Of a stretch of 62,148 nucleotides of DNA, positions 1 through 62,148 are shown piece after piece; the stretch's first letter is position 1, and each line of letters begins with the position of its first letter. The translations under genes were made by a program, and so were the position numbers. The notes below the pieces were generated by a model. The model had not been told where the DNA came from, made no database searches, and was given only the letters and a program-made list of their open reading frames with translations. The stretch covers positions 1-62,148 of the forward strand of contig JAFDHQ010000024.1 of assembly GCA_019308685.1 (NCBI GenBank), in the 5' to 3' direction. The DNA is from Deltaproteobacteria bacterium (GTDB taxonomy: Bacteria > Desulfobacterota > Desulfobacteria > Desulfobacterales > UBA11574).

Positions 1-2
1 TT

Positions 3-206
3 ACCCTAAAGGCCTTTGTCATCACCATTCTAGGAGGTATGGGGAGTACGGTCGGTGCCATCGTGGGCGGCGTTGTGCTGGGCATTGCAGAATCCTTAGG
101 CGCGACATATATCGACATGGGATATAAAGAAATGGTCGGTTTTGTTATCTTTGTTCTGGTGCTGGTTTTCTTGCCCGGAGGTTTGAAGCGTCTGACCAGA
201 GTATAG
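3..206 (+). CDS. livH: branched-chain amino acid ABC transporter permease, C-terminal fragment (gene begins upstream of the window)
   Basis: Frame 3 is open from the window edge to TAG at 204-206. The translation ...[28 protein letters not shown]...FLPGGL matches a LivH-type C-terminus. livM/G/F follow directly. Confidence 0.8.
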
Positions 207-214
207 AGGAAGCA

Positions 215-1180
215 ATGAAGAAAAATCATTTATTTTTAATAAGTTTGGGAATCCTTTTCTTAATTTTCCCTCTGGTTATCCATTCTCATTATTACCAGCA
301 TCTTGTCATTATTATCTTTATGTGGGTGGTTATCGGGTCTTCGTGGAACCTTCTGGCGGGATATACCGGCCAGGTTTCTTTCGGACATGCTATTTTTTTC
401 GGAGTTGGCGCCTATACGGCCGGAATATTTGCATCAAAACTGGGAATATCCGCCTGGTGGGGTATGGCCTTTGGCGGCATTTTTTCCATGCTGGTGGGGC
501 TTTTTGTTGGCTGGGTCTGTTTTAGATTGAGGGGCCCTTATTTTGCTCTGGCGACCCTTGCAGGCGGTGAAATTATCCGATTGATTGCCACCAACTGGGA
601 AAGCCTGACCGATGGGATGGTCGGCATTCTCATCATTCAGTCCTTTAAAAGCAAGCTGTCGTATTATTATATTGCCTTAGCTCTGGCTCTGGCGTGTATT
701 TATACAATCCGCATAATTATGAAATCCAAATGGGGGTATTATTTTGTCTCCATCCGGGAAGATGAGGATGCTGCGGCATCTCTCGGGATTAACACCACCC
801 TTTATAAAAATGTATCGCTTATGGTAAGCTCCTTTTTTACCGGCATGGCCGGAGCGTTTTATATGAATTATATGGCGTTTATAGATCCTGAGGTCGTATT
901 TTCTCTACATTATATTTCGATTATGGCAATTCTTGTGGGTATTGTGGGTGGTGTTGCCACCATTTGGGGCCCTGCGGTCGGAGCATTTGTTATGGTGGGG
1001 CTTCAAGAGACATTCAGAAGTTCTTTTTTCGGTCTGGCCCCCAAGTGGATCAGCCAGGCCCATGCCTTGGTATTTGGTCTCCTGGTTATATTTGTCATCA
1101 TGTTTCTGGCAAACGGCATTGTCGGAGACTGGCCCAAAATTAAACGAAATGTATTTAGAATAAAGCCATTGAGTTCATAG
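215..1180 (+). CDS. livM: branched-chain amino acid ABC transporter permease
   Basis: 321-aa polytopic membrane ORF containing the LivM-like motif LLAGYTGQVSFGHAIFFGVGAY. It sits between livH and livG. Confidence 0.85.
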   Translation: MKKNHLFLISLGILFLIFPLVIHSHYYQHLVIIIFMWVVIGSSWNLLAGYTGQVSFGHAIFFGVGAYTAGIFASKLGISAWWGMAFGGIFSMLVGLFVGWVCFRLRGPYFALATLAGGEIIRLIATNWESLTDGMVGILIIQSFKSKLSYYYIALALALACIYTIRIIMKSKWGYYFVSIREDEDAAASLGINTTLYKNVSLMVSSFFTGMAGAFYMNYMAFIDPEVVFSLHYISIMAILVGIVGGVATIWGPAVGAFVMVGLQETFRSSFFGLAPKWISQAHALVFGLLVIFVIMFLANGIVGDWPKIKRNVFRIKPLSS

Positions 1181-1197
1181 CAATCTGGAGAAAAATC

Positions 1198-1923
1198 ATG
1201 GCACTCCTTGAAATAAAAAAACTGACAAAAGCGTTTGGAGGACTCCTGGCGGTAAACAAGGTCTCCTTTCATGTGGGAAAGGGGGAAATTGTCGGACTTA
1301 TTGGCCCCAACGGCAGCGGAAAAACCACTACATTCAACTGTATCAATCAATTTTTCCCCATTACTTCCGGTGACGTTTTGTTCAATGGCAAAAGCATAAA
1401 AGGATTGAAAACTCATCAAATCTGTCATCTGGGTATCGGCCGAACATTCCAGGTTGTAAAACCCCTTGGCAGAATGACGGTTTTGGAGAATGTCACCGCA
1501 TCGGCCTTTTGCCGGGTGAATACCATCAAAGCGGCCCAGAAGGAAGCGTTAAAGGTTCTCGATTTCTGTAATCTCACAGAACAGAAAGATAAACTGGCAA
1601 AAAGCCTCCCCATCGCCGGAAGAAAACGCCTTGAAATTGCACGTGCACTTGCGACAAAACCGAAACTTTTGCTTCTTGATGAAACCGCCGCCGGTTTAAA
1701 TCCGGGAGAGCTTGATGAAGCCATCGAGCTGATTAAAAAAATCAGGGAAAACGATATCAGCATACTGATTGTAGAACATATCATGAAAGTCATCATGACC
1801 ATATCGGATCGAATTCACGCCATCAACTTCGGTCAGACCATTGCAGAGGGAACCCCTCAGGAGGTTGCCAATAACAAAGCGGTGATTGAGGCTTATTTGG
1901 GAGAAGCGCATGCTCAAGGTTAA
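1198..1923 (+). CDS. livG: branched-chain amino acid ABC transporter ATP-binding protein
   Basis: Walker A GPNGSGKTT, Walker B LLLLDETAAGL and the LivG-type C-terminus AVIEAYLG. An RBS-like GGAG lies upstream. Confidence 0.9.
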   Translation: MALLEIKKLTKAFGGLLAVNKVSFHVGKGEIVGLIGPNGSGKTTTFNCINQFFPITSGDVLFNGKSIKGLKTHQICHLGIGRTFQVVKPLGRMTVLENVTASAFCRVNTIKAAQKEALKVLDFCNLTEQKDKLAKSLPIAGRKRLEIARALATKPKLLLLDETAAGLNPGELDEAIELIKKIRENDISILIVEHIMKVIMTISDRIHAINFGQTIAEGTPQEVANNKAVIEAYLGEAHAQG

Positions 1924-2614
1924 CGGGATAAACGTGTTCTATGAAGATTTACAGGTCCTCTGGGAGGTTAGCTTTGAGGTCAAAGAAAAGGAAATCCTGG
2001 TTTTGGTCGGTGCCAATGGCGCTGGAAAATCAACCACACTTAAAACCATCTCCTCACTTCTGACGCCAAAGACCGGAACCATCGAGTTCAATGGTATTCG
2101 TCTGGATCAGTTGCCCCCCAACAAGATCATTGGACACGGCATTGTTCATGTTCCTGAAGGGAGACGCCTGTTCCCGGAGATGAGTGTCGAGGAAAACCTG
2201 ATCATGGGGTCACTTTATGGAGAAGCCAAGACCCAACGAAATGAAACCATAGAATATGTCTATTCCCTTTTCCCCAGACTTCAAGAAAGAAGAAAACAGA
2301 TGTCCGGCACCCTTTCAGGGGGTGAACAACAAATGTTGGCGGTCGGCCGGGGGCTCATGTCACGCCCCAAGTTGATGATGTTCGATGAACCCTCCCTGGG
2401 TCTGGCGCCCATCCTGGTACAGGATATCTTCGATTTGATAAAAAAGATCAACCAGGAAGGGGTCACTATTCTTCTGGTTGAGCAGAACGTCACCCAGACG
2501 TTGGCCATGTGTGATCGTGCCTATGTTCTTGAAAACGGGAGAAACGTGCTCCAAGGCACCGGTCAAGAATTGATGGCAAACGATCATGTCAAAGAAGTCT
2601 ATCTGGGGATATAG
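1910..2614 (+). CDS. livF: branched-chain amino acid ABC transporter ATP-binding protein
   Basis: Walker A GANGAGKST, signature LSGGEQQ and Walker B LMMFDEPSLGL. I prefer the ATG at 1910 (MLKVNG...), which overlaps the livG stop, over the ORF-track start at 1886. Confidence 0.88.
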   Translation: MLKVNGINVFYEDLQVLWEVSFEVKEKEILVLVGANGAGKSTTLKTISSLLTPKTGTIEFNGIRLDQLPPNKIIGHGIVHVPEGRRLFPEMSVEENLIMGSLYGEAKTQRNETIEYVYSLFPRLQERRKQMSGTLSGGEQQMLAVGRGLMSRPKLMMFDEPSLGLAPILVQDIFDLIKKINQEGVTILLVEQNVTQTLAMCDRAYVLENGRNVLQGTGQELMANDHVKEVYLGI

Positions 2615-2689
2615 AACTCATAACATTTCAATACTTCTTTACTTTTCCTAAAGATCGTGGATTGCCAATTAAAAGATGTACCAATTATT

Positions 2690-2844
2690 TTTGATGAACT
2701 CGTAAAAAGTCCGATTTAGACGGTTTCGTAAAAAGTTCAAATTCAAGGCGTGCAAATTTTGTAATCATGAGGCGTACTTGTCGTACGTTGAATGATTGCG
2801 AAATGCAGCACAACGCAGAAGTTGGACTTTTTACGAGACCGTCA
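2690..2844 (+). repeat. MITE-like palindromic intergenic element, family 1, copy 1
   Basis: About 155 bp bounded by 14-bp terminal inverted repeats: ctcgtaaaaagtcc (2699-2712) and ggactttttacgag (2824-2837). It is nearly identical, in inverted orientation, to 42564-42703. It ends 3-4 nt from the stop codon of the frameshifted acyl-CoA dehydrogenase. Confidence 0.75.
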
Positions 2845-2847
2845 TTT

Positions 2848-3986
2848 TTACCTGTCGGCTTTTCTGATTCCCAGCTGATCCAGGGCGATGATCCACTTGC
2901 AGATATTGGCCGATCCCTCCACCATTGTGTATGTCGGTGTATCTCGATATAAGCGTGCCACCGGATATTCTGTGGCATAACCGTATGCCCCCAGAATCCT
3001 CATGGCATAGTTGGCGCACTTGGTGCCTGTGCCACATCGAGGCCGTTATTCAGATTCCCCTGATCCTTGACCCAGGCCGCCTTGTAAACCAGCAACCGTG
3101 CCGCCTCAATTTCGGCGGACATCTGGGCAATCATATCCTGATTCATCTGGAACTCGCCGATGGGTTTGCCGAACTGTTTGCGCTCATTACAATATTTCAG
3201 CGATACGTCCAGACATGCCTGTGCAACCCCCACGGCGCCGGCGGCCGCGGAAAGCCGGGTCTGATTGAGGGATCCGAAAAGAATCCGTGCGCCGTCTCCG
3301 GGTTTTCCGATAATATTTTCTTTGGGTACCTTTGTATGGTTTAAGAATATCTCACCGGTGGGAGAGGAGTGCGACCCCATTTTCTCCAGAACCGAAGTCT
3401 TAACACCGTTAAAGTGTTTTGGCTCTATCACAAAAGCTGAAAGTCCCTTTGATCCTTTTTCCTTATCCGTATAAGCATAATAAATCACCACATCGGCCAC
3501 ATCTGCATTCGAGATCCAGGTCTTGGAGCCGTTTAACAGCCAGTGATCTCCACCGTCTTGAGCGAATGATGACATTGCCATCACGTCTGAGCCCGCATCG
3601 GGCTCGGTAATGGCAAATGCCCCGATACAATCGGCGTTGATCAGCTTGGGGATGTATTTTTTCATTAAGGCATCACTTCCATATTTATACAGGGTAAAAG
3701 CGGTACCCAGACCTTGCATATTGACCTGAACTCTGAGAGAGCTTGAAGCCTTTGCAATTTCTTCAGTTACGATCATTGCGGCCAGCCATCCCATGTCTTC
3801 TCCTCCGTAAGCTTCAGGAATAACGGTGCCGAAAAAGCCGAGTTTTCCCATGGGTTTGACGGCCTCCTTGTACGGGAAATAATGAGTTGCATCCCATTCA
3901 TCGGCAAAAGGCGCAATCTTTTTGGTTGCAAATTCACGAACCGAATTTCTTAACATCTGAAGTTCTTTAGACAAAGCAAAATCCAT
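2848..3986 (-). pseudogene. acyl-CoA dehydrogenase with a disrupted reading frame (a 1-nt shift near 3003-3046) or a sequencing error
   Basis: ORF 3000..3986 encodes a typical ACAD N-terminal and middle region (AFAITEPDAGSD...) but stops prematurely at ...DVAQAPSAPTMP*. The adjacent frame continues with a clean ACAD C-terminus, TKCANYAMRILGAYGYATEYPVARLYRDTPTYTMVEGSANICKWIIALDQLGIRKADR*, ending at TAA 2848-2850. Confidence 0.75.
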
Positions 3987-4098
3987 AGTAACACCTCCCG
4001 ATTCAAAACAGGGTTTCTTTGTAACTCATTAGGGGAAAAGAGTATTTAATAGCTATATATTAGGTTACATTAATAACCATATCAATACTTATATTGGA

Positions 4099-4168
4099 CA
4101 GAGATATACGCCGTCGATAAGCGTTCTCCCTGTATCGGGATTCAAATGCGTTTCCCGGCTACCTTGTC
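4099..4168 (+). repeat. intergenic repeat family 3, copy A
   Basis: The core acgccgtcgataagcgttctccctgtatcgggattcaaatgcgtttcccgg recurs at 27828-27890 (+) and 55236-55299 (-). This copy lies in the divergent ACAD/der intergenic region. Confidence 0.6.
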
Positions 4169-4309
4169 TTGAGATAATTGACATTTTTTCAATATACTTG
4201 TACTCTTAAATTTAAACAGTAATGGTTTGAAAACTCTATAATCTGATTCTTTCTTAAAAAAAAGAAAATGCAGGTTAAGGCTTTAGAAATTCCGAGACGC
4301 ACGACTGCC

Positions 4310-5629
4310 ATGAAACCGATTGTCGCCATAATAGGTCGTCCCAATGTAGGCAAATCGACTTTTTTTAACCGTGTCACCGGGACAAGGAAAGCCCTGGTGG
4401 ACGATTATCCCGGCGTAACAAGGGATCGCCATTATGGGGACGCGACCTGGGACGGCATTCGTTTTACACTGGTGGATACCGGCGGATTTTCGGATCAAGG
4501 TAAGGATGACTTTGCACACAAAATACGTTTCCAGATCATTCAGGCGATGGAAGACGCAGATGTTATTATTCTTCTTCTGGATGGAAAGCACGGAATTTCT
4601 CCTTTTGATGAAGATGTTGTCAAGATTCTTCGTGAATCAGAAAAGCCGGTTTTTTATGCGGTCAATAAAATTGACGGGATTGAACAGGAGGTGAAGCTTT
4701 ACGATTTTTATAGCCTGGGTATAGAGAAATTATATCCCATTTCAGCCGAGCACCGTTACGGCATATCGGGTTTTCTTGATGACCTGACATCGGTTCTGCC
4801 GAAAACAGTCACAGAAGAAACTGTGGATATGATCAAGCTGGCTGTGGTTGGCAAACCCAATGTGGGCAAATCATCGCTGATTAACCGAATTTTGGGTCAA
4901 AATCGCTTGCTTGTCAGCGATACTCCGGGTACAACTCGAGATGCCATCGACTCGGTGTGTCATATTAACGACACGTCGTATCTTCTCATTGATACCGCCG
5001 GTATCAGACGTAAGGCAAAGGTTTCAAAAAAGCTTGAAAAGTTTTCCATTATTAAAGCGTTAAGAAGCCTGGATCGATGTGATGTGGCGCTGATTGTCAT
5101 CGACGCCTATGAGGGGATTACCGAACAGGATATCACCGTCGCAGGTTATGCATTTGAGCGGGGATGTGGATGCATTTTTTTGTTGAATAAATGGGACCTT
5201 GTTGAAAAAGACAGCAAAACCGCTTTAAAATATTACGAACAATTAAGAATGCAGGCAAAATTTTTAAGTTTTTCTCCAATGATAACCATATCAGCGTTAA
5301 CCGGACAGCGCGTTTTAAAAATATTCGGTCTGGTGGATGAGGTATTCAACCAGTACTCGGCACGTATCGGGACAGGACCACTGAACAAGATATTTGAGCG
5401 AGCCACTGAAAAAACAGAGCCGTCTCTTTACAGAGGAAGGCGTATTAAATTTTTTTATGCCACCCAGGTATCTACCGCCCCCCCCACTTTTGTGTGTTTT
5501 GTAAATTATCCTGATGCCGTCCATTTTTCCTATAAGCGCTACCTGATTAACCAGATCAGGGAGAGAGCCGGGCTTGACAAGACGCCGATTCGAATAATCT
5601 TCCGTAAACGCACCGGTCGAAAAAAGTGA
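4310..5629 (+). CDS. der: ribosome-associated GTPase Der/EngA (tandem GTPase domains plus KH-like C-terminus)
   Basis: Two G domains with GRPNVGKST and [10 protein letters not shown]-loops, DTGG/DTAG and NKID/NKWD motifs. The start at 4310 ([16 protein letters not shown]) fits Der N-termini better than 4268. Confidence 0.92.
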
Positions 5630-5675
5630 TACTGGATTTTGGATGCTGGATACTTAAAACTTGATAGTATAAAAA

Positions 5676-5732
5676 TTTGCTTTTTTAAGCGGCGAAGCCG
5701 CGTTGCATAAAATCGCGAAGCGATTTTATTAA
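5676..5732 (+). repeat. intergenic hairpin repeat family 4, copy 1
   Basis: Two adjacent hairpins: gcggcGAAgccgc, and a perfect 10-bp stem ataaaatcgc-GAA-gcgattttat (5707-5729). About 55 nt aligns with 18533-18590. Confidence 0.6.
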
Positions 5733-5742
5733 AGGATGACCA

Positions 5743-7098
5743 TTGGACTTGTTTGAGTATCATGCGGAAAAATCAGCCCGGGCGTCACGGCCCCTTGCCG
5801 ATAGAATGCGTCCAAAAAATCTGGATGAATTTGTAGGGCAGGCGCATGCCGTGGGAAAAGGGACATTGATTTCTCATGCCATTGAACAAGACCGAATTTT
5901 TTCCATGATTCTCTGGGGTCCTCCGGGATGCGGAAAAACAACCCTTGCAAAAATATTTTCGGCTGAAACCCGTTGTCATTTTGTCCATTTTTCTGCGGTG
6001 CTGTCAGGTGTCAAGGATATTCGGGCGGTTATAGAGGACGCAAAAAACCAGCAAAAACTTTTTCGAAAAAGAACCGTTCTTTTTGTAGATGAGATACACA
6101 GATTCAACAAAATCCAGCAGGATGCATTTCTGCACCATGTGGAAAGCGGGCTGATTACTCTGATTGGCGCGACCACCGAAAACCCCTCATTTGAAGTTAT
6201 ATCACCGCTTATGTCCCGGTGCCGTTTGATAACCTTAAAAGCCCTTTCATCGGATGATATTGCCCTGATCATAGACAATGCCCTAAAAGATACTGAAAGG
6301 GGCTTGGGAAATATGAATCTGATTATGGAAAAAGATGCCCTTTCTCATCTTATTCGTTTTGCGGACGGAGATGCCCGTACGGCCCTGAACGGCCTTGAGA
6401 CCGTGGCGTATCTGGTAATATCTAAAATCGATGTTTCAAAAACAGAAAGCCCGTTACAAATAACCCTCCAGGTTTTAGAAAATGCTCTGGGGAAAAAGGC
6501 CCTATTGTACGACAAGTCCGGTGAAGAACACTTTAATCTTATATCCGCATTTCATAAAAGCTTAAGGGGGAGTGATCCGGATGCGGCGGTCTACTGGCTG
6601 GGGCGAATGCTCACCGCCGGCGAAGATCCGTTTTATATCGTGCGCCGAATGGTCCGATTTGCAAGTGAAGATATTGGAAATGCAGATCCCAATGCACTGG
6701 GAGTTGCATTGAACGCTATGGAGGCGTTTAAGTTCCTCGGGCATCCGGAAGGCGAACTTGCACTGGCCCAGGCCGCCATATATCTTTCGACGGCTCCGAA
6801 GAGCAACAGCATTTACAAAACTTACGGAAAGATCAAAGAGGCTGTTGACAGCCATGGAGCGTTGCCGGTGCCTCTTCATATCCGGAATGCTCCCACAGGA
6901 CTGATGAGAGAACTCGGGTATGGAAAAGATTACAAGTATGCCCATGATCATAAAAATGCATATATTCCCCAGGACTATTTGCCGGAGAAACTACAGGGCA
7001 GGCTTTTTTATGCGCCCACAGAGCGGGGGTATGAAAAGACAATTAAACAGCGCCTCGACGGATGGAAAAATTTGAAAAAACCTAACACAAAAACTTAA
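5743..7098 (+). CDS. rarA: replication-associated recombination protein A (AAA+ ATPase)
   Basis: Walker A GPPGCGKTT, Walker B VLFVDEIHRFNK and a MgsA-type C-terminal domain (YDxxGEEHFNLISAFHKSLRGSDPDAA). TTG start with AAAGGA 6 nt upstream. Confidence 0.9.
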   Translation: MDLFEYHAEKSARASRPLADRMRPKNLDEFVGQAHAVGKGTLISHAIEQDRIFSMILWGPPGCGKTTLAKIFSAETRCHFVHFSAVLSGVKDIRAVIEDAKNQQKLFRKRTVLFVDEIHRFNKIQQDAFLHHVESGLITLIGATTENPSFEVISPLMSRCRLITLKALSSDDIALIIDNALKDTERGLGNMNLIMEKDALSHLIRFADGDARTALNGLETVAYLVISKIDVSKTESPLQITLQVLENALGKKALLYDKSGEEHFNLISAFHKSLRGSDPDAAVYWLGRMLTAGEDPFYIVRRMVRFASEDIGNADPNALGVALNAMEAFKFLGHPEGELALAQAAIYLSTAPKSNSIYKTYGKIKEAVDSHGALPVPLHIRNAPTGLMRELGYGKDYKYAHDHKNAYIPQDYLPEKLQGRLFYAPTERGYEKTIKQRLDGWKNLKKPNTKT

Positions 7099-7123
7099 AC
7101 CAAAAAAATCCGCAAAAAAATAT

Positions 7124-7942
7124 TTATCGTACGAACTCAATATCTTTTTCAGGTACCCAGCATTTACGCGAATCGGATAATTCAATCTGATACCAGTTTC
7201 CCCTTTTTTCAATAAGGGTAAATTCCGTACCGGAATGAAGGGGCTCTTTGAAACTCGGTTCGTAGGTATCACTATTGCCCTTTCTGGCAATGACTGGGGA
7301 ACTAATAATCACTCCCGGGCGAATCCTGTTGAGATAGATACTCTCGCTGAAAAGTGATCCTGCAAAAAGTGTCGAAAAAAAGGCTGTAAAAACAAGAAAC
7401 CATACAAGAAATGATTTGTGAATAAACAGTCGCGCCATTGCAAGGAGCCACAACAAAATAAAAGAAAAGGTAAAGATGTAAACCCGGGTTCGGGTGGAAA
7501 AGTCATAATGCCAGAAAAAGAGCGTCTTTAAAATTTGAGTCTTCTGTTTTTCCTTGATACGATCCATACGGATTGACCGTGCATAGTCCAGGTTTTGTTT
7601 TAGATTGGGATCATTTGGAATATACCGCTGGGCACGGCGATAGTTGAGAATCGCACGTCCGATATCCTTTATACGAAAATAGATATTTCCGATATTGTAA
7701 AAGAGTTTACCGTTTCCGATCTTGCCCTCCTTTACAATTCGTTCATAACGCATAACGGATTTTTGATAAAGCGCCCGAGCACCAGCAGGGTCCTTTGCGG
7801 CAAGGGTATTGGCCTCACGAAACATTTGTTTGGCCTGGCTGTATAGATCTATAATCTTTTCCCTATCGAGCGTTTCACCGTAAGAGGGACTTGCCAGTAA
7901 GCAGATGATCAGCGTGAGTGTACTTATTCTTTTAATTATCAT
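7124..7942 (-). CDS. batE: BatE-like protein (signal peptide, TPR repeats, membrane helices, C-terminal SH3-like domain)
   Basis: The last gene of the Bat operon. It has an N-terminal signal sequence, TPR-like repeats (YNIGNIYFRIKDIGRAILNYRRAQ) and a C-terminal GNWYQIEL... SH3b-like segment. Confidence 0.6.
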   Translation of the reverse strand: MIIKRISTLTLIICLLASPSYGETLDREKIIDLYSQAKQMFREANTLAAKDPAGARALYQKSVMRYERIVKEGKIGNGKLFYNIGNIYFRIKDIGRAILNYRRAQRYIPNDPNLKQNLDYARSIRMDRIKEKQKTQILKTLFFWHYDFSTRTRVYIFTFSFILLWLLAMARLFIHKSFLVWFLVFTAFFSTLFAGSLFSESIYLNRIRPGVIISSPVIARKGNSDTYEPSFKEPLHSGTEFTLIEKRGNWYQIELSDSRKCWVPEKDIEFVR

Positions 7943-7954
7943 GCTCTGTATTTT

Positions 7955-9841
7955 TTATTTCAGCGTGTTTTCAAGGTTTTTAGCTAGTGTTATAGACTGT
8001 TCAACCAGTGATGAAGCATCGCACATATCTGAGTTTCCGGCAAAGCGTCTGGCCTCGCATTGTTCAAAAAGGCTCTTCAGATTTCCAAGGGTTTCCGAAT
8101 CTACACCTTTGGCCGACAAGGAATCCTTGACGTCATTGAACGTAAGGGAGCCATGAGGGAACCGCAGTTTGTCGCCGAGATATTTTCTAAAGGCATTGAG
8201 AATGACTTCGTATGATTGTTGCTCGGATTCCCTGCGCTGGGCCTTTTGAATCGAAGCGATTAATCTGCCGTATGCTTTTCGGGCCCGGGATGCAAAAGGG
8301 TCGGCATTTTGTCTCCTTATAAAAAATAAACCCACCCACAATAGAAGGTATACGGTGGGGGGGATTACAATCATGCAAAACCACACCGGAGATTTCAGCC
8401 AGGAAACCGGCCCAAAACCATGATCTTCGATAACACTCATATCCTCATAGTTATAGGCAATTCCTTTGGTCCATGTTTCAATCTCGCTGCCGGATGAATT
8501 AGACACGGCTGCACCCTCTGCATCCAGCGCTGTAACCACTCTTGCAGCCTTGACCTGTATGGAAATGGGATCTGTCCGTGCGATTCGATATTCTTTTGTC
8601 CGTGTATCGAAATACGAAAGTTCAATCGATGGAATTTCTGTTATGTCGGGCTTGAGCGGTCGTATGGTTTGAGTAAATACTTTTATTTTTCCTGAAGTTT
8701 CACCCACGGCTCTTTCCCGGGGAATCTTGAAATTACGATTCAGTTCGGGTTGGCGGTCAAGCGGAGGCAGGTCCACCTGTTCAAGATAATCCGGACCGCT
8801 CAATGTTAAGGTTAAGGTGATCGGATCCCCAACACTCATTTGGGTCGGAGTTGCTTGGGCTTGGATTTTGTATTCCCCTACATGCCCTGCAAAGTTGGCC
8901 GGTTGTCCTTTGGCCGGTAGGTCATAAATCTTAAGATTAAGGGTGTTTGAAGGAACAATGACTTTTTGGTACACACCTTGTCTTCCCAGGCTGAAAAAAT
9001 CGTCATTGAAGAAATCGGAAAAAAAATCCTTGCCAAAAGGACGTTGCCGCATCTGTCGGTAACCGGTAAGCGCTTCGCAGAAAAGTGTCGCGGCTTTTAT
9101 GTTCACGAACCCTTCCTGTTTGGGTATGAGGACCTTTTTAAATGTTATGGTCGCAAAATCTCTGTCGCCCAGTCGACCCCTCCCTTTTTCACCAATGACT
9201 TCCCCGTCGCCAACAGGTATGTGATAGAACTTTTTGCCTGATTTGAAATCGACTTGGGGATCGAAAAAATAAAAGAGATTTTTTTGATCGAGTAACGGTA
9301 AGTTGATGCTGAACTTTCGTACGTCCTTTCCCAGATACCAGGTTACGGTAAGCGTCACAGGTTCACCAACATAACACTCTTGTTTCGATAAATATAGCCG
9401 TAGCTTGAAGTCGTCGGTTTCTGCGGGTTTTTGCACATGAATAACCACAGGGTTTGTCTGAGCGCTCTGCCCATTGGCATGAACGGTAACTGAAGGGAGT
9501 AAAAATTTTCCGGTTCGCTTGGGTACCAGCTGATAGGAAAAAATGTAACCTTGTTTAACATTTTGAGTCATACGGCCGTTTATAATGGTCACAGACCGAC
9601 TACTGTTTACCTGGCCGCTGTGATACTCGACAATAAAATCCGTAATTTCAGACAGATCCGGTTTTTCAGGATTCTCACTTCCCGACACCTGAATCTGGAA
9701 AATAAAGGGTTCCCCCACAAAGACAGAGCTGCGCTCGACAACTGCATCAGCACTCAAGGGTTTGGCCTGTGCGTTCAAACTAAGATAGGATGTTAAGACT
9801 ACTGTAATCACAAAAGCAAGTATGTGTTTCGGCCTTATCAT
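7955..9841 (-). CDS. batD: BatD-like oxygen-tolerance protein
   Basis: Large secreted or membrane protein at the BatD position. The ATG at 9841 gives the signal peptide MIRPKHILAFVITVVLTSYLSLNAQA and overlaps the upstream stop (TAATG). It has one late TM helix. Confidence 0.65.
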   Translation of the reverse strand: MIRPKHILAFVITVVLTSYLSLNAQAKPLSADAVVERSSVFVGEPFIFQIQVSGSENPEKPDLSEITDFIVEYHSGQVNSSRSVTIINGRMTQNVKQGYIFSYQLVPKRTGKFLLPSVTVHANGQSAQTNPVVIHVQKPAETDDFKLRLYLSKQECYVGEPVTLTVTWYLGKDVRKFSINLPLLDQKNLFYFFDPQVDFKSGKKFYHIPVGDGEVIGEKGRGRLGDRDFATITFKKVLIPKQEGFVNIKAATLFCEALTGYRQMRQRPFGKDFFSDFFNDDFFSLGRQGVYQKVIVPSNTLNLKIYDLPAKGQPANFAGHVGEYKIQAQATPTQMSVGDPITLTLTLSGPDYLEQVDLPPLDRQPELNRNFKIPRERAVGETSGKIKVFTQTIRPLKPDITEIPSIELSYFDTRTKEYRIARTDPISIQVKAARVVTALDAEGAAVSNSSGSEIETWTKGIAYNYEDMSVIEDHGFGPVSWLKSPVWFCMIVIPPTVYLLLWVGLFFIRRQNADPFASRARKAYGRLIASIQKAQRRESEQQSYEVILNAFRKYLGDKLRFPHGSLTFNDVKDSLSAKGVDSETLGNLKSLFEQCEARRFAGNSDMCDASSLVEQSITLAKNLENTLK

Positions 9842-10962
9842 TACCAATCCTTGTCAACCTCCCGGTAGCCGCCGGTTGAATAAATATTGCGGCGCTTTTT
9901 GTTTTCTTTTTCTTGATCCAGGATACTCCGCGCATCGTCAGCCAATTGATTCATTGGTGCTTTTTCCTTTTCGCTGTCCTTACTGTCCCGGGGCTGATTT
10001 TCCACGGATGCTTCATTTTTCTGCTGCTGTTTATCATCTTCTTGTTTTTGCATTTGAGATTGCGGGTTGGCCTGGTTACCAAGCGATGCCAGTGCGTTTT
10101 TAAGTTCTTCAAGTGATTTCTCTTGATGGATACTTGCCGGGTCTATTTGATCCTGCCCGAGCTTCTCTACGGCAGCTCCTTGCTGACCGGCTGACTTATC
10201 CAGATGCTCTTTTGCTTTTTGAACAGACTCTGACATATCTTGACCCGGCGGTATCATATTTTGTGAAAGCATCCGTGTTTCCTGTTGCAAATCTTTCTGC
10301 CCCTTAGCGAGGTCTTGAACCTTTTCATGCAAATTCTTTGCATTATCTTTCCGATGTTCTTCATCCGCCAATGTCTTATTCCGATCAAAAAGCTCTTGTT
10401 GTTTTTGGATTATATCTTGAATCTGCTCTGCCGCATCCTGCGTGGCCTTTTGCTGTTTTTTCTGTCTTTTTATTTCATCAAGGATTGATTTCATGGTCAT
10501 ACGAACCATTTCGATATTTTCTCCTGCCTCCTTGAACTCCGGTGATAATTCCAGAGCGTCCTGAAAATAGCGTATGCTTTGGCGGCATGTCTCAAGCGCT
10601 TTATTAAGGTCGCTGTTCTTCAGGCGCTCTGCCTCACGAAATGAGCAAACCCCTAGATTAAACTTACTGTATGTTTCCAGTTTAATGTCCTTGGTTTTTA
10701 TTGCAGCCTGCTTAAACGCTTCCGCCGCGCGGGTATATTCTTGTTTCTGATAAAGGACGGAACCTTTGTTAAAATAAATATGAGGGGACTCCGGAGCATG
10801 GACGGCAGCCGCTTCATATGCGTCAAGGGCCTCATCGTATTTACCGATTACGTAAGCGGTGTTCCCTTTTTTTACCAGATTTTGTGCTGAGCCGGCATAT
10901 GCCTGCAACGGCATCAATAATATTCCGATAATCATAATAAAAAAAGATATGGGCTTAAACAT
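9841..10962 (-). CDS. batC: BatC-like TPR protein with a long Q/K/E-rich low-complexity C-terminal half
   Basis: Signal peptide and TPR repeats (GNTAYVIGKYDEALDAYEAA...), followed by about 200 aa of charged coiled-coil-like sequence. Its ends overlap both neighbouring genes. Confidence 0.6.
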   Translation of the reverse strand: MFKPISFFIMIIGILLMPLQAYAGSAQNLVKKGNTAYVIGKYDEALDAYEAAAVHAPESPHIYFNKGSVLYQKQEYTRAAEAFKQAAIKTKDIKLETYSKFNLGVCSFREAERLKNSDLNKALETCRQSIRYFQDALELSPEFKEAGENIEMVRMTMKSILDEIKRQKKQQKATQDAAEQIQDIIQKQQELFDRNKTLADEEHRKDNAKNLHEKVQDLAKGQKDLQQETRMLSQNMIPPGQDMSESVQKAKEHLDKSAGQQGAAVEKLGQDQIDPASIHQEKSLEELKNALASLGNQANPQSQMQKQEDDKQQQKNEASVENQPRDSKDSEKEKAPMNQLADDARSILDQEKENKKRRNIYSTGGYREVDKDW

Positions 10963-11986
10963 GACTCTTTTGTTCCCGTTTTCGTTCAGTGATCAGAAGT
11001 TCGATACAAAGGAGAATAAATGCAACCCCTAAGAATATTTGAAATTTTTCTTCATAACGCGTTATAGTCTCGGATTCATGTTTCTTCTTTTCAGCACTTG
11101 CGATAAGATTGTCATAGACATTTCCAAGATCGATCATCCCTGTAGCCACGTTGAGGTATTTGCCGCCGGGTGTAGCGGTAACCATTTTTCGAAGCGTGTC
11201 TGCATCAAGTTTTGACCATACCTCCCGGCCGTTATATGTTAAAAAAATTTTTTGTCCGTTCTTATTGGTAATCGGTATCCGTTTGCCTTCTCCCTCATCT
11301 CCCAGACCAATGGCAATGATCCGAATACCTTTTTCACCCGCTTTTTTTGCCGCTTCCACAGGAAAACTGTCGTGATCTTCACCATCCGTGATCAGAATAA
11401 TATCCTTGAATTCCTTGATCTGATCATCAAACACATCGCTCGTCACTTTACGTATGGCATCTCCGATCATCGTGCCGCCCCGGCTAATACTTTCCGTTGA
11501 TATCTGGTTGATCATCATACGGAAAAAACCATAATCAAGGGTAAGGGGACACTTGACAGCGGCGGTCCCGGCAAATGCAACCAGTGCAATTCGATCCCCT
11601 TCAAGGCGTTCGATACAATCAAGAATGGCCAGCTTGGCACGTTCAAGACGGTTGGGCACAAGATCTTCTGCAAGCATACTTTTTGACACATCGAGCAAAA
11701 ATACAACATCCCTGCCACGACGCTCCATGGTTTCCGGTTGAAGATTCCATCCGGGCCGGGTCATGGATAAGATGATTAGAATCAACGCTATTATTAGTAC
11801 GACAGATTTTACTAGTCTCTTTGAAGCACTGACTGAGATATGTATTCTGTGAATAAGACCGGCATCAATAAACATCTCAAGAGCTTTTCTCCTTTTCTGC
11901 CGTCCATATATATATACGCCGATAAGCACAGGGATCAGCCATAGTAGGTATAGCATGCTTATATTTTGAAGTTTTATAGTGCTCAT
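10955..11986 (-). CDS. batB: VWA-domain protein BatB
   Basis: N-terminal TM helices and a von Willebrand A domain with the MIDAS motif DVSKSM (DxSxS), plus ILITDGEDH. Confidence 0.75.
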   Translation of the reverse strand: MSTIKLQNISMLYLLWLIPVLIGVYIYGRQKRRKALEMFIDAGLIHRIHISVSASKRLVKSVVLIIALILIILSMTRPGWNLQPETMERRGRDVVFLLDVSKSMLAEDLVPNRLERAKLAILDCIERLEGDRIALVAFAGTAAVKCPLTLDYGFFRMMINQISTESISRGGTMIGDAIRKVTSDVFDDQIKEFKDIILITDGEDHDSFPVEAAKKAGEKGIRIIAIGLGDEGEGKRIPITNKNGQKIFLTYNGREVWSKLDADTLRKMVTATPGGKYLNVATGMIDLGNVYDNLIASAEKKKHESETITRYEEKFQIFLGVAFILLCIELLITERKREQKSHV

Positions 11987-13041
11987 GGAATTTTTCTAAA
12001 TAGCGTAACGTTCAATATAATTTCACAGCCAATTAAAATGAGTCCTGCCAGTGCAAAAAAAAGAAAAGACTCTTTATAATCAATGAATCTAACCGATTGG
12101 ATTTCGCTTTTTTCCAGTTTGTCAATCTCTTGGTAAATCGTACGTAAAGCTTCTGCATTGTCTGCTTCACGGAAAAGCCCCCCTGTTTTTTCGGCAACAG
12201 CCTTTAATGTAGCGGTATCGACGGGTTGCCTCATGGGGACTTTGTATACGCCAAAAGCTGTCCTTATTGTCGTTACTGCATCACCGCTACCCATGGCAAT
12301 GGTGTATACCTTAATCTTCCACTTTTCAGCTAATTCCGCCGCTTGTATTGGATCACGTTTTCCACTGTTGTTTTCACCGTCAGACAACAAAATAATAATT
12401 TTGTTCTTGATTTTGTATAATCCCTCCTCGCCCTCTCTGTGTTGGGCCAAGGTTTCTTCAATCGTTTTCAAGCGGGCTGCGGCAAGGGCCAATGCATCTC
12501 CTATCGCGGTTCCGTCTTCTGCTCGTGTTTGTACAAGCTTCACACTGTCAAGAAAAGGAGGTAACGCTCTGTGCGCAAGGGTTAACGGACATATGGTATC
12601 GGGATACCGGGCAAAGGAGATCATGCCGATCAGATCATTTGGCCTTCCGGTTAGATCATTGCCGTCCCCCATAACAAACGCTTTAAAAATGTCTTTAACC
12701 ACCTCCAGCCGGTTCATTTTTCGCCCTTTATACTCCATTTCCGCCGCCATACTCCCGGACCGATCCAAGACCATTTCAATGGCAATTCCTTTACTGATAT
12801 CCCTTATCTGTTCACGCCCTGTCTGTGGTCTTGCCAGAGCAACCGTTAGTAATATTATCGTAAGCATACGAAGCAGTAAAGGTAACGCAGATAACCGTTG
12901 ACGAACCGAACGGCCCGCCTTTACCGCATGATGGATTGAGGAAAACCGGATGGAACCACTTTTTCCTGTCCGTTTGCGCAGCACCAGCAGCAGCGGTATT
13001 ACGGTTAAAAGCAAAAATGCCCAGGGCGATTCAAAATACAT
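11983..13041 (-). CDS. batA: VWA-domain protein BatA
   Basis: TM helices and a VWA domain with the MIDAS motif DRSGSM, plus ILLSDGENN. It overlaps batB by 4 nt. Confidence 0.75.
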   Translation of the reverse strand: MYFESPWAFLLLTVIPLLLVLRKRTGKSGSIRFSSIHHAVKAGRSVRQRLSALPLLLRMLTIILLTVALARPQTGREQIRDISKGIAIEMVLDRSGSMAAEMEYKGRKMNRLEVVKDIFKAFVMGDGNDLTGRPNDLIGMISFARYPDTICPLTLAHRALPPFLDSVKLVQTRAEDGTAIGDALALAAARLKTIEETLAQHREGEEGLYKIKNKIIILLSDGENNSGKRDPIQAAELAEKWKIKVYTIAMGSGDAVTTIRTAFGVYKVPMRQPVDTATLKAVAEKTGGLFREADNAEALRTIYQEIDKLEKSEIQSVRFIDYKESFLFFALAGLILIGCEIILNVTLFRKIP

Positions 13042-13042
13042 A

Positions 13043-14050
13043 TTAATTCTTTGGTTCTGTCTCTGAAATAAATTCTTTACAATTTTCTAATGTATTTGTG
13101 ATATCTTTATTCGCCGGCTGATGTTCGGCAAATTTAACAAGGTCACAATAGGTCAAAAAATTCTTAAGCAGTACATTATATTTGTCAGGAAAATTATGTT
13201 GAGTATCGAGTCCTTCAAGAAACTCCTCGGTGGTCTGTTCAGGCGCATTTATCCCGAAACGGCTTTCGATATACCGCCGGAGAATATCAGAAATTCTTTG
13301 ATAATAAAGTTTAATCTTACCTTTTTCAATCAAGCGTTCGGATAAAAGCTGTTCCAGCTCTTTAAACGCCAGTTCATGGGGCGGTATCATTTGCTCGGCA
13401 TATACCATTTCGGCTTGTCGGCGTTTTTTCAGGATACCAAAGGTTATCAGCCCAAAAATCGTTAGGACTGCGCCAATAATTCCTGACCCTATCCATAGGG
13501 TATAGGATGGCGGGAGTTCTACAGGGGACTTGATATCATGCAATCTCATCCCTTCCAGTTTGTCCGGAAAAAGGGATGTTACTTTGATCACAATTTTCGC
13601 AGTTTCAATCTCATGTTTATCCGACCCTTTTTCTTCCTTTTTCCAACACCTTATTTTCATTGGAGGAATGCTGTAATCACCCGAAAGAAAAGGTTCAAGA
13701 ACATAAGAACGGGTGATTTTTGTTTTGTTGTTTCCAGTCAATTCAGGACGGGTTGTGTGATAGTCTACTATTCCAAATTGTCCCAGCTTTTCTCCAAAAC
13801 CGGGCAATCCAACTTCGTAACCTTCATCCCATATGACTTGGATATGTAAATTTAAACGATCTGCTGTTGAAATCTCTTTTCTGTCTATATCGAAAATCAC
13901 GGTCAGGGGTCCGCGTTCATATTTCCTGTGAATTCCCATTTCATCCTTTTTTTCTGTCATGCCGGAATTTTCTTTTGTCTGACACGACAACAAAACAAGA
14001 ACGCACAACAAATAAAAAAGGAACGAATTTTCCCTGTGCCTATTTAACAT
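13043..14050 (-). CDS. lipoprotein or membrane protein of the Bat operon (BatD-like N-terminal part, one TM helix, DUF4381-like C-terminal part)
   Basis: Lipobox-like LLSC near the N-terminus and a central TM helix (LWIGSGIIGAVLTIFGLITFGIL). It lies between the DUF58 gene and batA, as in Bacteroides-type Bat operons. Confidence 0.5.
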   Translation of the reverse strand: MLNRHRENSFLFYLLCVLVLLSCQTKENSGMTEKKDEMGIHRKYERGPLTVIFDIDRKEISTADRLNLHIQVIWDEGYEVGLPGFGEKLGQFGIVDYHTTRPELTGNNKTKITRSYVLEPFLSGDYSIPPMKIRCWKKEEKGSDKHEIETAKIVIKVTSLFPDKLEGMRLHDIKSPVELPPSYTLWIGSGIIGAVLTIFGLITFGILKKRRQAEMVYAEQMIPPHELAFKELEQLLSERLIEKGKIKLYYQRISDILRRYIESRFGINAPEQTTEEFLEGLDTQHNFPDKYNVLLKNFLTYCDLVKFAEHQPANKDITNTLENCKEFISETEPKN

Positions 14051-14107
14051 TTTTGTTACTATCCCTGCTCAATGGATGAGATTATAAAAAGTCTAAAATA
14101 AATAGGG

Positions 14108-14133
14108 CTAAAAAACTCAGCAGCACCTGAGTT
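14108..14133 (-). terminator. possible intrinsic terminator or attenuator inside the Bat operon
   Basis: The minus strand reads aactcag-gtgctg-ctgagtt followed by tttt, about 20 nt after the DUF58 stop codon. The 7-bp stem is short. Confidence 0.4.
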
Positions 14134-14152
14134 AATCTAATATATGTTTTGC

Positions 14153-15034
14153 CTATCTGTGTGACCGTCTTTCTCGAGTTCTGAAAAACCTCACAAGGTC
14201 AAGTAAATAGTCCCTGTCTGTAAAAATTTCTATCTGGTCCACATCCATGGATCTGAAGAGCTCTCTTAGATATATCTGTCGCGATACCCCCAGTTTCTTA
14301 TAGGTTTTTCGAATGACTGCACTTCCCGTATCAATCAGAATTTGCTCACCGGTTTCCGCATCTTCAAGGTCCACCAGTCCGATGTTCGGCAATCTTATTT
14401 CTTTGGGATCTGCAATTGAAACAGCAATAAGATCATGCCGCTTACTCATCACTCGCATATTTCGCTCAAACCCTTCTCCTATAAAATCAGAGATGAGAAA
14501 GACAACACCCCGTTTGTTGAACACTCGTCCCAGATAGTCTATACCGGCGGTGATATTGGTTTGTGCCAACCGCGGCGTAAAATTGAGAAGTTCCCGTATA
14601 AGCCTTAAGACGTGGGTTGTACCTTTGGCCGGTGGAATGAACATTTCAACTTGATCGGTAAAGACAATCAAGCCGACTTTGTCGTTATTCTTTATAGCTG
14701 AAAATGCAAGCAGGGCGCACAATTCAGCGGCCACTTCATTTTTTAACTGACGTGTGCTCCCAAAAGAACCGGAAGCTGATAAATCCATAAGAAAAATAAC
14801 CGTCAGTTCGCGTTCCTCCACAAAACGTTTGATATACGGCTCTCCCATGCGAGCGGTCACATTCCAATCGATGGAGCGGACTTCATCGCCGATCTGATAT
14901 TCACGCACCTCATCAAATTCCATACCCCGGCCTTTGAAAACACTTTGGTATTCTCCTGCAAGGGAATCATTAACCGCCTTACTGGTGTAAAGCTGAATGT
15001 AGCGTATTTTTTTAGCCAGTTCTTTTGAAATCAT
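14153..15034 (-). CDS. DUF58 (VWA-like) protein, MoxR partner
   Basis: 293 aa with the typical DUF58 segment FKGRGMEFDEVREYQIGDEVRSIDWNVTAR. ATGA overlap with the moxR stop. Confidence 0.8.
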   Translation of the reverse strand: MISKELAKKIRYIQLYTSKAVNDSLAGEYQSVFKGRGMEFDEVREYQIGDEVRSIDWNVTARMGEPYIKRFVEERELTVIFLMDLSASGSFGSTRQLKNEVAAELCALLAFSAIKNNDKVGLIVFTDQVEMFIPPAKGTTHVLRLIRELLNFTPRLAQTNITAGIDYLGRVFNKRGVVFLISDFIGEGFERNMRVMSKRHDLIAVSIADPKEIRLPNIGLVDLEDAETGEQILIDTGSAVIRKTYKKLGVSRQIYLRELFRSMDVDQIEIFTDRDYLLDLVRFFRTRERRSHR

Positions 15035-16020
15035 GGGACTTCAACGGTTTGAAGAATTTTTTCTATGATATCTTCGGAAGTCTTTTCCTCAGCTTCTGCT
15101 TCATAGGTAACGATTACCCGATGCCGGAGCACATTCATGGCAACAGTTTTTACGTCCTGAGGGCTTACATAACCCCGACCTTCAATTATTGCATTTGCTT
15201 TAGACGCCATGGCCAGATAAATAGATGCTCTCGGAGAGGCTCCGTAACGGATTAACTGACTGATATCAAGCTCGTAACTATTGGGGTTGCGGGTCGCCTC
15301 CACGAGATTGACGATGTATTCTTCAATCTTAACATCCATATAAACTTCATCCGTGAGTTCGCGCAACCGTTTGACATCCTCGGGGGTAATAACAGGTTCC
15401 ACAGGGATTGATGGGTTGGAACGAGCCATTTTTTTTAGGATTTCATGTTCTTCGGTCTTTTTAGGATAGGTGATCTTAAGTTTTAGCATAAAGCGGTCAA
15501 CCTGTGCTTCAGGAAGAGGGTAGGTTCCTTCCTGTTCTATGGGGTTTTGTGTGGCCATAACCATAAAAGGATCATGCAACGGATAGCTTTCATCGCCGAT
15601 GGTAACCTGACGTTCTTGCATGGCTTCCAGCAGAGCACTTTGCACCTTGGCCGGTGCCCGGTTGATCTCGTCAGCCAGGATGATGTTGGCAAAAATGGGG
15701 CCTTTTTTTGTGGTAAATTCACCGGATTTCGGACTGTACATAAGGGTTCCGATAAGGTCAGCCGGCAGGAGATCCGGCGTAAACTGGATTCTGTTAAATG
15801 TCGCCTGAATCATTTTCGAGAGCGTTGTAACTGAAAGTGTTTTGGCCAGGCCGGGCACACCTTCGATAAGTACATGATTATTGCAAAGAAGGGCCATCAA
15901 AAGCCCGTCTATCAGTGATTCCTGTCCCACAATGACTTTATGAATTTCACTGCGTATTCGATGAATAATAAAACTCTCCTTTTCCACCCGTTTTTCTATT
16001 TGCTTAACATCCACAGCCAT
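15031..16020 (-). CDS. moxR: MoxR-family AAA+ ATPase
   Basis: Walker A GVPGLAKT, Walker B ILADEINRAPAK and MATQNPIEQEGTYPLPEAQVDRF, which is diagnostic of MoxR/RavA-type ATPases. Confidence 0.9.
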   Translation of the reverse strand: MAVDVKQIEKRVEKESFIIHRIRSEIHKVIVGQESLIDGLLMALLCNNHVLIEGVPGLAKTLSVTTLSKMIQATFNRIQFTPDLLPADLIGTLMYSPKSGEFTTKKGPIFANIILADEINRAPAKVQSALLEAMQERQVTIGDESYPLHDPFMVMATQNPIEQEGTYPLPEAQVDRFMLKLKITYPKKTEEHEILKKMARSNPSIPVEPVITPEDVKRLRELTDEVYMDVKIEEYIVNLVEATRNPNSYELDISQLIRYGASPRASIYLAMASKANAIIEGRGYVSPQDVKTVAMNVLRHRVIVTYEAEAEEKTSEDIIEKILQTVEVP

Positions 16021-16271
16021 ATTATTTCTCCTTACGCGCTTTAAAACAGGATCATCTATCCTATTGATGCTTAAGAATAATCAGACAAATCAGACGATAT
16101 TCCAAATAATTGTACAATTTTAACAGAAGGTTACCCTTTCTAAACACGGGGTTAATATAGACACTAATTCAAAAGTTTCAAGAGTTATGATATTTGATCT
16201 AAAAATCGATAATACATAACATTTGCCATCTCAATAAGAATGTATAATACGAAATGTGTCGGGTTAGCGCA

Positions 16272-17111
16272 TCAGCCGTCCGGGAACAAAATCTCAAACA
16301 CACTGCGCAGGTTGGCCCGGCGACTTTTGGGAGTAGTAAATTGGATTGCATCTTCTGATGGGTTGTCCTTTGTGCATTCCCGGATTATAGCTTCCATAGA
16401 TGCTTCGAAATTAAAAACCACCGCCCTGCCCCGGGATCGAATAATCGACAAAAGGGTTTCCCGGTCTTTTTGGCTGGAACATACATAGGTTACGGCTTGG
16501 GAGGGGATATTCAGATCCATGGCCAGTTCGGAAATCAAGCTTGCCTTTTGTAGGGGATTAGCGATTACCACGTTACAATGGCCTGTTGCCGCCAATTTAT
16601 CGTAAGCCCGGTGGTCTCTTGCCCGGTGGAAATACCGTTGGACCAGTGACATAAGCTTTTGTTCGGAAATAACGATTTCAGGTTTTTTTTTAAGTCCAAA
16701 CATAAGCGGGTTCGCCGCAACGGTCAGAAAGCGATCCGGGCCGTGGAGCTGGCGGACTGCCTCCGTGATAATGCTAAAACTGGAAGAAATCAATAAAACC
16801 GGTATGTTTTTCCGGTAAAGGGTTTTGATAAACGTATCAAAAGCGTTTACAAAACGCATCTTAAAAGTCGCGTATTCTATTACCCTGCGCAGTGAAAGAC
16901 CGCAAGCCAGTGTCGAATATTGAAAAAGGGCTTCTTCGGGTTTTGCATCTCCGGTGCTTTCTTTTTCATGCAGGTCAAGTGCCTGCTCATACCGTTCCGG
17001 TTCAAGGGGAAATCCCGCGCGGATCAGTTCGGACGGCGTGTGATCATGAACCACTACACCATCAAGCTCCAACACAACCAATTTTCTATCAATAGGTTGT
17101 GCGTATTTCAT
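16272..17111 (-). CDS. hypothetical protein with only a weak, degenerate HAD-like N-terminal motif
   Basis: A strong RBS (AAAGGAG) lies 8 nt upstream of the ATG at 17111 (MKYAQP...). LVVLELDGVVV resembles HAD motif I but lacks the second Asp, and the later motifs are also degenerate. Confidence 0.45.
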   Translation of the reverse strand: MKYAQPIDRKLVVLELDGVVVHDHTPSELIRAGFPLEPERYEQALDLHEKESTGDAKPEEALFQYSTLACGLSLRRVIEYATFKMRFVNAFDTFIKTLYRKNIPVLLISSSFSIITEAVRQLHGPDRFLTVAANPLMFGLKKKPEIVISEQKLMSLVQRYFHRARDHRAYDKLAATGHCNVVIANPLQKASLISELAMDLNIPSQAVTYVCSSQKDRETLLSIIRSRGRAVVFNFEASMEAIIRECTKDNPSEDAIQFTTPKSRRANLRSVFEILFPDG

Positions 17112-17260
17112 GATTGGCAAACTCCTTTCTGAAACCCGCAAAAATTAAACATCATTAAAAAATATTTCAATAAATGTATTCTCTTTTTGCCTTTTCAATC
17201 TTTGCCGTTCAGCCTCATTGCCTTGAAGTTTGTTTAATTCCGAATCTACCATCTCAGGCA

Positions 17261-17482
17261 CTATTTTTGTTGTCCTTCAAAAGTGTCATGGTGCAGTGTG
17301 TCAATAAAGCGATCAATATCATCGTAATCCGTTGAATACATACCATGGTGTTCCTGCGCATCTTCCAGATCAAACAGAAATTCTCGGGGTCGGGAATCGT
17401 ATCGCGACCATCCACAATATGAGCACTCCAAACGCCTTTTTGAAAGCAGATGTCCGCATTCCGGACAGCAATTTTCTGTCAT
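17261..17482 (-). CDS. small zinc-ribbon protein with an acidic tail
   Basis: 73 aa with two CxxC pairs (CPECG...CSYCG). GGAGG RBS upstream. Confidence 0.5.
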   Translation of the reverse strand: MTENCCPECGHLLSKRRLECSYCGWSRYDSRPREFLFDLEDAQEHHGMYSTDYDDIDRFIDTLHHDTFEGQQK

Positions 17483-17902
17483 TTTTCGGCCTCCTTGGTC
17501 ATGATAGATTGAACTATGAAAAGTACTCTACACCAACTTTGTAACAAAGGTCATGCTGTTGATTAAAAGTCTTATGGCACCAAATCACCTGTTTTTTTAG
17601 CCTTATAAAGATCGGATCACCGACCTCTAAAGGCTGGTTTGTTAGGAATATTAATCTTTTGTTATTGATGTTGCTGGCAACGGCATTTATTGTTTTAAAG
17701 TCATCATTATTAACGATGTTAATTGTGATTTATTTTCATACGTATGTTGCAAAATTTCACGATTCATTTATTCCGACACTATCCCAACCTTTGAGAATTA
17801 AGAGATAGGATTTCAGTAATATCACCTGATTTTGAGAGAGCCGGTCATAGGTCTAATTCAAAAAAGATGGTTGCCTTAAGGCCTGAGAATAGCTTATTAG
17901 CG

Positions 17903-18163
17903 TTACTGTGGTTCAGGATGGTCTGGCAGGTAGATTTTAAATCCGCCGTTAAAAAGCATTGGTTTTAAACAGTTTGTTTTAACGCATTTAAAATCTTTAT
18001 CTGAAGAACAATTTAGATTCTGCAGAATAGTTGAAGATTTTCGGCATACATTGACAAGTTCTCTATAACCAATATTTTTCCTAAAATATTTTTTCAATGT
18101 AATTTCCTTAATAAAAAAAGGGATTAAAGAAAAAATTGTTAAAATACAATAAAATCTATGCAT
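17903..18163 (-). CDS. doubtful small Cys-containing ORF with one N-terminal hydrophobic helix
   Basis: The only ORF of 60 aa or more inside the AT-rich island. It has no recognisable RBS and a very AT-rich composition, so it may be non-coding. Confidence 0.2.
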   Translation of the reverse strand: MHRFYCILTIFSLIPFFIKEITLKKYFRKNIGYRELVNVCRKSSTILQNLNCSSDKDFKCVKTNCLKPMLFNGGFKIYLPDHPEPQ

Positions 18164-18532
18164 TATAGAGAATATATGTTGGATTAGTTATACAAATAAT
18201 CATATTTTTCGATCTGTCAAGGTTGTAAATGTTTGATAATAAGTTGGAGTTTCATTGGAACTTATAAGATACGCTATTATTATTTTTAATTTTAAATTCT
18301 TCTGCAAGTGTGCCACCAGCGCACTTTAAAAAGATGTATGCGTAACTGCAAAAGAGATGAGGGTGGGGCCCCTCCTCGTAGCCAGCTGACGGGAGCAGCC
18401 TTCAAAACACCTCAAGCTGCATAGGCATGGGGGCTTTGTGGTGAGCGTTGAGAAAAAGGAATGGTAAAATTCTGTATCATGTGTGTTGGTGTTAAAGCTG
18501 ATAATCTGACCATAGATCTTAGAGAAAACATA

Positions 18533-18590
18533 TTTTGCTCGCTTAAGTGGTGCAGTGGCGTTGTATAAAATCGCGAAACGATTTTATAAC
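18533..18590 (+). repeat. intergenic hairpin repeat family 4, copy 2
   Basis: It aligns with 5676-5732 and contains the hairpin ataaaatcg-cgaaa-cgattttat (18565-18587). It is followed by TTGACA at 18590-18595. Confidence 0.6.
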
Positions 18591-18642
18591 TTGACACCCG
18601 TATAAAATAAAAATACAAAACATCTATTTTTTTGGCTGAGGG

Positions 18643-19359
18643 ATGTTGATCGGATTTAACAAAGTGGAACATATTAAAGGGATTGTGATAATTGTAGGCA
18701 ACTTCGGCAGTGGAAAGACCGAAGTCGCCGTAAATCTAGCAGTTAATCGGAAGCGCTCGGGCATAGACGTTCGGATAGCGGATCTTGATCTTGTTAACCC
18801 GTATTTTAGAACCCGGGAAGCAAGGGAACCTCTTGCTGAATTGGGTATTGATGTGGTTCTACCCCCGGAAAAATATCTGCAGGCCGATCTGCCTATTTTA
18901 AGCCCTGCCATAGCCGGTTTAATCCGACGGCCGAGCCAACTGACATTGATAGACGCAGGAGGAGATGATGTAGGCGCCACTGTCCTCTCCAGCCTCGCAG
19001 ATCCATTTCGTAAAAAGCGTGTGCATATGCTCCAAGTTGTGAATCCGTATCGTCCCTTTACGGATACGGTGACCGGGTGTTTGAAAATGCGCGATCAGAT
19101 CGAAAAAGCTTCCAAGATAACCATAACCGGTATCCTTGGCAATGCAAACCTGATTGATGAAACCACCGTTGAGCATATATATAAAGGATATGATTTTGTT
19201 AAAGAAGTGTCTGACCAAAGCGGGTTGCCCCTTGAGTTTATCACGGCATCGGTAGAACTGTTGCCTCAAATAGATGTTGAGCGTTTTTCTTGCCCGGTTT
19301 TGCCTATTGAAAGACAACTGGTTCCGCCGTGGAAAAAGGCGGTACGGTTGAAAAAATAA
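18643..19359 (+). CDS. P-loop NTPase of unknown role (SIMIBI/MinD-GPN-like)
   Basis: Walker [10 protein letters not shown], then [10 protein letters not shown] and LIDAGGDD motifs. It lies immediately upstream of, and co-oriented with, the oxidoreductase genes. The start codon is uncertain. Confidence 0.55.
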
Positions 19360-19412
19360 TTTGTTGGAAAGCTTTTTGCGAGACCATCATAATGAAAGAG
19401 GAGTCAGAATTT

Positions 19413-19640
19413 ATGGCATATAAACATACTATTGATAATGACCTATGCAAAGGATGCGGACTATGTGTCAGCGTATGCCCAAAAAATGTTCTGGAAATTT
19501 CCAATCAAGTCAACAATTTGGGTTATTTTCCTGCGTATCAGGCATGCCCTGAAGACTGCATCTTCTGTACAACATGCTGCATCATGTGCCCTGATGTAGC
19601 CATAAGTATAACCAAAGTTGTTGGAGAGAAAGCAGATTAA
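19413..19640 (+). CDS. oorD: 2-oxoacid:ferredoxin oxidoreductase delta subunit (2x[4Fe-4S] ferredoxin)
   Basis: Two CxxCxxCxxxCP motifs ([12 protein letters not shown] and [12 protein letters not shown]). AGAGGAG RBS upstream of the ATG at 19413. Confidence 0.8.
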
Positions 19641-19659
19641 AAATAAACGGAGGAAAAAC

Positions 19660-20727
19660 ATGGGCAAAATATTAATGAAGGGAAATGAAGCGATCGGAGA
19701 GGCCGCAATCAGGGCTGGATGTCTTAATTACTTTGCCTATCCGATTACCCCTCAATCTGAAGTTGCGGAATACCTTTCCCGCCGCATGCCGGAAGTGGGC
19801 GGTGTATTTCTACAGGGCGAAAGCGAAATCGCCGTGGGGAACATGCTGTTCGGTGCTGCGGGATGCGGCGCCCGGGTTTTTACCACGTCATCGAGCCCGG
19901 GTATAAGCCTGATGAGTGAAGCCATCAGTTATATCTCATCTGCCCAGTGCCCAGTTGTTTTTGTCAACATTGTCCGCGGCGGTCCCGGACTGGGTGGGAT
20001 TCTTCCTTCCCAGGCAGATTATTTCCAGGCTACAAAAGGAGGAGGGCATGGGGATTACCGGTTGCTTGTCATGGCGCCGGCAAGTGTCCAGGAAGCTGTT
20101 GAGATGGTAATGAAGGCTTTTCCTCTGGCGGAAAAATATCGAAACCCTGTGATGATTTTAGGTGACGGTCTGATCGGGCAGATGATGGAACCGATTGAAT
20201 TTCCGGAGCACCTCAGGACCGAGCCGAGCAATAAGGATGACTGGGCGACAAACGGTATGGATACTCGAAACAGCAGCAAGCCGAATCTGGTCAAATCTTT
20301 ATTTTTGAATGCGGAACTGTTGGAAGAACATAATGTCGTCTTAAAAGCAAAGTATGACCGCATGAAACAAGAAGAAGTACGATACGAATCTTATAACGTG
20401 GACACGGATTACCAAGCGCTTATCGTCAGCTTTGGTACCATGAGCAGAGTTTGCAGAACCGTTATCGATAATTTAAAAGCCCAAGGTTTTGAGACGGCCA
20501 TGATAAGACCCCAGACCCTATTCCCCTTTCCCGAAGCGCCGATAAAGAAGGCCGCTTCAAAAGAAAGCTGTCAGGTGGTATTAAGTATCGAATTGAACAT
20601 GGGACAGATGGTTGAAGATGTGGATCGAAGTGTTCAAGGGAAGTGTCCGGTTCACTGTTATGGGAAAGCTGGTGGTGATGTGCCCACGCCGGAAGAAGTC
20701 ATCGATGTAATTAAATCTTTTTTTTAA
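19660..20727 (+). CDS. oorA: 2-oxoacid:ferredoxin oxidoreductase alpha subunit
   Basis: MKGNEAIGEAAIRAGCLNYFAYPITPQSE is a typical alpha-subunit N-terminus. GGAGGA RBS before the ATG at 19660. Confidence 0.85.
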   Translation: MGKILMKGNEAIGEAAIRAGCLNYFAYPITPQSEVAEYLSRRMPEVGGVFLQGESEIAVGNMLFGAAGCGARVFTTSSSPGISLMSEAISYISSAQCPVVFVNIVRGGPGLGGILPSQADYFQATKGGGHGDYRLLVMAPASVQEAVEMVMKAFPLAEKYRNPVMILGDGLIGQMMEPIEFPEHLRTEPSNKDDWATNGMDTRNSSKPNLVKSLFLNAELLEEHNVVLKAKYDRMKQEEVRYESYNVDTDYQALIVSFGTMSRVCRTVIDNLKAQGFETAMIRPQTLFPFPEAPIKKAASKESCQVVLSIELNMGQMVEDVDRSVQGKCPVHCYGKAGGDVPTPEEVIDVIKSFF

Positions 20728-20788
20728 AGTGTAATGTAGGATGTGAGATCTAGAGTCTTCATTTAACTATCGCATGAGGAGCAGATAT

Positions 20789-21541
20789 ATGGCAAAGACA
20801 TTTAAGAAACCCGAAGCCCTGTCCGATCAGCCGACTCATTACTGCCCGGGTTGTACACACGGTATTATTCACCGTCTGGTGGCCGAAGTTATCGATGAAC
20901 TGGGGATCAGGGGTCGGACGGTGGGTATCGCTCCGGTGGGGTGTGCGGTTTTGGCCTATAATTATTTTACCTTCGATTTTCAGGAGGCAGCTCATGGACG
21001 GGCGCCGGCAATGGCCACGGGAATAAAACGGGTTCGGCCTGACCTGATCGTTTTTACCTATCAGGGTGATGGTGATCTGGCAAGTATCGGAATGGGAGAA
21101 ATTATACATGCCGCCAACCGGGGAGAAAAGTTTACGACAATCTTTGTTAACAACACGGTTTATGGAATGACCGGAGGCCAGATGGCGCCGACAACATTGC
21201 AGGGGCAGCGAACCACGACCTCTCCGGCGGGACGCAATGTTGAAGAGGTGGGCATGCCGGTTAAAATAGCCGAACTCATATCTGCTTTAGAGACTCCTGC
21301 ATATGTTACGAGACAGACCGTACTGAAGCCAAAGTACGTTGTCAGGGCCAAGAAAGCCATCAAAAAAGCCTTCCAGTATCAAGTGGAGGGCCGATGTTTC
21401 AGCCTGGTGGAGATCGTAAGCACATGCCCGACCAATTGGGGGCTAACTCCGGTGGAGGCCATAAAGTGGGTCGAGGACAACATGCTTCCCTATTTTAAGC
21501 TGGGCGAATACAAAACACCCGATGAGGTTGAGGAGGACTGA
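20789..21541 (+). CDS. oorB: 2-oxoacid:ferredoxin oxidoreductase beta subunit (TPP-binding)
   Basis: HYCPGCTHG cluster motif and the TPP-binding GDGD...NN segment. GAGGAG RBS before the ATG at 20789. Confidence 0.9.
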   Translation: MAKTFKKPEALSDQPTHYCPGCTHGIIHRLVAEVIDELGIRGRTVGIAPVGCAVLAYNYFTFDFQEAAHGRAPAMATGIKRVRPDLIVFTYQGDGDLASIGMGEIIHAANRGEKFTTIFVNNTVYGMTGGQMAPTTLQGQRTTTSPAGRNVEEVGMPVKIAELISALETPAYVTRQTVLKPKYVVRAKKAIKKAFQYQVEGRCFSLVEIVSTCPTNWGLTPVEAIKWVEDNMLPYFKLGEYKTPDEVEED

Positions 21542-22081
21542 ATGCAACGTGAAGTGATGTTTGCCGGTTTTGGGGGTCAGGGCATTCTGTTGATCGGAAA
21601 TATTTTAGCACATACTGCAATGGAAGAAGGTTACGAGGTGGCATGGGTTCCTTCTTATGGCCCGGAGATGCGTGGGGGAACCGCATATTGTCTGGTGGTT
21701 ATCAGTGACAGGCCTATAGGTTCTCCGATTATAAGAAACCCTATGCATCTGGTGGCCATGAATCATCCTTCTTTGGAAAAATTTGCACCCATGGTAAAAC
21801 CAAAAGGTGTTGTCGTTATCAATAGTTCATTAATCCACATTGGCTCGGACCGCGATGATGTTGACGAACTTCTGGTTCCGGCCAATGATATTGCAAAAGA
21901 CCTGGGGAGCATAAAGGTGGCCAATATTGTGGCACTTGGCGCTTTTGTCGCTCGCAGCAAAATTGCCGATTTTGAATTAATACGACAGTGCGTTAAAGAA
22001 CAATTTTCTTCAAAAGAAAAGCTTATACCGATAAATATGGCGGCTCTTGAAGAGGGCAAAAAAGTTGCTCAATTGAAGTGA
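21542..22081 (+). CDS. oorC: 2-oxoacid:ferredoxin oxidoreductase gamma subunit
   Basis: [17 protein letters not shown] is a typical gamma-subunit N-terminus. AGGAGG RBS. The gene order D-A-B-C matches OorDABC-type enzymes, but the substrate cannot be determined from sequence alone. Confidence 0.85.
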
Positions 22082-22104
22082 ATTTCAAAACCCGTAACCT
22101 AAAT

Positions 22105-23193
22105 ATGAAGTTATCTATCCCCGATTATATTTTATCAATAAAACCATATACTCCCGGAAAACCTCTAGAAGAACTTGAAAGGGAATATGGTATCGTTGAT
22201 TCCATAAAACTCGCCTCTAATGAGAATCCTCTGGGCCCGTCTCCCCTGGCGGTTAAGGCCATCAAAAACGCTATTGGAAAACTGAACCGGTATCCTGACG
22301 GAAGCGGTCATGATTGTATTCAAAAAATTTCTGAACATCTGGGGGTATCCCCAAAAAACGTTATTTTAGGAAACGGTTCCGATGAAATTATAGGTATGCT
22401 TGCCTGCGGACTGCTTCAGCCGGGTGATGAAGCCATTCTTCCGCATCCTTCTTTTCTAATGTATGAAATAACGGTTCGTAGCGCCGGTGCAACACCGGTG
22501 TTTGTTCCCTTAAAGTCGCTTTCAATCGATCTGGAAGGAATAAAAGAAGAGATTACATCAAGAACCCGCATGGTTTTCCTGTGCAATCCCAACAATCCTA
22601 CCGGAACGGTAATTTTAAAGAAAGATTTTGAAAATTTTCTGAAAAAGATTCCACCGGAAGTGATTGTGGTGGTGGATGAGGCGTATATTGAATTTGTTCG
22701 TGATCAAAAGTGTGCGAAAAGCATTGAGTATCTTGATAACGTCAGACCTTTGGTTACGCTTCGAACCTTTTCCAAAGTTTATGGTCTGGCCGGGCTTCGT
22801 ATCGGATACGGCGTTATGCCGGAAGAGATAGCCAATCTGTTGAACAGGATCAGACTGCCGTTCAATACCAATTCCCTGGCTCAGGCCGGCGCCTGCGCAG
22901 CACTTGAAGACACTGCTTTTTTTGAAAAGGTTATTACGCTCATACATCAAGGTCTTGATTTCTTATATGATTCTCTGAACCGGCTGGGAATAAAATATTT
23001 TCCAACACAAACGAATTTTATCCTGATAGACGTTTGTAAAGATGCCGATGACATTTATGAAAAAATGCTCAGAAAAGGGGTTATTGTCAGGTCAATGAGA
23101 TCGTATGGTTATCCTAATTATATCAGGATCAATGCCGGACTTCATGAAGAGAATGTGACGTTTATCAAAGCTTTCGAGAAATGCCTAAAATGA
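22105..23193 (+). CDS. hisC: histidinol-phosphate aminotransferase
   Basis: IKPYTPGKP...LASNENPLGPSP and the PLP-lysine region RTFSKVYGLAGLRIGY. An alternative GTG start at 22078 overlaps the oorC stop. Confidence 0.85.
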   Translation: MKLSIPDYILSIKPYTPGKPLEELEREYGIVDSIKLASNENPLGPSPLAVKAIKNAIGKLNRYPDGSGHDCIQKISEHLGVSPKNVILGNGSDEIIGMLACGLLQPGDEAILPHPSFLMYEITVRSAGATPVFVPLKSLSIDLEGIKEEITSRTRMVFLCNPNNPTGTVILKKDFENFLKKIPPEVIVVVDEAYIEFVRDQKCAKSIEYLDNVRPLVTLRTFSKVYGLAGLRIGYGVMPEEIANLLNRIRLPFNTNSLAQAGACAALEDTAFFEKVITLIHQGLDFLYDSLNRLGIKYFPTQTNFILIDVCKDADDIYEKMLRKGVIVRSMRSYGYPNYIRINAGLHEENVTFIKAFEKCLK

Positions 23194-23207
23194 AATGAGT
23201 CGATACA

Positions 23208-23885
23208 TTGAAGCGTCTTATTATCACCATCGATGGTCCGTCGGGGGCGGGCAAGACAACGGTAAGCAGGATGCTGGCGGACCGTTTGGGGTACAAGTAT
23301 ATTGATACCGGTGCGCTATACAGAGGTGTGGCCCTGGAGGCGATATCCGCGGGCCTAAATCCCGATGACGATACCGGTCTTGAAAATATTTTAAGTTCCC
23401 TGAAAATGAAATTTGTTTGCGGAGAAAAAGAGATGCGGCTGATATCAAATGATTTGGATATCACGGATAAAATCCGGACGCCTGAAATATCCATGTTTGC
23501 CTCGGCGGCTTCTGCACGACCGGTGGTGAGAAAATTTCTTTTGGAATTGCAGAGAGAACTGGGCAGGGACAAAGGCGTTGTGTTTGAGGGACGTGACATG
23601 GGTACCGTGGTGTTCCCTGATGCGGACGTGAAGTTTTATCTGGATGCATCGCACAAAACCCGGTCGCTAAGACGATACCGAGAATTTAAATCGGAAACCT
23701 CTCAAACATTAGAGGAAGTGGAAAAAGATATTAAACGCCGGGATAAAAATGACAGCGCCAGGGAGTTAGCGCCCCTAAAGGCCTCGGAAGATGCTGTTAT
23801 AATAGATTCCACCCATCTTTCCGCCCAGGATGTTGTTGACCGGATGATGAATGTTATTGAGGATAAAAAAATTATTGTTTTTTAA
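23208..23885 (+). CDS. cmk: cytidylate kinase
   Basis: ITIDGPSGAGKTT P-loop followed by YIDTGALYR. TTG start. Classic cmk-rpsA linkage. Confidence 0.9.
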   Translation: MKRLIITIDGPSGAGKTTVSRMLADRLGYKYIDTGALYRGVALEAISAGLNPDDDTGLENILSSLKMKFVCGEKEMRLISNDLDITDKIRTPEISMFASAASARPVVRKFLLELQRELGRDKGVVFEGRDMGTVVFPDADVKFYLDASHKTRSLRRYREFKSETSQTLEEVEKDIKRRDKNDSARELAPLKASEDAVIIDSTHLSAQDVVDRMMNVIEDKKIIVF

Positions 23886-23967
23886 TAACTATTCTGATAT
23901 CAATATCGGTTATGCTATATTTTACAGGTTATAGTAAAATAAATTGGACTAGGGGGTATTTTGTTTA

Positions 23968-26085
23968 ATGGAAAATTTTGAAAAAAACGACTCAACCAAA
24001 GATTCAAGTTTAAACGCTTTGTCAGATGAGACCGAAAGTAAACAGTCGGATGAAGCGGGTATTGAGGAAAAAGAAGTACTGAAAACCGATACGTCTGTTG
24101 AAGATGTATTGTCCGATGATGTGCAAAATGAGAATGACGGTTCTGTGGAAGTCCGGGAAACGGATGAAGCGCCGGAGGAAGTTCGAGAAACGGATGAAAC
24201 GCCGGAGGAAGTTCGAGAAACGGATGAAGCGCCGGAGGAAGTTCGAGAAACAGATGAGATCCCCGTGGAAGTTCAGGGAACAGATGAGACCCCGGTGGAA
24301 GTTCAGGAAACAGATGACCGGTCAGAATCTGTTCAGAAATCGAGTGAAGCATCAGAGCTTATTCAAGAACCGAGTGTCAGCCCGGAAAAAGGTCAAAAGC
24401 CTGCCGACGACATGGAAAGTTTGATGGATATGTACGAAGAAAGCTTCAAGCGTTTTGCTGAAGGAGCGGTGGTTACCGGCCGGATAATTTCGGTTGATAA
24501 GGATCATGTGTTGGTTGACATCGGATATAAATCAGAAGGACAGATACGTACTCAAGAATTCATGGATGAAGATGGAAATTTAGACGCCAAAGTCGGTGAT
24601 CCGGTTGATGTGATGGTAGAATGGTGGGACGACGAAGAAGAACGTGTCGTTCTTTCCAAAGAAAAGGCAGCCAAGGTCAAGGTATGGGAAGAGATTAAAA
24701 AAGCTTACGATGAAGAGAAAACGGTGGAGGGCGTAATTATCAATCGTGTTAAAGGCGGCTTTTCCGTGGATATCGGTGTCCAGGCCTTTTTACCCGGTTC
24801 ACAGGCAGATTTGCGACCCATCCGCAAACTTGATGAGATGGTTGGGAAAACATTTACTTTCAAGATCCTAAAATATAACCGAAAACGGAGCAATATCGTT
24901 TTATCAAGAAGGGCTATTCTTGAAGAGGAGCGCAGAGCTAACCGAGCTTCAACATTAGCTTCCATCCACGATGGTAAAGTTGTTGAGGGTGTCATAAAGA
25001 ATATCACGGAGTATGGTGTATTTGTTGATCTTGGCGGCGTGGACGGTCTGCTACATATTACGGATATTTCATGGGGACGAGTGAAACACCCTTCGGAACT
25101 CTTTTCAGTCGGTGATAAAATCACCGTAAAGGTCCTTAATCTTGACCTTGAAAAGGAGAGAGTGTCATTGGGCAAGAAACAACTTACCACGGACCCATGG
25201 ATAACCGCTGCAGAAAAGTATCCTGTAGGTTCCCGTATTATTGGAAAGGTGGTCAGCCTGACGGATTACGGCGCATTTGTTGAATTGGAAGAAGGTATTG
25301 AAGGGCTCATTCACGTTTCTGAAATGTCGTGGACCCGAAAGATTCGTCATCCTTCCAAAGTGGTTTCTGCGGGTGAGGAAGTTGAGGCTGTAGTGCTTGA
25401 CATCAGGCCTGAAAACAGACGGATTTCTCTTGGCATGAAGCAGGTTGTGCCGAATCCGTGGGACGTCATTAGTGAAAAGTATCCTGTAGGTACAACTATT
25501 GAAGGAAAAATCAAGAACATTACCGACTTCGGTCTTTTTATCGGTATCGGTGAAGGAATCGACGGCCTTGTTCATATTTCCGATCTTTCCTGGACAAAAC
25601 GGATAAAACATCCATCGGAGTTATATAAGAAAAATGATGTGATTCAGGCCATCGTTCTTGATATTGAGAAAGAACAGGAACGGTTTTCTCTCGGGGTAAA
25701 ACAGTTGCAGACGGACCCATGGAAAACTGTGGGCGAACGGTATGAAGTGGGGAAAGAGATAACCGGTACGGTGACGAACCTTACAGATTTCGGGGTGTTT
25801 GTGGAGCTCGAAGAAGGTATAGAAGGGCTTGTTCATGTGTCTGAAATCAGTAAGGAAAAGGTGAAAACCCCCGTCGGCAAATTTAACATTGGCGATGTCA
25901 TCACCGCCAAAGTTATGAATATCAACGGCGTGGAAAGACGGATCGGCCTTTCGATCAAGCGGCTTGAAATTGAGGACGAGCAGAGCTTGCTGACCGAGTA
26001 TGTCAATAACGTGGGCCCCGCCACGTCAACCTTCGGAGAAATTTTACGTGAAAACCTTCAGGAAAAGATGAACGATGATAGTTAA
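23968..26085 (+). CDS. rpsA: 30S ribosomal protein S1 with an extended acidic N-terminal region of about 150 aa
   Basis: Six S1 (OB) repeats with recurring G.V...T.YG.FV.L..G..GL.H.S motifs. At 705 aa it is longer than the usual S1, because of the N-terminal repeat region. Confidence 0.9.
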   Translation: MENFEKNDSTKDSSLNALSDETESKQSDEAGIEEKEVLKTDTSVEDVLSDDVQNENDGSVEVRETDEAPEEVRETDETPEEVRETDEAPEEVRETDEIPVEVQGTDETPVEVQETDDRSESVQKSSEASELIQEPSVSPEKGQKPADDMESLMDMYEESFKRFAEGAVVTGRIISVDKDHVLVDIGYKSEGQIRTQEFMDEDGNLDAKVGDPVDVMVEWWDDEEERVVLSKEKAAKVKVWEEIKKAYDEEKTVEGVIINRVKGGFSVDIGVQAFLPGSQADLRPIRKLDEMVGKTFTFKILKYNRKRSNIVLSRRAILEEERRANRASTLASIHDGKVVEGVIKNITEYGVFVDLGGVDGLLHITDISWGRVKHPSELFSVGDKITVKVLNLDLEKERVSLGKKQLTTDPWITAAEKYPVGSRIIGKVVSLTDYGAFVELEEGIEGLIHVSEMSWTRKIRHPSKVVSAGEEVEAVVLDIRPENRRISLGMKQVVPNPWDVISEKYPVGTTIEGKIKNITDFGLFIGIGEGIDGLVHISDLSWTKRIKHPSELYKKNDVIQAIVLDIEKEQERFSLGVKQLQTDPWKTVGERYEVGKEITGTVTNLTDFGVFVELEEGIEGLVHVSEISKEKVKTPVGKFNIGDVITAKVMNINGVERRIGLSIKRLEIEDEQSLLTEYVNNVGPATSTFGEILRENLQEKMNDDS
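24151..24360 (+). repeat. in-frame 30-bp tandem repeat (about 7 units) inside rpsA
   Basis: Units begin at 24151, 24181, 24211, 24241, 24271, 24301 and 24331. They follow gt(t/c)c(g/a)(a/g)gaaac(g/a)gatga(a/g)(a/g)cgccggaggaa and encode VRETDEAPEE-type decapeptides that decay toward the 3' end. Confidence 0.9.
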
Positions 26086-26112
26086 CGGTTAACCATTGAT
26101 CCACAGAAACCC

Positions 26113-27012
26113 ATGTTTTCTCGCAGGCATCCATATCTTTTTTTTATCCTGACCTTTTCATCTGTTGTTGCGACAGCAATGATAGTGATGACGTTTCTGA
26201 TTGTCCTTGGCACAAGGGATGCTGAATTTGAATTTGGAGAGAAAGTCGGAATCATAGAGATCAAAGGTGTCATTATAGATTCTAAAAAAGCACTTCAAAG
26301 CCTAAAGCGCTTCCGGGAGGACAACTCTATCAAAGCGATCGTGATCCGTATCGATTCTCCGGGGGGTGCCGTTGGTCCTTCACAGGAAATTTTCAGGGAG
26401 ATCAGAAAGACTTCAAAATCAAAGAAAGTTGTGGCTTCCATGGGTTCAATTGCAGCTTCCGGAGGATATTATATTGCTGCAGGGACAGACGGAATTGTTG
26501 CCAATCCAGGGACGATAACAGGCAGTATTGGTGTTATCATGGGGTTTGCGAATTATCAGGAGTTGCTCAGTAAAATCGGATTGGTTCCCATTGTGATCAA
26601 AAGTGGCGAATACAAGGATATGGGATCTCCGGTTCGAAAGATGAAGCCCGAAGAAAAGAAAATCCTTAAGGATTTTGCGAGAAAAGTTCACCGGCAATTT
26701 ATTCAAGATATTGTTGAAGGCAGGAAGATGGATAAGGCCAAGGTGAAATCGCTTGCTGATGGACGTATCTTTACCGGAGAAGAATCAAAACAACTGGGTC
26801 TGGTAGACCGGATCGGAAATTTGGAAGATGCCGTTGAATGGGCCGGCCGTCTGGGTGGTATTAAAGGAAAAATTTCTACGGTTTATGCCCGGGAGAAAAA
26901 ATTTTCACTTATAAATTACATTACGGACTCATCTGCTAAAGCACTATTCAATCGAATCACAGATCCATCTTTGTCCGCAGATTATCTATATCTGCCGGAA
27001 AAAGGCCTTTAA
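26113..27012 (+). CDS. sppA: signal peptide peptidase SppA (36K type)
   Basis: N-terminal TM helix and the ClpP/crotonase-like segments IRIDSPGG and GSIAASGGYYIA. Confidence 0.85.
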   Translation: MFSRRHPYLFFILTFSSVVATAMIVMTFLIVLGTRDAEFEFGEKVGIIEIKGVIIDSKKALQSLKRFREDNSIKAIVIRIDSPGGAVGPSQEIFREIRKTSKSKKVVASMGSIAASGGYYIAAGTDGIVANPGTITGSIGVIMGFANYQELLSKIGLVPIVIKSGEYKDMGSPVRKMKPEEKKILKDFARKVHRQFIQDIVEGRKMDKAKVKSLADGRIFTGEESKQLGLVDRIGNLEDAVEWAGRLGGIKGKISTVYAREKKFSLINYITDSSAKALFNRITDPSLSADYLYLPEKGL

Positions 27013-27059
27013 CCCCGAACCCCTGAACCCCCAAGACTTGCTTCAGGAACTCTCATTTA

Positions 27060-27671
27060 TTATTCAAAAACAGTGATGTCCCCCCGCCCTTTGCGGATAA
27101 CTTCAGGCATGTCGTTAATCAGAGATATAACACTTGAAGGGTGCCCCGGAACAGGTCCACCGTCAATGACCACATCTATTCTGGGGTGAAAAAAATCATG
27201 AATAAGGGACGGGTCAAAAAAATTGGTACCATCAGGCATTGCGGCACTTGTGGTGATGATCGGATTCCCCAGCTTTTCAACCAGTTCAAGGCAGATCGGA
27301 TGGTCCGGCATGCGTATTCCGGCGGTTTTCCGCTTGGTAAGCATGATTTTGGGAACCAGTTTGGACCCTTCCAGAACGAATGTATAAGGACCCGGCAAAA
27401 GCCGTTTCATGGTTTTATAGGCATAATTTGAAACCTTGGCATAATGACTGATATTTTTAAGTCCTGAGCAGATAAAGCTAAAGGGTTTTATTCTATTCCT
27501 CTGTTTTAACTGGTAAATCTTTTCAATCGCCTTTTTATTCATAATATCGCATCCAATTCCGTAATAGGTATCGGTTGGATACGCGATAATGCCCCCTTTT
27601 TTAAGGATATCGACAACCTTGGTGATCAGTCGTTCCTGGGGATTTTTAGGGTTTATTTTAATGAGCATCAC
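27060..27671 (-). CDS. tsaC: L-threonylcarbamoyladenylate synthase (YrdC/TsaC family)
   Basis: 203 aa containing YPTDTYYGIGCD, the KGR.......P segment, and PGPYTFVL and SSVISL motifs typical of the YrdC domain. Confidence 0.8.
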   Translation of the reverse strand: MMLIKINPKNPQERLITKVVDILKKGGIIAYPTDTYYGIGCDIMNKKAIEKIYQLKQRNRIKPFSFICSGLKNISHYAKVSNYAYKTMKRLLPGPYTFVLEGSKLVPKIMLTKRKTAGIRMPDHPICLELVEKLGNPIITTSAAMPDGTNFFDPSLIHDFFHPRIDVVIDGGPVPGHPSSVISLINDMPEVIRKGRGDITVFE

Positions 27672-27827
27672 AGTTATCTATTACGGGTATTAACCGAATG
27701 TCAAGACAACGGATGAAAAATCCCTGGGCAGATGAATTTGTTTTGAGTTCAGTGTAGTGACGGGGTGTTTCTCTTGGAAACCGACTGACTGTTTGAAGGG
27801 CTTTAGCACGTGTTTCAGTCGGATGGA

Positions 27828-27890
27828 AAGAGATACACGCCGTCGTGGAGCGTCCTCCCTGTATTGGGATTCAAATGGGTTTGCCTTGTG
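27828..27890 (+). repeat. intergenic repeat family 3, copy B
   Basis: agagatacacgccgtcgtggagcgtcctccctgtattgggattcaaatgggtttgcc aligns with copy A (4099-4168). It lies in the divergent tsaC/guaB intergenic region. Confidence 0.6.
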
Positions 27891-28046
27891 AAAATTCCAG
27901 ACGAATAAAGATTGCAAAACACATTTCCATTTGTTATTTGGTTTTTAAAAAATACGAGAGGGATTCTCAGAAATATGTTCCCATGGATCGTCTACTGAGT
28001 TTTGGATGAACCTTATCAATTGACAGAACCCTTCCTGGAGGAACTT

Positions 28047-29510
28047 ATGATAAAAGAACAACTTGAAGAAGCTTTTTCTTTTGACGATGTTTTATTGCTG
28101 CCGGGCTTTTCTGATGTTTTGCCGAGGGATGTTGATACCCGCAGCCCGTTGACAAAAAACATTACACTAAACATTCCCATTGTCAGTGCCGCCATGGATA
28201 CGGTAACAGAGGCTGACACCGCCATAAGTATGGCCCGAGAAGGCGGGGTCGGTTTTATACACCGGAATATGAGTATAAAAAGCCAGGTTGTTGAGGTTGA
28301 CCGGGTTAAAAAATCGGAGAGCGGCATGATCGTCGATCCGGTAACGATTCATCCTGATCAGCCAGTTTTTGAAGTGTTGAAGCTGATGGAAAAATATCGT
28401 ATTTCCGGAGTTCCGGTTACCATAGGAAATCGGCTGGTCGGCATTGTGACAAACAGAGATCTAAGATTTGAAACAAATCTTGATAAGTGTGTCTCTGAAA
28501 TTATGACCAAAGAAAATCTGATCACTGTTTCAGAAGGAATAACACTGGAAGACTCAAAGAGACTGCTGCATGAACACAGAATAGAAAAGCTTCTTGTTGT
28601 CGATTCAGAGGGGATGCTGATCGGAATGATAACCATAAAAGATATTGAAAAAATTAAAAAATATCCGAATGCCTGTAAGGACCATATGGGCAGACTCAGA
28701 GTGGGAGCAGCCATAGGCGTCGGCTCTGATATGGAAGAACGTGCAGATGCACTCCTAAAGGCGGGAGTCGATATAATCCTCATCGATACCTCTCACGGAC
28801 ATTCAAAAAATGTACTCGATGCTGTAGAAATTTTAAAGAATAATTTCAAAAAAATTGAGCTGATCGCCGGAAATGTCGGTACGGCCAAGGGAGCTGAAGC
28901 CCTTATTAAGGCAGGTGTTGACGGAGTTAAGATCGGGATCGGACCCGGTTCCATTTGTACAACTCGCGTTGTTGCTGGTGTTGGGGTACCTCAAATCACG
29001 GCAATCATGAACTGCAAGTCGGTCTTTAATAAAACGGGTGTTCCCTTGATTGCTGACGGCGGCATTAAATTTTCAGGTGATATTACAAAAGCCGTGGCCG
29101 CAGGTGCTCATGTGATAATGATTGGCGGTCTTCTTGCAGGAACCGAGGAGAGTCCGGGTGAGTTGGTTATTTACCAAGGCCGTAGCTATAAGGCATACCG
29201 GGGGATGGGGTCCATAGAAGCCATGCAAAAAGGGAGCAAAGACAGGTACTATCAGGGTGAAGATGCCTTCGGCGATAAATTGGTTCCAGAAGGTATTGTG
29301 GGCCGTGTGCCCTATAGAGGAAGCCTTTCCGATAATATTTTCCAGCTTATTGGAGGGCTAAAGGCGGGAATGGGATATGTGGGATGCCGGACCCTGGATG
29401 AACTCAGGGAAAAAGCACGCTTCGTAAAAATCAGTGCGGCAGGCATGCGTGAAAGCCATGTCCATGACGTGATTATTACCAAAGAGGCGCCTAATTACCG
29501 TCTTGATTAG
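28047..29510 (+). CDS. guaB: IMP dehydrogenase
   Basis: FDDVLLLPG, a tandem CBS insert, the catalytic loop [11 protein letters not shown] and [21 protein letters not shown] before the ATG at 28047. Confidence 0.93.
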
Positions 29511-29599
29511 TCCCCAAAATGTGGAGTAAAGATGCGCGCCTAAAGGACCAGGCTTTGGTTTGCCACGGAGGAGATTTGCTTTGTTGGCAGTTCATTGAC

Positions 29600-29730
29600 T
29601 TATTGAAATCCCAAATAACAAATCCCAAAAAAACAAACAAATAACAATGACCAAAATTCAAAATCCCAAACAAAAGAAACAATCGCTTTGAACCGGTTTG
29701 TAATTTGGTGCTTGGGATTTGTGATTTAAG
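29600..29730. repeat. A-rich AAATCCCAAA repeat cluster with an inverted partner
   Basis: aaatcccaaa occurs at 29606-29615, 29620-29629 and 29661-29670. The inverted ttgggattt is at 29712-29720, and the palindrome aaccggtt lies between them. Confidence 0.6.
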
Positions 29731-29837
29731 ACACCAAACTCCAAGGCAGAGGCGAAGAACTCTGACCTGGCTCTCCGAGGCGTAGGCTCTACGAGCCGGA
29801 GGCCCACAGGACCAGGTTTTTCAGGGCGAAATAAACA

Positions 29838-32800
29838 ATGACAGAGACCCCATCTAATTTTGTACACCTTCATGTTCACACCCAGTACAGTCTTCTTGAC
29901 GGAGCCATAAGGATCGATCCGCTTTTAAAGCGTGTCTCAGATTTTGATATGGACGCCGTGGCGATCACCGATCATGGAACCATGTTCGGAGCCATGACGT
30001 TTTATGAAAAGGCGAATAAGGCCGGAATAAAACCGATTATCGGATGTGAATGCTATCTGGCCCCGCGACGTCTAACGGAGAAAACCTCGCTGGATAAAAG
30101 GGGCCTTTCCCATTTGATCCTTCTGGCTGAAAATCAGGAAGGATACCGGAATCTTTGCAAACTGGCCACCATTGCCCAGCTTCAGGGATTTTACTACAAA
30201 CCCCGCATCGACAAAGAAGTCCTAAAACAATACATTAAAGGACTTATCGGCTTTTCGGGATGTTTGCGCGGTGAAATCCCCAGGCTGATTCAGGAAAACC
30301 GAATAGATAAGGCTGATGAGGCCGCCCGCTTTTACCTTGACGTCTTCGGCGAAGGGAATTTTTTCCTGGAGGTTCAACATAACGGTATAGATATACAAGA
30401 AAAAGTGAACCAGGCTCTTTTGGATATGAGCAAAAGGCTTTCCATTCCTCTGGTTGCCAGCAACGATTGTCATTACCTCGATAAAAAAGATGTTCGTGCT
30501 CATGATGTGCTTTTGTGCATCCAGACTGGAAAGACCGTTCATGAGACGGACAGACTACAATTTAGAACCGATCAGCTCTATTTAAAATCAAAAACCGAAA
30601 TGTATTCCGCTTTCAAGGATTATCCGGGTGCTCTTGAAAATACCGTGGATATCGCCAGGCGCTGTAATATAGAATTCGACTATAACTCGTATCACTTCCC
30701 GAAATTTGAAACCTCATCCCTGCAGACAGTGGATGAGCTTTTTGAACAAGAGGTGAGGGATGGGTTTAAGTCCATATTCAAGCGAATAAAAACAAAAAAT
30801 CCCGATGTTGATAAAAAGCTTTATTTTGACCGTATCGAAAAAGAGATTGCCGTCGTTAATTCCATGGGGTTTCCCGGGTATTTTTTAATTGTTGCTGATT
30901 TTATCCGATATGCCAAAGAAAACAATATCCCTGTGGGACCCGGAAGGGGATCTGCGGCAGGGAGTCTTGTTGCGTATTCCCTTGGAATCACAGACATTGA
31001 TCCCATTGAGCACGGTCTTATCTTTGAACGCTTTTTAAACCCGGCTCGCAAAAGCATGCCGGACATTGATGTCGACTTTTGTATAAACGGCAGAGAAGAA
31101 GTCTTCAAGTACGTGGTGGAAAAATACGGCGGCGGTGATTATGTCGCCCAGATTATCACATTCGGAAAACTAAAAACCCGGGCCGTAATTCGCGATGTGG
31201 GCCGGGCTTTAGATATACCCCTTTACGAGGTGGACGCCATTGCCAAAATGGTGCCCGATGTGTTGAACATAAGTCTTGACGCTGCCCTTGAACAGGAACC
31301 TCGGCTTAAGGATTTGGCGGGAAAAAAACCGGAGGTCGCTGACCTGATCAACATCTGCCGAGTGCTGGAAGGACTCCCGCGGCATGCCTCAACCCATGCT
31401 GCCGGTGTTGTCATCGCAGACAAGCCCCTGGTGGAATATCTACCGCTATACAAAGGTAAAAAGGGTGAGGTGGTTACCCAGTTCGATATGAAATGTGTAG
31501 AGAAGATCGGACTGATTAAGTTTGACTTCCTGGGGCTTCGAAACCTGACGGTCATCGCAAATACGCTTAAGCTTATCGAAGCAGAGGGCGGCACACCGCC
31601 TGATCTCACCAACCTGGATTTATCGGATCCCGCCACATATCGTCTGCTTGAATCCGGCGAAACCACCGGCGTATTCCAGCTGGAAAGCTCGGGTATGAAA
31701 GAATTGCTGGTAAAATTAAAGCCGGAGAGCTTTGATGACATTATCGCACTGGTTGCGCTTTATCGTCCCGGTCCACTGGACAGCGGAATGGTGGATGATT
31801 TTGTGGACAGAAAACACGGTATAAAAAAGGTTGAATACCTTGTACCACAGCTCGAGCCGATTCTGAAAGAAACTTACGGGGTTATTGTCTATCAGGAGCA
31901 GGTGATGAAAATTGCCGGGGATCTGGCAAATTATTCCATGTCCGAGGCTGATGATCTCCGAAAGGCCATGGGTAAAAAAATTCCCGAGATTCTGGCCAAA
32001 CACAGGGAGCGTTTTATGCAGGGAGCTGCGGACAACGGCATCCCACCTGATAAAGCCGGAAAGATATTTTATTTAATGGAAAAATTCGGGGGATATGGAT
32101 TTAACAAGTCTCACAGCGCCGCATATTCAATGATAGCATATCAGACCGCTTTTCTAAAAGCTCACTTTCCGGTGGAGTTTATGGCGTCATTGCTTACCAG
32201 TGAAATGCATTCCACCGATGGTGTTGTCAAATATATTGCCGAATGTCGCAGCCATGGGATTGAGGTCATCCCTCCGGATATCAACGAAAGCGGCAAGGAA
32301 TTTAGCGTAACCGGATCCAAAATAAGATTTGGACTTGTTGCAGTTAAAAATGTTGGTGAAAACGCCATCGAATCTATTGTCGAGGCCCGAAATGAAGGGG
32401 GGAGATTTTCTTCGCTCTGTGATTTCTGTGAACGCGTGGATCTGAAAAAGGTTAACAAACGTGTTGTCGAGAGTCTTATTAAATGTGGCGCCTTCGATTC
32501 CACCGGAGATTACCGTTCTCGGATGACGGCGTCCATGGAGAACATTCTCGATTATGGTCAACGGGTTCAGAAAGAAAGATCGGATCCACAGATGGGTTTG
32601 TTTGACATGCCGGGAAGCGGTCCGGCCATTAACTTGCCCCCCCTGCCTGAAATCGATGAATGGAGTGAAAAAAAGCTTTTAGCACTTGAAAAGGAATCTC
32701 TGGGTTTCTATATCACCGGACATCCTTTGAGCGGCCATGAAGATATTCTGGAGAAGTTCACCAATGCAAACTCGGCCGGGTTAAAAGAGAAAAAAGATGG

Positions 32801-33332
32801 TGCAACCGTAAGAATAGGTGGAATCGTCAGAAATTTAAAGACCATAAAAACCAAAAAAAAAGGGAGCTTGATGGCCTTTGTTATCTTGGAGGACCTGCAT
32901 GGATCTGTTGAAGTTACCGTTTTTTCTTCACTGTATGCAAAAGCTCATGACCTTTTAAGCGATGATCGTCCAATCCTTATCCAAGGACAGCTGCAAAAGG
33001 ACGAAAACTCGGTAAAGATATTGGCCGACACGATCATACCGATTAATAAGGCTGAAGAAACATGGACTGCAAGTGTCCATTTTAATTTGGACATAACCCG
33101 CACACAAAGAGAGTTACTGGTTAATTTAAAAGAGATTTTTAAAAGACACCCGGGTTCCTGTCGTGCATATATTCACCTGTTGAACCCCGATAAAACAGAG
33201 ACGATTATTGCGTTGTCTAATTCTATGAAATTAAGGGCCGGTCTGGCGCTGACCCGTGAAGTTAATCGATTCCTTGGCTATAATGCTGTAGAAACAGATT
33301 GCGGGTTTGCTATGTTGCCGGATAAAACCTAA
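29838..33332 (+). CDS. dnaE: DNA polymerase III alpha subunit
   Basis: 1164 aa with a PHP domain (HLHVHTQYSLLDG), the polymerase core (GRGSAAGSLVAYSLGITDIDP, DIDVDF) and a C-terminal OB fold. Confidence 0.95.
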   Translation: MTETPSNFVHLHVHTQYSLLDGAIRIDPLLKRVSDFDMDAVAITDHGTMFGAMTFYEKANKAGIKPIIGCECYLAPRRLTEKTSLDKRGLSHLILLAENQEGYRNLCKLATIAQLQGFYYKPRIDKEVLKQYIKGLIGFSGCLRGEIPRLIQENRIDKADEAARFYLDVFGEGNFFLEVQHNGIDIQEKVNQALLDMSKRLSIPLVASNDCHYLDKKDVRAHDVLLCIQTGKTVHETDRLQFRTDQLYLKSKTEMYSAFKDYPGALENTVDIARRCNIEFDYNSYHFPKFETSSLQTVDELFEQEVRDGFKSIFKRIKTKNPDVDKKLYFDRIEKEIAVVNSMGFPGYFLIVADFIRYAKENNIPVGPGRGSAAGSLVAYSLGITDIDPIEHGLIFERFLNPARKSMPDIDVDFCINGREEVFKYVVEKYGGGDYVAQIITFGKLKTRAVIRDVGRALDIPLYEVDAIAKMVPDVLNISLDAALEQEPRLKDLAGKKPEVADLINICRVLEGLPRHASTHAAGVVIADKPLVEYLPLYKGKKGEVVTQFDMKCVEKIGLIKFDFLGLRNLTVIANTLKLIEAEGGTPPDLTNLDLSDPATYRLLESGETTGVFQLESSGMKELLVKLKPESFDDIIALVALYRPGPLDSGMVDDFVDRKHGIKKVEYLVPQLEPILKETYGVIVYQEQVMKIAGDLANYSMSEADDLRKAMGKKIPEILAKHRERFMQGAADNGIPPDKAGKIFYLMEKFGGYGFNKSHSAAYSMIAYQTAFLKAHFPVEFMASLLTSEMHSTDGVVKYIAECRSHGIEVIPPDINESGKEFSVTGSKIRFGLVAVKNVGENAIESIVEARNEGGRFSSLCDFCERVDLKKVNKRVVESLIKCGAFDSTGDYRSRMTASMENILDYGQRVQKERSDPQMGLFDMPGSGPAINLPPLPEIDEWSEKKLLALEKESLGFYITGHPLSGHEDILEKFTNANSAGLKEKKDGATVRIGGIVRNLKTIKTKKKGSLMAFVILEDLHGSVEVTVFSSLYAKAHDLLSDDRPILIQGQLQKDENSVKILADTIIPINKAEETWTASVHFNLDITRTQRELLVNLKEIFKRHPGSCRAYIHLLNPDKTETIIALSNSMKLRAGLALTREVNRFLGYNAVETDCGFAMLPDKT

Positions 33333-33357
33333 ACTGGACAAACGGTAAAAGTGCCAA

Positions 33358-33590
33358 AAGTGAACTTAAGTTTGAAGTGACTAAAGCCCGCCCTGGTGCG
33401 ATTCGGGCATGTATATTGATATCGGCTATACATCATTGTAAACTTGCCTTTTTGAATATAGAGTATTTGTGATCGGTCTGGGCCAGGGTTACGGTGTCGC
33501 TTCGCTCCATTTATTCATATAGAAATTGATAGAATTCCAAAGTGTTAAGCATTTTAGATCACTTTAGATCACTTCACACTTTATTTAAGT
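33358..33590. repeat. element of about 235 bp bounded by imperfect inverted repeats, in the dnaE 3' flank
   Basis: The left arm aacttaagtttgaagtgactaaag (about 33362-33386) matches the right arm ctttagatcacttcacactttatttaagtt (about 33561-33590). The right arm also contains a tandem tttagatcac x2. Confidence 0.4.
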
Positions 33591-33657
33591 TGAAAAATAT
33601 CTTCCATAAAAAGCACAAAATAAAAGATTTTTCAAAGGGCTGGAGACATAATTTAGC

Positions 33658-34794
33658 ATGAAAGTACCTCTGCTTGATTTAAAAGAACAGTATCAATCTA
33701 TTAAGGAAGAGATTTTAAAGGTTGCGGAAGAAATTTTTGAAAGCCAGTATTTTATTCTGGGTCCAAGGGTCGAGGCCCTTGAAAAGGATATTGCCGGTTA
33801 TTGTTTTTCAAAGCATGCCCTGGGAGTTTCATCCGGAACCGACGCCCTTTTGATTTCGCTGATGGCAGCGGATATGGACGCTCAACAGACGGTTATCACA
33901 ACGCCGTATACCTTTTTTGCGACGGCAGGGTCCATATTTCGTACCGGAGCCCGCCCAATTTTTGTGGATATTGATCCGGATACGTATAATATGTCACCCG
34001 AAAGCCTGGAACGTGTCATCGCTGCCATGACCGACAATGAGTTGGCAAGCCTTAAGGCTGTCATACCCGTTCATCTGTATGGCCAATGTGCGGATATGGA
34101 TCCAATCTTAAAAATTGCTAAAGAATACAATCTTTTTGTTATTGAAGATGCTGCACAGGCCATAGGATCGGAATACCAGGGTCGGCGGGCGGGATCAATG
34201 GGCGATTTTGGCTGTTTCTCTTTTTTCCCAACAAAAAACCTGGGTGCTTTTGGAGACGGGGGCATGGTCATAACCGGTTCGGATGACCTGTATGATAAAT
34301 TGAGCGTTCTTCGGGTTCATGGTTCCCATCCAAAGTATTATCATAAATTGGTCGGCGGTAACTTCAGACTGGACGCGTTCCAAGCTGCAGTTATTTCCGT
34401 AAAACTGAAACATCTGGACAAATGGACCCAATCCCGCCAGGAGAACGCACGTAAATACAGAGAACTTTTTGCAACTGCGGGAATTGATGATGTGATCAAG
34501 CTTCCGGTTGAAAAGGAAGAGCGTCATATATACAATCAGTTTGTCATATGCGTAAAGGATAAAAGAGACGAGCTTCGCCTGTTTTTAAATGATGCCGGAG
34601 TAGGAACTGAAATATATTATCCGATTCCCATGCATCTTCAGGAATGTTTTTTGGCGCTGGACTACAAAAAGGGCGATTTTCCCGTGGCCGAGTATGCGGC
34701 TTTACATACCTTGGCTCTTCCGATATATCCTGAACTTTCGGATGATCAGATTGCATATGTGGTTGAAAAGATAAAAGATTTCTATGATCGTTAG
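33658..34794 (+). CDS. DegT/DnrJ/EryC1/StrS-family PLP-dependent sugar aminotransferase
   Basis: VSSGTDAL, the DAAQAIGS segment and FSFFPTKNLGAFGDGG (containing the PLP lysine) are family hallmarks. Confidence 0.85.
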   Translation: MKVPLLDLKEQYQSIKEEILKVAEEIFESQYFILGPRVEALEKDIAGYCFSKHALGVSSGTDALLISLMAADMDAQQTVITTPYTFFATAGSIFRTGARPIFVDIDPDTYNMSPESLERVIAAMTDNELASLKAVIPVHLYGQCADMDPILKIAKEYNLFVIEDAAQAIGSEYQGRRAGSMGDFGCFSFFPTKNLGAFGDGGMVITGSDDLYDKLSVLRVHGSHPKYYHKLVGGNFRLDAFQAAVISVKLKHLDKWTQSRQENARKYRELFATAGIDDVIKLPVEKEERHIYNQFVICVKDKRDELRLFLNDAGVGTEIYYPIPMHLQECFLALDYKKGDFPVAEYAALHTLALPIYPELSDDQIAYVVEKIKDFYDR

Positions 34795-35735
34795 GCGCTT
34801 ATAAGTTTTAGAATGTCTCCCATGTCAGGAGGGACGGGGGCTTTAAAACAAAGCCTCTTTTGTTTTACAGGGTGGGTGAACTCAAGCCGCCGGGCATGGA
34901 GCATCTGCCTTGGAACCGATCTCAACAAATCATTTGCGGTGCTTTTTCCGGCCTTACGACCCCCGTAAACCGAATCACCGACAACCGGATGTTTTATAGC
35001 GGCACAGTGGACTCTGATCTGGTGAGTTCGCCCTGTTTTGAGACTAAGCTCCACCAGGGTCGCCTGGGCAAAACGTTTCCTGACCCGCCATGTTGTTTCG
35101 GCCCTGCGACTTTTTCGGCTATGGGTGGACATTTTTTTTCTATCAACAGGATGTCGGCCAATGGGAAGTGAAACCGTGCCGGAATCAGATTCCATCCTGC
35201 CATAAACAAGGGCCAGGTATTTCTTTTTAATACTTCTCGATTTAAACTGCAGGGCCAGATCATGATGTGCCACCGAATTTTTTGCAACCACCATCACACC
35301 GGATGTGTCCTTATCGAGTCTGTGTACAATCCCCGGCCTTATTTCTCCGCCGATCCCTTCAATTTCCGGGCAATGATAAAGAAGTGCATTCACTAGAGTG
35401 CCGCTGTAGTGGCCCGGCGCAGGGTGAACGACAATTCCCGGTTCTTTGTTTAGCACGATAATATCATTGTCTTGGTACAGAATATCGATAAAAATAGGCT
35501 CGGGTTTAAACAATACCGGTTCAGGTGGCGGAATGATGCCACAAATCTCATCACCTGTTCTTGCACGATATCCGGGCTTTTTTGCTGCTCCCTGAACCCG
35601 AATTTTTCCATTGCGAATCAGGTTTGCAGCAACAGAACGGGAACAACCGGAAATGCGGGAGGCGACTAATAGATCCAGGCGTTTTCCCGAATCAGATGCA
35701 TCCACAAAGATTGTAAAGGCACTTGGATCGTGCAT
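34791..35735 (-). CDS. rluD: RluA-family 23S rRNA pseudouridine synthase (RluD-like, with an N-terminal S4 domain)
   Basis: The catalytic motif HRLDKDTSG and the HQIRVH motif. Its stop codon overlaps the stop of the convergent aminotransferase gene (TTAG, 34791-34794). Confidence 0.85.
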   Translation of the reverse strand: MHDPSAFTIFVDASDSGKRLDLLVASRISGCSRSVAANLIRNGKIRVQGAAKKPGYRARTGDEICGIIPPPEPVLFKPEPIFIDILYQDNDIIVLNKEPGIVVHPAPGHYSGTLVNALLYHCPEIEGIGGEIRPGIVHRLDKDTSGVMVVAKNSVAHHDLALQFKSRSIKKKYLALVYGRMESDSGTVSLPIGRHPVDRKKMSTHSRKSRRAETTWRVRKRFAQATLVELSLKTGRTHQIRVHCAAIKHPVVGDSVYGGRKAGKSTANDLLRSVPRQMLHARRLEFTHPVKQKRLCFKAPVPPDMGDILKLISA

Positions 35736-35754
35736 ATCTTAAAAAGGAGAGTGG

Positions 35755-36333
35755 TTAGTCGAAATTATCGGAATTATCTGCACCTTCGGGTTTTTTAGGA
35801 GGGAAAAGCGACTCCATCTCTGAAATAATCGTTTGTTCATCGGTATTTCTGGCCGTGGAAAGTTCCGTTACCAGCAGTGTTTGAGCAGTATCATAAAGTT
35901 TACGTTCACCAAAGGAAAGATCCTTTGTTAATTTCAGCAGAGAAAGGTCCCTGTAAACTTCGGCCACATCATAAAGCGAACCGGTTTTGATCTTTTCCAT
36001 GTATTCCCTGTACCTGCGATTCCAGGTCTGGGTTTCACCAGGCAAGTCCTCTCTTTTTTTCATGACGTCGTATACTTTAGAAATGTCTTTTTCATCGATC
36101 ACATCCCTTAGACCGACCTGTTCGACATTCCATGTGGGAATCATGATTGTCATTTGGTTTTCGAGAATTTTCATCATATAAAAATCATGTTCTTCGCCGT
36201 TAACGATCTTGCTCTCAATAGAATTAATTTTCCCAACACCATGTGCCGGGTAAACCGCGAGATCCCCGGCTTTAAACTCTCGCACTTTTTGCTGAGATGC
36301 TTTTGTTTTTTCGTTATTCTTTTTCATACTCAT
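35755..36333 (-). CDS. carD: CarD/CdnL-family RNA-polymerase-binding transcription regulator
   Basis: FKAGDLAVYPAHGVGKI... is a typical CarD_TRCF N-terminal domain. I prefer the internal ATG at 36333 (or 36327) over the ORF-track start at 36393. Confidence 0.8.
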   Translation of the reverse strand: MSMKKNNEKTKASQQKVREFKAGDLAVYPAHGVGKINSIESKIVNGEEHDFYMMKILENQMTIMIPTWNVEQVGLRDVIDEKDISKVYDVMKKREDLPGETQTWNRRYREYMEKIKTGSLYDVAEVYRDLSLLKLTKDLSFGERKLYDTAQTLLVTELSTARNTDEQTIISEMESLFPPKKPEGADNSDNFD

Positions 36334-36654
36334 TTTAACACCGGTTTGTTCACTTTTATATGTGTCACACATCGGACGCTTGTCATATAACAATTAACCA
36401 GTGTCCATCCATAAATGGTCTTTTTGCCCAATCCGCCGGAGGCGGACAAGTCTCTGCGTTATGTTCAAAAAATAATCCTCGGAATATTAAACATATGCCT
36501 GCCTGCCCCGTAGGTCCGGCAGATCGTACCGGGGTGGTTATTTTTTTCACATGCCTTGATCTTGAACAAAAATCCTCATTTATGGATCGAGTTTTTCGCT
36601 ACGCTTCATTAATTTTTAATTAATTTCATACCATATAATCAACGAACAATCAAT

Positions 36655-36691
36655 AAAAAAGGACCGACGCAGATTACGCCGGTCCTTTTTT
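36655..36691 (-). terminator. intrinsic terminator downstream of hppA (bidirectional shape)
   Basis: ggaccg...cggtcc stem (36661-36666 with 36680-36685), flanked by A6 on one side and T6 on the other. Confidence 0.7.
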
Positions 36692-36718
36692 GGTTAAACA
36701 AGTTTTATGAATGTTTTA

Positions 36719-38734
36719 TTACAGCAAAAATGGTACCATCAGCAATGCAACAACATTCAGTATTTTGATCATTGGGTTAATGGCCGGTCCTGCGGTATCC
36801 TTGTAAGGATCGCCAACCGTGTCACCGGTAACGGCCGCTTTATGGGCATCACTCCCCTTGCCGCCCAGATGGCCGTCTTCAATATATTTCTTGGCATTGT
36901 CCCAGGCAGCTCCACCGGTAGTCATGGAAATGGCAACAAAAACACCGGTTACAATACTCCCGATCAGAAGCCCGCCCAGAGCGACCTTGCCAAGCAAGAA
37001 ACCGACAATAAGTGGCGCAACCACCGGCAAAAGTGCCGGAACAATCATTTCACTTAGAGCAAACTTGGTGACAATGTCAACACACCGGCCATAATCGGGT
37101 TTGGCAGTACCTTCCATGATGCCCGGAATTTCGCGGAACTGGCGGCGAACCTCTTCAACCACTGCCCCACCGGCATTGCCCACCGCTTTCATGGCAATGG
37201 AAGCAAACAGGTACGGTAAAAGACCGCCGACAAAAAGACCTATGATAACATTGACGTCGGACAGGTCAAATTTAATGGCAGCAGCGCTTGCTTCACCGTG
37301 GATGGCAAATTCCTGTACATAGGCTGCAAACAGAACCAGAGCCGCCAGACCGGCAGAACCGATGGCATATCCCTTGGTAACCGCTTTGGTGGTATTTCCC
37401 ACCGCATCCAGAGGATCTGTGACTGCCCGGACGCTTTCATCCATTTCCGCCATTTCAGCAATCCCGCCGGCATTATCGGTAATCGGCCCGTAAGCGTCAA
37501 TGGCGATAACCATACCGGTCATGGAGAGCATGGACATGGCGGCCATGGCAATTCCATAAAGGCCCGCAAAGTAATATGACATATAAATTGCCAGGCAGAT
37601 GGTAAGAACCGGAGCCGCCGTGGCCTGCATACTCACGCCCAAACCGGCGATGATATTTGTACCGTGGCCGGTTGTAGATGCTTGCGCAATCTGTTTCACC
37701 GGTGCGTAAATGCCTGTGTAGTATTCCGTAATGATAACAATGACAACGGTAAGAATCAGCCCGATAAGCGTGCAATAGTAAATATTCATGGCGGAAATAC
37801 CTTCCAAATTTCCCATGAACTTGTTGCAGGCATAGTAGAATGCAACGGCTGCCAGGATGGCAGCACCGAACATCCCTTTGTACAGGGCGCCCATGATGTA
37901 TTCACTCTTTCCGAGTCTAACAAAGAAAACAGCGATTGCAGAAGCGATGATTGAGATAGCGCCGAGCACCAGCGGGAATTCGACCACTATTGGATTTTTG
38001 GGAAAAAGAAGATGGCCGATCAGCATGGCGGCTACGGCCGTAACCGCATATGTCTCAAAAAGATCGGCGGCCATACCCGCACAGTCGCCCACATTGTCGC
38101 CCACATTGTCGGCAATGGTCGCCGGGTTTCTGGGGTCGTCCTCGGGGATGCCTGCCTCAACTTTACCGACCAGGTCAGCTCCCACATCAGCTCCCTTGGT
38201 AAAGATCCCGCCGCCCAGCCGTGCGAAAATCGAAATCAAGCTTCCGCCAAAACCCAGGGCCACCAGGGCCATAACATCATGGGTTGCGGTATAGTATCCG
38301 GATATGGCGGTCAAAGCCAGACCGGCCACGATCATTCCGGTAACAGAACCGCCCTTGAAGGCCAGAGATAGGCCGGCCGCAAGTCCTTTTTTGGCGGCTT
38401 CTGCGGTTCTTACATTGGCGAGAACCGATACCCGCATTCCGATATATCCCGCCATGAATGATGCGACTGCACCGATCGCAAATCCAATGGCGGTTTTTGC
38501 GCCAAGGGTGGCAAAGATTATAATGAAAATAATGATACCGGCAATGCCCATACTTTTGAGCTGGCGGTTCAGATATGCAATAGCGCCTTCTTGAATAGCG
38601 GCGGCAATTTCCTGCATCTTTTCATCTCCGGCAGGCGCTTTCTTGACCATTCCAGCTATAGAAATCGCAAAAAGCACTCCAAAAACACCTACCAGCGTGC
38701 AATACAACGGTAAATTGTTCAATACAGCTTCCAT
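36719..38734 (-). CDS. hppA: membrane-bound proton- or sodium-translocating pyrophosphatase
   Basis: 671-aa polytopic protein with [20 protein letters not shown] and [13 protein letters not shown] motifs. GGAGG RBS. Confidence 0.95.
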
Positions 38735-38753
38735 TTTTCCTCCATCTGAATAA

Positions 38754-39350
38754 TTAACTTGAAATTACAATTCTTTTATTGTTGAACCTGTTCATCCCTT
38801 CCTTTGCACCTTTACAAAGGATTGTAACTACAGCATCCCGGGCCTCTGTAATGATCCGGTGTAAAAGATTTTTTTCTTTTATAGTAAATTTTCCCAGAAC
38901 ATAATCAGCAGCACTAATCCCGGCCTCGGGTCGCCCGACGCCGATACGAAGACGTATAAAATTACCTCCGCCAAAGGCATCTATTATTGACCTTACACCT
39001 TTGTGTCCCCCATCCCCTCCTTTCTCCTTTATTTTTATTCTTCCAAAAGCAAGGTCTATGTCATCGTGAACAACCAACATGTCCTCGCTTAATATCCTGT
39101 AATATCCTGCAATTTTCTGAACCTGCGGCCCGCTTCTGTTCATAAAGGCCATGGGTTTTGCCAGGATAACCTCAACACCGTCTATGGATCCGCGTGCGAA
39201 AATGGTGTCGAATTTTTGTTTTACAAAGGCGATAGAAAAAACTTCTGAAATTTGATCCACCACCATAAATCCTACATTATGCCGGGTATTTTTATAAGTA
39301 TTACCCGGATTGCCGAGTCCGACGACCAGGCGTATACGTTTTTGCGGCAT
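38754..39350 (-). CDS. pth: peptidyl-tRNA hydrolase
   Basis: [18 protein letters not shown]-terminus and HDD.D motif. Confidence 0.9.
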
Positions 39351-39367
39351 AAAAAAAGTCCGTCACA

Positions 39368-40033
39368 TTATTTTTCATCACCGGATTCAGGTTGTTCTTC
39401 ACCTTCTTCAGCGATGACTTCTTCACCCTCCTCTACCTCTTCTTCTTCAGGCTCTACCTCTTCTTCTATCTTGGGGCTGACTATGGTTACTACCGTAAAA
39501 TTTTCATCACCCAAAAACTCAATGTCGCTTTGACGGGGGATATCAGCCACATGAATCGAATCTCCGATATCAAGATTCGTAATGTCAATCTCAATAGATT
39601 CCGGAACATCGAGGGGAAAGCACTGAACCTCAAGTTCACGTCTGATGATCTGGAGTATGCCCCCAATCTCAACGCCCTTTGACTTACCGGTTGTTGTTAC
39701 GGGAACATTAACGATGATCTTACGATCCATTGTGACCTCATAGAAATCGATGTGCAGGAAGTTGCGTGAAACCGGATGGATTTGCAGTTCTTTTACCATA
39801 ACCGTCTTGGTCGATGTTTCTCCATTATGGGGAATAACAAGGTTTAAAAGGACCTGGCCGATTCTTCCCGTCTTCAAAATCCTATCGATATCGCTGATAT
39901 TGACGGAAAGCAGAACGGATTCTGTATCCGGGCCGTAAAGCACGGCAGGTATCTGCCCTGCCTCTCTGAGTCTGCGTGCAGGACCGTTGCCTGTGGTGGT
40001 TCTGATATTTGTTTTTAATTCGATTAACTCCAA
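39368..40033 (-). CDS. rplY: 50S ribosomal protein L25/general stress protein Ctc, with an acidic C-terminal tail
   Basis: GNGPARRLREAGQIPAVLYG N-terminus. The C-terminal roughly 35 aa are Glu-rich (EEEVEPEEEEVEEGEE...). TTG start, with AGGAGG 12 nt upstream. Confidence 0.85.
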   Translation of the reverse strand: MELIELKTNIRTTTGNGPARRLREAGQIPAVLYGPDTESVLLSVNISDIDRILKTGRIGQVLLNLVIPHNGETSTKTVMVKELQIHPVSRNFLHIDFYEVTMDRKIIVNVPVTTTGKSKGVEIGGILQIIRRELEVQCFPLDVPESIEIDITNLDIGDSIHVADIPRQSDIEFLGDENFTVVTIVSPKIEEEVEPEEEEVEEGEEVIAEEGEEQPESGDEK

Positions 40034-40070
40034 AATATATTAATCCTCCTGAAAAAACTTTTTCCATTCT

Positions 40071-40136
40071 GCCACTAAGGCACCAGACACGAAGAAAGAA
40101 TAATTAAAATATCCTTTGTGTCTGTGTCTTTGTGGC
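40071..40136 (-). other. imperfect hairpin in the ctc (L25) 5' leader
   Basis: The minus strand reads gccac-aaaga-cacagacac...gtgtctg-gtgccttag-tggc, ending about 20 nt upstream of the AGGAGG RBS. The function is unknown. Confidence 0.3.
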
Positions 40137-40171
40137 AAATATTTTTGGTTCCGGTTTATCCGGGTTAGGTT

Positions 40172-41110
40172 TTATACAAAAAGAGAAGTTACGGAATCTC
40201 CTTTAAAACTGCGAATAATCGCCTCGCCAATCAACTCCGAAATCGAAAGCACCTTGATTTTATTACAGGCCTTGGCACTTTTATTTAAAGGGATCGTGTC
40301 TGTTACAACCAGGGTTTTCAAGTCCGAATTCTCAATCCGTTCGATTGCCGGCCCTGACAGAACTGCATGGGAACAGCTGGCATGAATCTCCCGGGCGCCA
40401 TTTTTCATGATAGCTCCGGCAGCTTCGACAAGGGTGCCGGCGGTATCGACCATGTCATCAAGAATAACCACGATCTTATCTGTAACATCGCCGATGACTG
40501 CCATGGCCTTGGCTTGGTTGGGAGCCTCTCTCCGCTTATCAATGATAGCAAGGCCGGCGTTTAAGCGCTTGGCAAATGCTCTGGCCCTTTCAACACCACC
40601 CGCATCCGGAGAAACGATAACCAGGTCATTATTAAATTTTTTTCTGATATAATCGATAATAACCGGAGCAGCAAAAAGATTGTCCACCGGTATGTTGAAA
40701 AACCCCTGAATCTGACCGGCATGCAGGTCCATTGTAATGATCCGGGTTGCACCGGCCACGGTCAGTATATCCGCAACCAGTTTGGCGCTGATCGGAACGC
40801 GCGGCGCTACCTTCTTGTCCTGCCGTGCATATCCGTAATACGGAATTACCGCTGATATCCTGTTTGCCGAGGCACGCTTTAAGGCATCCAGCATCAGAAG
40901 CAGCTCCACCAGATTTTCATTGACCGGAAAACAGATGGACTGAATGACAAAAACATCTTTTGATCTTACGTTTTCATCTATTTCGATCTGGATCTCACCG
41001 TCACTGAATCTTTTTACCTTTTCCCCTCCCAGAGGAACTTGGATATATTCACATATTTTTCGGGAAAGGGCCGGGTTTGAATTTCCTGAAAATATTACAA
41101 AATCATTCAT
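40172..41110 (-). CDS. prs: ribose-phosphate pyrophosphokinase
   Basis: The PRPP-binding loop [11 protein letters not shown] and the GYARQD motif. Confidence 0.95.
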
Positions 41111-41139
41111 TTATATTCCCATTTGCCATTGACACAACC

Positions 41140-41214
41140 TGGCTGGGGCGGGAGGATTCGAACCTCCGAATGCAGGAACCAAAATCCTGTGTCTTACCAC
41201 TTGACGACGCCCCA
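41140..41214 (-). tRNA. tRNA-Gln (anticodon UUG), CCA encoded
   Basis: The minus strand reads TGGGGCGTCGTCAAGTGGTAAGACACAGGATTTTGGTTCCTGCATTCGGAGGTTCGAATCCTCCCGCCCCAGCCA. It has a 7-bp acceptor stem, the anticodon arm CAGGA-TTTTGGT-TCCTG and the T-loop GGTTCGAATCC. Confidence 0.9.
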
Positions 41215-41231
41215 TAATCATAGATGCAGGG

Positions 41232-42107
41232 TTACAAATATCCCTGTTTCGAGTTGTCTCTTGTCTCTTTTGTTATCATATCAACAAGATACAACTGCCA
41301 CTTGTCGTTCTCTGCAAGTACGTTCTTTGCTTTCAAGGCTTTATCCGAATCGGAAAAAAGGCCGAATACCGTGGATCCGCTGCCTGACATAAGCGCTCCC
41401 AATGCGCCATGTCTTAAAAGAGCCTCTTTAACTGTAAATATGCCCGGATACATGGATGCCGCAGTGGTTTCAAGATCATTGCATAAATGGCATCTCGGAT
41501 CAAAGCTCTGCTCATTCAAAAGGAAACTTCTAAGTTTTTTTTTGCAGTTTGTCAATCCCAAATTAAGATTTTTATAAACCTTGGCCGTTGAAATGCTAAA
41601 ACCGGGAAAAACCAATAATATCTTAAAACTTTCAAGCTTTTGATAAGCTTTGAGCTTGTCACCGATACCGGATACTATTGCTGGTTTCCGGAAAATAAAA
41701 AAGGGCACATCCGCCCCGATTGAAAGCCCCATGGATATGAGTTTGTCCAGGGAAAATGGATAGCCGTAATGGCGGTTCAACCCCAAAAAAACAGCAGCTG
41801 CATTGCTGCTTCCCCCTCCGAGACCGGCTGCTACCGGTATCTGTTTTTCTATGGAAATTTTTACGCTTTTATTTATATTCAGGGTGTTAAAAAAAAGAGA
41901 TGCAGCAGTAAAGGCAAGATTTGTTTCATCTTCCGGAACGTCCGGATGGCTGCAGGAGACAGAGGCCTCCGTAACATCAAAGGTAAGTGAAACCGTATCG
42001 TAAAGTCCGACACAGCACATCAGGCTTACCAGATCATGGTAGCCGTCGGGTCGTTTTCCTGTAATTTTTAAAAACAGGTTTATTTTAGCAGGAGAGAGAA
42101 TCCTCAT
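41232..42107 (-). CDS. ispE: 4-diphosphocytidyl-2-C-methyl-D-erythritol kinase
   Basis: AKINLFL...G.R.DGYH N-terminus and the GHMP kinase motif PVAAGLGGGSSNAAA. Confidence 0.9.
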   Translation of the reverse strand: MRILSPAKINLFLKITGKRPDGYHDLVSLMCCVGLYDTVSLTFDVTEASVSCSHPDVPEDETNLAFTAASLFFNTLNINKSVKISIEKQIPVAAGLGGGSSNAAAVFLGLNRHYGYPFSLDKLISMGLSIGADVPFFIFRKPAIVSGIGDKLKAYQKLESFKILLVFPGFSISTAKVYKNLNLGLTNCKKKLRSFLLNEQSFDPRCHLCNDLETTAASMYPGIFTVKEALLRHGALGALMSGSGSTVFGLFSDSDKALKAKNVLAENDKWQLYLVDMITKETRDNSKQGYL

Positions 42108-42119
42108 GACATGTCCGGA

Positions 42120-42530
42120 CTATCCCTTTTCTTTTACATATAACATCCTCAGATCATATAGAATATTTTTTAGCATGGTCTCTTCATCCTTTGTCAAATT
42201 CCCTTGGGTTTTCTCTTCCAGCATGCCTAAAATATCTATGGTCTGTTTTGCAAGGGGCAGGTTCCTCGTCTTTTTCCCGGTGGCAGGATCGTCTATGAGA
42301 CCGAGTTGCACCAGTACAGATGAGTTCAACGAAAAAATAAAGGTGGCGAAATTGATTTTCGGCAATTGATAATCTGTTCTATCCTCTTCAGGAGCAGCCG
42401 CCTCTTCGGATTTACTTTCCTCAACCTCTTTTTCTGAAGGTTTGGTTGCTTCTTCTTTGGTCTCTTGACCCTGATCTCCTTCCGCGAACATTCTTTTGTC
42501 TTTGATAATAAAATCTTTTTTTTCAGGCAT
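42120..42530 (-). CDS. DUF1844-like small acidic protein
   Basis: 136 aa. An acidic N-terminal half precedes INFATFIFSLNSSVLVQLGLIDDP...LPLAKQTIDILGMLEEKT, which I recognise as the DUF1844 pattern. GGAG RBS. Confidence 0.55.
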   Translation of the reverse strand: MPEKKDFIIKDKRMFAEGDQGQETKEEATKPSEKEVEESKSEEAAAPEEDRTDYQLPKINFATFIFSLNSSVLVQLGLIDDPATGKKTRNLPLAKQTIDILGMLEEKTQGNLTKDEETMLKNILYDLRMLYVKEKG

Positions 42531-42563
42531 TTGTGATCTCCTATATATTTTGAGTTATAAAGG

Positions 42564-42703
42564 TGACGGTCTCGTAAAAAGTCCAACTTCTGCGTTGTGC
42601 TGCATTTCGCAATCATTCAACGTACGATAAGTACGCCTCATGATTACAAAATTTGCACGCCTTGAATTTGAACTTTTAATCGGACTTTTTACGAGTTTAT
42701 CAA
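42564..42703 (-). repeat. MITE-like palindromic intergenic element, family 1, copy 2 (inverted relative to copy 1)
   Basis: The reverse complement aligns over its full length with 2690-2844, apart from a roughly 15-bp indel. It has the same 14-bp terminal inverted repeats. Confidence 0.75.
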
Positions 42704-42761
42704 AGGTAGCATCAAATCGCCACCCCCGGAGGTAGCGATTTTAACTGATTCATAATACAAA

Positions 42762-45700
42762 TCATGAAACACGGGAGACAATGAATTCCCCGATTTTTTC
42801 CGCAGATATTCCAAAAAGTTCTTTCATTCCCACGAGCTCAATATACTGTTCATCCCACACCACACTGTTTTCCTGGACAATGTTTTTGATGCGCTCATAT
42901 TTTCCGCCCAGGGCCTTTATCTTTACATATAGCGGAACATTTTCTTTAAACGATATATTCAACAACAGGATGTGTTCAATCAAATTCGGTGTGGCCGCAG
43001 AGGTGGATATAATGGGAATAACGATAATGCTTCGGTCGTCTTTCCGTCCTATGCCAATGTATACATTCCCTTCCCGTACAATGATTCTTTTGGTCCCCTT
43101 CAACAGGCGGTCGGTTTCCACACGGGAGGGAATCGGTTTTAAGGTACCTTCTTTTTTTATTATTTCGATGGTGGTTTGATCTGTGGGTTCACCGAGAACG
43201 TTCAAGCCTTGGATTCTGTAAAAAATGGCTCCTTTTATCCTTGAAACGATTCCCTGTAGATTTTTAAGAACCAAAATATTCCGGTTAATCAGTTGGGAAG
43301 TATGGATATTGTATTGGGTCAGTGCTTGAAACAGAATCCCTTCCAGCTTTTCACTGATACGGCTTGTCCCCACAGTGACAGTTTTGGCCTGGTGCCGGAT
43401 AGCATCCACAGGTCGGGACATGCAGTTAATTGATTCTCCCAAACACTCAAAGAGTGTGTTCAACATGTTTAGCGCCGTACCCTTTTTCCCGAAATCTATT
43501 TCAAAATCAGATACCGGTAGTCTCCCGGACAGATATTTTAAAAGCAAGGTTAGATCCGATGCTGCTTCAAGACCCATGGCAGACGGAAAACTGTTATCGC
43601 TTTTTTTCCTTCTGAATTCTTTATAGAAAAAAGCGATTTTTTCCCTGAAAGATTTTTCAAGGATCAATTCGTAAACATCCAAGCCCTTATTCGCATAGTC
43701 GTCTACAATTCTCTGGATATCTTTATTGAACCCGTATAGGAAGCGTGACCCTTCATTAATTGCCATGGCAGCATAATACCCCCAGATATGTCCCACCAGG
43801 GTGTTCAAGATGGGTGCAAAATGCTCACTGACAATCGGGACGTGAAAAACATCCGCTGCATAGGGCTCAAAACGGTTTTCACCCTCGTTGGCGATGACAA
43901 CGACCGTAGCCTTATGTGCCTGGAATATCGCCGTATCCTTTATAATATCTCCGATTACCGTTCCCCTGGCTCCGGCGGCGCAAACAAGGATCAGCGGTTC
44001 CGATGACAGGTCGATGTGTTTTTTATCCTCAACATAATCAGATGAAATCGTTTTATAACAAAGCTCACTCAGTTTGATCCTGATTTCATCTGCTGACGTC
44101 TTGTTGGGGCCGCTGCCTACGGCGGCCCAGTATGTCTTGGTTGTGGCAAGCCTTTTTGCAGAGTTTCCGATTTTGTTATGCATTGAAAGAATTTTTCTCA
44201 TATGGCCGGGAATTTCAAGAAGCTCTTTAATTTGTGATTCAACAAAGGAATCACTCCTGCGACCTTGAAGTCGGGCAATTTTAAGAGCCAGAAGAGCACC
44301 TGCAACGATCTGGGAATAGAAGGCTTTTGTTGAAGCGACCGACATCTCGATATCCCTCCCGCTACTGGTGTACATAACACCGTCAACCTTGAAAGTGATA
44401 TCCGAATCCCTGCGGTTAACGATGGCCATGGTGTAGGCGCCTCGTTCTTTCACCATATCGATGGTACGATTTGTATCTGTGGTCGTTCCGGACTGGCTAA
44501 TGGCAATCACAAGGGAGTCTGACATCATTTTTTTATCGTCATCGTCATCGAGTTTAAACCCGCTGAGCTCCGATGCTTTGATTGCACTGATAAAAAACAA
44601 GGGATTGTTCATATAGTAATTCAGAATGTCTGCACATGCATGTGCAGCAACACCGGCAGTGCCCTGTCCAACAAAAAAGATTCGTCGTATTTTTTTATCA
44701 AGCAGGGCCTTCTGCAACGTTTCAGGGAATGTCTTTTCATCCAGGGTGACGACATACCGCCGGATCTTATCTTCTTTGATTTTCCAACGATTCTGAAGGG
44801 TCTTTTCCACAGAATGCGGAGATTCCGAAATTTCTTTCAAAAAGTAATGGGGAAAATCCTGGCGGTCTATGTCTCTTGAAGTAATCTCGGTATGCTTTAT
44901 ATCATTTTTACTCAGCTTGATCGGGGTATTGTCATAATAGACTGCTTTAATGCCGTCCATGCCGCCGGCGGAATCCTGATTCAAGATGAAAATCTGTCCC
45001 CGGGTTATGCCGTCTCTGCCTTGTGCTTCCTTTTCACCGTCCATCTTGATAAAAAAGGGGGTCTCTTCAATCAGTCCGTATACCTCTGAAGTCGGCATAT
45101 AGTAATCTTTTGCAATACCGATAAAAATGGCCTGACCACTTCCTTTCTGAGCCAAAAAGATCTTGCCTGGAGCCAGATCGGTATGCATTGATATGGCATG
45201 TGACCCCTTGAAGTCATTTACTGCCAGGCGGAACGCTTCTTGAACCTCAACACCCTGGTTAATATACTTTTCGATCTGAAGTGGTATGATCTTTGTATCT
45301 GTAGTGATATCCGGAGGTATAACACCGCCGTGCTGTTCATATTCATTTTTAAGTTCCATATAATTGTCGATATCTCCGTTCAGACAAGCGTGTATGATAC
45401 CGCTTTTTGGAGCACTGCTCCCTGAGGTGCTGTTGTCCACAGGATGACAGTTGGGTTCGCTGATAGCGCCCACCGATGCCCAGCGTGTGTGGGCGGAAAT
45501 CGTATGGTATTTGGGATGGAATGAGACCAGTTTATGGAGAATCGTATCGTTTTTTATATGTTTGCGTAGGGACTGAATATTATCCCCGAGACTCCCGACT
45601 TCAGCGGCAACTTTATAGGTAAGGGCAATGGCCACACGTTTTTGACCGTTTTCGTCTCCTGACTCATTTACTTCGATTCCCAGGTTAACCAGAACATCAC

Positions 45701-46508
45701 GGGAAGACCGCTCTTTCAACTGATCATAAAGATTTTTCTTTTTGATTATTTCTTCGAATCTGTCAAATTCAGAACCCTCAAGAACAAACATCATGGATAT
45801 TCCTGCAGAATCGCGACCTCTGACTTCCAGACGGTCGATACTGTTCAGTACGGCATTGATCTGTTTGAAAATATTGACTTCATAACTGATGGGAGTCTCA
45901 TGGTCATCCCCCAAAAAACTTTTTATCTTATTGATATTATTAGCAATTTCAGAGGTAAGGCACCAGGCAATATCTTTGATAAAATCGATGCGCCGTGACA
46001 GAATATTTACTTCATCAGACTCAAGATTTCCCATTTGGAGGTCCAGCAACCGTTGTTCTTTATCAATGAATTCGAAAAAATGGTCGGCCATTTTTTCAAG
46101 TTCGCGCTGACTGTTCCGGTGAATGAAAAGATTATAAAAAAGATCATTGCATTTTAAGTTTCGCACGTTTTGGAAAAGAGCGGCAATCTGCTTTTCTCCA
46201 CCCAGATAATGATCTTCAAGATTCAAGCCATTTTGCCTGCAGTTTTCATAGCAAAGATCCTGGATTTTTATGAACATATCTTTCAAAGAGTTAATGTCGA
46301 TGCGGTCGTCTTTTTTATTCTTTTTCTTAAAAGAAACAATTCCTGCGAGTCCACAGCACAACATGTTATCTTGGCATGGTAAAAATATTATGGAACCATC
46401 CGGCAGGTCGGCCATATGTCTTCCAAAATATACATCTGCAAAAAGACAACTCAAAATCAGTCCAGGTATCTGACGGATAAGACTATAGATTTTAATTAAA
46501 CAATTCAT
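42762..46508 (-). CDS. giant GlmS-like protein: class-II (Ntn) glutamine amidotransferase domain plus two SIS domains, with large insertions and a C-terminal extension
   Basis: GlmS-type motifs are present: CGLAGIV, LEVRGRDSAG, HTRWASVG...N.HP, NGDIDNY, two SIS cores (VGQGTAG...ISQSGTTTDT and AVGSGPN) and AKTVTVG. GGGAG RBS 5 nt upstream of the ATG at 46508. Confidence 0.8.
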   Translation of the reverse strand: MNCLIKIYSLIRQIPGLILSCLFADVYFGRHMADLPDGSIIFLPCQDNMLCCGLAGIVSFKKKNKKDDRIDINSLKDMFIKIQDLCYENCRQNGLNLEDHYLGGEKQIAALFQNVRNLKCNDLFYNLFIHRNSQRELEKMADHFFEFIDKEQRLLDLQMGNLESDEVNILSRRIDFIKDIAWCLTSEIANNINKIKSFLGDDHETPISYEVNIFKQINAVLNSIDRLEVRGRDSAGISMMFVLEGSEFDRFEEIIKKKNLYDQLKERSSRDVLVNLGIEVNESGDENGQKRVAIALTYKVAAEVGSLGDNIQSLRKHIKNDTILHKLVSFHPKYHTISAHTRWASVGAISEPNCHPVDNSTSGSSAPKSGIIHACLNGDIDNYMELKNEYEQHGGVIPPDITTDTKIIPLQIEKYINQGVEVQEAFRLAVNDFKGSHAISMHTDLAPGKIFLAQKGSGQAIFIGIAKDYYMPTSEVYGLIEETPFFIKMDGEKEAQGRDGITRGQIFILNQDSAGGMDGIKAVYYDNTPIKLSKNDIKHTEITSRDIDRQDFPHYFLKEISESPHSVEKTLQNRWKIKEDKIRRYVVTLDEKTFPETLQKALLDKKIRRIFFVGQGTAGVAAHACADILNYYMNNPLFFISAIKASELSGFKLDDDDDKKMMSDSLVIAISQSGTTTDTNRTIDMVKERGAYTMAIVNRRDSDITFKVDGVMYTSSGRDIEMSVASTKAFYSQIVAGALLALKIARLQGRRSDSFVESQIKELLEIPGHMRKILSMHNKIGNSAKRLATTKTYWAAVGSGPNKTSADEIRIKLSELCYKTISSDYVEDKKHIDLSSEPLILVCAAGARGTVIGDIIKDTAIFQAHKATVVVIANEGENRFEPYAADVFHVPIVSEHFAPILNTLVGHIWGYYAAMAINEGSRFLYGFNKDIQRIVDDYANKGLDVYELILEKSFREKIAFFYKEFRRKKSDNSFPSAMGLEAASDLTLLLKYLSGRLPVSDFEIDFGKKGTALNMLNTLFECLGESINCMSRPVDAIRHQAKTVTVGTSRISEKLEGILFQALTQYNIHTSQLINRNILVLKNLQGIVSRIKGAIFYRIQGLNVLGEPTDQTTIEIIKKEGTLKPIPSRVETDRLLKGTKRIIVREGNVYIGIGRKDDRSIIVIPIISTSAATPNLIEHILLLNISFKENVPLYVKIKALGGKYERIKNIVQENSVVWDEQYIELVGMKELFGISAEKIGEFIVSRVS

Positions 46509-46524
46509 TGATACTCCCAATATC

Positions 46525-46552
46525 GATGAATTCGCGAAACATCGAATTCATC
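46525..46552 (-). other. 10-bp-stem hairpin between the PBP gene stop and the GlmS-like gene RBS
   Basis: gatgaattcg-cgaaacat-cgaattcatc. Its loop core tcgcgaaac is shared with family-4 hairpin copy 2. Confidence 0.5.
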
Positions 46553-46571
46553 ACGGTTAAGGTTTTAGACA

Positions 46572-47951
46572 TCAGGTAGCGGCTTTTTTAAAATAACTGT
46601 GGAAATATTTTCTCATTGCAATCCGTGCGTAATAGCTCGCTCTCAGGCCAATGTATTTTTCATGGGCGACAATCACTGATAAAGCGATCTTTTGCGGTCC
46701 GTTTTTTTCTTCGGCAAATCCCACAAACCAGTCATAACGGGCATCGTGAGATTTGTTGTCAATGGAGCCTGTTTTGCCGCCGATATTGAGTTTGGAAAGA
46801 ATCTTATCTCTTCTATATCCTCTGAAAGCCTTTCTGCAGGTGCCGGAGCGAATGGTGGCCGCCATGAGTTGATTAAGGACTTTAGATGCTCTGGGGGTAA
46901 TTGCCTGGTTAATCGTGACCAAACGATTCCGGTAAATGATTTCTCCTTTTTCGTTAATGATCTGATCAACTACCGTAGGTTCCATGATACTCCCCTGATT
47001 GATGATTGCTGAAGCCATCATTGCACCGTGAAGGGGAGAGATTTTTGTTTTATTATTGAACCCGCAGGCGACCTCAGCCCATTGGTAAGGTTCATCGGAC
47101 AAATAGACAGAACTCGGAGCAATCTGAATCTCAAAATCGATATTTTTGTTGAAGTCAAAAGCTTCAGCGTACTTTTCGAGCGTATTTTTACCCAGGTAAA
47201 GGGCACCGATTTTCCCAAACACCGGATTAACCGATTGTGCAAATGACTCTCGAAATGTTATCCGGTTGGTATACTTGTTTGTCCGGTCTTTAAGCTGGGA
47301 CTTATACAGGGTATGTTTTTTCCCGTTGTATGAAAGTTTAGAACTCGGATTGAAGCCACATTTCTCAACAACTGCGGATGCGGTAACGATTTTAAAAATA
47401 CTCGCTGCGGGGAATCTGCTGTCCACGCACGGATTGTTAGACGGATCTGTCTTATCAAAACCGACCATACATAAAACTTTGCCGGTTGCTGGATCCATAC
47501 CCACGATTCCGATGTATCTGGATGTGTCTAATTTCAGCTTTTTTAGAAGATAGCCCTGCAGTTTTATGTCAAGGCTGGTGTCAATTTGAAATTTACGTCC
47601 ATCCGAAAAAAAGTCGAAACTTTTATTCTTAAGATTTACAAATGATATATGTTTAAGCAGGTCACGAACATTGCTTTTGTCTATTAACTTACCATAATTA
47701 AGGCGGGAGTCGATTTTTTTATCATGGGATGAGGAAAAATAATGACCAATTAAATGAGAAAATGATTTTTCGCCAAGACCGACGAATATTCCGTAACCCG
47801 AAATAAGAAAAGCAATAACCAGGGCGAATAATTTAATGGTTTTATTGATTAATCTTTTTTTGGTGGCAGTCCATTTCAAATTATTCTGATACTCTCTCCA
47901 TCCCGGTCTTTTGAGGGCTACTTGTTCGGTTTCAAGTTTGTGGGGAATCAT
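46572..47951 (-). CDS. monofunctional penicillin-binding transpeptidase (membrane-anchored)
   Basis: N-terminal TM helix and the three PBP motifs SIFK (SxxK), SVN (SxN) and KTGS. No glycosyltransferase motifs are seen. Confidence 0.8.
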   Translation of the reverse strand: MIPHKLETEQVALKRPGWREYQNNLKWTATKKRLINKTIKLFALVIAFLISGYGIFVGLGEKSFSHLIGHYFSSSHDKKIDSRLNYGKLIDKSNVRDLLKHISFVNLKNKSFDFFSDGRKFQIDTSLDIKLQGYLLKKLKLDTSRYIGIVGMDPATGKVLCMVGFDKTDPSNNPCVDSRFPAASIFKIVTASAVVEKCGFNPSSKLSYNGKKHTLYKSQLKDRTNKYTNRITFRESFAQSVNPVFGKIGALYLGKNTLEKYAEAFDFNKNIDFEIQIAPSSVYLSDEPYQWAEVACGFNNKTKISPLHGAMMASAIINQGSIMEPTVVDQIINEKGEIIYRNRLVTINQAITPRASKVLNQLMAATIRSGTCRKAFRGYRRDKILSKLNIGGKTGSIDNKSHDARYDWFVGFAEEKNGPQKIALSVIVAHEKYIGLRASYYARIAMRKYFHSYFKKAAT

Positions 47952-48013
47952 TGTTTAATGGACAATTAACCTTCAAATGGTTGTAATTTAGAATTTTAAT
48001 ATTGAATCTAATT

Positions 48014-49936
48014 TTAACTTAGGACTGTTCCCGGTTTTACTTTTTTGTCCAGTGTTGCTACCGTACAACCATTTTCATCGATAGCGGCCAGCAACATGCC
48101 CTGGGAGAGTATTCCCATCAATTTGGCAGGTTTGAGATTTGCAACAATAATGACCTGTTTGCCTACCAAATTTTCGGGAGAATAGTCTGCAGAAATCCCG
48201 GCAATAATGGTTTTCCTTTTACCCAGGTCAACTTCAAGTTTAAGCAGTTTTTTGGCTCTGGGTATTGCTTCTGCATGGATCACGGTAGCCACCCTGAGAT
48301 CGACCTTATTGAGTGTGTCGAGGGTGATTTCGGGCTTGATGGCAGCCGGTTCAGAACTTCGATGGCTTACCTCCGGCCGTAACGTATTTCCCTTTTTTAG
48401 ATCTATCCTCGGAAAGAGTGTAATTGATTTGGGCAAATTCGTGCCGGGAATCAGGGTTTTCCATGTTTTTAGGGAATCAAGATGATAGAATGGTCTTTTC
48501 GGGTTCAACCCCAGATGTTTTTGCATGGTCTCGGCCGTTTCCGGCATTATGGGATAAATAAGGCCGGATATGATTCTTAGGGATTCAAGAAGATTATAAA
48601 TTACAACTTCAAGTTGTTTTCTGCTCGATTTCTTCTTTGCAAGTACCCAGGGCGTGGTCAGATCAATATACTTGTTCAGCTGGCTGATCAATTCCCAGAT
48701 GGCCATGAGCGCCTTGTGAAAGGCAAACGCTCCCATATTTTTTTCGTAAGTTTTAATAGCTTGCAATGCATCCGATTTCAGTCCGAACCCAAGTTCCTCT
48801 TCCATTCGGGAATCGACTTGTGGAACAACTCCTGAAAAATATTTATGCACCATTGTTAGAACCCTGCTGAACAGGTTACCCAGATCATTTGCAAGATCAG
48901 AATTAATACGCTGTACCAGTGCCTTTTCACTGAAGTTGGAATCAAGCCCGAAAACCATATCTCGCATCAGAAAAAATCTGAATGAATCGAGTCCGTAAAC
49001 ATTTTTCAATTGAAGCGGTTCTACGACATTTCCCATGCTTTTTGACATTTTGCTTTGATCGATATTCCAGTATCCGTGAACATGCAGTTGTTTAAATATC
49101 GGAATGTCCGCCGCCTTTAAAATGATCGGCCAGTAAATGCCATGGGGCTTTAAAATATCTTTGGCCACTATGTGTTGTACAACCGGCCAGAATCTTTTAA
49201 ATAGATTCCCATCCGGATATCCCAAGGCGGAAACGTAATTTAAAAGTGCATCGAACCATACATAGGTAACATAGTCTTTATCAAACGGCAGCGTGATTCC
49301 CCATTTGAGTCTTTTTTTGGGGCGGGATATGCATAGATCCTCAAGGGGTTCCTTAAGAAAGGACAGAACTTCGTTTTTATAACGTTCCGGAGTTATAAAA
49401 TCAGGATTGTTTTTAATATGATCAATCAACCAGTCCTGATAACGGCTCATCTTGAAAAAATAGTTGGATTCTTCGATAGGTTCAGGTTCGGTTTCATGGT
49501 CAGGACATTTACCGTTAACCAGTTCCCGTTCCGTATAGAAACGCTCGCATCCAAAACAGTAAAGGCCTTGATATTCACTAAAATAGATATCGCCGGCATC
49601 ATAAATTTTCTGCATGACCTGTTTAACAATCGCAATATGGGATGTATCGGTCGTTCGAATAAAACAATCGTATTTTATATTAAGTTCGGGCCAGAGCGTC
49701 CTAAAGAGCCTGCTGATCTTATCCACATACTTCCTGGGACTTAGATTCTCCTTTTTAGCAGCACGTACAATCTTGTCACCGTGTTCGTCCGTACCGGTAA
49801 GCAAGAACGTTTCTACTTGGCTCATGGAGTGAAACCTGCGGACGATATCCGCTACAATGGTTGTGTACGCATGGCCAAGATGGGGTCTGGCGTTAACATA
49901 GTAGATCGGTGTTGTTACATAAAAGGGTTTTGACAT
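48014..49936 (-). CDS. metG: methionyl-tRNA synthetase with a C-terminal tRNA-binding (Trbp111-like) domain
   Basis: The HIGH-type motif HLGH, KMSKS present as written, a CxxC zinc knuckle and the C-terminal DLRVATV...L.VDLG domain. Confidence 0.95.
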   Translation of the reverse strand: MSKPFYVTTPIYYVNARPHLGHAYTTIVADIVRRFHSMSQVETFLLTGTDEHGDKIVRAAKKENLSPRKYVDKISRLFRTLWPELNIKYDCFIRTTDTSHIAIVKQVMQKIYDAGDIYFSEYQGLYCFGCERFYTERELVNGKCPDHETEPEPIEESNYFFKMSRYQDWLIDHIKNNPDFITPERYKNEVLSFLKEPLEDLCISRPKKRLKWGITLPFDKDYVTYVWFDALLNYVSALGYPDGNLFKRFWPVVQHIVAKDILKPHGIYWPIILKAADIPIFKQLHVHGYWNIDQSKMSKSMGNVVEPLQLKNVYGLDSFRFFLMRDMVFGLDSNFSEKALVQRINSDLANDLGNLFSRVLTMVHKYFSGVVPQVDSRMEEELGFGLKSDALQAIKTYEKNMGAFAFHKALMAIWELISQLNKYIDLTTPWVLAKKKSSRKQLEVVIYNLLESLRIISGLIYPIMPETAETMQKHLGLNPKRPFYHLDSLKTWKTLIPGTNLPKSITLFPRIDLKKGNTLRPEVSHRSSEPAAIKPEITLDTLNKVDLRVATVIHAEAIPRAKKLLKLEVDLGKRKTIIAGISADYSPENLVGKQVIIVANLKPAKLMGILSQGMLLAAIDENGCTVATLDKKVKPGTVLS

Positions 49937-49944
49937 TCTTAATC

Positions 49945-50757
49945 CTATTTTTTCCCCCTAAAGATTTTATCTAATCCAACTTCTATATCCTGACCCTCAT
50001 CTAAACGAATGGCTATTCGATTGAAGATCGTATTATGGCGTATTACCTTGCCTTTACCATTTTTGGTTTTTACGGTTTCCCCGATTTTTGGGAATTGTGA
50101 CTTAATTTTTTTGTACATTTCATATTCGAAGGTCAAACAACACATAAGTCGGCCGCACTGGCCGGAAATTTTTGTGGGGTTTAATGACAGCCCTTGTTCT
50201 TTTGCCATGCGTATAGAGACAGGTCCAAATTTCTCAATAAATGCCGAGCAGCATATTTCACGACCGCACCTTCCGATACCACCACACATCTTCGCTTGGT
50301 TGCGTATTCCCACCTGTCTCATCTCTATTCTGATACCGAATTTTTTAACAAGCATCTTGACGAGTTGCCGGAAGTCAACACGACCTTCAGACGTGAAAAA
50401 AAATGTCAATTTGCTTGCATCAAAGGAGCTTTCAACGGAAAAAAGGTTCATTTTAAGCCCAAGTTCATTGATGCATTTTAGACAATAGGAGTGGGCCTGT
50501 TTTTCAGTATTAAGATTCTTCTCTCTTTGACGAAAATCTTCTTGATTTGCCAGACGAAATACCATTTTCAACGGCTTACCTGTTCTTCCTTCCGTCGACT
50601 TGTCACAGGGCACCGGAACCAATGCAACGGTTCCGAACGTAAGACCTTGTTCGGTTTCCACGATCACATGGTCCCCGCGATTAAGCACAAATGCACCGCT
50701 GTCAAAGTCGTAAATCTTTCCGGAAGGTTTGAATTTTATTCCAACTATTTTTTTCAT
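49945..50757 (-). CDS. ricT: PSP1-domain protein (RicT/YaaT family)
   Basis: Cys-rich PSP1 C-terminal domain (CGRLMCCL). Conserved holB-ricT-metG neighbourhood. Confidence 0.8.
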   Translation of the reverse strand: MKKIVGIKFKPSGKIYDFDSGAFVLNRGDHVIVETEQGLTFGTVALVPVPCDKSTEGRTGKPLKMVFRLANQEDFRQREKNLNTEKQAHSYCLKCINELGLKMNLFSVESSFDASKLTFFFTSEGRVDFRQLVKMLVKKFGIRIEMRQVGIRNQAKMCGGIGRCGREICCSAFIEKFGPVSIRMAKEQGLSLNPTKISGQCGRLMCCLTFEYEMYKKIKSQFPKIGETVKTKNGKGKVIRHNTIFNRIAIRLDEGQDIEVGLDKIFRGKK

Positions 50758-50821
50758 ATCAAGTTTCGTATCCTATTGAACACCCTATGTTTCAGATACT
50801 CTGTATCATGTATAATGAGTC

Positions 50822-51895
50822 TTAAACTTTTGCAAGTCGCATTATTAATACTTCTAGAGTCAGACGCAAATTTGTGTTTGCCTGAATATGTTTTTGAGCT
50901 GATTCAATATCATTAATTTTTGAAATCAGTGAAGTAACGTTCATCTTTTCGGAAGCACGTTGAATTCTTTGGTTTAAGTCCCTGTTGATAATTTTTTCAG
51001 GATGATATTTACAGACAACAAGGTCTCTGAACCAGAATTTAATCACTTCAAGAGATTCATCAAGAATTTCTTTGCTTTTTGACAACTTTTCTGCAAATGC
51101 CATGCGTGAACCCATAGAACTTAGCGGTAAAGATTCAACTTCATTGATCAACCAGATTCTGCGGTTTATCCAATTTGCCCTATTTATGATGTTGATCATG
51201 GAAACAGCTTTGGAAGCACTTCCGTTTGCCATGATTGCTATTATCTTTGCTTCGTCCAAATTCGCTCCATGCCTTTGTAGTAGCAACGACTCGAGATTTT
51301 TTCGGGAAACCGGATTAAATCTAATATGTTGGCATCGAGACACAATTGTAGGAAGAAGGTCGGATGTCTGCAAAGCTGTTAGTATCAGAATCGTTCGATC
51401 CGGAGGTTCCTCCAGCACCTTGAGGAGGGCATTCCCCGCTGAAGGATTCATGGCTTGGGCGTCAGAGATTATGACCACACGTAATCTTGCCTCGAAAGGT
51501 TTCATGGCAAGAGTGCCTAAAAGGTTACGTATTTGACCAATCCTGATAAAAGGACCCGACGGTTTAAGTAGAATTATATCCGGGTGATTGCCCGATTCGA
51601 TTTTCCGGCATGATTTGCAACAGCCGCAAGGGTTAATGGTTGTTATTTGATTATATGGCGTGTAAGTTTCGGATCGGGTTTTCATCCTTTCTGAATGGTG
51701 CGTTGGCTTGATGGCCATGCAGTTACATGCCATTGCCAAAGCCATGGCTGCGGTTTTTTTGCCCACTCCTTCAACCCCGATAAAAAGAAGGGCGTGGGGT
51801 ATGGTCCCATTTTGAAGGAGAGTGGTTAATAGTCGTATCGGCTGTTCTTGGCCTAATATGGACTCAAATCCAAATGTTGATTCATAAACAGACAC
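50822..51895 (-). CDS. holB: DNA polymerase III delta' subunit
   Basis: GQEQPIRLL...HALLF.G.EGVGKKT clamp-loader N-terminus, a Cys-rich zinc module and the SRC motif (VSRCQ). GTG start in the ORF track, so the start is uncertain. Confidence 0.85.
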   Translation of the reverse strand: MSVYESTFGFESILGQEQPIRLLTTLLQNGTIPHALLFIGVEGVGKKTAAMALAMACNCMAIKPTHHSERMKTRSETYTPYNQITTINPCGCCKSCRKIESGNHPDIILLKPSGPFIRIGQIRNLLGTLAMKPFEARLRVVIISDAQAMNPSAGNALLKVLEEPPDRTILILTALQTSDLLPTIVSRCQHIRFNPVSRKNLESLLLQRHGANLDEAKIIAIMANGSASKAVSMINIINRANWINRRIWLINEVESLPLSSMGSRMAFAEKLSKSKEILDESLEVIKFWFRDLVVCKYHPEKIINRDLNQRIQRASEKMNVTSLISKINDIESAQKHIQANTNLRLTLEVLIMRLAKV

Positions 51896-51975
51896 AAATT
51901 TAACGTCAAAAAAATTCCACGGCTTTGTGAAAATAAAAATTTATCAATTTTTAAAAAACGGCAGTTTGTTTGGTT

Positions 51976-52515
51976 TTATGATAATATTTCGGGCAGTTTT
52001 TCAATATCTTCTTCACTCACGTCGACTCCGGCAAACTGCCCCAGCGCTTCGATATTAACAATGACACGCCCTTTCCCCTTGTACCGGGCAAAAGTTCCGA
52101 TTACACCGGCAAAGGGGCCATAAACCACGATTACCTGATCTCCTTTTTTAAAACGGGTTCCAGTTATCACCGGATTGTTTCCTCCGACCATGATCTCTAA
52201 AGATTTTATGGTATCGGACGGCACGGAAATCGGCCCGTCTTTGTTCCCTATTAAACGGACTGCACCGACTGTTTTTACAATTTCGAGATGTTCATAAGGG
52301 TTAAGATCGCTTTTTACAAACAGATATCCGGGGAAAAGCGGTACCCTGATCATGGCCTTTCGGTCACGGCGTTTGCTTTTGACCTGAATCTTTGGAAGAA
52401 AAACTTCTATGGATTTTTTTATCAGGCCTTCATTTACCACGTTTTCGAACCTGCTTTTTGTATGCAAGACATACCAGGAATATGTCAGATTTGATAATTT
52501 CATTTGTCTATTCAT
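51976..52515 (-). CDS. NusG-paralog transcription antiterminator (NGN plus KOW domains; RfaH/UpxY/LoaP-like specialised family)
   Basis: WYVLHTKSRFE...VPLFPGYLFV NGN domain and the KOW motif GDQVIVVYGPFAGVIGTF. It is not in the canonical secE-nusG-rplK context. No clear RBS. Confidence 0.75.
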   Translation of the reverse strand: MNRQMKLSNLTYSWYVLHTKSRFENVVNEGLIKKSIEVFLPKIQVKSKRRDRKAMIRVPLFPGYLFVKSDLNPYEHLEIVKTVGAVRLIGNKDGPISVPSDTIKSLEIMVGGNNPVITGTRFKKGDQVIVVYGPFAGVIGTFARYKGKGRVIVNIEALGQFAGVDVSEEDIEKLPEILS

Positions 52516-52573
52516 ATATTATGTTCGGTTGAATATGTCCAGTGGGATTATTTGTAACCCCTATCGTTCCTTA

Positions 52574-52783
52574 GGGTTCGCGCAAAAATAACTTCGCAGA
52601 ATTGGCGCTCAGATTTGGTCCAGACTTGGCTGATCCGAAAGAGCAAAACCACAGGAATAGCGAGCTATTTCGAGGATTTTGCGAGTGAGGCATCAGCCAA
52701 AGATGGGCTGAAGCTGAGATGTAAAAATGTGAAGTTATTTGAAGCTGAGATGTAAAAATGTGAAGTTATTTTTGCGCGAGCCC
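52574..52783. mobile_element. 210-bp non-autonomous (MITE-like) element with 22-bp terminal inverted repeats and an internal 31-bp tandem duplication
   Basis: The left TIR gggttcgcgcaaaaataacttc (52574-52595) matches the right TIR gaagttatttttgcgcgagccc (52762-52783) at 21 of 22 positions. The tandem unit gaagctgagatgtaaaaatgtgaagttattt occurs at 52710-52740 and 52741-52771. TTAG flanks both ends, and the element abuts the lptD stop codon. Confidence 0.6.
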
Positions 52784-55189
52784 TTAGCCAATTTCTCCTA
52801 TTCCAAAAAGCTTAATCATAAATTGATACTTGTAATCATTCTCATCTTTTATCAAATGAAACTCCAACGACCAGCATTGCCTCTCGTATAAAAAGCCCAG
52901 CCCGTACTTTATGACTTGACCATTAAAAATATCCCGTTCATATTCTGCAGATGCCGATAGCCTGTCTGATAATTTTAAAAGAAGATCGGTATAAATCGAT
53001 TCACTGGAATCGATGGTGTACCTGTATTCCAAGAATAGTTTGTCCCCGCGGTTATCCCATAAGTTTAATTCAACATTTCGGGATCGAAATTCGTTGTCAT
53101 AGTGGGACCATTCGGCATCAGCATCTATTGAAAAGTATTTGCCCGGAATAATTTCAAGTTCAGCGTAAATCGGGGAAAGCGGCTCAGGATCATCTTCTTT
53201 TTCCTTATTAATATCATAACTCTGTTCCAGCTTGAAACGGCAGAACTGGTTGTAAATATGGCTGGGCGGATGATAACTTTCATCACCGTTGGGTTTGTCT
53301 AATATATGTACCTCTTTTTTTTCTTTTTTCTCTTTGGATCTTGAGATGAGCGTATTTGTAATGGAATAAGTAATTCGGTTTTGTTCTTCAATTCGATCTA
53401 AATCATCAAACCATGGATATTCATCCTGGTCTTGGTCAGGTATGTAGTCCCAGGTGATCTGCGGTCGTATCTTATGCTGGATCTTATCAATACTTTTTCC
53501 ATTTAAATCGAATATGTTATAGATTTCGGAGAAAAGATCTATTTTTGTGTCATATAATTGTCTGTTGAGCCTTTTTTTGTCAGAAGGGCTGTATTTTTCC
53601 TTATCAAGATACCAAACCGTCTCCCGCACGCCTAAAGAGGGTTCAACGGTGAAATAGTTTTTATAATTAAAGGGAAGATAGAACCTGGGATGCGCATCCA
53701 TACGATGGCCCCTTGCACCGTCTTCCCTGTAAAAGTATGTGTATTCGGAATCGAGATCAAAATAAAAAGATGAACTAAAAATCCTCTGTTTTGCTCCGTC
53801 GAACTCTATAAAGGGCAGTTTTTGTAAGGTTGTATTCGTTTCTTCCCAGCGACGGCTTGTGACATTATCATACCAGAGGAGTTCGGCGTTGAGGCTGTAT
53901 GCGGGCCAGATCCTGTTTAAATTAAGACTGTTGGTTCTTACCGGGTCATCATTATCATCGAGGTCTCTGCCAAAGGTTTCAAGAAAATAAGAATCGGTTT
54001 GTTTGAAGCCCGTTAATCCGTCTTTGAATTCAAGAAGGTAATCCTGATCGCTCACGATATCTAGGTCAAGCCTTGCGGAAAAGTCAAAGGGCAACGCCTG
54101 ATCCTGTTTCATCCTGAACCAGTACCGGCTGGAATTGGGCCGCAGGAAGTTGTCATCTTCATATCCCCATTTTTCGCTTGAGTCAAAAGAACCGTCATCT
54201 ACTTTTTCATCATTCAAAAAATCATACATCAATGTCCCCTTGGACCTTTCGTCCAAAACATAACGGTATTCCAGACCTAATTTTTCCCCACGATGTGCCA
54301 TATAATCTAAATAGAACGTTGCATCCGAGCTTCGGTTTATGGCCCAGTAAACGGGCTGAATATATTCTGTTCCTTTGCGATCCGAATAGCCAAATTGGGG
54401 GGGCAATAAACCGGACTGACGTTTTAACTTTGCAGGAAAAAAAAGAAACGGAGTGTACAGTACCGGTATTTTTTTGGCCCAAAGCGCTGCATGCTTCACA
54501 AAACCGTACCCTTCTATTGTAATTTTCAGGTTTCTACCTGTAATTTTCCATGGCGGTCGATCACCGTCACAGGTTGTGATACTGGCTTTATCAGCAGTAT
54601 ATGAGTTTTTTCCGACCTTTTTAAGTTTGTCTCCTTTTATATAAAAATGGTTTTCTTGAAGAAATATCGTTCCATTATATACCGTTCCCGTTTCAGTATT
54701 CAGATCCATTTCCATCCGGCTTCCGGTCAGTATATCTTGTCCTACGGTCATGATGACATGGCCGTTTGCAAAGGCTTTCATGTTTTTTTGATCAAAACGG
54801 ACATAATCGGCGCTTAGATTTTTATCTTGTTTTGTTATGGTTACATTGCCTTTAGCGATATATTGATTTGCAGTGTCGTCATAATGTATTTCGTCGGCAA
54901 CAATATGCCACGGCACCGTGGGGTCATCCTTAAACAGTGGGGCTTTTCCCTCAGCCGAGGCATAATGAGAAGTAACAATCAGGATAAGGAGGGTCAGCGA
55001 AACACAATTAATTGCTTTGGGTATCCGAGCGAGTTTCAAAACCTCGTATTTCTTTTGAGTGTAAGCGACTAAAGCTAAGAAAGAGGCTTTGTACTTGGAG
55101 CACAAAAAAACTTTGCCGTAATTATTAATGCAATCTTGGCGCAAAAGACGGGAGTTTTGTAAACGGCTCATATCAAATATTCCGGGCAA
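52784..55189 (-). CDS. lptD: LPS-assembly outer-membrane protein LptD (OstA)
   Basis: OstA N-terminal domain and a large beta-barrel with alternating aromatic strands. The signal peptide (KLARIPKAINCVSLTLLILIVTSHYASA) begins about 50 aa into the ORF, so the real start may be nearer 55039 (TTG). Confidence 0.85.
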   Translation of the reverse strand: MPGIFDMSRLQNSRLLRQDCINNYGKVFLCSKYKASFLALVAYTQKKYEVLKLARIPKAINCVSLTLLILIVTSHYASAEGKAPLFKDDPTVPWHIVADEIHYDDTANQYIAKGNVTITKQDKNLSADYVRFDQKNMKAFANGHVIMTVGQDILTGSRMEMDLNTETGTVYNGTIFLQENHFYIKGDKLKKVGKNSYTADKASITTCDGDRPPWKITGRNLKITIEGYGFVKHAALWAKKIPVLYTPFLFFPAKLKRQSGLLPPQFGYSDRKGTEYIQPVYWAINRSSDATFYLDYMAHRGEKLGLEYRYVLDERSKGTLMYDFLNDEKVDDGSFDSSEKWGYEDDNFLRPNSSRYWFRMKQDQALPFDFSARLDLDIVSDQDYLLEFKDGLTGFKQTDSYFLETFGRDLDDNDDPVRTNSLNLNRIWPAYSLNAELLWYDNVTSRRWEETNTTLQKLPFIEFDGAKQRIFSSSFYFDLDSEYTYFYREDGARGHRMDAHPRFYLPFNYKNYFTVEPSLGVRETVWYLDKEKYSPSDKKRLNRQLYDTKIDLFSEIYNIFDLNGKSIDKIQHKIRPQITWDYIPDQDQDEYPWFDDLDRIEEQNRITYSITNTLISRSKEKKEKKEVHILDKPNGDESYHPPSHIYNQFCRFKLEQSYDINKEKEDDPEPLSPIYAELEIIPGKYFSIDADAEWSHYDNEFRSRNVELNLWDNRGDKLFLEYRYTIDSSESIYTDLLLKLSDRLSASAEYERDIFNGQVIKYGLGFLYERQCWSLEFHLIKDENDYKYQFMIKLFGIGEIG

Positions 55190-55235
55190 ATGGCTTCAAT
55201 TAAAATGAAAAATTCAGCAAGTCTGATGATCCATT

Positions 55236-55299
55236 TCCCGGGCAAACGCATTTAAATACCCATACGGGAAGAACGCTCCACGCCGTCGCTACGCTTCAC
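55236..55299 (-). repeat. intergenic repeat family 3, copy C (inverted)
   Basis: The reverse complement agtgaagcgtagcgacggcgtggagcgttcttcccgtatgggtatttaaatgcgtttgcccgg aligns with copies A and B. It lies in the divergent lptD/surE intergenic region. Confidence 0.6.
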
Positions 55300-55500
55300 T
55301 GATATCAAATACGTTTACCCTGAATCCATATCAATAACATCTTGAATAAGAATAAAATATCGAGTATAAATGTTATTTAGTCAAAAAAATCAAGATGTAG
55401 TTGCAAAATGATTTAACTTCTCAAAAAATTATGGATTTAGCTTATTGTTTTTATTTCATAACCCAGAACTTATTGAAAAATTACAAAATGATCGCTTAAA

Positions 55501-56256
55501 ATGAATATTTTATTAACAAATGATGATGGAATTTACGCAAAAGGGCTTTGGGCGCTTTATGAAAAGTTCTCACGCCGTCACCGTGTAACGGTCGTTGCTC
55601 CGGATCGGGAGCGAAGTGCTGTCGGGCATGGTATTACCCTCTATCAACCCCTTCGAACCAACATAGTAAATATCGATAACGGTTTCAAGGGGTATGCTGT
55701 GAACGGAACACCGGCCGACTGTGTCAAGATGGGCCTCATGGAAATCCTCCATGACAAACCGGATATGGTCATCTCGGGAATCAATCCCGGTGCAAATGTG
55801 GGCGTCAATATCAACTATTCCGGGACGGTTGCCGCTGCCAAAGAGGCTGCTTTATACAACGTACCGGCAATTGCTGTTTCCATACAGGGACGTCAGGCTG
55901 CCGACTATGACCACGCAGCCCATTTTACAGCACAACTGGCTGAGAATATATATAAAAAAGGACTCCCTTCCGGAACATTCCTCAATGTAAATATCCCCGA
56001 TATACCTACGGATAAAATAGAAGGTGTTCGGATAAGCAAGCAGGGAACCGCCCTTTATTCTGAATATCTTGAAAAGAGAATCGATCCTCGTAACCGCACA
56101 TATTATTGGCATGGACACGATTCCAATACTTCTTTTAAAGATCCTGAAATCGACGGCGCCGCACTTGATGATAACTTCATTTCCATAACACCGATTAAAT
56201 GCGATATGACGGATTACGAGATGATTGATGAACTGAAGCGGTGGAATATCACCTAA
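55501..56256 (+). CDS. surE: 5'/3'-nucleotidase SurE
   Basis: ILLTNDDGI N-terminus, SGINPG.N and YSGTVAAA motifs. Confidence 0.92.
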   Translation: MNILLTNDDGIYAKGLWALYEKFSRRHRVTVVAPDRERSAVGHGITLYQPLRTNIVNIDNGFKGYAVNGTPADCVKMGLMEILHDKPDMVISGINPGANVGVNINYSGTVAAAKEAALYNVPAIAVSIQGRQAADYDHAAHFTAQLAENIYKKGLPSGTFLNVNIPDIPTDKIEGVRISKQGTALYSEYLEKRIDPRNRTYYWHGHDSNTSFKDPEIDGAALDDNFISITPIKCDMTDYEMIDELKRWNIT

Positions 56257-56291
56257 TAAAAGTTCTCATTACCAACTACAAAGGCTGCAGT

Positions 56292-57257
56292 ATGAAAAAC
56301 CAGTTTATAACGGATATCAAGGCCGGGGATTCGATTGATGATATCTTTGTATTATCCGAAAAAAATCTTTCCCAGAAAAAAGATGGGAATAATTTTTTAA
56401 ATGTGAGTTTATCCGATAAAACAGGAACATTAAAAGGTGTGGTATGGGACAATGTGGATCAGATAACCGCCGGTGTAACTTCCGGTGATTTTGTATATAT
56501 TAAGGGAACTGTTAATGAATATAAAGGGACTTTGCAGCTGGTCATCAAAAAGATGGAAGCATTTTCCGCTGATGAAGTAGATCCTGCCGATTTTTTGCCC
56601 ACGACTCGCCGAAACATCGAGGACATGTTCGATCGGATTTTGAAAATAACTGCTTCCATTGAAACCGTTTATTTCAGGCAGCTTATTCAAGCATTCTTGA
56701 ATGATGAAAATTTTGTTCGAGAATTTAAAATCGCACCTGCAGCAAAAAAAGTGCACCATGCTTATATTGGAGGTCTTCTGGAACATACCCTGTCAATGGC
56801 GAGTCTGGCTGACAAAATTGCCGGGCATTACAGCGGAATTGACAGAGATCTCCTGATTGCCGGTGCAATTCTACATGATATCGGCAAAACAAGAGAATTC
56901 GAATACCAATTCAGGATAGACTACTCTGACCAGGGTCGGTTGCTGAACCATATTGTGATAGGGATCGAAATGATCGATGAAAAACTAACAGGAATTAGGG
57001 AGTTCCCGGAAGATCAGATGGTTTTGCTCAAGCACATGATTGTGAGTCATCATGGCACCCGGGAATTCGGGTCACCCGAACCACCCAAAACCATTGAAGC
57101 GGTTATACTGAATTATATTGATGAGATAGATTCAAAGGTTAGTGGCATCCGTGATTTTATGGCCAAAGAAGATCCCAATGAGCCCTGGACCTCTTATCAC
57201 AGACTGCTTGAGCGGCATTTTTATAAAGGGAAAAAGAAACAGGGAACCTCTCAATAA
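56292..57257 (+). CDS. OB-fold plus HD-domain 3'-5' exoribonuclease (YhaM-like)
   Basis: N-terminal OB fold (LSDKTGTLKGVVWD), then an HD domain (HHAYIGGLLEHT...ILHDIGK). I prefer the ATG at 56292 over the ORF-track start at 56241. Confidence 0.75.
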   Translation: MKNQFITDIKAGDSIDDIFVLSEKNLSQKKDGNNFLNVSLSDKTGTLKGVVWDNVDQITAGVTSGDFVYIKGTVNEYKGTLQLVIKKMEAFSADEVDPADFLPTTRRNIEDMFDRILKITASIETVYFRQLIQAFLNDENFVREFKIAPAAKKVHHAYIGGLLEHTLSMASLADKIAGHYSGIDRDLLIAGAILHDIGKTREFEYQFRIDYSDQGRLLNHIVIGIEMIDEKLTGIREFPEDQMVLLKHMIVSHHGTREFGSPEPPKTIEAVILNYIDEIDSKVSGIRDFMAKEDPNEPWTSYHRLLERHFYKGKKKQGTSQ

Positions 57258-57342
57258 GTGTTGGACCATTAGATAATGATACTGACCAGTGGGTTCCTAA
57301 TTAAAAAATTTAGCTCACTTTAGACATTTGAATGGGAGTGTT

Positions 57343-57984
57343 ATGTTTATCTCCTTTGAGGGAATAGAAGGTTCGGGCAAGACAACCCAGATTAACCATA
57401 TGGATAAATTTCTTCGAGACAACGGTCATGACTGTGTCATCACAAGAGAGCCGGGAGGAACCCGAATCGGAGAAAAAATACGGGCCATTCTTTTAGACCC
57501 CGAAAGTAAAGATATGGACCCTTTGACGGAACTTCTGTTGTATTCCGCTGACCGGGCCCAGCATATCAGAGAATTCATATATCCATTTTTATCGGCGGGC
57601 AAAACGGTTCTATGTGACCGTTTCTATGACGCCACAGTTGTTTATCAAGGTTTTGCAAGAGGATTAGATATCGGGTTAATAGACAAACTCCATAAATTGC
57701 TGTTTGAAGACTTAAATCCGGACATTACGTTTTTGCTTGATCTTCCCCCTGAAAAGGGGCTTTCACGAGCCTGGAAACAGATTGAAAACGGCGCAAGGGA
57801 GAGTGTTGAAACCCGATTTGAAGAAGAAAAACGTTCATTCCACAATAAAGTGCGCTCCGGTTATCTGGAGCTTGCACGCCTTGAGCCCGGCCGGTTTAAG
57901 GTTATCGACGCATCTATGGACGAGAATCAGGTTCGCAATGAAATCATAAAGATATTGTCTAGTGAAATTGATACAAATACCTAA
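57343..57984 (+). CDS. tmk: thymidylate kinase
   Basis: FISFEGIEGSGKTTQ P-loop and the DRF/Y motif. GGGAG RBS before the ATG at 57343. Confidence 0.9.
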   Translation: MFISFEGIEGSGKTTQINHMDKFLRDNGHDCVITREPGGTRIGEKIRAILLDPESKDMDPLTELLLYSADRAQHIREFIYPFLSAGKTVLCDRFYDATVVYQGFARGLDIGLIDKLHKLLFEDLNPDITFLLDLPPEKGLSRAWKQIENGARESVETRFEEEKRSFHNKVRSGYLELARLEPGRFKVIDASMDENQVRNEIIKILSSEIDTNT

Positions 57985-58007
57985 CGAAAAAATGAGGTAT
58001 TTTAATA

Positions 58008-60293
58008 ATGACCCACTCAATTCTTGAGGCCATCGGTAATACACCGCTTGTTGAAATAAAAAACCTTAATCCGAATCCGCGGGTAAAAATCCTGGCAAAA
58101 CTGGAGTATTTTAACCCGGGTGGTTCCATCAAAGACAGAGCTGCTCTTTTTATGATCGAAAACGGTGAGAAATCCGGCGAACTGACCCCCGATAAAACAG
58201 TAATCGAGGCCACAAGCGGAAACACGGGCATCGGATTGGCACTGGTATGTTCGGTAAAAGGATATAAGCTTCTATTAACCATGTCCGAGTTTGCCAGCGT
58301 TGAGCGGCAAAAGATCTTAAAAGCCCGTGGCGCGGAAATTTTATTGACCCCCGGACATCTGGGGACGGATGGCGCCATTGAGGAGGTCTATCGGTTGGCC
58401 AGGGAAAACCCCGAATTATATTTTATGGCGGATCAATATAACAATCCCGCGAACTGGCAGGCCCACTATTTTGGAACAGCCGTTGAAATCTGGGAGCAGA
58501 CCGGCGGAAAGGTGTCTGCAGTTGTCGCCACCATAGGTACAAGCGGAACCCTTATGGGTCTTGCAAGACGGTTGAAAGAATATAACCCCGATATACGGAT
58601 CATCGGCGTTGAGCCTTATCTGGGGCATAAAATTCAAGGCCTAAAAAATATGAAAGAGGCTTATCGCCCTGAGATTTTTGAAAAAAAACTTCTTGATGAA
58701 ATTGTAAATATCGATGACGAAGATGCCTTTGAGATGACGAGGCAGCTTGCAAAACAAGACGGTCTATTTGTGGGTATGAGCAGTGGCGCCGCCATGGTCA
58801 TTGCTCAACAGCAGGCTGAGAAAATGGCTGAAGGTACGATCGTGGTGATATTTCCGGACGGTGGTGAACGATATTTAAGCACACCGCTTTTTACGGTGCG
58901 CGAAAAAATAGGCCTAAAACTGTTCAACACCATAGGCCGGACCAAAGAACCCTTTGAACCGCTTTTACCGGGCAAGGTCTCCCTCTATTCATGCGGGCCC
59001 ACGGTACATGCAAGAATGCATTTGGGAGAATGCAGGCGTTTTGTATTTTCAGATCTTTTGTATCGTTATCTTAAATACAGGGGGTATGATGTTACACATA
59101 TCATGAACATAACAGATCTGGACGACAAGACCATAAACGGGTCTGAAAAAGCGGGTGTAAAGCTTTCTCAATTTACTGAAAAACATATCGATTCCTTTAA
59201 AAAGGATTTAGATTTTCTTGAAATTAAGCCGGCCTCTAAATACCCTAAAACCAGCGAACATGTCGAGGATATGGTTGCGTTGGCTGAAAAACTGGTGAAA
59301 AAAGGATATGCATATGAGAAACTAAGATCTTTGTACTTTGATATTTCTCGCTTTTCCGATTATGGCAGTCTGTCTGGTATCGATATCAACAAAATAAAAC
59401 TGGGTGCTACCGTAGATCTTGATGAATATGAAAAGGATAATCCAAGAGACTTTACGCTTTTTAAAAGATCCAGACTCTCTGAACTGAAAAGAGGAATATT
59501 CACTAAAACCGAATGGGGCAATGTGCGTCCGTCATGGCACATTCAGTGCGTTGCCATGGCAATGAAATATCTTGGGGAAAGCTATGATATCCACACCAGC
59601 GGCCGAGAGCTGGTTTTCCCCCACAACGAAAATGTCATCGCAATTGCCGGTGCTATGACCGGCAAACCCCTTGCAAGATACTGGGTGCACTGCGACCGGG
59701 TCTTGGTGGACGGTAAAAAAATAGACGAACAGGGGACAGAACTTACCACCCTTTCCGATCTGGCAGATATGGGATATTCCGGCAGGATGATCAGATACTG
59801 GTTGCTTTCCGTACATTACAGAAAACCCGTTGTTTTTTCAAAGAAAAGGCTTGAAGATGCCAAACGTTCCTTAAAAAGGCTTGATGCCTGTATCTATTCT
59901 CTGGTTCACGTGAAATCGGGCGCTTCTTCTTATCCCGAGTTGGACCAGCTTTTGTACGACTTAAAACACGGTTTTGTCAGCGCTATGGATGATGACCTGA
60001 ATATATCGGCCGCCATGGCCTCGATTTTTAAAATTGTAAAAAAGGTGAATATCCTGACTCAGGAAAAAAGAATAGATCCGGACGGTGCGGCAAATATTGT
60101 GGATGCGTTTCGTAACATAGATTCTGTATTAAAAATATTCGATTTTCAAGATGAATTTCATGACCCTGAGGTCGATCGCCTGATCAAACAACGAGATAAC
60201 GCCAGGCTGGAGAAAAATTGGGATCTTGCCGATAAGATTCGGGACCAGTTAAAAGCCATGGGGATTACCATAAAAGATAAGAAATCGATTTGA
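58008..60293 (+). CDS. fusion protein: cysteine synthase (CysK/CysM-type PLP enzyme, aa 1-~298) plus a cysteinyl-tRNA-synthetase-like domain (aa ~302-761) with degenerate class-I motifs
   Basis: The N-terminal half has SIKDR (PLP lysine), TSGNTGIG, GTSGT and SSGAA. The C-terminal half aligns along its whole length with CysRS (LFNT..R.KE.F.P, CGPTV, NITD.DDK, WHI.C, FPH.EN, AMDDDLN and a C-terminal KNW..AD.IRD.L...GI domain). The HIGH position reads HLGE (59019-59030) and the KMSKS position reads KIDEQ (59718-59732). It is a single uninterrupted ORF. Confidence 0.85.
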   Translation: MTHSILEAIGNTPLVEIKNLNPNPRVKILAKLEYFNPGGSIKDRAALFMIENGEKSGELTPDKTVIEATSGNTGIGLALVCSVKGYKLLLTMSEFASVERQKILKARGAEILLTPGHLGTDGAIEEVYRLARENPELYFMADQYNNPANWQAHYFGTAVEIWEQTGGKVSAVVATIGTSGTLMGLARRLKEYNPDIRIIGVEPYLGHKIQGLKNMKEAYRPEIFEKKLLDEIVNIDDEDAFEMTRQLAKQDGLFVGMSSGAAMVIAQQQAEKMAEGTIVVIFPDGGERYLSTPLFTVREKIGLKLFNTIGRTKEPFEPLLPGKVSLYSCGPTVHARMHLGECRRFVFSDLLYRYLKYRGYDVTHIMNITDLDDKTINGSEKAGVKLSQFTEKHIDSFKKDLDFLEIKPASKYPKTSEHVEDMVALAEKLVKKGYAYEKLRSLYFDISRFSDYGSLSGIDINKIKLGATVDLDEYEKDNPRDFTLFKRSRLSELKRGIFTKTEWGNVRPSWHIQCVAMAMKYLGESYDIHTSGRELVFPHNENVIAIAGAMTGKPLARYWVHCDRVLVDGKKIDEQGTELTTLSDLADMGYSGRMIRYWLLSVHYRKPVVFSKKRLEDAKRSLKRLDACIYSLVHVKSGASSYPELDQLLYDLKHGFVSAMDDDLNISAAMASIFKIVKKVNILTQEKRIDPDGAANIVDAFRNIDSVLKIFDFQDEFHDPEVDRLIKQRDNARLEKNWDLADKIRDQLKAMGITIKDKKSI

Positions 60294-60313
60294 CTAATAC
60301 ATAGAGAGGAATT

Positions 60314-61315
60314 ATGAAACCCGTTTATTTTCCATTTACATTTATTTCAAAACCTGTTTGCCAAACACTTGCAGCTTGTTTCAGGCAGACCGTCGTGTAT
60401 CAAATCTCAAGCATAAAAATACCGGATGAGATGCAACATTGGGGAGAAAGGGGCATTCTCGACATTCGGATGCCCGTGAAATATGACGGAGACAAACTTG
60501 ATGCAGTTGTCAAACAATACCGTTCCTGGGCAACTTCCCACCAGGGAAGCGAAATCGCTTTTTTAAAATCCAGAGCCCATGAGATTCCGTTTTTTGATGA
60601 AAACTCGACAAGACAGATAACGGCTGATATCAAAAGCAAGAGGGATCGACAAAACCGTTCGCAAAAAAAATCCGACCCTCTGCTGAATGCCGGATTGTTT
60701 CTTCATCTTGCCCGGGAATATGACATTCAGAACCTCACATTAAGTCAGGATCTTCAGGCCATAGAAGCCATTGAACAGGATTTCATGAGAGATCTTAAAG
60801 GCGAAGACCAGGTTCTTGATGAAGAAACTGCTCTGGAAAAAACATTGGAAAATCATGACCCGGGACATTACATGACAAAAGAGCGGATACACGCATGGAG
60901 CCGTCTTATGCAACAGGATCGACAAGATTCCGGACTTTTTGTTACCACCAGCAAGTCTGTTTTTGAGTCTTTGATCGACAGCGCGCCCGAGGCGGAACTT
61001 GTGGTTGTTTTAGACGCCATACCGGTGGTTGACAAAAGGGGTGAAGCTCTAGAAACATGGCAGGATGAATTAATGAAACATCTTGAGATGCTTGCGACCC
61101 ATGACTGGCCTGCACCGACAGATAACATTAATACTGTACCACAAGACTCCGGATGCGAGAAAAATGTTTTTTTATCTCTCTATATTGTGCCCGGTAAAAC
61201 ACCGCACGAATATTTTGCTTGTTATGCTGAAAACGATTCGTTGGATGTCAAAGATAAAAATAAGGGAACAAAATTCAAAAATACGTTGTTAGGACTTATC
61301 CAAAAGTATAGTTGA
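60314..61315 (+). CDS. hypothetical protein with no recognisable motifs
   Basis: 333-aa ORF starting 20 nt after the fusion gene, with a GAGAGGA RBS. A strong terminator follows it. Confidence 0.6.
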   Translation: MKPVYFPFTFISKPVCQTLAACFRQTVVYQISSIKIPDEMQHWGERGILDIRMPVKYDGDKLDAVVKQYRSWATSHQGSEIAFLKSRAHEIPFFDENSTRQITADIKSKRDRQNRSQKKSDPLLNAGLFLHLAREYDIQNLTLSQDLQAIEAIEQDFMRDLKGEDQVLDEETALEKTLENHDPGHYMTKERIHAWSRLMQQDRQDSGLFVTTSKSVFESLIDSAPEAELVVVLDAIPVVDKRGEALETWQDELMKHLEMLATHDWPAPTDNINTVPQDSGCEKNVFLSLYIVPGKTPHEYFACYAENDSLDVKDKNKGTKFKNTLLGLIQKYS

Positions 61316-61342
61316 TCAAATAGTGATCATCGAATACTGGAT

Positions 61343-61386
61343 GCCCGGAAAGCTGCACATCCCTGCACGTTTTTCCGGGCTTTTTA
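61343..61386 (+). terminator. intrinsic terminator
   Basis: 9-bp stem gcccggaaa/tttccgggc (61343-61351 with 61372-61380), followed by ttttt. Confidence 0.7.
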
Positions 61387-61492
61387 TATTGTTTTCATTT
61401 TTCTTGTTCAATCAAAGCAGTTCCTTGATCCTGCAATCTATCAAAAGGGGATGTTGCTCACCTTGGTGGGAATACTCAAGGGGAGCAAGGTT

Positions 61493-62148
61493 CTATCTAT
61501 TGGTGGTTTCGATTATGTCTATCCTTTCCAATTTTTCTTCAAAAATAGCCTTTTGTGCCTCTAACACACCGGAAGCTTTCACAAGTTCATCATAAAGTTT
61601 TTCGATGTTCGCATGACAACGGTCAATCGACTTTGAAAGCTCCGTTATTCTGTTACCGTCACCGGTCTGTGTGACCGTTTGCATGGCGGCGTGAAGTTCA
61701 GCGAGCGTTTTTTAAGGCCTTATCGCCGTCAAACAGCATGGCCCCGCAGATATTGCGCGCCTGCTGACGATCGACATCTGAATGTGAATAGAGAATTTCC
61801 TCTTCAACGGTTTGAGTATGGACCAGGCTTTGGATATTGGTTTGCTCAAAAAAACCTTTCCGGACAGCGGGGTTTAAGACAATATTACCGCTTTTCGACT
61901 TGAGCACTCCGGCCAATAGTCTTAGCAGGGTGGTTTTACCTTTACCGTTTTTTCCCACAACACAGATGCGCTCTCCTGCCCCGATGGTCATGTTAAAATT
62001 CTTGATTAACGGTTTACGGGAATCATAAGAAAAGGATAAATCCCGGACGCTCAAGACGTGCTTGCCGAGAAAAGAACGGCTTCTGAAGGCAAAATCAAGG
62101 GTTTTGAGCTTCTCCAGTTTTTCTTTTTTTCCTATTTTTGAAAGGGTT
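61493..62148 (-). pseudogene. ABC-F-type ATPase remnant (continues beyond the window edge), with an internal deletion and a frame break
   Basis: An open frame from the window edge encodes linker and Walker A sequence (GKNGKGKTTLLRLL) and a Q-loop region, then stops at 61698 just where the LSGG signature should follow (...GAMLFDGDKALKNAR*). A coiled-coil ABC-F-like tail continues in the next frame to 61493. The frames meet at an A6 run (61707-61712 on the minus strand). The signature, Walker B and H-loop are all absent. Confidence 0.6.

Follow-up and report, generated by a model that had tools for sequence, protein, structure and literature searches.

A predicted long-form GlmS with an internal catalytic tail, added modules and a clade-specific pro-sequence in Desulfobacterales

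GlmS, the glutamine:fructose-6-phosphate amidotransferase, carries out the committed, usually essential step to UDP-GlcNAc and is an antibiotic target, and its control by a ribozyme, by small RNAs and by UDP-GlcNAc feedback belongs to the textbook cases. In E. coli GlmS (PDB 2J6H and 1JXA), an Ntn glutaminase is followed by two SIS domains (SIS1 and SIS2) and a catalytic tail. Eukaryotic GFAT1 (PDB 6R4E and related entries), a GlmS orthologue, has an additional regulatory insert in its glutaminase domain and is allosterically controlled by UDP-GlcNAc. The Ntn chemistry of class-II amidotransferases needs a free α-amino group, and two of these enzymes, B. subtilis PurF (11-residue propeptide) and the α subunit of Azospirillum glutamate synthase (presequence), expose their Cys only upon removal of an N-terminal peptide. 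We know of no propeptide-bearing GlmS. The double-SIS sugar-phosphate fold also occurs without a glutaminase domain, in the GlcN6P deaminase NagB-II/GlmD, FrlB and AgaS.

The gene studied here (42762..46508, minus strand) lies in a 62,148-nucleotide stretch of DNA, hereafter the window, and encodes a GlmS-like protein of 1248 aa plus stop codon that keeps the domain order of E. coli GlmS at twice its length. The ORF is unbroken, and its reading frame is already open from a TTG at 46520. Specifically, the protein consists of a GlmS core (a class-II glutaminase and two SIS domains) and approximately 620 additional residues. The GlmS motifs quoted in the original prediction are all found, namely CGLAGIV (residues 52-58), RGRDSAG (230-236), the HTRWAS motif region HTRWASVGAISEPNCHP (340-356), NGDIDNY (377-383) and AKTVTVG (1041-1047); only the spacing from G to N in the quoted HTRWAS pattern was off by two positions, which is trivial. 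The proposed domain annotation by HMMs yields Pfam matches to SIS at 606-742 and to GATase_6 at 336-459 (28.6 bits against a cut-off of 27), and residues 324-915 align with chain residues 54-589 of E. coli GlmS (2j6h). In line with this, a Foldseek search with the AF2 model of the whole protein (pLDDT 74.7, leader left out) returns E. coli GlmS and human GFAT1 as equally good best structural matches (E ~1e-21; 2e-21 for E. coli GlmS), with a sequence identity to E. coli GlmS of only ~20%. NagB-II/GlmD, FrlB and AgaS give weak profile matches (PDB 3hba and 8eol), far poorer than that of GlmS, and lack the added modules of the long form. The NCBIfam GlmS equivalogs score 239.7 bits for TIGR01135 (cut-off 418) and 261.3 bits for NF001484 (cut-off 381), and distant family members reach 221-246 bits against the NCBIfam GlmS models. 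Because the equivalog score is 240 against a cut-off of 418, the curated rules do not name the protein GlmS; its relatives carry the database name "SIS domain-containing protein".

The protein belongs to a widespread long-form family and is not confined to this organism. In a species-representative genome collection, at least 584 matching stretches code for relatives 1130-1260 aa in length, with Desulfobacterales, Acidimicrobiales and Planctomycetota among the groups represented, and more than 100 clusters of ~1250 aa share 64-92% identity and a common architecture. The gene is 61% identical among loci in which metG is 68% identical, which indicates purifying selection. Across 49 distant family members sharing ~30-50% identity, each of the 24 positions that the 2j6h alignment marks as catalytic, substrate-binding or channel residues of GlmS is conserved, and 21 of the 24 are invariant in 49/49; variation is seen at position 671 (S or T) and position 675 (T in 46 of the 49). 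This mapping bears out the earlier assignment to the GlmS superfamily. We give a negligible chance to separate genes having been joined by misassembly or a frameshift, or to an N-terminal extension caused by a mis-called start, both already refuted by comparative data: hundreds of independent assemblies show the 1130-1260-aa architecture, with every segment length conserved, and the start is considered below. A literature search found no published characterisation of the family, and our verdict is that it represents a putative, so far uncharacterised long-form GlmS.

Counted relative to E. coli GlmS numbering, the present protein adds a 51-aa leader ahead of Cys52 (predicted as about 50), approximately 150 helical residues after the Cys strand (~153 before R230, agreeing with the predicted 150) and a C-terminal domain of about 200 aa (198-206 residues after the AKTVTV tail, again as expected). 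The added segment past SIS2 is real, as claimed, and comprises ~115 helical residues (917-1031) rather than the ~130 estimated earlier. Like the post-SIS insert, the helical insert and the C-terminal module are real, and each of the three keeps its length across the family. Two more inserts had escaped the original prediction, one of ~65 aa within the glutaminase, between RGRDSAG and HTRWAS, and one of ~34 aa that separates SIS1 from the glutaminase core. The regulatory insert of GFAT, by comparison, is short and lies elsewhere, and GFAT has neither a PAS-like domain nor a pro-sequence.

The glutaminase core, delimited by the 2j6h alignment and the GATase_6 match, covers residues 216-545 (44874..45863, minus strand). 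R230, R342, W343, H355, N377, G378 and D404 correspond to E. coli R26, R73, W74, H86, N98, G99 and D123, whereas S345 replaces T76; all eight positions are invariant in the 49 family members. Thus the glutamine-binding and oxyanion residues of E. coli GlmS (R73, D123, N98, G99 and R26) are all matched, as is Cys1 by Cys52. Insert 1 (residues 61-215; 45864..46328, minus strand) separates the Cys strand from the GlmS α1 helix (…DRLEVRGRDSAG), and in the AF2 model it forms a bundle of long helices with pLDDT mostly ~80-90. It measures 121-159 aa across the family, its identity to the query is only ~13%, and a Pfam search with it gave no match.

Residues 1-51 (46356..46508, minus strand) form a pro-sequence with the motif DVYFG[KR]..(x)VP..S[IV]VFFP...N.L immediately before the Cys. 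The initiating ATG at 46508 has a GGGAG ribosome-binding site 5 nt upstream, as noted earlier, and the suggestion that the long N-terminus is probably real is supported by conservation. A mis-called start could be read from database entries that begin at Met32-type positions (lengths 1217-1229) and from a Met 3 residues ahead of the Cys in this sequence. However, the motif is kept at the protein level also in relatives without a Met at position 32, including VYFG[KR], which lies upstream of that position; Met49 is not conserved; and substitutions in the pro-sequence fall on codon positions in the order third > first > second (460:367:276), a coding-type pattern. Most of the wider family lacks the pro-sequence and begins MCG. 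Its carriers, in which its length is ~24-71 aa, make up a single clade nested among Met-Cys members, and the pro-sequence is a derived feature gained in this one nested sub-clade, which includes the present gene.

Once residues 1-51 are removed, Cys52 (codon 46353..46355, minus strand) is predicted to become the N-terminal nucleophile, the counterpart of Cys1 in E. coli GlmS. It is present in 47/47 distant family sequences that cover the column, which two truncated sequences lack, and aligns exactly with Cys2 of the MCG-start members, so the alternative that the Cys falls outside the nucleophile position does not apply. The Cys directly follows the initiator Met (Met-Cys-Gly) in 35 of 48 distant full-length members; Cys52 therefore occupies the nucleophile position, in a family that appears built to be active. 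In the leaderless AF2 model, the Cys strand itself has a pLDDT of only 23-36. In the present precursor the Cys stands at residue 52, internal to the primary product, and Ntn chemistry needs a free α-amino group, which together would favour a reading, applicable to the pro-sequence clade, in which the leader stays, the glutaminase is blocked and the protein acts as an ammonia-dependent GlcN6P synthase, a deaminase (NagB-II/GlmD-like) or a sugar-phosphate sensor. The weak match of the SIS half to NagB-II models, and ammonium that may be ample for anoxic sediment dwellers, fit this reading. We nevertheless judge it quite improbable: the Cys and all glutamine-binding and oxyanion residues are invariant in the pro-sequence clade, which is unexpected for a dead domain, that clade is nested among Met-Cys members, and B. 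subtilis PurF and Azospirillum glutamate synthase, of the same enzyme class, are precedents for the removal of a propeptide. The inactive glutaminase that had been offered as an alternative is likewise unlikely because the catalytic residues are invariant. An active enzyme remains the preferred reading, and the 51-residue leader must probably be cut off. PurF and glutamate synthase share the Ntn glutaminase fold, but they carry other acceptor domains and have shorter, unrelated propeptides; for the present protein, processing is a prediction.

The isomerase/synthase half, assigned from Pfam, the 2j6h alignment and conservation, comprises two SIS domains in residues 546-916 (43761..44873, minus strand). 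Superposition of the GlmS and GFAT isomerase domains on the model gives TM scores (normalised to target) of 0.75-0.81. T617, S671, Q672, S673, T676, V724, S726, K728, K812, E815 and H831 correspond to E. coli T302, S347, Q348, S349, T352, V399, S401, K403, K485, E488 and H504. The Fru6P phosphate loop and the counterparts of S401 and of catalytic K485, E488 and H504 are present and conserved in the family. Family-specific changes are A618 in place of S303 and T675 in place of E351; together with the T76-to-S change, these could alter substrate handling. They count, as do the scores below the curated GlmS cut-offs, towards a paralogous amidotransferase for another ketose phosphate or a special envelope-sugar pathway, working beside an ordinary glmS elsewhere in the genome. 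On the other hand, the Fru6P sugar and phosphate contacts of E. coli GlmS are all kept save S303 and E351.

Insert 2 (residues 917-1031; 43416..43760, minus strand) is a module of AF2-predicted helices between SIS2 and the catalytic tail, 97-134 aa long across the family and without a match in a Pfam search. It leads into the GlmS C-tail, residues 1032-1050 (RPVDAIRHQAKTVTVGTSR; 43359..43415, minus strand), the best-conserved segment of the protein, with 97% identity among close relatives and 86% among distant ones. K1042, invariant in 49/49 members, is the counterpart of the Schiff-base Lys603 of E. coli GlmS, the two tails having been matched by eye against an E. coli tail that we take to be …PRNLAKSVTVE-COOH with Lys603. 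Unlike the tails of canonical GlmS and GFAT, which are free at the extreme C-terminus, the QAKTVTVG tail is internal, with 206 residues after it.

The C-terminal extension, recognised from AF2 and family conservation, spans residues 1051-1248 (42765..43358, minus strand). AF2 of residues 1001-1248 (pLDDT 83.5) yields a domain of β-β-α-α-β-β-β topology, a PAS-like order, followed by a terminal helical bundle. G1093, Y1097, G1121, S1128, G1138, K1140, G1154, D1157 and E1213 are invariant and R1129 nearly so. Foldseek gives weak LOV, PAS, Cache and longin matches (E ≥ 0.014), the best of which, to LOV and PAS domains, are sub-threshold (E 0.014-0.3, TM 0.2-0.39). A family profile found no sequence match in PDB or Pfam, and the module is seen solely at the C-terminal end of 1130-1260-aa proteins. 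The C-terminal 200 aa have no sequence relative outside the family, and the modelled fold bears a weak resemblance to PAS.

In the window, the gene lies 63 nt downstream of a same-strand gene for a transpeptidase-only penicillin-binding protein (PBP) of 459 aa (46572..47951, minus strand; Pfam Transpeptidase, 125 bits; NCBIfam PBP models far below cut-off), the monofunctional PBP named in the original prediction. The order holB-PSP1-metG-(PBP)-gene occurs in ~50 of 80 Desulfobacterales loci, with the PBP in 37. No glmM or glmU is found within the 62-kb window, where the neighbours are general housekeeping genes. The envelope or amino-sugar role first suggested by the PBP is strengthened by the glmM, pgi, nagB-like and kdsB neighbours of relatives. 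Specifically, glmM is directly upstream in three independent Acidimicrobiales-type contigs (L081, L083 and L086; 504 and 517 bits in the two tested, cut-off 447.55), in the order rplM-rpsI-glmM-[gene]-acpS-…-alr-tsaE-tsaB-rimI-tsaD, with groES-groEL next in both loci that reach that far. This position is close to the M. tuberculosis glmS site, in a comparison that otherwise uses what we presume to be the synteny around that gene. In M. tuberculosis, glmS (Rv3436c) lies five genes from glmM (Rv3441c) (PMC9366312). Two loci of the pro-sequence clade also adjoin glmM: in L022 it is the gene immediately upstream (574 bits), with a convergent pgi downstream, and in L069 it lies upstream (613 bits) together with a nagB-like gene.

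The context of relatives points to GlcN6P synthesis. A paralogue for another sugar gains from 10-17 Desulfobacterales loci with kdsB, or a DegT-type aminotransferase then Fe-ADH, directly upstream, hinting at modified-Kdo/LPS sugar synthesis. Against it stand glmM as a direct neighbour in two phyla and near the glmS position of actinobacterial synteny, the neighbouring pgi (which makes Fru6P) and nagB-like gene within the pro-sequence clade, and the finding of no second GlmS-like gene within 10 kb in any of 80 loci; we consider such a paralogue unlikely. Taken together, the protein is likely to be a long-form glutamine:fructose-6-phosphate amidotransferase, probably feeding the GlmM-GlmU route to UDP-GlcNAc for peptidoglycan and lipid A.

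For this long-form GlmS, we propose that a precursor would be made with the 51-residue leader, which would most likely be removed by Ntn-type self-cleavage at the X51-Cys52 bond to leave Cys52 as N-terminal nucleophile. The glutaminase would hydrolyse glutamine with R342, D404, N377, G378 and W343 in their GlmS roles, and ammonia would move to the SIS half, where K1042 of the internal AKTVTV tail may form a Schiff base with Fru6P and E815, K812 and H831 may serve ring opening and isomerisation. The three family-specific modules, namely the post-Cys helical insert, the pre-tail helical insert and the PAS-like domain, would flank the mobile Cys strand and C-tail and most likely provide built-in allosteric or assembly control.

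A joint reading, possible but on balance doubtful, is that several lineages (Desulfobacterales, Acidimicrobiia, many Planctomycetota and others) rely on the long form as their sole GlmS, which would be self-regulated via its modules and a zymogen in the Desulfobacterales clade. If so, the catalytic tail and the Cys strand would be clamped by the two helical modules together with a PAS-like C-terminal sensor, the active site would be gated by a metabolite (GlcN6P or UDP-GlcNAc, for example), and self-cleavage at Cys52 of the Desulfobacterales zymogen would turn the glutaminase on, a protein-level counterpart to the glmS ribozyme or GlmY/GlmZ and, to our knowledge, the first GlmS zymogen. The NCBI curated model misses the family, whose members are named only for their SIS domains, so metabolic reconstructions may list glmS as missing when it is not. 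The long form breaks two structural rules of GlmS, in that its tail is not a free C-terminus and, in one clade, its nucleophile Cys is not N-terminal. It would extend the enzymology of Ntn amidotransferases and could reveal new control of hexosamine flux in sulfate reducers that are abundant in sediments, as well as in marine Acidimicrobiia and Planctomycetota.

The long-form gene occupies positions 42762-46508 on the minus strand as an uninterrupted ORF of 1248 codons with its ATG at 46508; the frame is already open from a TTG at 46520, and the ATG is preceded at a distance of 5 nt by GGGAG, in agreement with the good ribosome-binding site predicted there. Every GlmS motif cited in the original prediction is found at its given place. 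Pfam assigns GATase_6 to residues 336-459 (28.6 bits) and SIS to residues 606-742 (51 bits), the NCBIfam GlmS models cover residues 312-916 with 240-261 bits, under their cut-offs of 381-418 bits, and E. coli GlmS (PDB 2j6h and others) aligns with residues 324-915. Relative to E. coli GlmS numbering, the additions comprise 51 residues preceding Cys52, ~153 from the Cys strand to R230, ~65 from RGRDSAG to HTRWAS, ~34 ahead of SIS1, ~115 past SIS2 and ~200 past the AKTVTV motif. The earlier estimates of ~50 residues before the Cys, ~150 after the Cys strand (helical in the AF2 model) and ~200 beyond the usual GlmS end thus hold, and the extra segment after SIS2 is present as well, at ~115 rather than ~130 residues.

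Residues were mapped via a HMMER alignment to 2j6h and checked across 49 aligned sequences from distant members. In the glutaminase domain, E. coli C1, R26, D29, R73, W74, T76, H86, N98, G99 and D123 correspond to C52, R230, D233, R342, W343, S345, H355, N377, G378 and D404 of the long form. In the synthase/isomerase domain, T302, S347, Q348, S349, T352, V399, S401, K403, K485, E488, H504 and K603 correspond to T617, S671, Q672, S673, T676, V724, S726, K728, K812, E815, H831 and K1042. Nearly all of these residues are invariant among the 49 distant members, which bears out the predicted GlmS-superfamily membership; position 671 is S or T, and the column of the Cys nucleophile is empty in just two N-terminally truncated sequences. 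Invariant departures from canonical GlmS occur at three positions (T76 to S, S303 to A and E351 to T). A 19-residue stretch, RPVDAIRHQAKTVTVGTSR, resembles by eye the GlmS C-terminal tail, which in E. coli we take to be ...QPRNLAKSVTVE, and no other part of the long form is conserved as well (97% identity among close and 86% among distant relatives). The AF2 model of residues 49-1248 (pLDDT 74.7, pTM 0.71) finds its best Foldseek matches in E. coli GlmS and human GFAT1 (E ~2e-21), and isolated GlmS isomerase domains superpose on it at a target-normalised TM of 0.75-0.81. Its low-confidence regions include the Cys strand, the equivalent of the Q-loop and the tail; crystal structures of GlmS show both Q-loop and tail to be mobile. 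The long form therefore appears, from residue conservation, to carry the complete GlmS catalytic apparatus.

A search of 5.8 billion proteins recovers >100 clusters with 64-92% identity to the long form, nearly all of 1217-1264 aa, from Desulfobacterales MAGs, and named "SIS domain-containing protein" or, from JGI, GlmS. Columns in an alignment of 26 long-form members average 70% identity, with invariant residues across the entire length. Among 1.84 billion cluster representatives, 395 clusters match the C-terminal 332 residues, and in complete matching proteins this module always forms the C-terminus of a 1130-1260-aa protein. Named members belong to Planctomycetota, Candidatus Xenobia, Acidimicrobiales and other groups, and with each species represented by one genome, at least 584 stretches encode a relative. 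Each architecture segment is conserved in length over 48 distant full-length members, and the helical insert and C-terminal module described in the original prediction are thereby confirmed. An artefact, a fusion of separate genes or a wrong start has practically no chance of explaining the long form, because the comparative data exclude it: the same architecture recurs in hundreds of relatives, against the frameshift fusion or assembly artefact once considered. The long form is thus neither an artefact nor a rarity. In 39 Desulfobacterales loci the protein averages 61% identity to the query, compared with 68% for the neighbouring MetG, 46% for HolB and 50% for the PBP (the 26 loci having one), pointing to strong purifying selection on the long-form gene.

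Cys52 is invariant and directly follows a conserved leader motif, DVYFG[KR]-x3-4-VP-x2-S[IV]VFFP-x3-N-x-L-x. A start at Met32 or Met49 is ruled out: several relatives lack Met at the former position and none conserves the latter, yet the upstream VYFG[KR] motif is conserved, and for this reason the long start is taken as the real one. In line with this, substitutions in codons 1-51 across 17 relatives number 460, 367 and 276 at positions 3, 1 and 2, a pattern that looks as expected of coding sequence, and the long N-terminus, suspected to be real, gains support from all three observations. The most telling comparison is that with the wider family: Met-Cys-Gly-[IL], the textbook class-II amidotransferase N-terminus, starts 35 of 48 distant full-length members, and Cys52 aligns with their Cys2, that is, at the nucleophile position. 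When the conserved core is placed in a neighbour-joining tree, the query groups with eleven leader-bearing representatives in one clade (the pro-sequence clade), within which one Met-Cys member is nested. The Met-Cys-Gly starts of the wider family and the single leader-bearing clade thus suggest that the leader is a derived addition to an otherwise normally built enzyme family.

Ntn chemistry depends on a Cys whose alpha-amino group is free, and there is precedent for leader removal in PurF of B. subtilis and glutamate synthase of Azospirillum. A glutaminase permanently blocked by the leader in this clade, raised earlier as an inactive glutaminase, is improbable, since the Cys and all glutamine-site residues stay invariant there. 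This invariance and the need for a free alpha-amino group make removal of the leader the most economical reading. A signal peptide or lipoprotein leader was rejected: by eye there is neither a lipobox before the Cys nor a hydrophobic core beside it, and the substrates are cytoplasmic.

The gene order in the window is holB, a PSP1-domain gene, metG, a transpeptidase-only PBP, the long form, DUF1844, ispE, tRNA-Gln, prs, rplY, pth and a membrane pyrophosphatase, a housekeeping run whose upstream half is retained in ~50 of 80 Desulfobacterales loci. The tRNA-Gln (anticodon TTG) lies at 41140-41214 on the minus strand between ispE and prs, and the 136-aa DUF1844 protein is encoded directly 3' of the long form at 42120-42530 on the minus strand, an adjacency limited to the closest relatives (L001-L007, L054 and L077). 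Three independent Acidimicrobiales-type contigs share the order rplM-rpsI-glmM-[long form]-acpS-(nnr)-alr-tsaE-tsaB-rimI-tsaD, followed by groES-groEL in the two that reach that far; in the two contigs scored, glmM reaches 504 and 517 bits, above the TIGR01455 cut-off of 447.55. The glmS/glmM region of M. tuberculosis is presumably flanked by rplM/rpsI and alr...groEL. Its glmS is Rv3436c and its glmM Rv3441c (PMC9366312). The shared gene order therefore puts the long form close to the glmS place of M. tuberculosis. The loci L081/L082 (protein P0324) lie on a contig labelled 'Thermoanaerobacterales bacterium' with the actinobacterial order rplM-rpsI-glmM...alr-tsaE-groES; they strongly resemble the Acidimicrobiales loci, so this label may be a binning error.

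Within the pro-sequence clade, L022 has glmM (574 bits) immediately upstream and a convergent pgi downstream, and L069 has both glmM (613 bits) and a nagB-like gene on its upstream side. Ahead of glmM and the long form, both loci encode a 432-444-aa protein (L022 196-1494, L069 3825-5159) without a Pfam match, whose sole similarity is a weak match (E ~1e-11) to the GlmU acetyltransferase half and which could be a divergent GlcN-1-P acetyltransferase. kdsB is immediately upstream of the long form in 10 Desulfobacterales loci, and in 17 a DegT-type sugar aminotransferase (396 aa) is followed by an Fe-dependent alcohol dehydrogenase (Fe-ADH, ~357 aa) that immediately precedes it (L031 7635-8825, L071 8888-9958, L011 9129-9893 and similar loci), a pair that we take to resemble KdnA/KdnB of the Shewanella Kdo8N pathway. 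In the Planctomycetota locus L085 (6657-7850) and in L084 (8810-9994; no taxon assigned), a ~395-aa protein with a faint HEAT-repeat match and nothing else ends 6 nt ahead of the long form and may be its partner protein.

Together, the relatives' neighbours form a hexosamine and envelope-sugar neighbourhood, in line with the envelope or amino-sugar role hinted at from the PBP, given that glmM, pgi, nagB-like and kdsB genes adjoin them. This context favours conversion of Fru6P to GlcN6P as the reaction of the long form. A paralogue with another substrate or role is unlikely; in its favour are the GlmS scores under curated thresholds, the substitutions at three invariant positions, and the neighbouring kdsB and DegT-type aminotransferase/Fe-ADH genes. 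A phmmer search with the GlmS core against all ORFs finds no canonical glmS in the 62-kb window, and none lies within 10 kb of the long form in 80 related loci.

Rfam finds no glmS ribozyme or other RNA upstream of the long form; its only matches in the window are one tRNA and part of a group II intron (domains D1-D4, RF01999, 62 bits, 18359-18482, plus strand). Promoter and terminator scans remain at background level. The 63-nt gap from the PBP stop (46572-46574) to the ATG at 46508 contains a perfect 10-bp hairpin, GATGAATTCG-N8-CGAATTCATC (46525-46552, minus strand), nearly identical in L002, the closest relative, and partly kept in L050. In the MFE fold (-21.8 kcal/mol, z = -3.0) an outer stem joins the PBP gene end to the GGGAG site, and the hairpin may serve translational coupling or control of the long-form gene.

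Pfam matches nothing on residues 1-216 or 917-1248. In the AF2 models, insert 1 (61-215) is a long-helix bundle directly after the Cys strand (pLDDT mostly 80-90), and insert 2 (917-1031) is helical and immediately ahead of the catalytic tail. The C-terminal extension (1051-1248), modelled apart as residues 1001-1248 (pLDDT 83.5), runs beta-beta-alpha-alpha-beta-beta-beta and then five helices. It has no significant Foldseek match in the PDB, LOV, PAS, Cache and longin-type folds heading the list at sub-threshold values (E 0.014-0.3, TM 0.2-0.39), and a 24-member profile finds nothing in PDB or Pfam. Its invariant polar residues S1128-R1129 (R1129 nearly invariant), G1138-x-K1140 and D1157 suggest a candidate binding site. 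As the two mobile catalytic elements are bracketed by the inserts, and the tail has become a tethered internal loop, we propose, as the weakest step of the argument, that the extra modules would regulate active-site closure or assembly.

Full-text searches retrieve no publication describing a long-form GlmS or a propeptide on GlmS, which speaks against a family already characterised; GlmS entries are not found in the supplements searched of Desulfobacteraceae genome papers, and the database names for the family are automatic only. Unlike canonical GlmS, the long form scores below the curated cut-off and holds its tail internally rather than at a free C-terminus, and in the pro-sequence clade the Cys is internal in the precursor instead of N-terminal in the primary product. 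Judged by its sequence, the long form is homologous to GlmS and probably works like it, and would thus be new as a GlmS variant, of a kind that is itself known.

Follow-up and report, generated by a model that had tools for sequence, protein, structure and literature searches.

A cysteine synthase fused to a degenerate cysteinyl-tRNA synthetase is widespread among sulfate-reducing bacteria and may couple cysteine synthesis to tRNA-Cys status

The HisRS-like domain of GCN2 is a dead synthetase fused to an effector, which binds uncharged tRNA and reports amino-acid shortage; the protein is eukaryotic, the domain belongs to class II and binds many tRNAs, and the effector is a kinase. HisZ, an inactive HisRS paralog that serves as the regulatory subunit of the HisG-S ATP phosphoribosyltransferase, is likewise of class II and represents a non-aminoacylating synthetase paralog coupled to the cognate amino-acid biosynthetic enzyme, although it is a separate subunit, has no anticodon-binding function and senses histidine rather than tRNA. 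A vestigial ligand site has been kept in HisZ and mediates control (PMC9734150, PMC9437257).

Several proteins related to cysteinyl-tRNA synthetase (CysRS) or sharing its class-I fold have also been described. MshC, the actinobacterial cysteine:GlcN-Ins ligase of mycothiol synthesis, is a CysRS paralog that works outside translation and has no anticodon domain; it keeps HIGH, 289-KMSKS-293 and the Zn/cysteine pocket and makes Cys-AMP (PMC9736012). In some Desulfobacterales, an extra CysRS paralog (CysRS*) adjoins selC*/selB* and is proposed to charge a SelC*-type tRNA-Cys-UCA; it lacks the anticodon-binding domain, carries PTVS as its CP1 motif and was inactive in E. coli, the aminoacylating role having been proposed from an engineered D. 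tiedjei CysRS that mimics it (PMC5389517). CARS, acting as a cysteine persulfide synthase (CPERS), connects CysRS with PLP and with the sulfur chemistry of cysteine, and K73, K76, K266 and K269 were proposed as its PLP lysines (PMC5660078). Cyclodipeptide synthases have a class-I Rossmann fold without HIGH and KMSKS in which the aminoacyl pocket is kept, and they use aminoacyl-tRNA independently of ATP (PMC3105412).

Here, a gene joining a PLP-dependent cysteine synthase to a full-length CysRS homolog (aa 303-761) was analyzed in a window of 62,148 nt, the whole stretch of DNA considered, from a member of the Desulfobacterales (GCA_019308685.1, contig JAFDHQ010000024.1; Table 1). The initial annotation knew of no characterised example, and no published description of a PLP-CysRS fusion was found in the literature. 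The single ORF and its two halves, as first described there, were confirmed by the ORF list, Pfam (PALP, aa 6-284, E 1.8e-74; tRNA-synt_1e, aa 316-619, E 6.5e-83) and NCBIfam (cysKM TIGR01136, 361.5 bits against a cutoff of 344.15; cysS TIGR00435, 380.8 bits against 340), and all of the motifs that had been listed were found in place (besides those in Table 1, TSGNTG at aa 69-74, GTSGT at 177-181, SSGAA at 258-262, CGPTV at 329, WHIQC at 510, FPHNEN at 537 and AMDDDLN at 659). The linker DNA contains an A6 run followed by an out-of-frame TAG, and a hidden stop or frameshift near 58900-58915 had been considered. The exact 761-aa product is encoded, with identical neighbours, on contigs of GCA_029933875.1 (NCBI), ERZ23491059 (ENA) and 3300033141 (JGI), and a search for the same architecture across genomes revealed a widespread family of more than 120 clusters (76-94% identity). 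Because three independent assemblies give the identical protein and so many clusters share its architecture, neither a frameshift nor an assembly artefact can account for the junction, and the fusion is real. The AlphaFold model of the fusion was poor (pLDDT 63.6, pTM 0.48) and holds no information on contact between the halves.

Table 1. Coordinates of the fusion gene, its parts and the adjacent genes (positions in the window)
Feature	Position	Strand	Evidence or remark
surE, HD/OB-fold nuclease-like gene, tmk	55501..57984	+	upstream, co-directional; order conserved in Desulfobacterales
Whole fusion gene	58008..60293	+	761 aa + stop, ATG start, uninterrupted (ORF list)
Fold-type-II PLP cysteine synthase domain, aa 1-296	58008..58895	+	Pfam PALP, NCBIfam cysKM
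SIKDR, aa 40-44, Schiff-base lysine K42	58125..58139	+	S[IV]KDR in 120/121 homologs
Linker TVREKI, aa 297-302, ~6 residues	58896..58913	+	domain limits from profile scans and PDB alignments
CysRS-type Rossmann-fold domain, aa 303-619	58914..59864	+	tRNA-synt_1e, PDB alignments, conservation footprint
Degenerate HIGH, H-L-G-E, aa 338-341	59019..59030	+	alignment to four solved CysRS
CP1 insertion, aa 431-520	59298..59567	+	entropy 0.1-0.3; most conserved part of the protein
Degenerate KMSKS loop, K-I-D-E-Q, aa 571-575	59718..59732	+	alignment to four solved CysRS
DALR-type helical domain, aa 656-711	59973..60140	+	Pfam DALR_2, E 2e-9
C-terminal anticodon-binding domain, aa 716-761	60153..60290	+	Pfam CysS_C, aa 719-759
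333-aa ORF	60314..61315	+	20 bp downstream of the fusion; synteny in L002-L006, L081

The CysRS-derived half has the domain order of canonical CysRS (E. coli, PDB 1LI5/1U0B; TIGR00435), i.e., Rossmann fold with CP1, stem-contact/DALR helices and C-terminal anticodon domain, at about 40% identity. The two proteins share C28, C209, H234, W205 and the anticodon contacts R427/W432/D436/R439 (E. coli numbering), whereas the fusion differs in HLGE, KIDEQ, the loss of G226, Q241, W184, W194 and G201, the replacement of E238 by Val, and the N-terminal PLP enzyme. MshC was rejected as an identity for this module, which scores 190 bits against the 485.1-bit cutoff of TIGR03447, has lost the two motifs and possesses an anticodon domain. 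CysRS* was also rejected, since the fusion has an anticodon domain, KLGA in CP1, no nearby tRNA or selB gene, and no ATP motifs. Of the lysines proposed in CARS, K73 and K266 are kept and K76 and K269 are not, a genuine PLP enzyme domain being carried instead.

In the PLP half, 58 of the 61 positions that are near-invariant in 60 standalone relatives are retained, and the Schiff-base lysine, the Asn loop, the PLP-phosphate loop and the Ser contacting pyridine N1 are all present. K42, TSGNTG, Q143, GTSGT and SSGAA are invariant among nine diverse fusions, the most diverged ones included. The domain scores below both the CysK and the CysM equivalog cutoffs, the best-scoring type being CysM, some members of which use O-phosphoserine. 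Judging from these residues and the cysKM score, which bear out its description as apparently intact, the half is an intact fold-type-II cysteine synthase, predicted to be active as an O-acetyl- or O-phosphoserine sulfhydrylase.

The adenylate site of the other half presents a different picture. Residue-by-residue alignment to 8qhp, 3tqo, 1li5 and 6ujd places HLGE on HIGH/HLGH and KIDEQ on KMSKS, as initially reported, and no second, intact copy of either signature was found elsewhere in the protein by these alignments. As an internal control, the MetRS encoded in the window (48014-49936, minus strand) displays canonical HLGH and KMSKS. The fourth position of HIGH is Glu in 117 of 121 close homologs but Asn or His in all 85 canonical CysRS examined, and K269 is replaced by Glu in 104 of the 121 and is never Lys in distant fusions. 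When 62 positions near-invariant among the 85 canonical CysRS were taken as reference, Y33, H/N40, W184, W194, G201, G204, S210, G226, G227, Q241, K269 and S270 were lost in the fusions and H37, G39, D229, M267 and N273 partly lost; C28, G29, T31, T68, W205, H206, C209, H224, H234 and H235 were retained. The lost set, with HIGH, KMSKS and the G226/G227/D229 segment, is read here as the adenylate site on our understanding of the CysRS structure, and the losses in this half appear clustered there and targeted. HIGH has become HLGE, DLSG, HLGV, QLSE, QVAT or NLSL depending on the lineage, and KMSKS has become KIDEQ, KMSAE, KISRA or others; as the replacement residues differ among lineages, relaxed constraint is indicated rather than a new conserved site.

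It is very improbable that the protein is nevertheless an active, bifunctional cysteine synthase/Cys-tRNA ligase, with other residues standing in for HIGH and KMSKS. The TIGR00435 equivalog cutoff is exceeded, which is why pipelines label the fusion as cysteine--tRNA ligase, while a cysteinyl-tRNA synthetase (EC 6.1.1.16) is expected to have HIGH (H-x-G-H/N), which stabilises the transition state of adenylation, and a KMSKS loop with its second lysine, and both are absent. Some class-I enzymes tolerate a non-canonical KMSKS, and CP1, the anticodon contacts and all but one of the four Zn ligands are kept; however, canonical residues occupy only 4 of the 20 adenylate-site positions in this protein, K269 and H40 are both Glu, which reverses charge at ATP-phosphate-binding residues, and G226, Q241, W184 and G201 have gone as well. 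The absence of conservation among the replacements, the decay of sister lineages to non-function and the canonical state of the MetRS in the same window point in the same direction. Seeded searches did not find a canonical cysS in the same genome as any fusion, this one included, which would fit an active enzyme, yet canonical CysRS of 486-492 aa with 20/20 positions is common in Desulfobacterota MAGs, in the context ispD-ispF-cysS-uvrB, and widespread in the phylum. In addition, the Desulfovibrio ferrophilus fusion has no equivalent of C28, HIGH, C209 or KMSKS (its NCBI name is only 'cysteine synthase'), so tRNA-Cys must be charged by another enzyme in that cultured organism. A motif-intact counterpart does exist in Nanoarchaeota (P0124, MFW6014224.1), which pairs the two domains in the same order at a similar length (768 aa) but has 20/20 canonical positions (HIGN, KMSKS); because it branches among ordinary archaeal-type CysRS, it represents an independent fusion, and from its motifs it is probably truly bifunctional.

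The fusions of the family form one clade that comprises members from Desulfobacterales, Desulfobulbales, Desulfovibrionales, Caldimicrobium and Polyangia, and the family is widespread among sulfate-reducing bacteria. On the tree, canonical CysRS has 20/20 adenylate-site positions, a split cysK-cysS pair (L013) 17/20, intermediates 10-13/20, Desulfobacterales 1-6/20 and Desulfovibrionales 1-3/20, the last having lost the Zn pocket too. By this count the adenylate site decays stepwise within the clade. Strong purifying selection acts on the entire protein: dN/dS is 0.053 in the CysRS-like half and 0.060 in the PLP half, with saturation at synonymous sites and pN of 0.05-0.17. Graded decay and the complete loss of the Desulfovibrionales Zn pocket resemble erosion, and the split pair suggests an operon origin, which might imply that a cysK-cysS operon was fused, the synthetase half died, and the remainder binds no ligand and is kept for folding, solubility or oligomerisation of the PLP enzyme. 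Such a structural relic is improbable, given that the dead half is constrained as strongly as the enzyme half and that the full module of about 460 aa is retained untruncated across order- to phylum-level divergence; moreover, its surface-exposed anticodon contacts are invariant though dispensable for folding (PMC13449415).

The conservation of these contacts is extensive. The residues equivalent to E. coli R423, R427, W432, D436, R439 and D451 are R729, R733, W738, D742, R745 and D757 here. As in canonical CysRS, these six positions are conserved (Trp, Phe or Tyr at 432) throughout the fusions compared, of which 121 are close, 17 distant and 6 of the Desulfovibrionales type. Five of only seven invariant positions in the anticodon domain are contact residues (P = 9e-5), the domain being otherwise variable. 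R427/W432/D436/R439 contact the anticodon in CysRS, and an E. coli enzyme engineered at all four positions retained activity, now with a changed anticodon (PMC13449415); the contact residues thus serve recognition, not folding. [quoted passage not shown] Fusion-specific changes in CP1 (R168T, W184L/F) suggest that the fusion may not handle the acceptor end as CysRS does.

With regard to the Zn/cysteine pocket, the E. coli ligands are C28, C209, H234 and E238 (1LI5), which together with W205 serve cysteine selection. As initially stated, CGPTV, WHIxC and FPHxEN are kept, three of the four ligands being present (C329, C514 and H539) together with W510, the equivalent of W205. The fourth, E238, is V543 here (FPHNENV); among 121 close homologs, Val occurs at this position in just 2 and Glu in 106. 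The Zn-ligand Cys is absent from about 8% of close homologs and from all Desulfovibrionales members, so cysteine sensing cannot be the function of all members, and tRNA recognition alone would be universal.

It could also be supposed that the anticodon-contact residues serve a tRNA-like mRNA element instead. The module would then bind a tRNA-Cys-like element, as in the ThrRS operator, or sequester tRNA-Cys, with the cysteine synthase half as metabolite sensor, as for CysK-CymR of Bacillus. A moonlighting role as a regulatory partner is known for CysK, and loss of catalysis with conserved anticodon recognition would be expected of such an RNA-binding regulator. We regard it as improbable as well, since CP1, the acceptor-stem-linked region (PMC5389517), is the most conserved and points to an entire tRNA and not to a mimic of the anticodon arm, the surroundings of the gene yielded no structured RNA element, and the PLP catalytic residues are fully retained, needlessly for a pure sensor.

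Another explanation is tRNA-templated chemistry, in which aminoacyl-tRNA-Cys, docked by the dead synthetase, presents its esterified amino acid to the protein for an ATP-independent reaction. The PLP domain might turn Ser- or Sep-tRNA-Cys into Cys-tRNA-Cys or persulfidate Cys-tRNA-Cys; alternatively, in the CysRS-like pocket, Cys-tRNA-Cys might be the cysteinyl donor to a PLP-made acceptor, similar to cyclodipeptide synthases and Fem transferases. The loss of HIGH and KMSKS with the amino-acid pocket kept is the condition of the cyclodipeptide synthases, conservation extends to CP1 and the anticodon contacts, only a very short linker joins the halves, the PLP domain is nearest to CysM-type enzymes, and the family-specific CP1 changes could redirect the 3' end, so that altered CP1 could point to chemistry at the tRNA 3' end instead of mere sensing. 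Such chemistry is, however, unlikely: the alpha-carboxylate loop TSGNTG and 58 of the 61 core positions are unchanged and fit a free amino acid, not an A76 ester, acceptor-pathway genes are absent nearby, and Desulfovibrionales keep the fusion though the aminoacyl/Zn pocket is lost. Known SepCysS is a fold-type-I enzyme, and a SepRS/SepCysS-type identity was rejected for this fold-type-II (PALP) domain. SepRS also appears uncommon in deltaproteobacteria, which are named only once in the main text of a SepRS survey (PMC5424206). That a tRNA-Cys-dependent enzyme exists here, modifying docked Ser-, Sep- or Cys-tRNA-Cys by the PLP domain or an ATP-less aminoacyl pocket, is rather improbable; if true, it would provide sulfate reducers with a second tRNA-dependent way of making Cys-tRNA-Cys, one that does not need SepCysS, or with a dedicated Cys-tRNA persulfidase or transferase.

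The initial annotation had offered three roles for its core idea of a PLP sulfhydrylase tethered to a tRNA-Cys-binding, adenylation-impaired scaffold. The core idea agrees with the retained PLP positions, the adenylate-site losses and the conserved anticodon contacts, but the roles fared less well. Channelling of new cysteine has no obvious purpose, since the receiving domain cannot adenylate; the tRNA-dependent Ser/Sep-to-Cys reaction found no support, the invariant TSGNTG fitting a free amino-acid substrate; and MshC-like ligation to a non-tRNA acceptor is disfavoured by the lost motifs, the low TIGR03447 score, the retained anticodon domain and the absence of clustering with thiol-biosynthesis genes.

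The three upstream genes and the fusion probably form one operon, and no terminator or promoter signal above chance was found at the fusion locus. The downstream 333-aa ORF has no Pfam, NCBIfam or PDB match and follows the fusion in Desulfobacterales only, where it may be a partner. Thiol-biosynthesis and acceptor-pathway genes are never clustered with the fusion, and no partner genes are conserved across lineages, which suggests that it behaves as a self-contained housekeeping unit.

We consider it quite likely, from residue conservation, that the protein combines a working cysteine synthase with a non-adenylating, tRNA-Cys-binding module. The best explanation overall, to which we assign a probability of about 0.42, would be a cysteine synthase whose dead CysRS module couples synthesis to cysteine/tRNA-Cys status. 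The module, predicted no longer to form cysteinyl-adenylate, would recognise tRNA-Cys by its GCA anticodon, and probably by the acceptor end too. The Zn/cysteine pocket, which this protein and most lineages have largely kept, could recognise the cysteinyl moiety of charged tRNA. As a ligand-binding regulatory domain reading cysteine and/or the state of tRNA-Cys (uncharged or Cys-charged), it would tune the tethered PLP domain, and a distinct, canonical cysS (ispD-ispF-cysS-uvrB type) would supply the actual Cys-tRNA-Cys. This sensor/regulator mechanism in particular is put forward tentatively. Its nearest functional analogy would be a regulatory pseudo-synthetase such as HisZ or the HisRS-like domain of GCN2. 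As in HisZ, catalytic signatures have been lost under purifying selection and the module is physically joined to the cognate biosynthetic enzyme; unlike HisZ, it is of class I, covalently fused and keeps anticodon-recognition residues, regulation being suggested here by analogy. Compared with GCN2, it looks tRNA-Cys-specific, and its effector would be the biosynthetic enzyme itself.

Databases currently mislabel the fusion as an ordinary tRNA synthetase, 'cysteine--tRNA ligase', whereas in these sulfate reducers the module may instead let cysteine output follow translational demand.

The fusion gene is a single uninterrupted ORF, and the two-domain architecture described in the initial annotation was borne out by ORF calling and by Pfam and NCBIfam profile scans (see table). 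Two NCBIfam models are passed, that of the cysteine synthase subfamily with 361.5 bits (cutoff 344) and the cysS equivalog TIGR00435 with 380.8 bits (cutoff 340). All motifs listed in that annotation were found at the residues named, and alignments to the CysRS structures 8qhp, 3tqo, 1li5, and 6ujd placed HLGE (aa 338-341) at HIGH and KIDEQ (aa 571-575) at KMSKS, with no intact copy of either signature elsewhere in the fusion protein; as an internal control, the MetRS gene of the window has canonical HLGH and KMSKS. The supposed retention of the Zn/cysteine ligands was true of most of them, but the position of the E. coli ligand E238 is occupied by Val (FPHNENV), a residue found there in only 2 of 121 homologs. 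A frameshift or split ORF at the junction, envisaged as a possible flaw, was ruled out, because the exact protein, with the same genes around it, is present in three assemblies of independent origin (GCA_029933875.1 among them), which excludes a sequencing artefact. The linker is coded by ...CGCGAAAAAATAGGC..., which contains an A6 run and an out-of-frame TAG; this site could produce frameshift miscalls in lower-quality assemblies, and such miscalls may be the source of some 'standalone' fragments in databases.

Features of the window and of compared genome loci
Feature	Position	Strand	Details
Fusion gene	58008-60293	+	761 aa
PALP domain	aa 6-284		Pfam, E 1.8e-74
Class-I CysRS catalytic domain	aa 316-619		Pfam, E 6.5e-83
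DALR_2 domain	aa 656-711		Pfam
CysRS C-terminal anticodon domain	aa 719-759		Pfam
Junction of the two halves	58896-58913		A6 run, out-of-frame TAG
333-aa ORF	60314-61315	+	20 bp downstream of fusion
Group II intron D1-D4-2	18359-18482	+	Rfam, 62.1 bits, E 4e-10
1252-aa ORF	42762-46520	-	SIS domain (aa 610-746), weak glutamine-amidotransferase match (aa 340-463)
L013, cysK and cysS	183-2431		Pseudobdellovibrionaceae MAG; 64 bp between genes
L027, two cysteine-synthase-like genes	9968-12291		Desulfofundulus thermobenzoicus; 0.5 kb apart
L051, two cysteine-synthase-like genes	3612-6929		Phycisphaerae MAG; 1.4 kb apart
L008, tRNA-Arg(TCT)	8347-8423		immediately 3' of fusion
L010, tRNA-Arg(TCT)	5762-5838		immediately 3' of fusion
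L012, tRNA-Arg(TCT)	2523-2599		immediately 3' of fusion

The sequence evidence identifies the PLP half as an apparently intact cysteine synthase. Relative to 60 standalone relatives, it retains 58 of 61 near-invariant positions, and not even the most diverged fusions vary at the catalytic lysine, Asn loop, Q143, phosphate loop, or SSGAA. The CysRS half was compared at 62 positions that are each at least 93% conserved among 85 canonical CysRS. Twelve of these (Y33, H/N40, W184, W194, G201, G204, S210, G226, G227, Q241, K269, and S270; E. coli numbering) are gone in the fusions and others (H37, G39, D229, M267, and N273) are partially lost, a set that includes the HIGH and KMSKS signatures as well as the G226/G227/D229 segment, and that we take to be the adenylate site and its entrance. 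The Zn/cysteine pocket (C28, G29, T31, T68, W205, H206, C209, H224, H234, and H235), the structural core, and CP1 are retained. Different lineages have replaced HIGH by HLGE, DLSG, HLGV, QLSE, QVAT, or NLSL and KMSKS by KIDEQ, KMSAE, KISRA, or KMTYD, and this variation points to relaxed constraint rather than a new conserved site. Taken at the sequence level, the CysRS-derived module thus appears to have lost its adenylation machinery. The module as a whole is under the same constraint as the enzyme half, the CysRS-like part having a dN/dS of 0.053 against 0.060 in the PLP part (window vs closest DNA relatives, with saturated synonymous sites; pS 0.63-0.84, pN 0.05-0.17).

Ligation of cysteine to a non-tRNA acceptor is disfavoured because MshC, the ligase of this type, makes Cys-AMP with both of its ATP motifs in place (PMC9736012), whereas the fusion has lost them. 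The site of CARS-type persulfide synthesis is not retained either, since both K76 and K269 have been lost (PMC5660078).

Counting canonical residues at 20 adenylate-site positions revealed a gradient of decay. Canonical CysRS, including those of Desulfobacterota, score 20/20, as does a 768-aa CysK-CysRS fusion from the MAG of a DPANN archaeon (Nanoarchaeota; P0124, MFW6014224.1) with HIGN and KMSKS, which is probably a true bifunctional cysteine synthase/CysRS. The Pseudobdellovibrionaceae locus L013 has cysK beside, but not joined to, a cysS with intact motifs; this cysS (17/20) keeps HIGN and KMSKS, yet has the fusion-clade markers W184L, W194Y, and G201V. The locus looks like a pre-fusion or pre-decay state, or else a secondary split. 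Intermediates with substitutions such as K269R, H40L, and Q241I (P0142, P0122, L009, P0280, and P0137) score 10-13/20, followed by the fusions of Desulfobacterales (1-6/20; window protein 4/20) and Desulfovibrionales (1-3/20), the latter having also lost C28, T68, C209, and E238.

The architecture recurs in other genomes; all of the best 120 database clusters (76-94% identity, from Desulfobacterales MAGs and metagenomes, named 'cysteine--tRNA ligase') share it. Clustering at 50% added full-length fusions at 43-60% identity, and the reference-genome matches listed include full-length fusions from Desulfobacterales, a Desulforapulum autotrophicum MAG, Desulfatibacillum, Desulfocapsa, Desulfobulbus, Desulfopila, Caldimicrobium, Desulfovibrionales, Desulfocurvus, and Polyangiaceae. 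In the cultured Desulfovibrio ferrophilus, the fusion lies on the complete chromosome and is annotated only as 'cysteine synthase'. A complete Desulfobacterales MAG (CP070789.1) also has a fusion, at 79% identity. Neighbour joining on the CysRS parts united all bacterial fusions and a few standalone proteins in one clade, while the Nanoarchaeota fusion branched outside it among ordinary CysRS, which implies an independent fusion event. The standalone CysRS-like proteins inside the clade include the P0137 cluster (468 aa, 58 members from JGI metagenomes; HIGL and KMSRS) and P0142 (HIGT and KMARS), both with Q241I; they may be either active synthetases or the dead module in free-standing form. 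Other odd architectures recovered in the representative search (P0159, 858 aa; P0225, 711 aa; P0154, P0157, P0164, P0181, and P0213, 675-995 aa) comprise CysRS with a long N-terminal extension and larger proteins with a C-terminal PALP domain. The neighbouring cysteine-synthase-like genes of L027 and L051 are paralog pairs and no fusions.

The features for tRNA recognition have been kept. E. coli CysRS contacts the anticodon through R427, W432, D436, and R439 (PMC13449415, from PDB 1U0B), and these residues, like R423 and D451, show the same conservation as in canonical CysRS across 121 close, 17 distant, and 6 Desulfovibrionales-type fusions. Within the close family the protein varies most over its C-terminal 46 residues, yet anticodon contacts account for five of the only seven invariant positions there (hypergeometric P = 9e-5). 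Engineered CysRS with all four contacts replaced are still active with a new anticodon (PMC13449415), indicating that these residues serve recognition, not folding. The CP1 insertion, to which PMC5389517 ascribes the reading of the first acceptor-stem base pair, shows the highest conservation in the whole protein and carries the family-specific changes R168T and W184L/F. At the level of sequence, the anticodon-recognition residues and, in the window protein, most of the Zn pocket are under strong selection.

We infer that the module binds tRNA-Cys, that in most lineages it would also bind cysteine or the cysteinyl end of the charged tRNA, and that it may thereby tune the tethered cysteine synthase. 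The HisRS-like domain of GCN2 is a precedent for a regulator derived from a dead synthetase, and HisZ is another (PMC9734150). The chief alternative is a reaction on aminoacyl-tRNA-Cys that needs no ATP, as in cyclodipeptide synthases, which gave up HIGH and KMSKS because aminoacyl-tRNA is their substrate (PMC3105412); however, the alpha-carboxylate loop of the PLP domain is unchanged in the fusion, and the aminoacyl pocket has been lost in Desulfovibrionales members. The window protein ends in Ile, as do the CysE and CdiA tails by which the CysK active site is plugged; mimicry of the CysE tail was considered and rejected, since conservation does not extend to the last residue (Ile in just 8 of 121). 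An AlphaFold2 model from a 42-sequence alignment was too poor for use (pLDDT 63.6, pTM 0.48, CP domain <50).

Charging of tRNA-Cys would be done by a separate canonical cysS. In Desulfobacterota this gene lies in an ispD-ispF-cysS-uvrB arrangement, and a CysRS search seeded with P0258 retrieved Desulfobacterota CysRS (P0143 being of the Omnitrophota/Aminicenantes type). No second CysRS-like gene was found in the window or in 80 genome loci (~1.2 Mb). The ispD-ispF-cysS-uvrB arrangement is absent from the window; the region at 36.7-41.1 kb, tried as this slot minus cysS, actually encodes H+-PPase, Pth, L25, PRPP synthetase, and IspE.

Gene order around the fusion is kept in Desulfobacterales (lptD/surE, HD/OB nuclease-like gene, tmk, fusion, 333-aa ORF). 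The 333-aa ORF has no relative in Pfam, NCBIfam, or PDB; its position is preserved in L002-L006 and L081, which are Desulfobacterales loci, with an identity of only 21-29%, and it may be a lineage-specific partner of the fusion. Outside this order the neighbours are unrelated (among them histidine kinase, NrfD, glycosyltransferase, DciA, YkuD, T2SS ATPase, and permeases), and no conserved partner gene was found in distant lineages. No cysE, sulfur-carrier, thiol-synthesis, or NRPS gene, and no T-box, riboswitch, or tRNA-Cys gene, was detected near the fusion, and promoter and terminator matches at the gene were no better than chance. The loci with tRNA-Arg(TCT) next to the fusion come from uncultured Desulfocapsa, uncultured Desulfopila, and a MAG labelled Pseudomonadota (at least 53% identity to each other's type), with conserved synteny. 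Elsewhere in the window, the Rfam match suggests a group II intron within the housekeeping region, and the SIS-domain ORF, unassigned over most of its length, greatly exceeds GlmS-type proteins in size.

Reviews and surveys of aaRS paralogs give MshC and CysRS* as CysRS paralogs without mentioning the fusion. Full-text literature searches returned no description of the architecture, in agreement with the initial statement that no characterised example was known, and no CysRS-derived pseudo-synthetase with retained tRNA recognition was found in the searchable literature. On this basis the fusion is rated an uncharacterised, widespread pseudo-synthetase-type protein that is now mis-annotated as a tRNA ligase. 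Automated pipelines apply the name 'cysteine--tRNA ligase' because the TIGR00435 cutoff is passed, and metabolic reconstructions and aaRS inventories of Desulfobacterota may consequently count a non-functional CysRS and miss a cysteine synthase. HisZ, the GCN2 HisRS-like domain, MshC, and cyclodipeptide synthases are repurposed dead synthetase paralogs, each of which opened a field. The graded decay, which starts at a split operon, passes through a KMSRS-bearing fusion, and ends in loss first of the ATP site and then of the Zn pocket, offers a natural experiment that shows which CysRS residues adenylation, cysteine binding, and tRNA binding each require, and the intact archaeal fusion provides an independent comparison. 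Here the module has as its fusion partner the enzyme producing its cognate amino acid and is conserved over several sulfate-reducing and related orders, and it could couple cysteine synthesis, directly and at the protein level, to the status of tRNA-Cys or cysteine in organisms living in sulfide.
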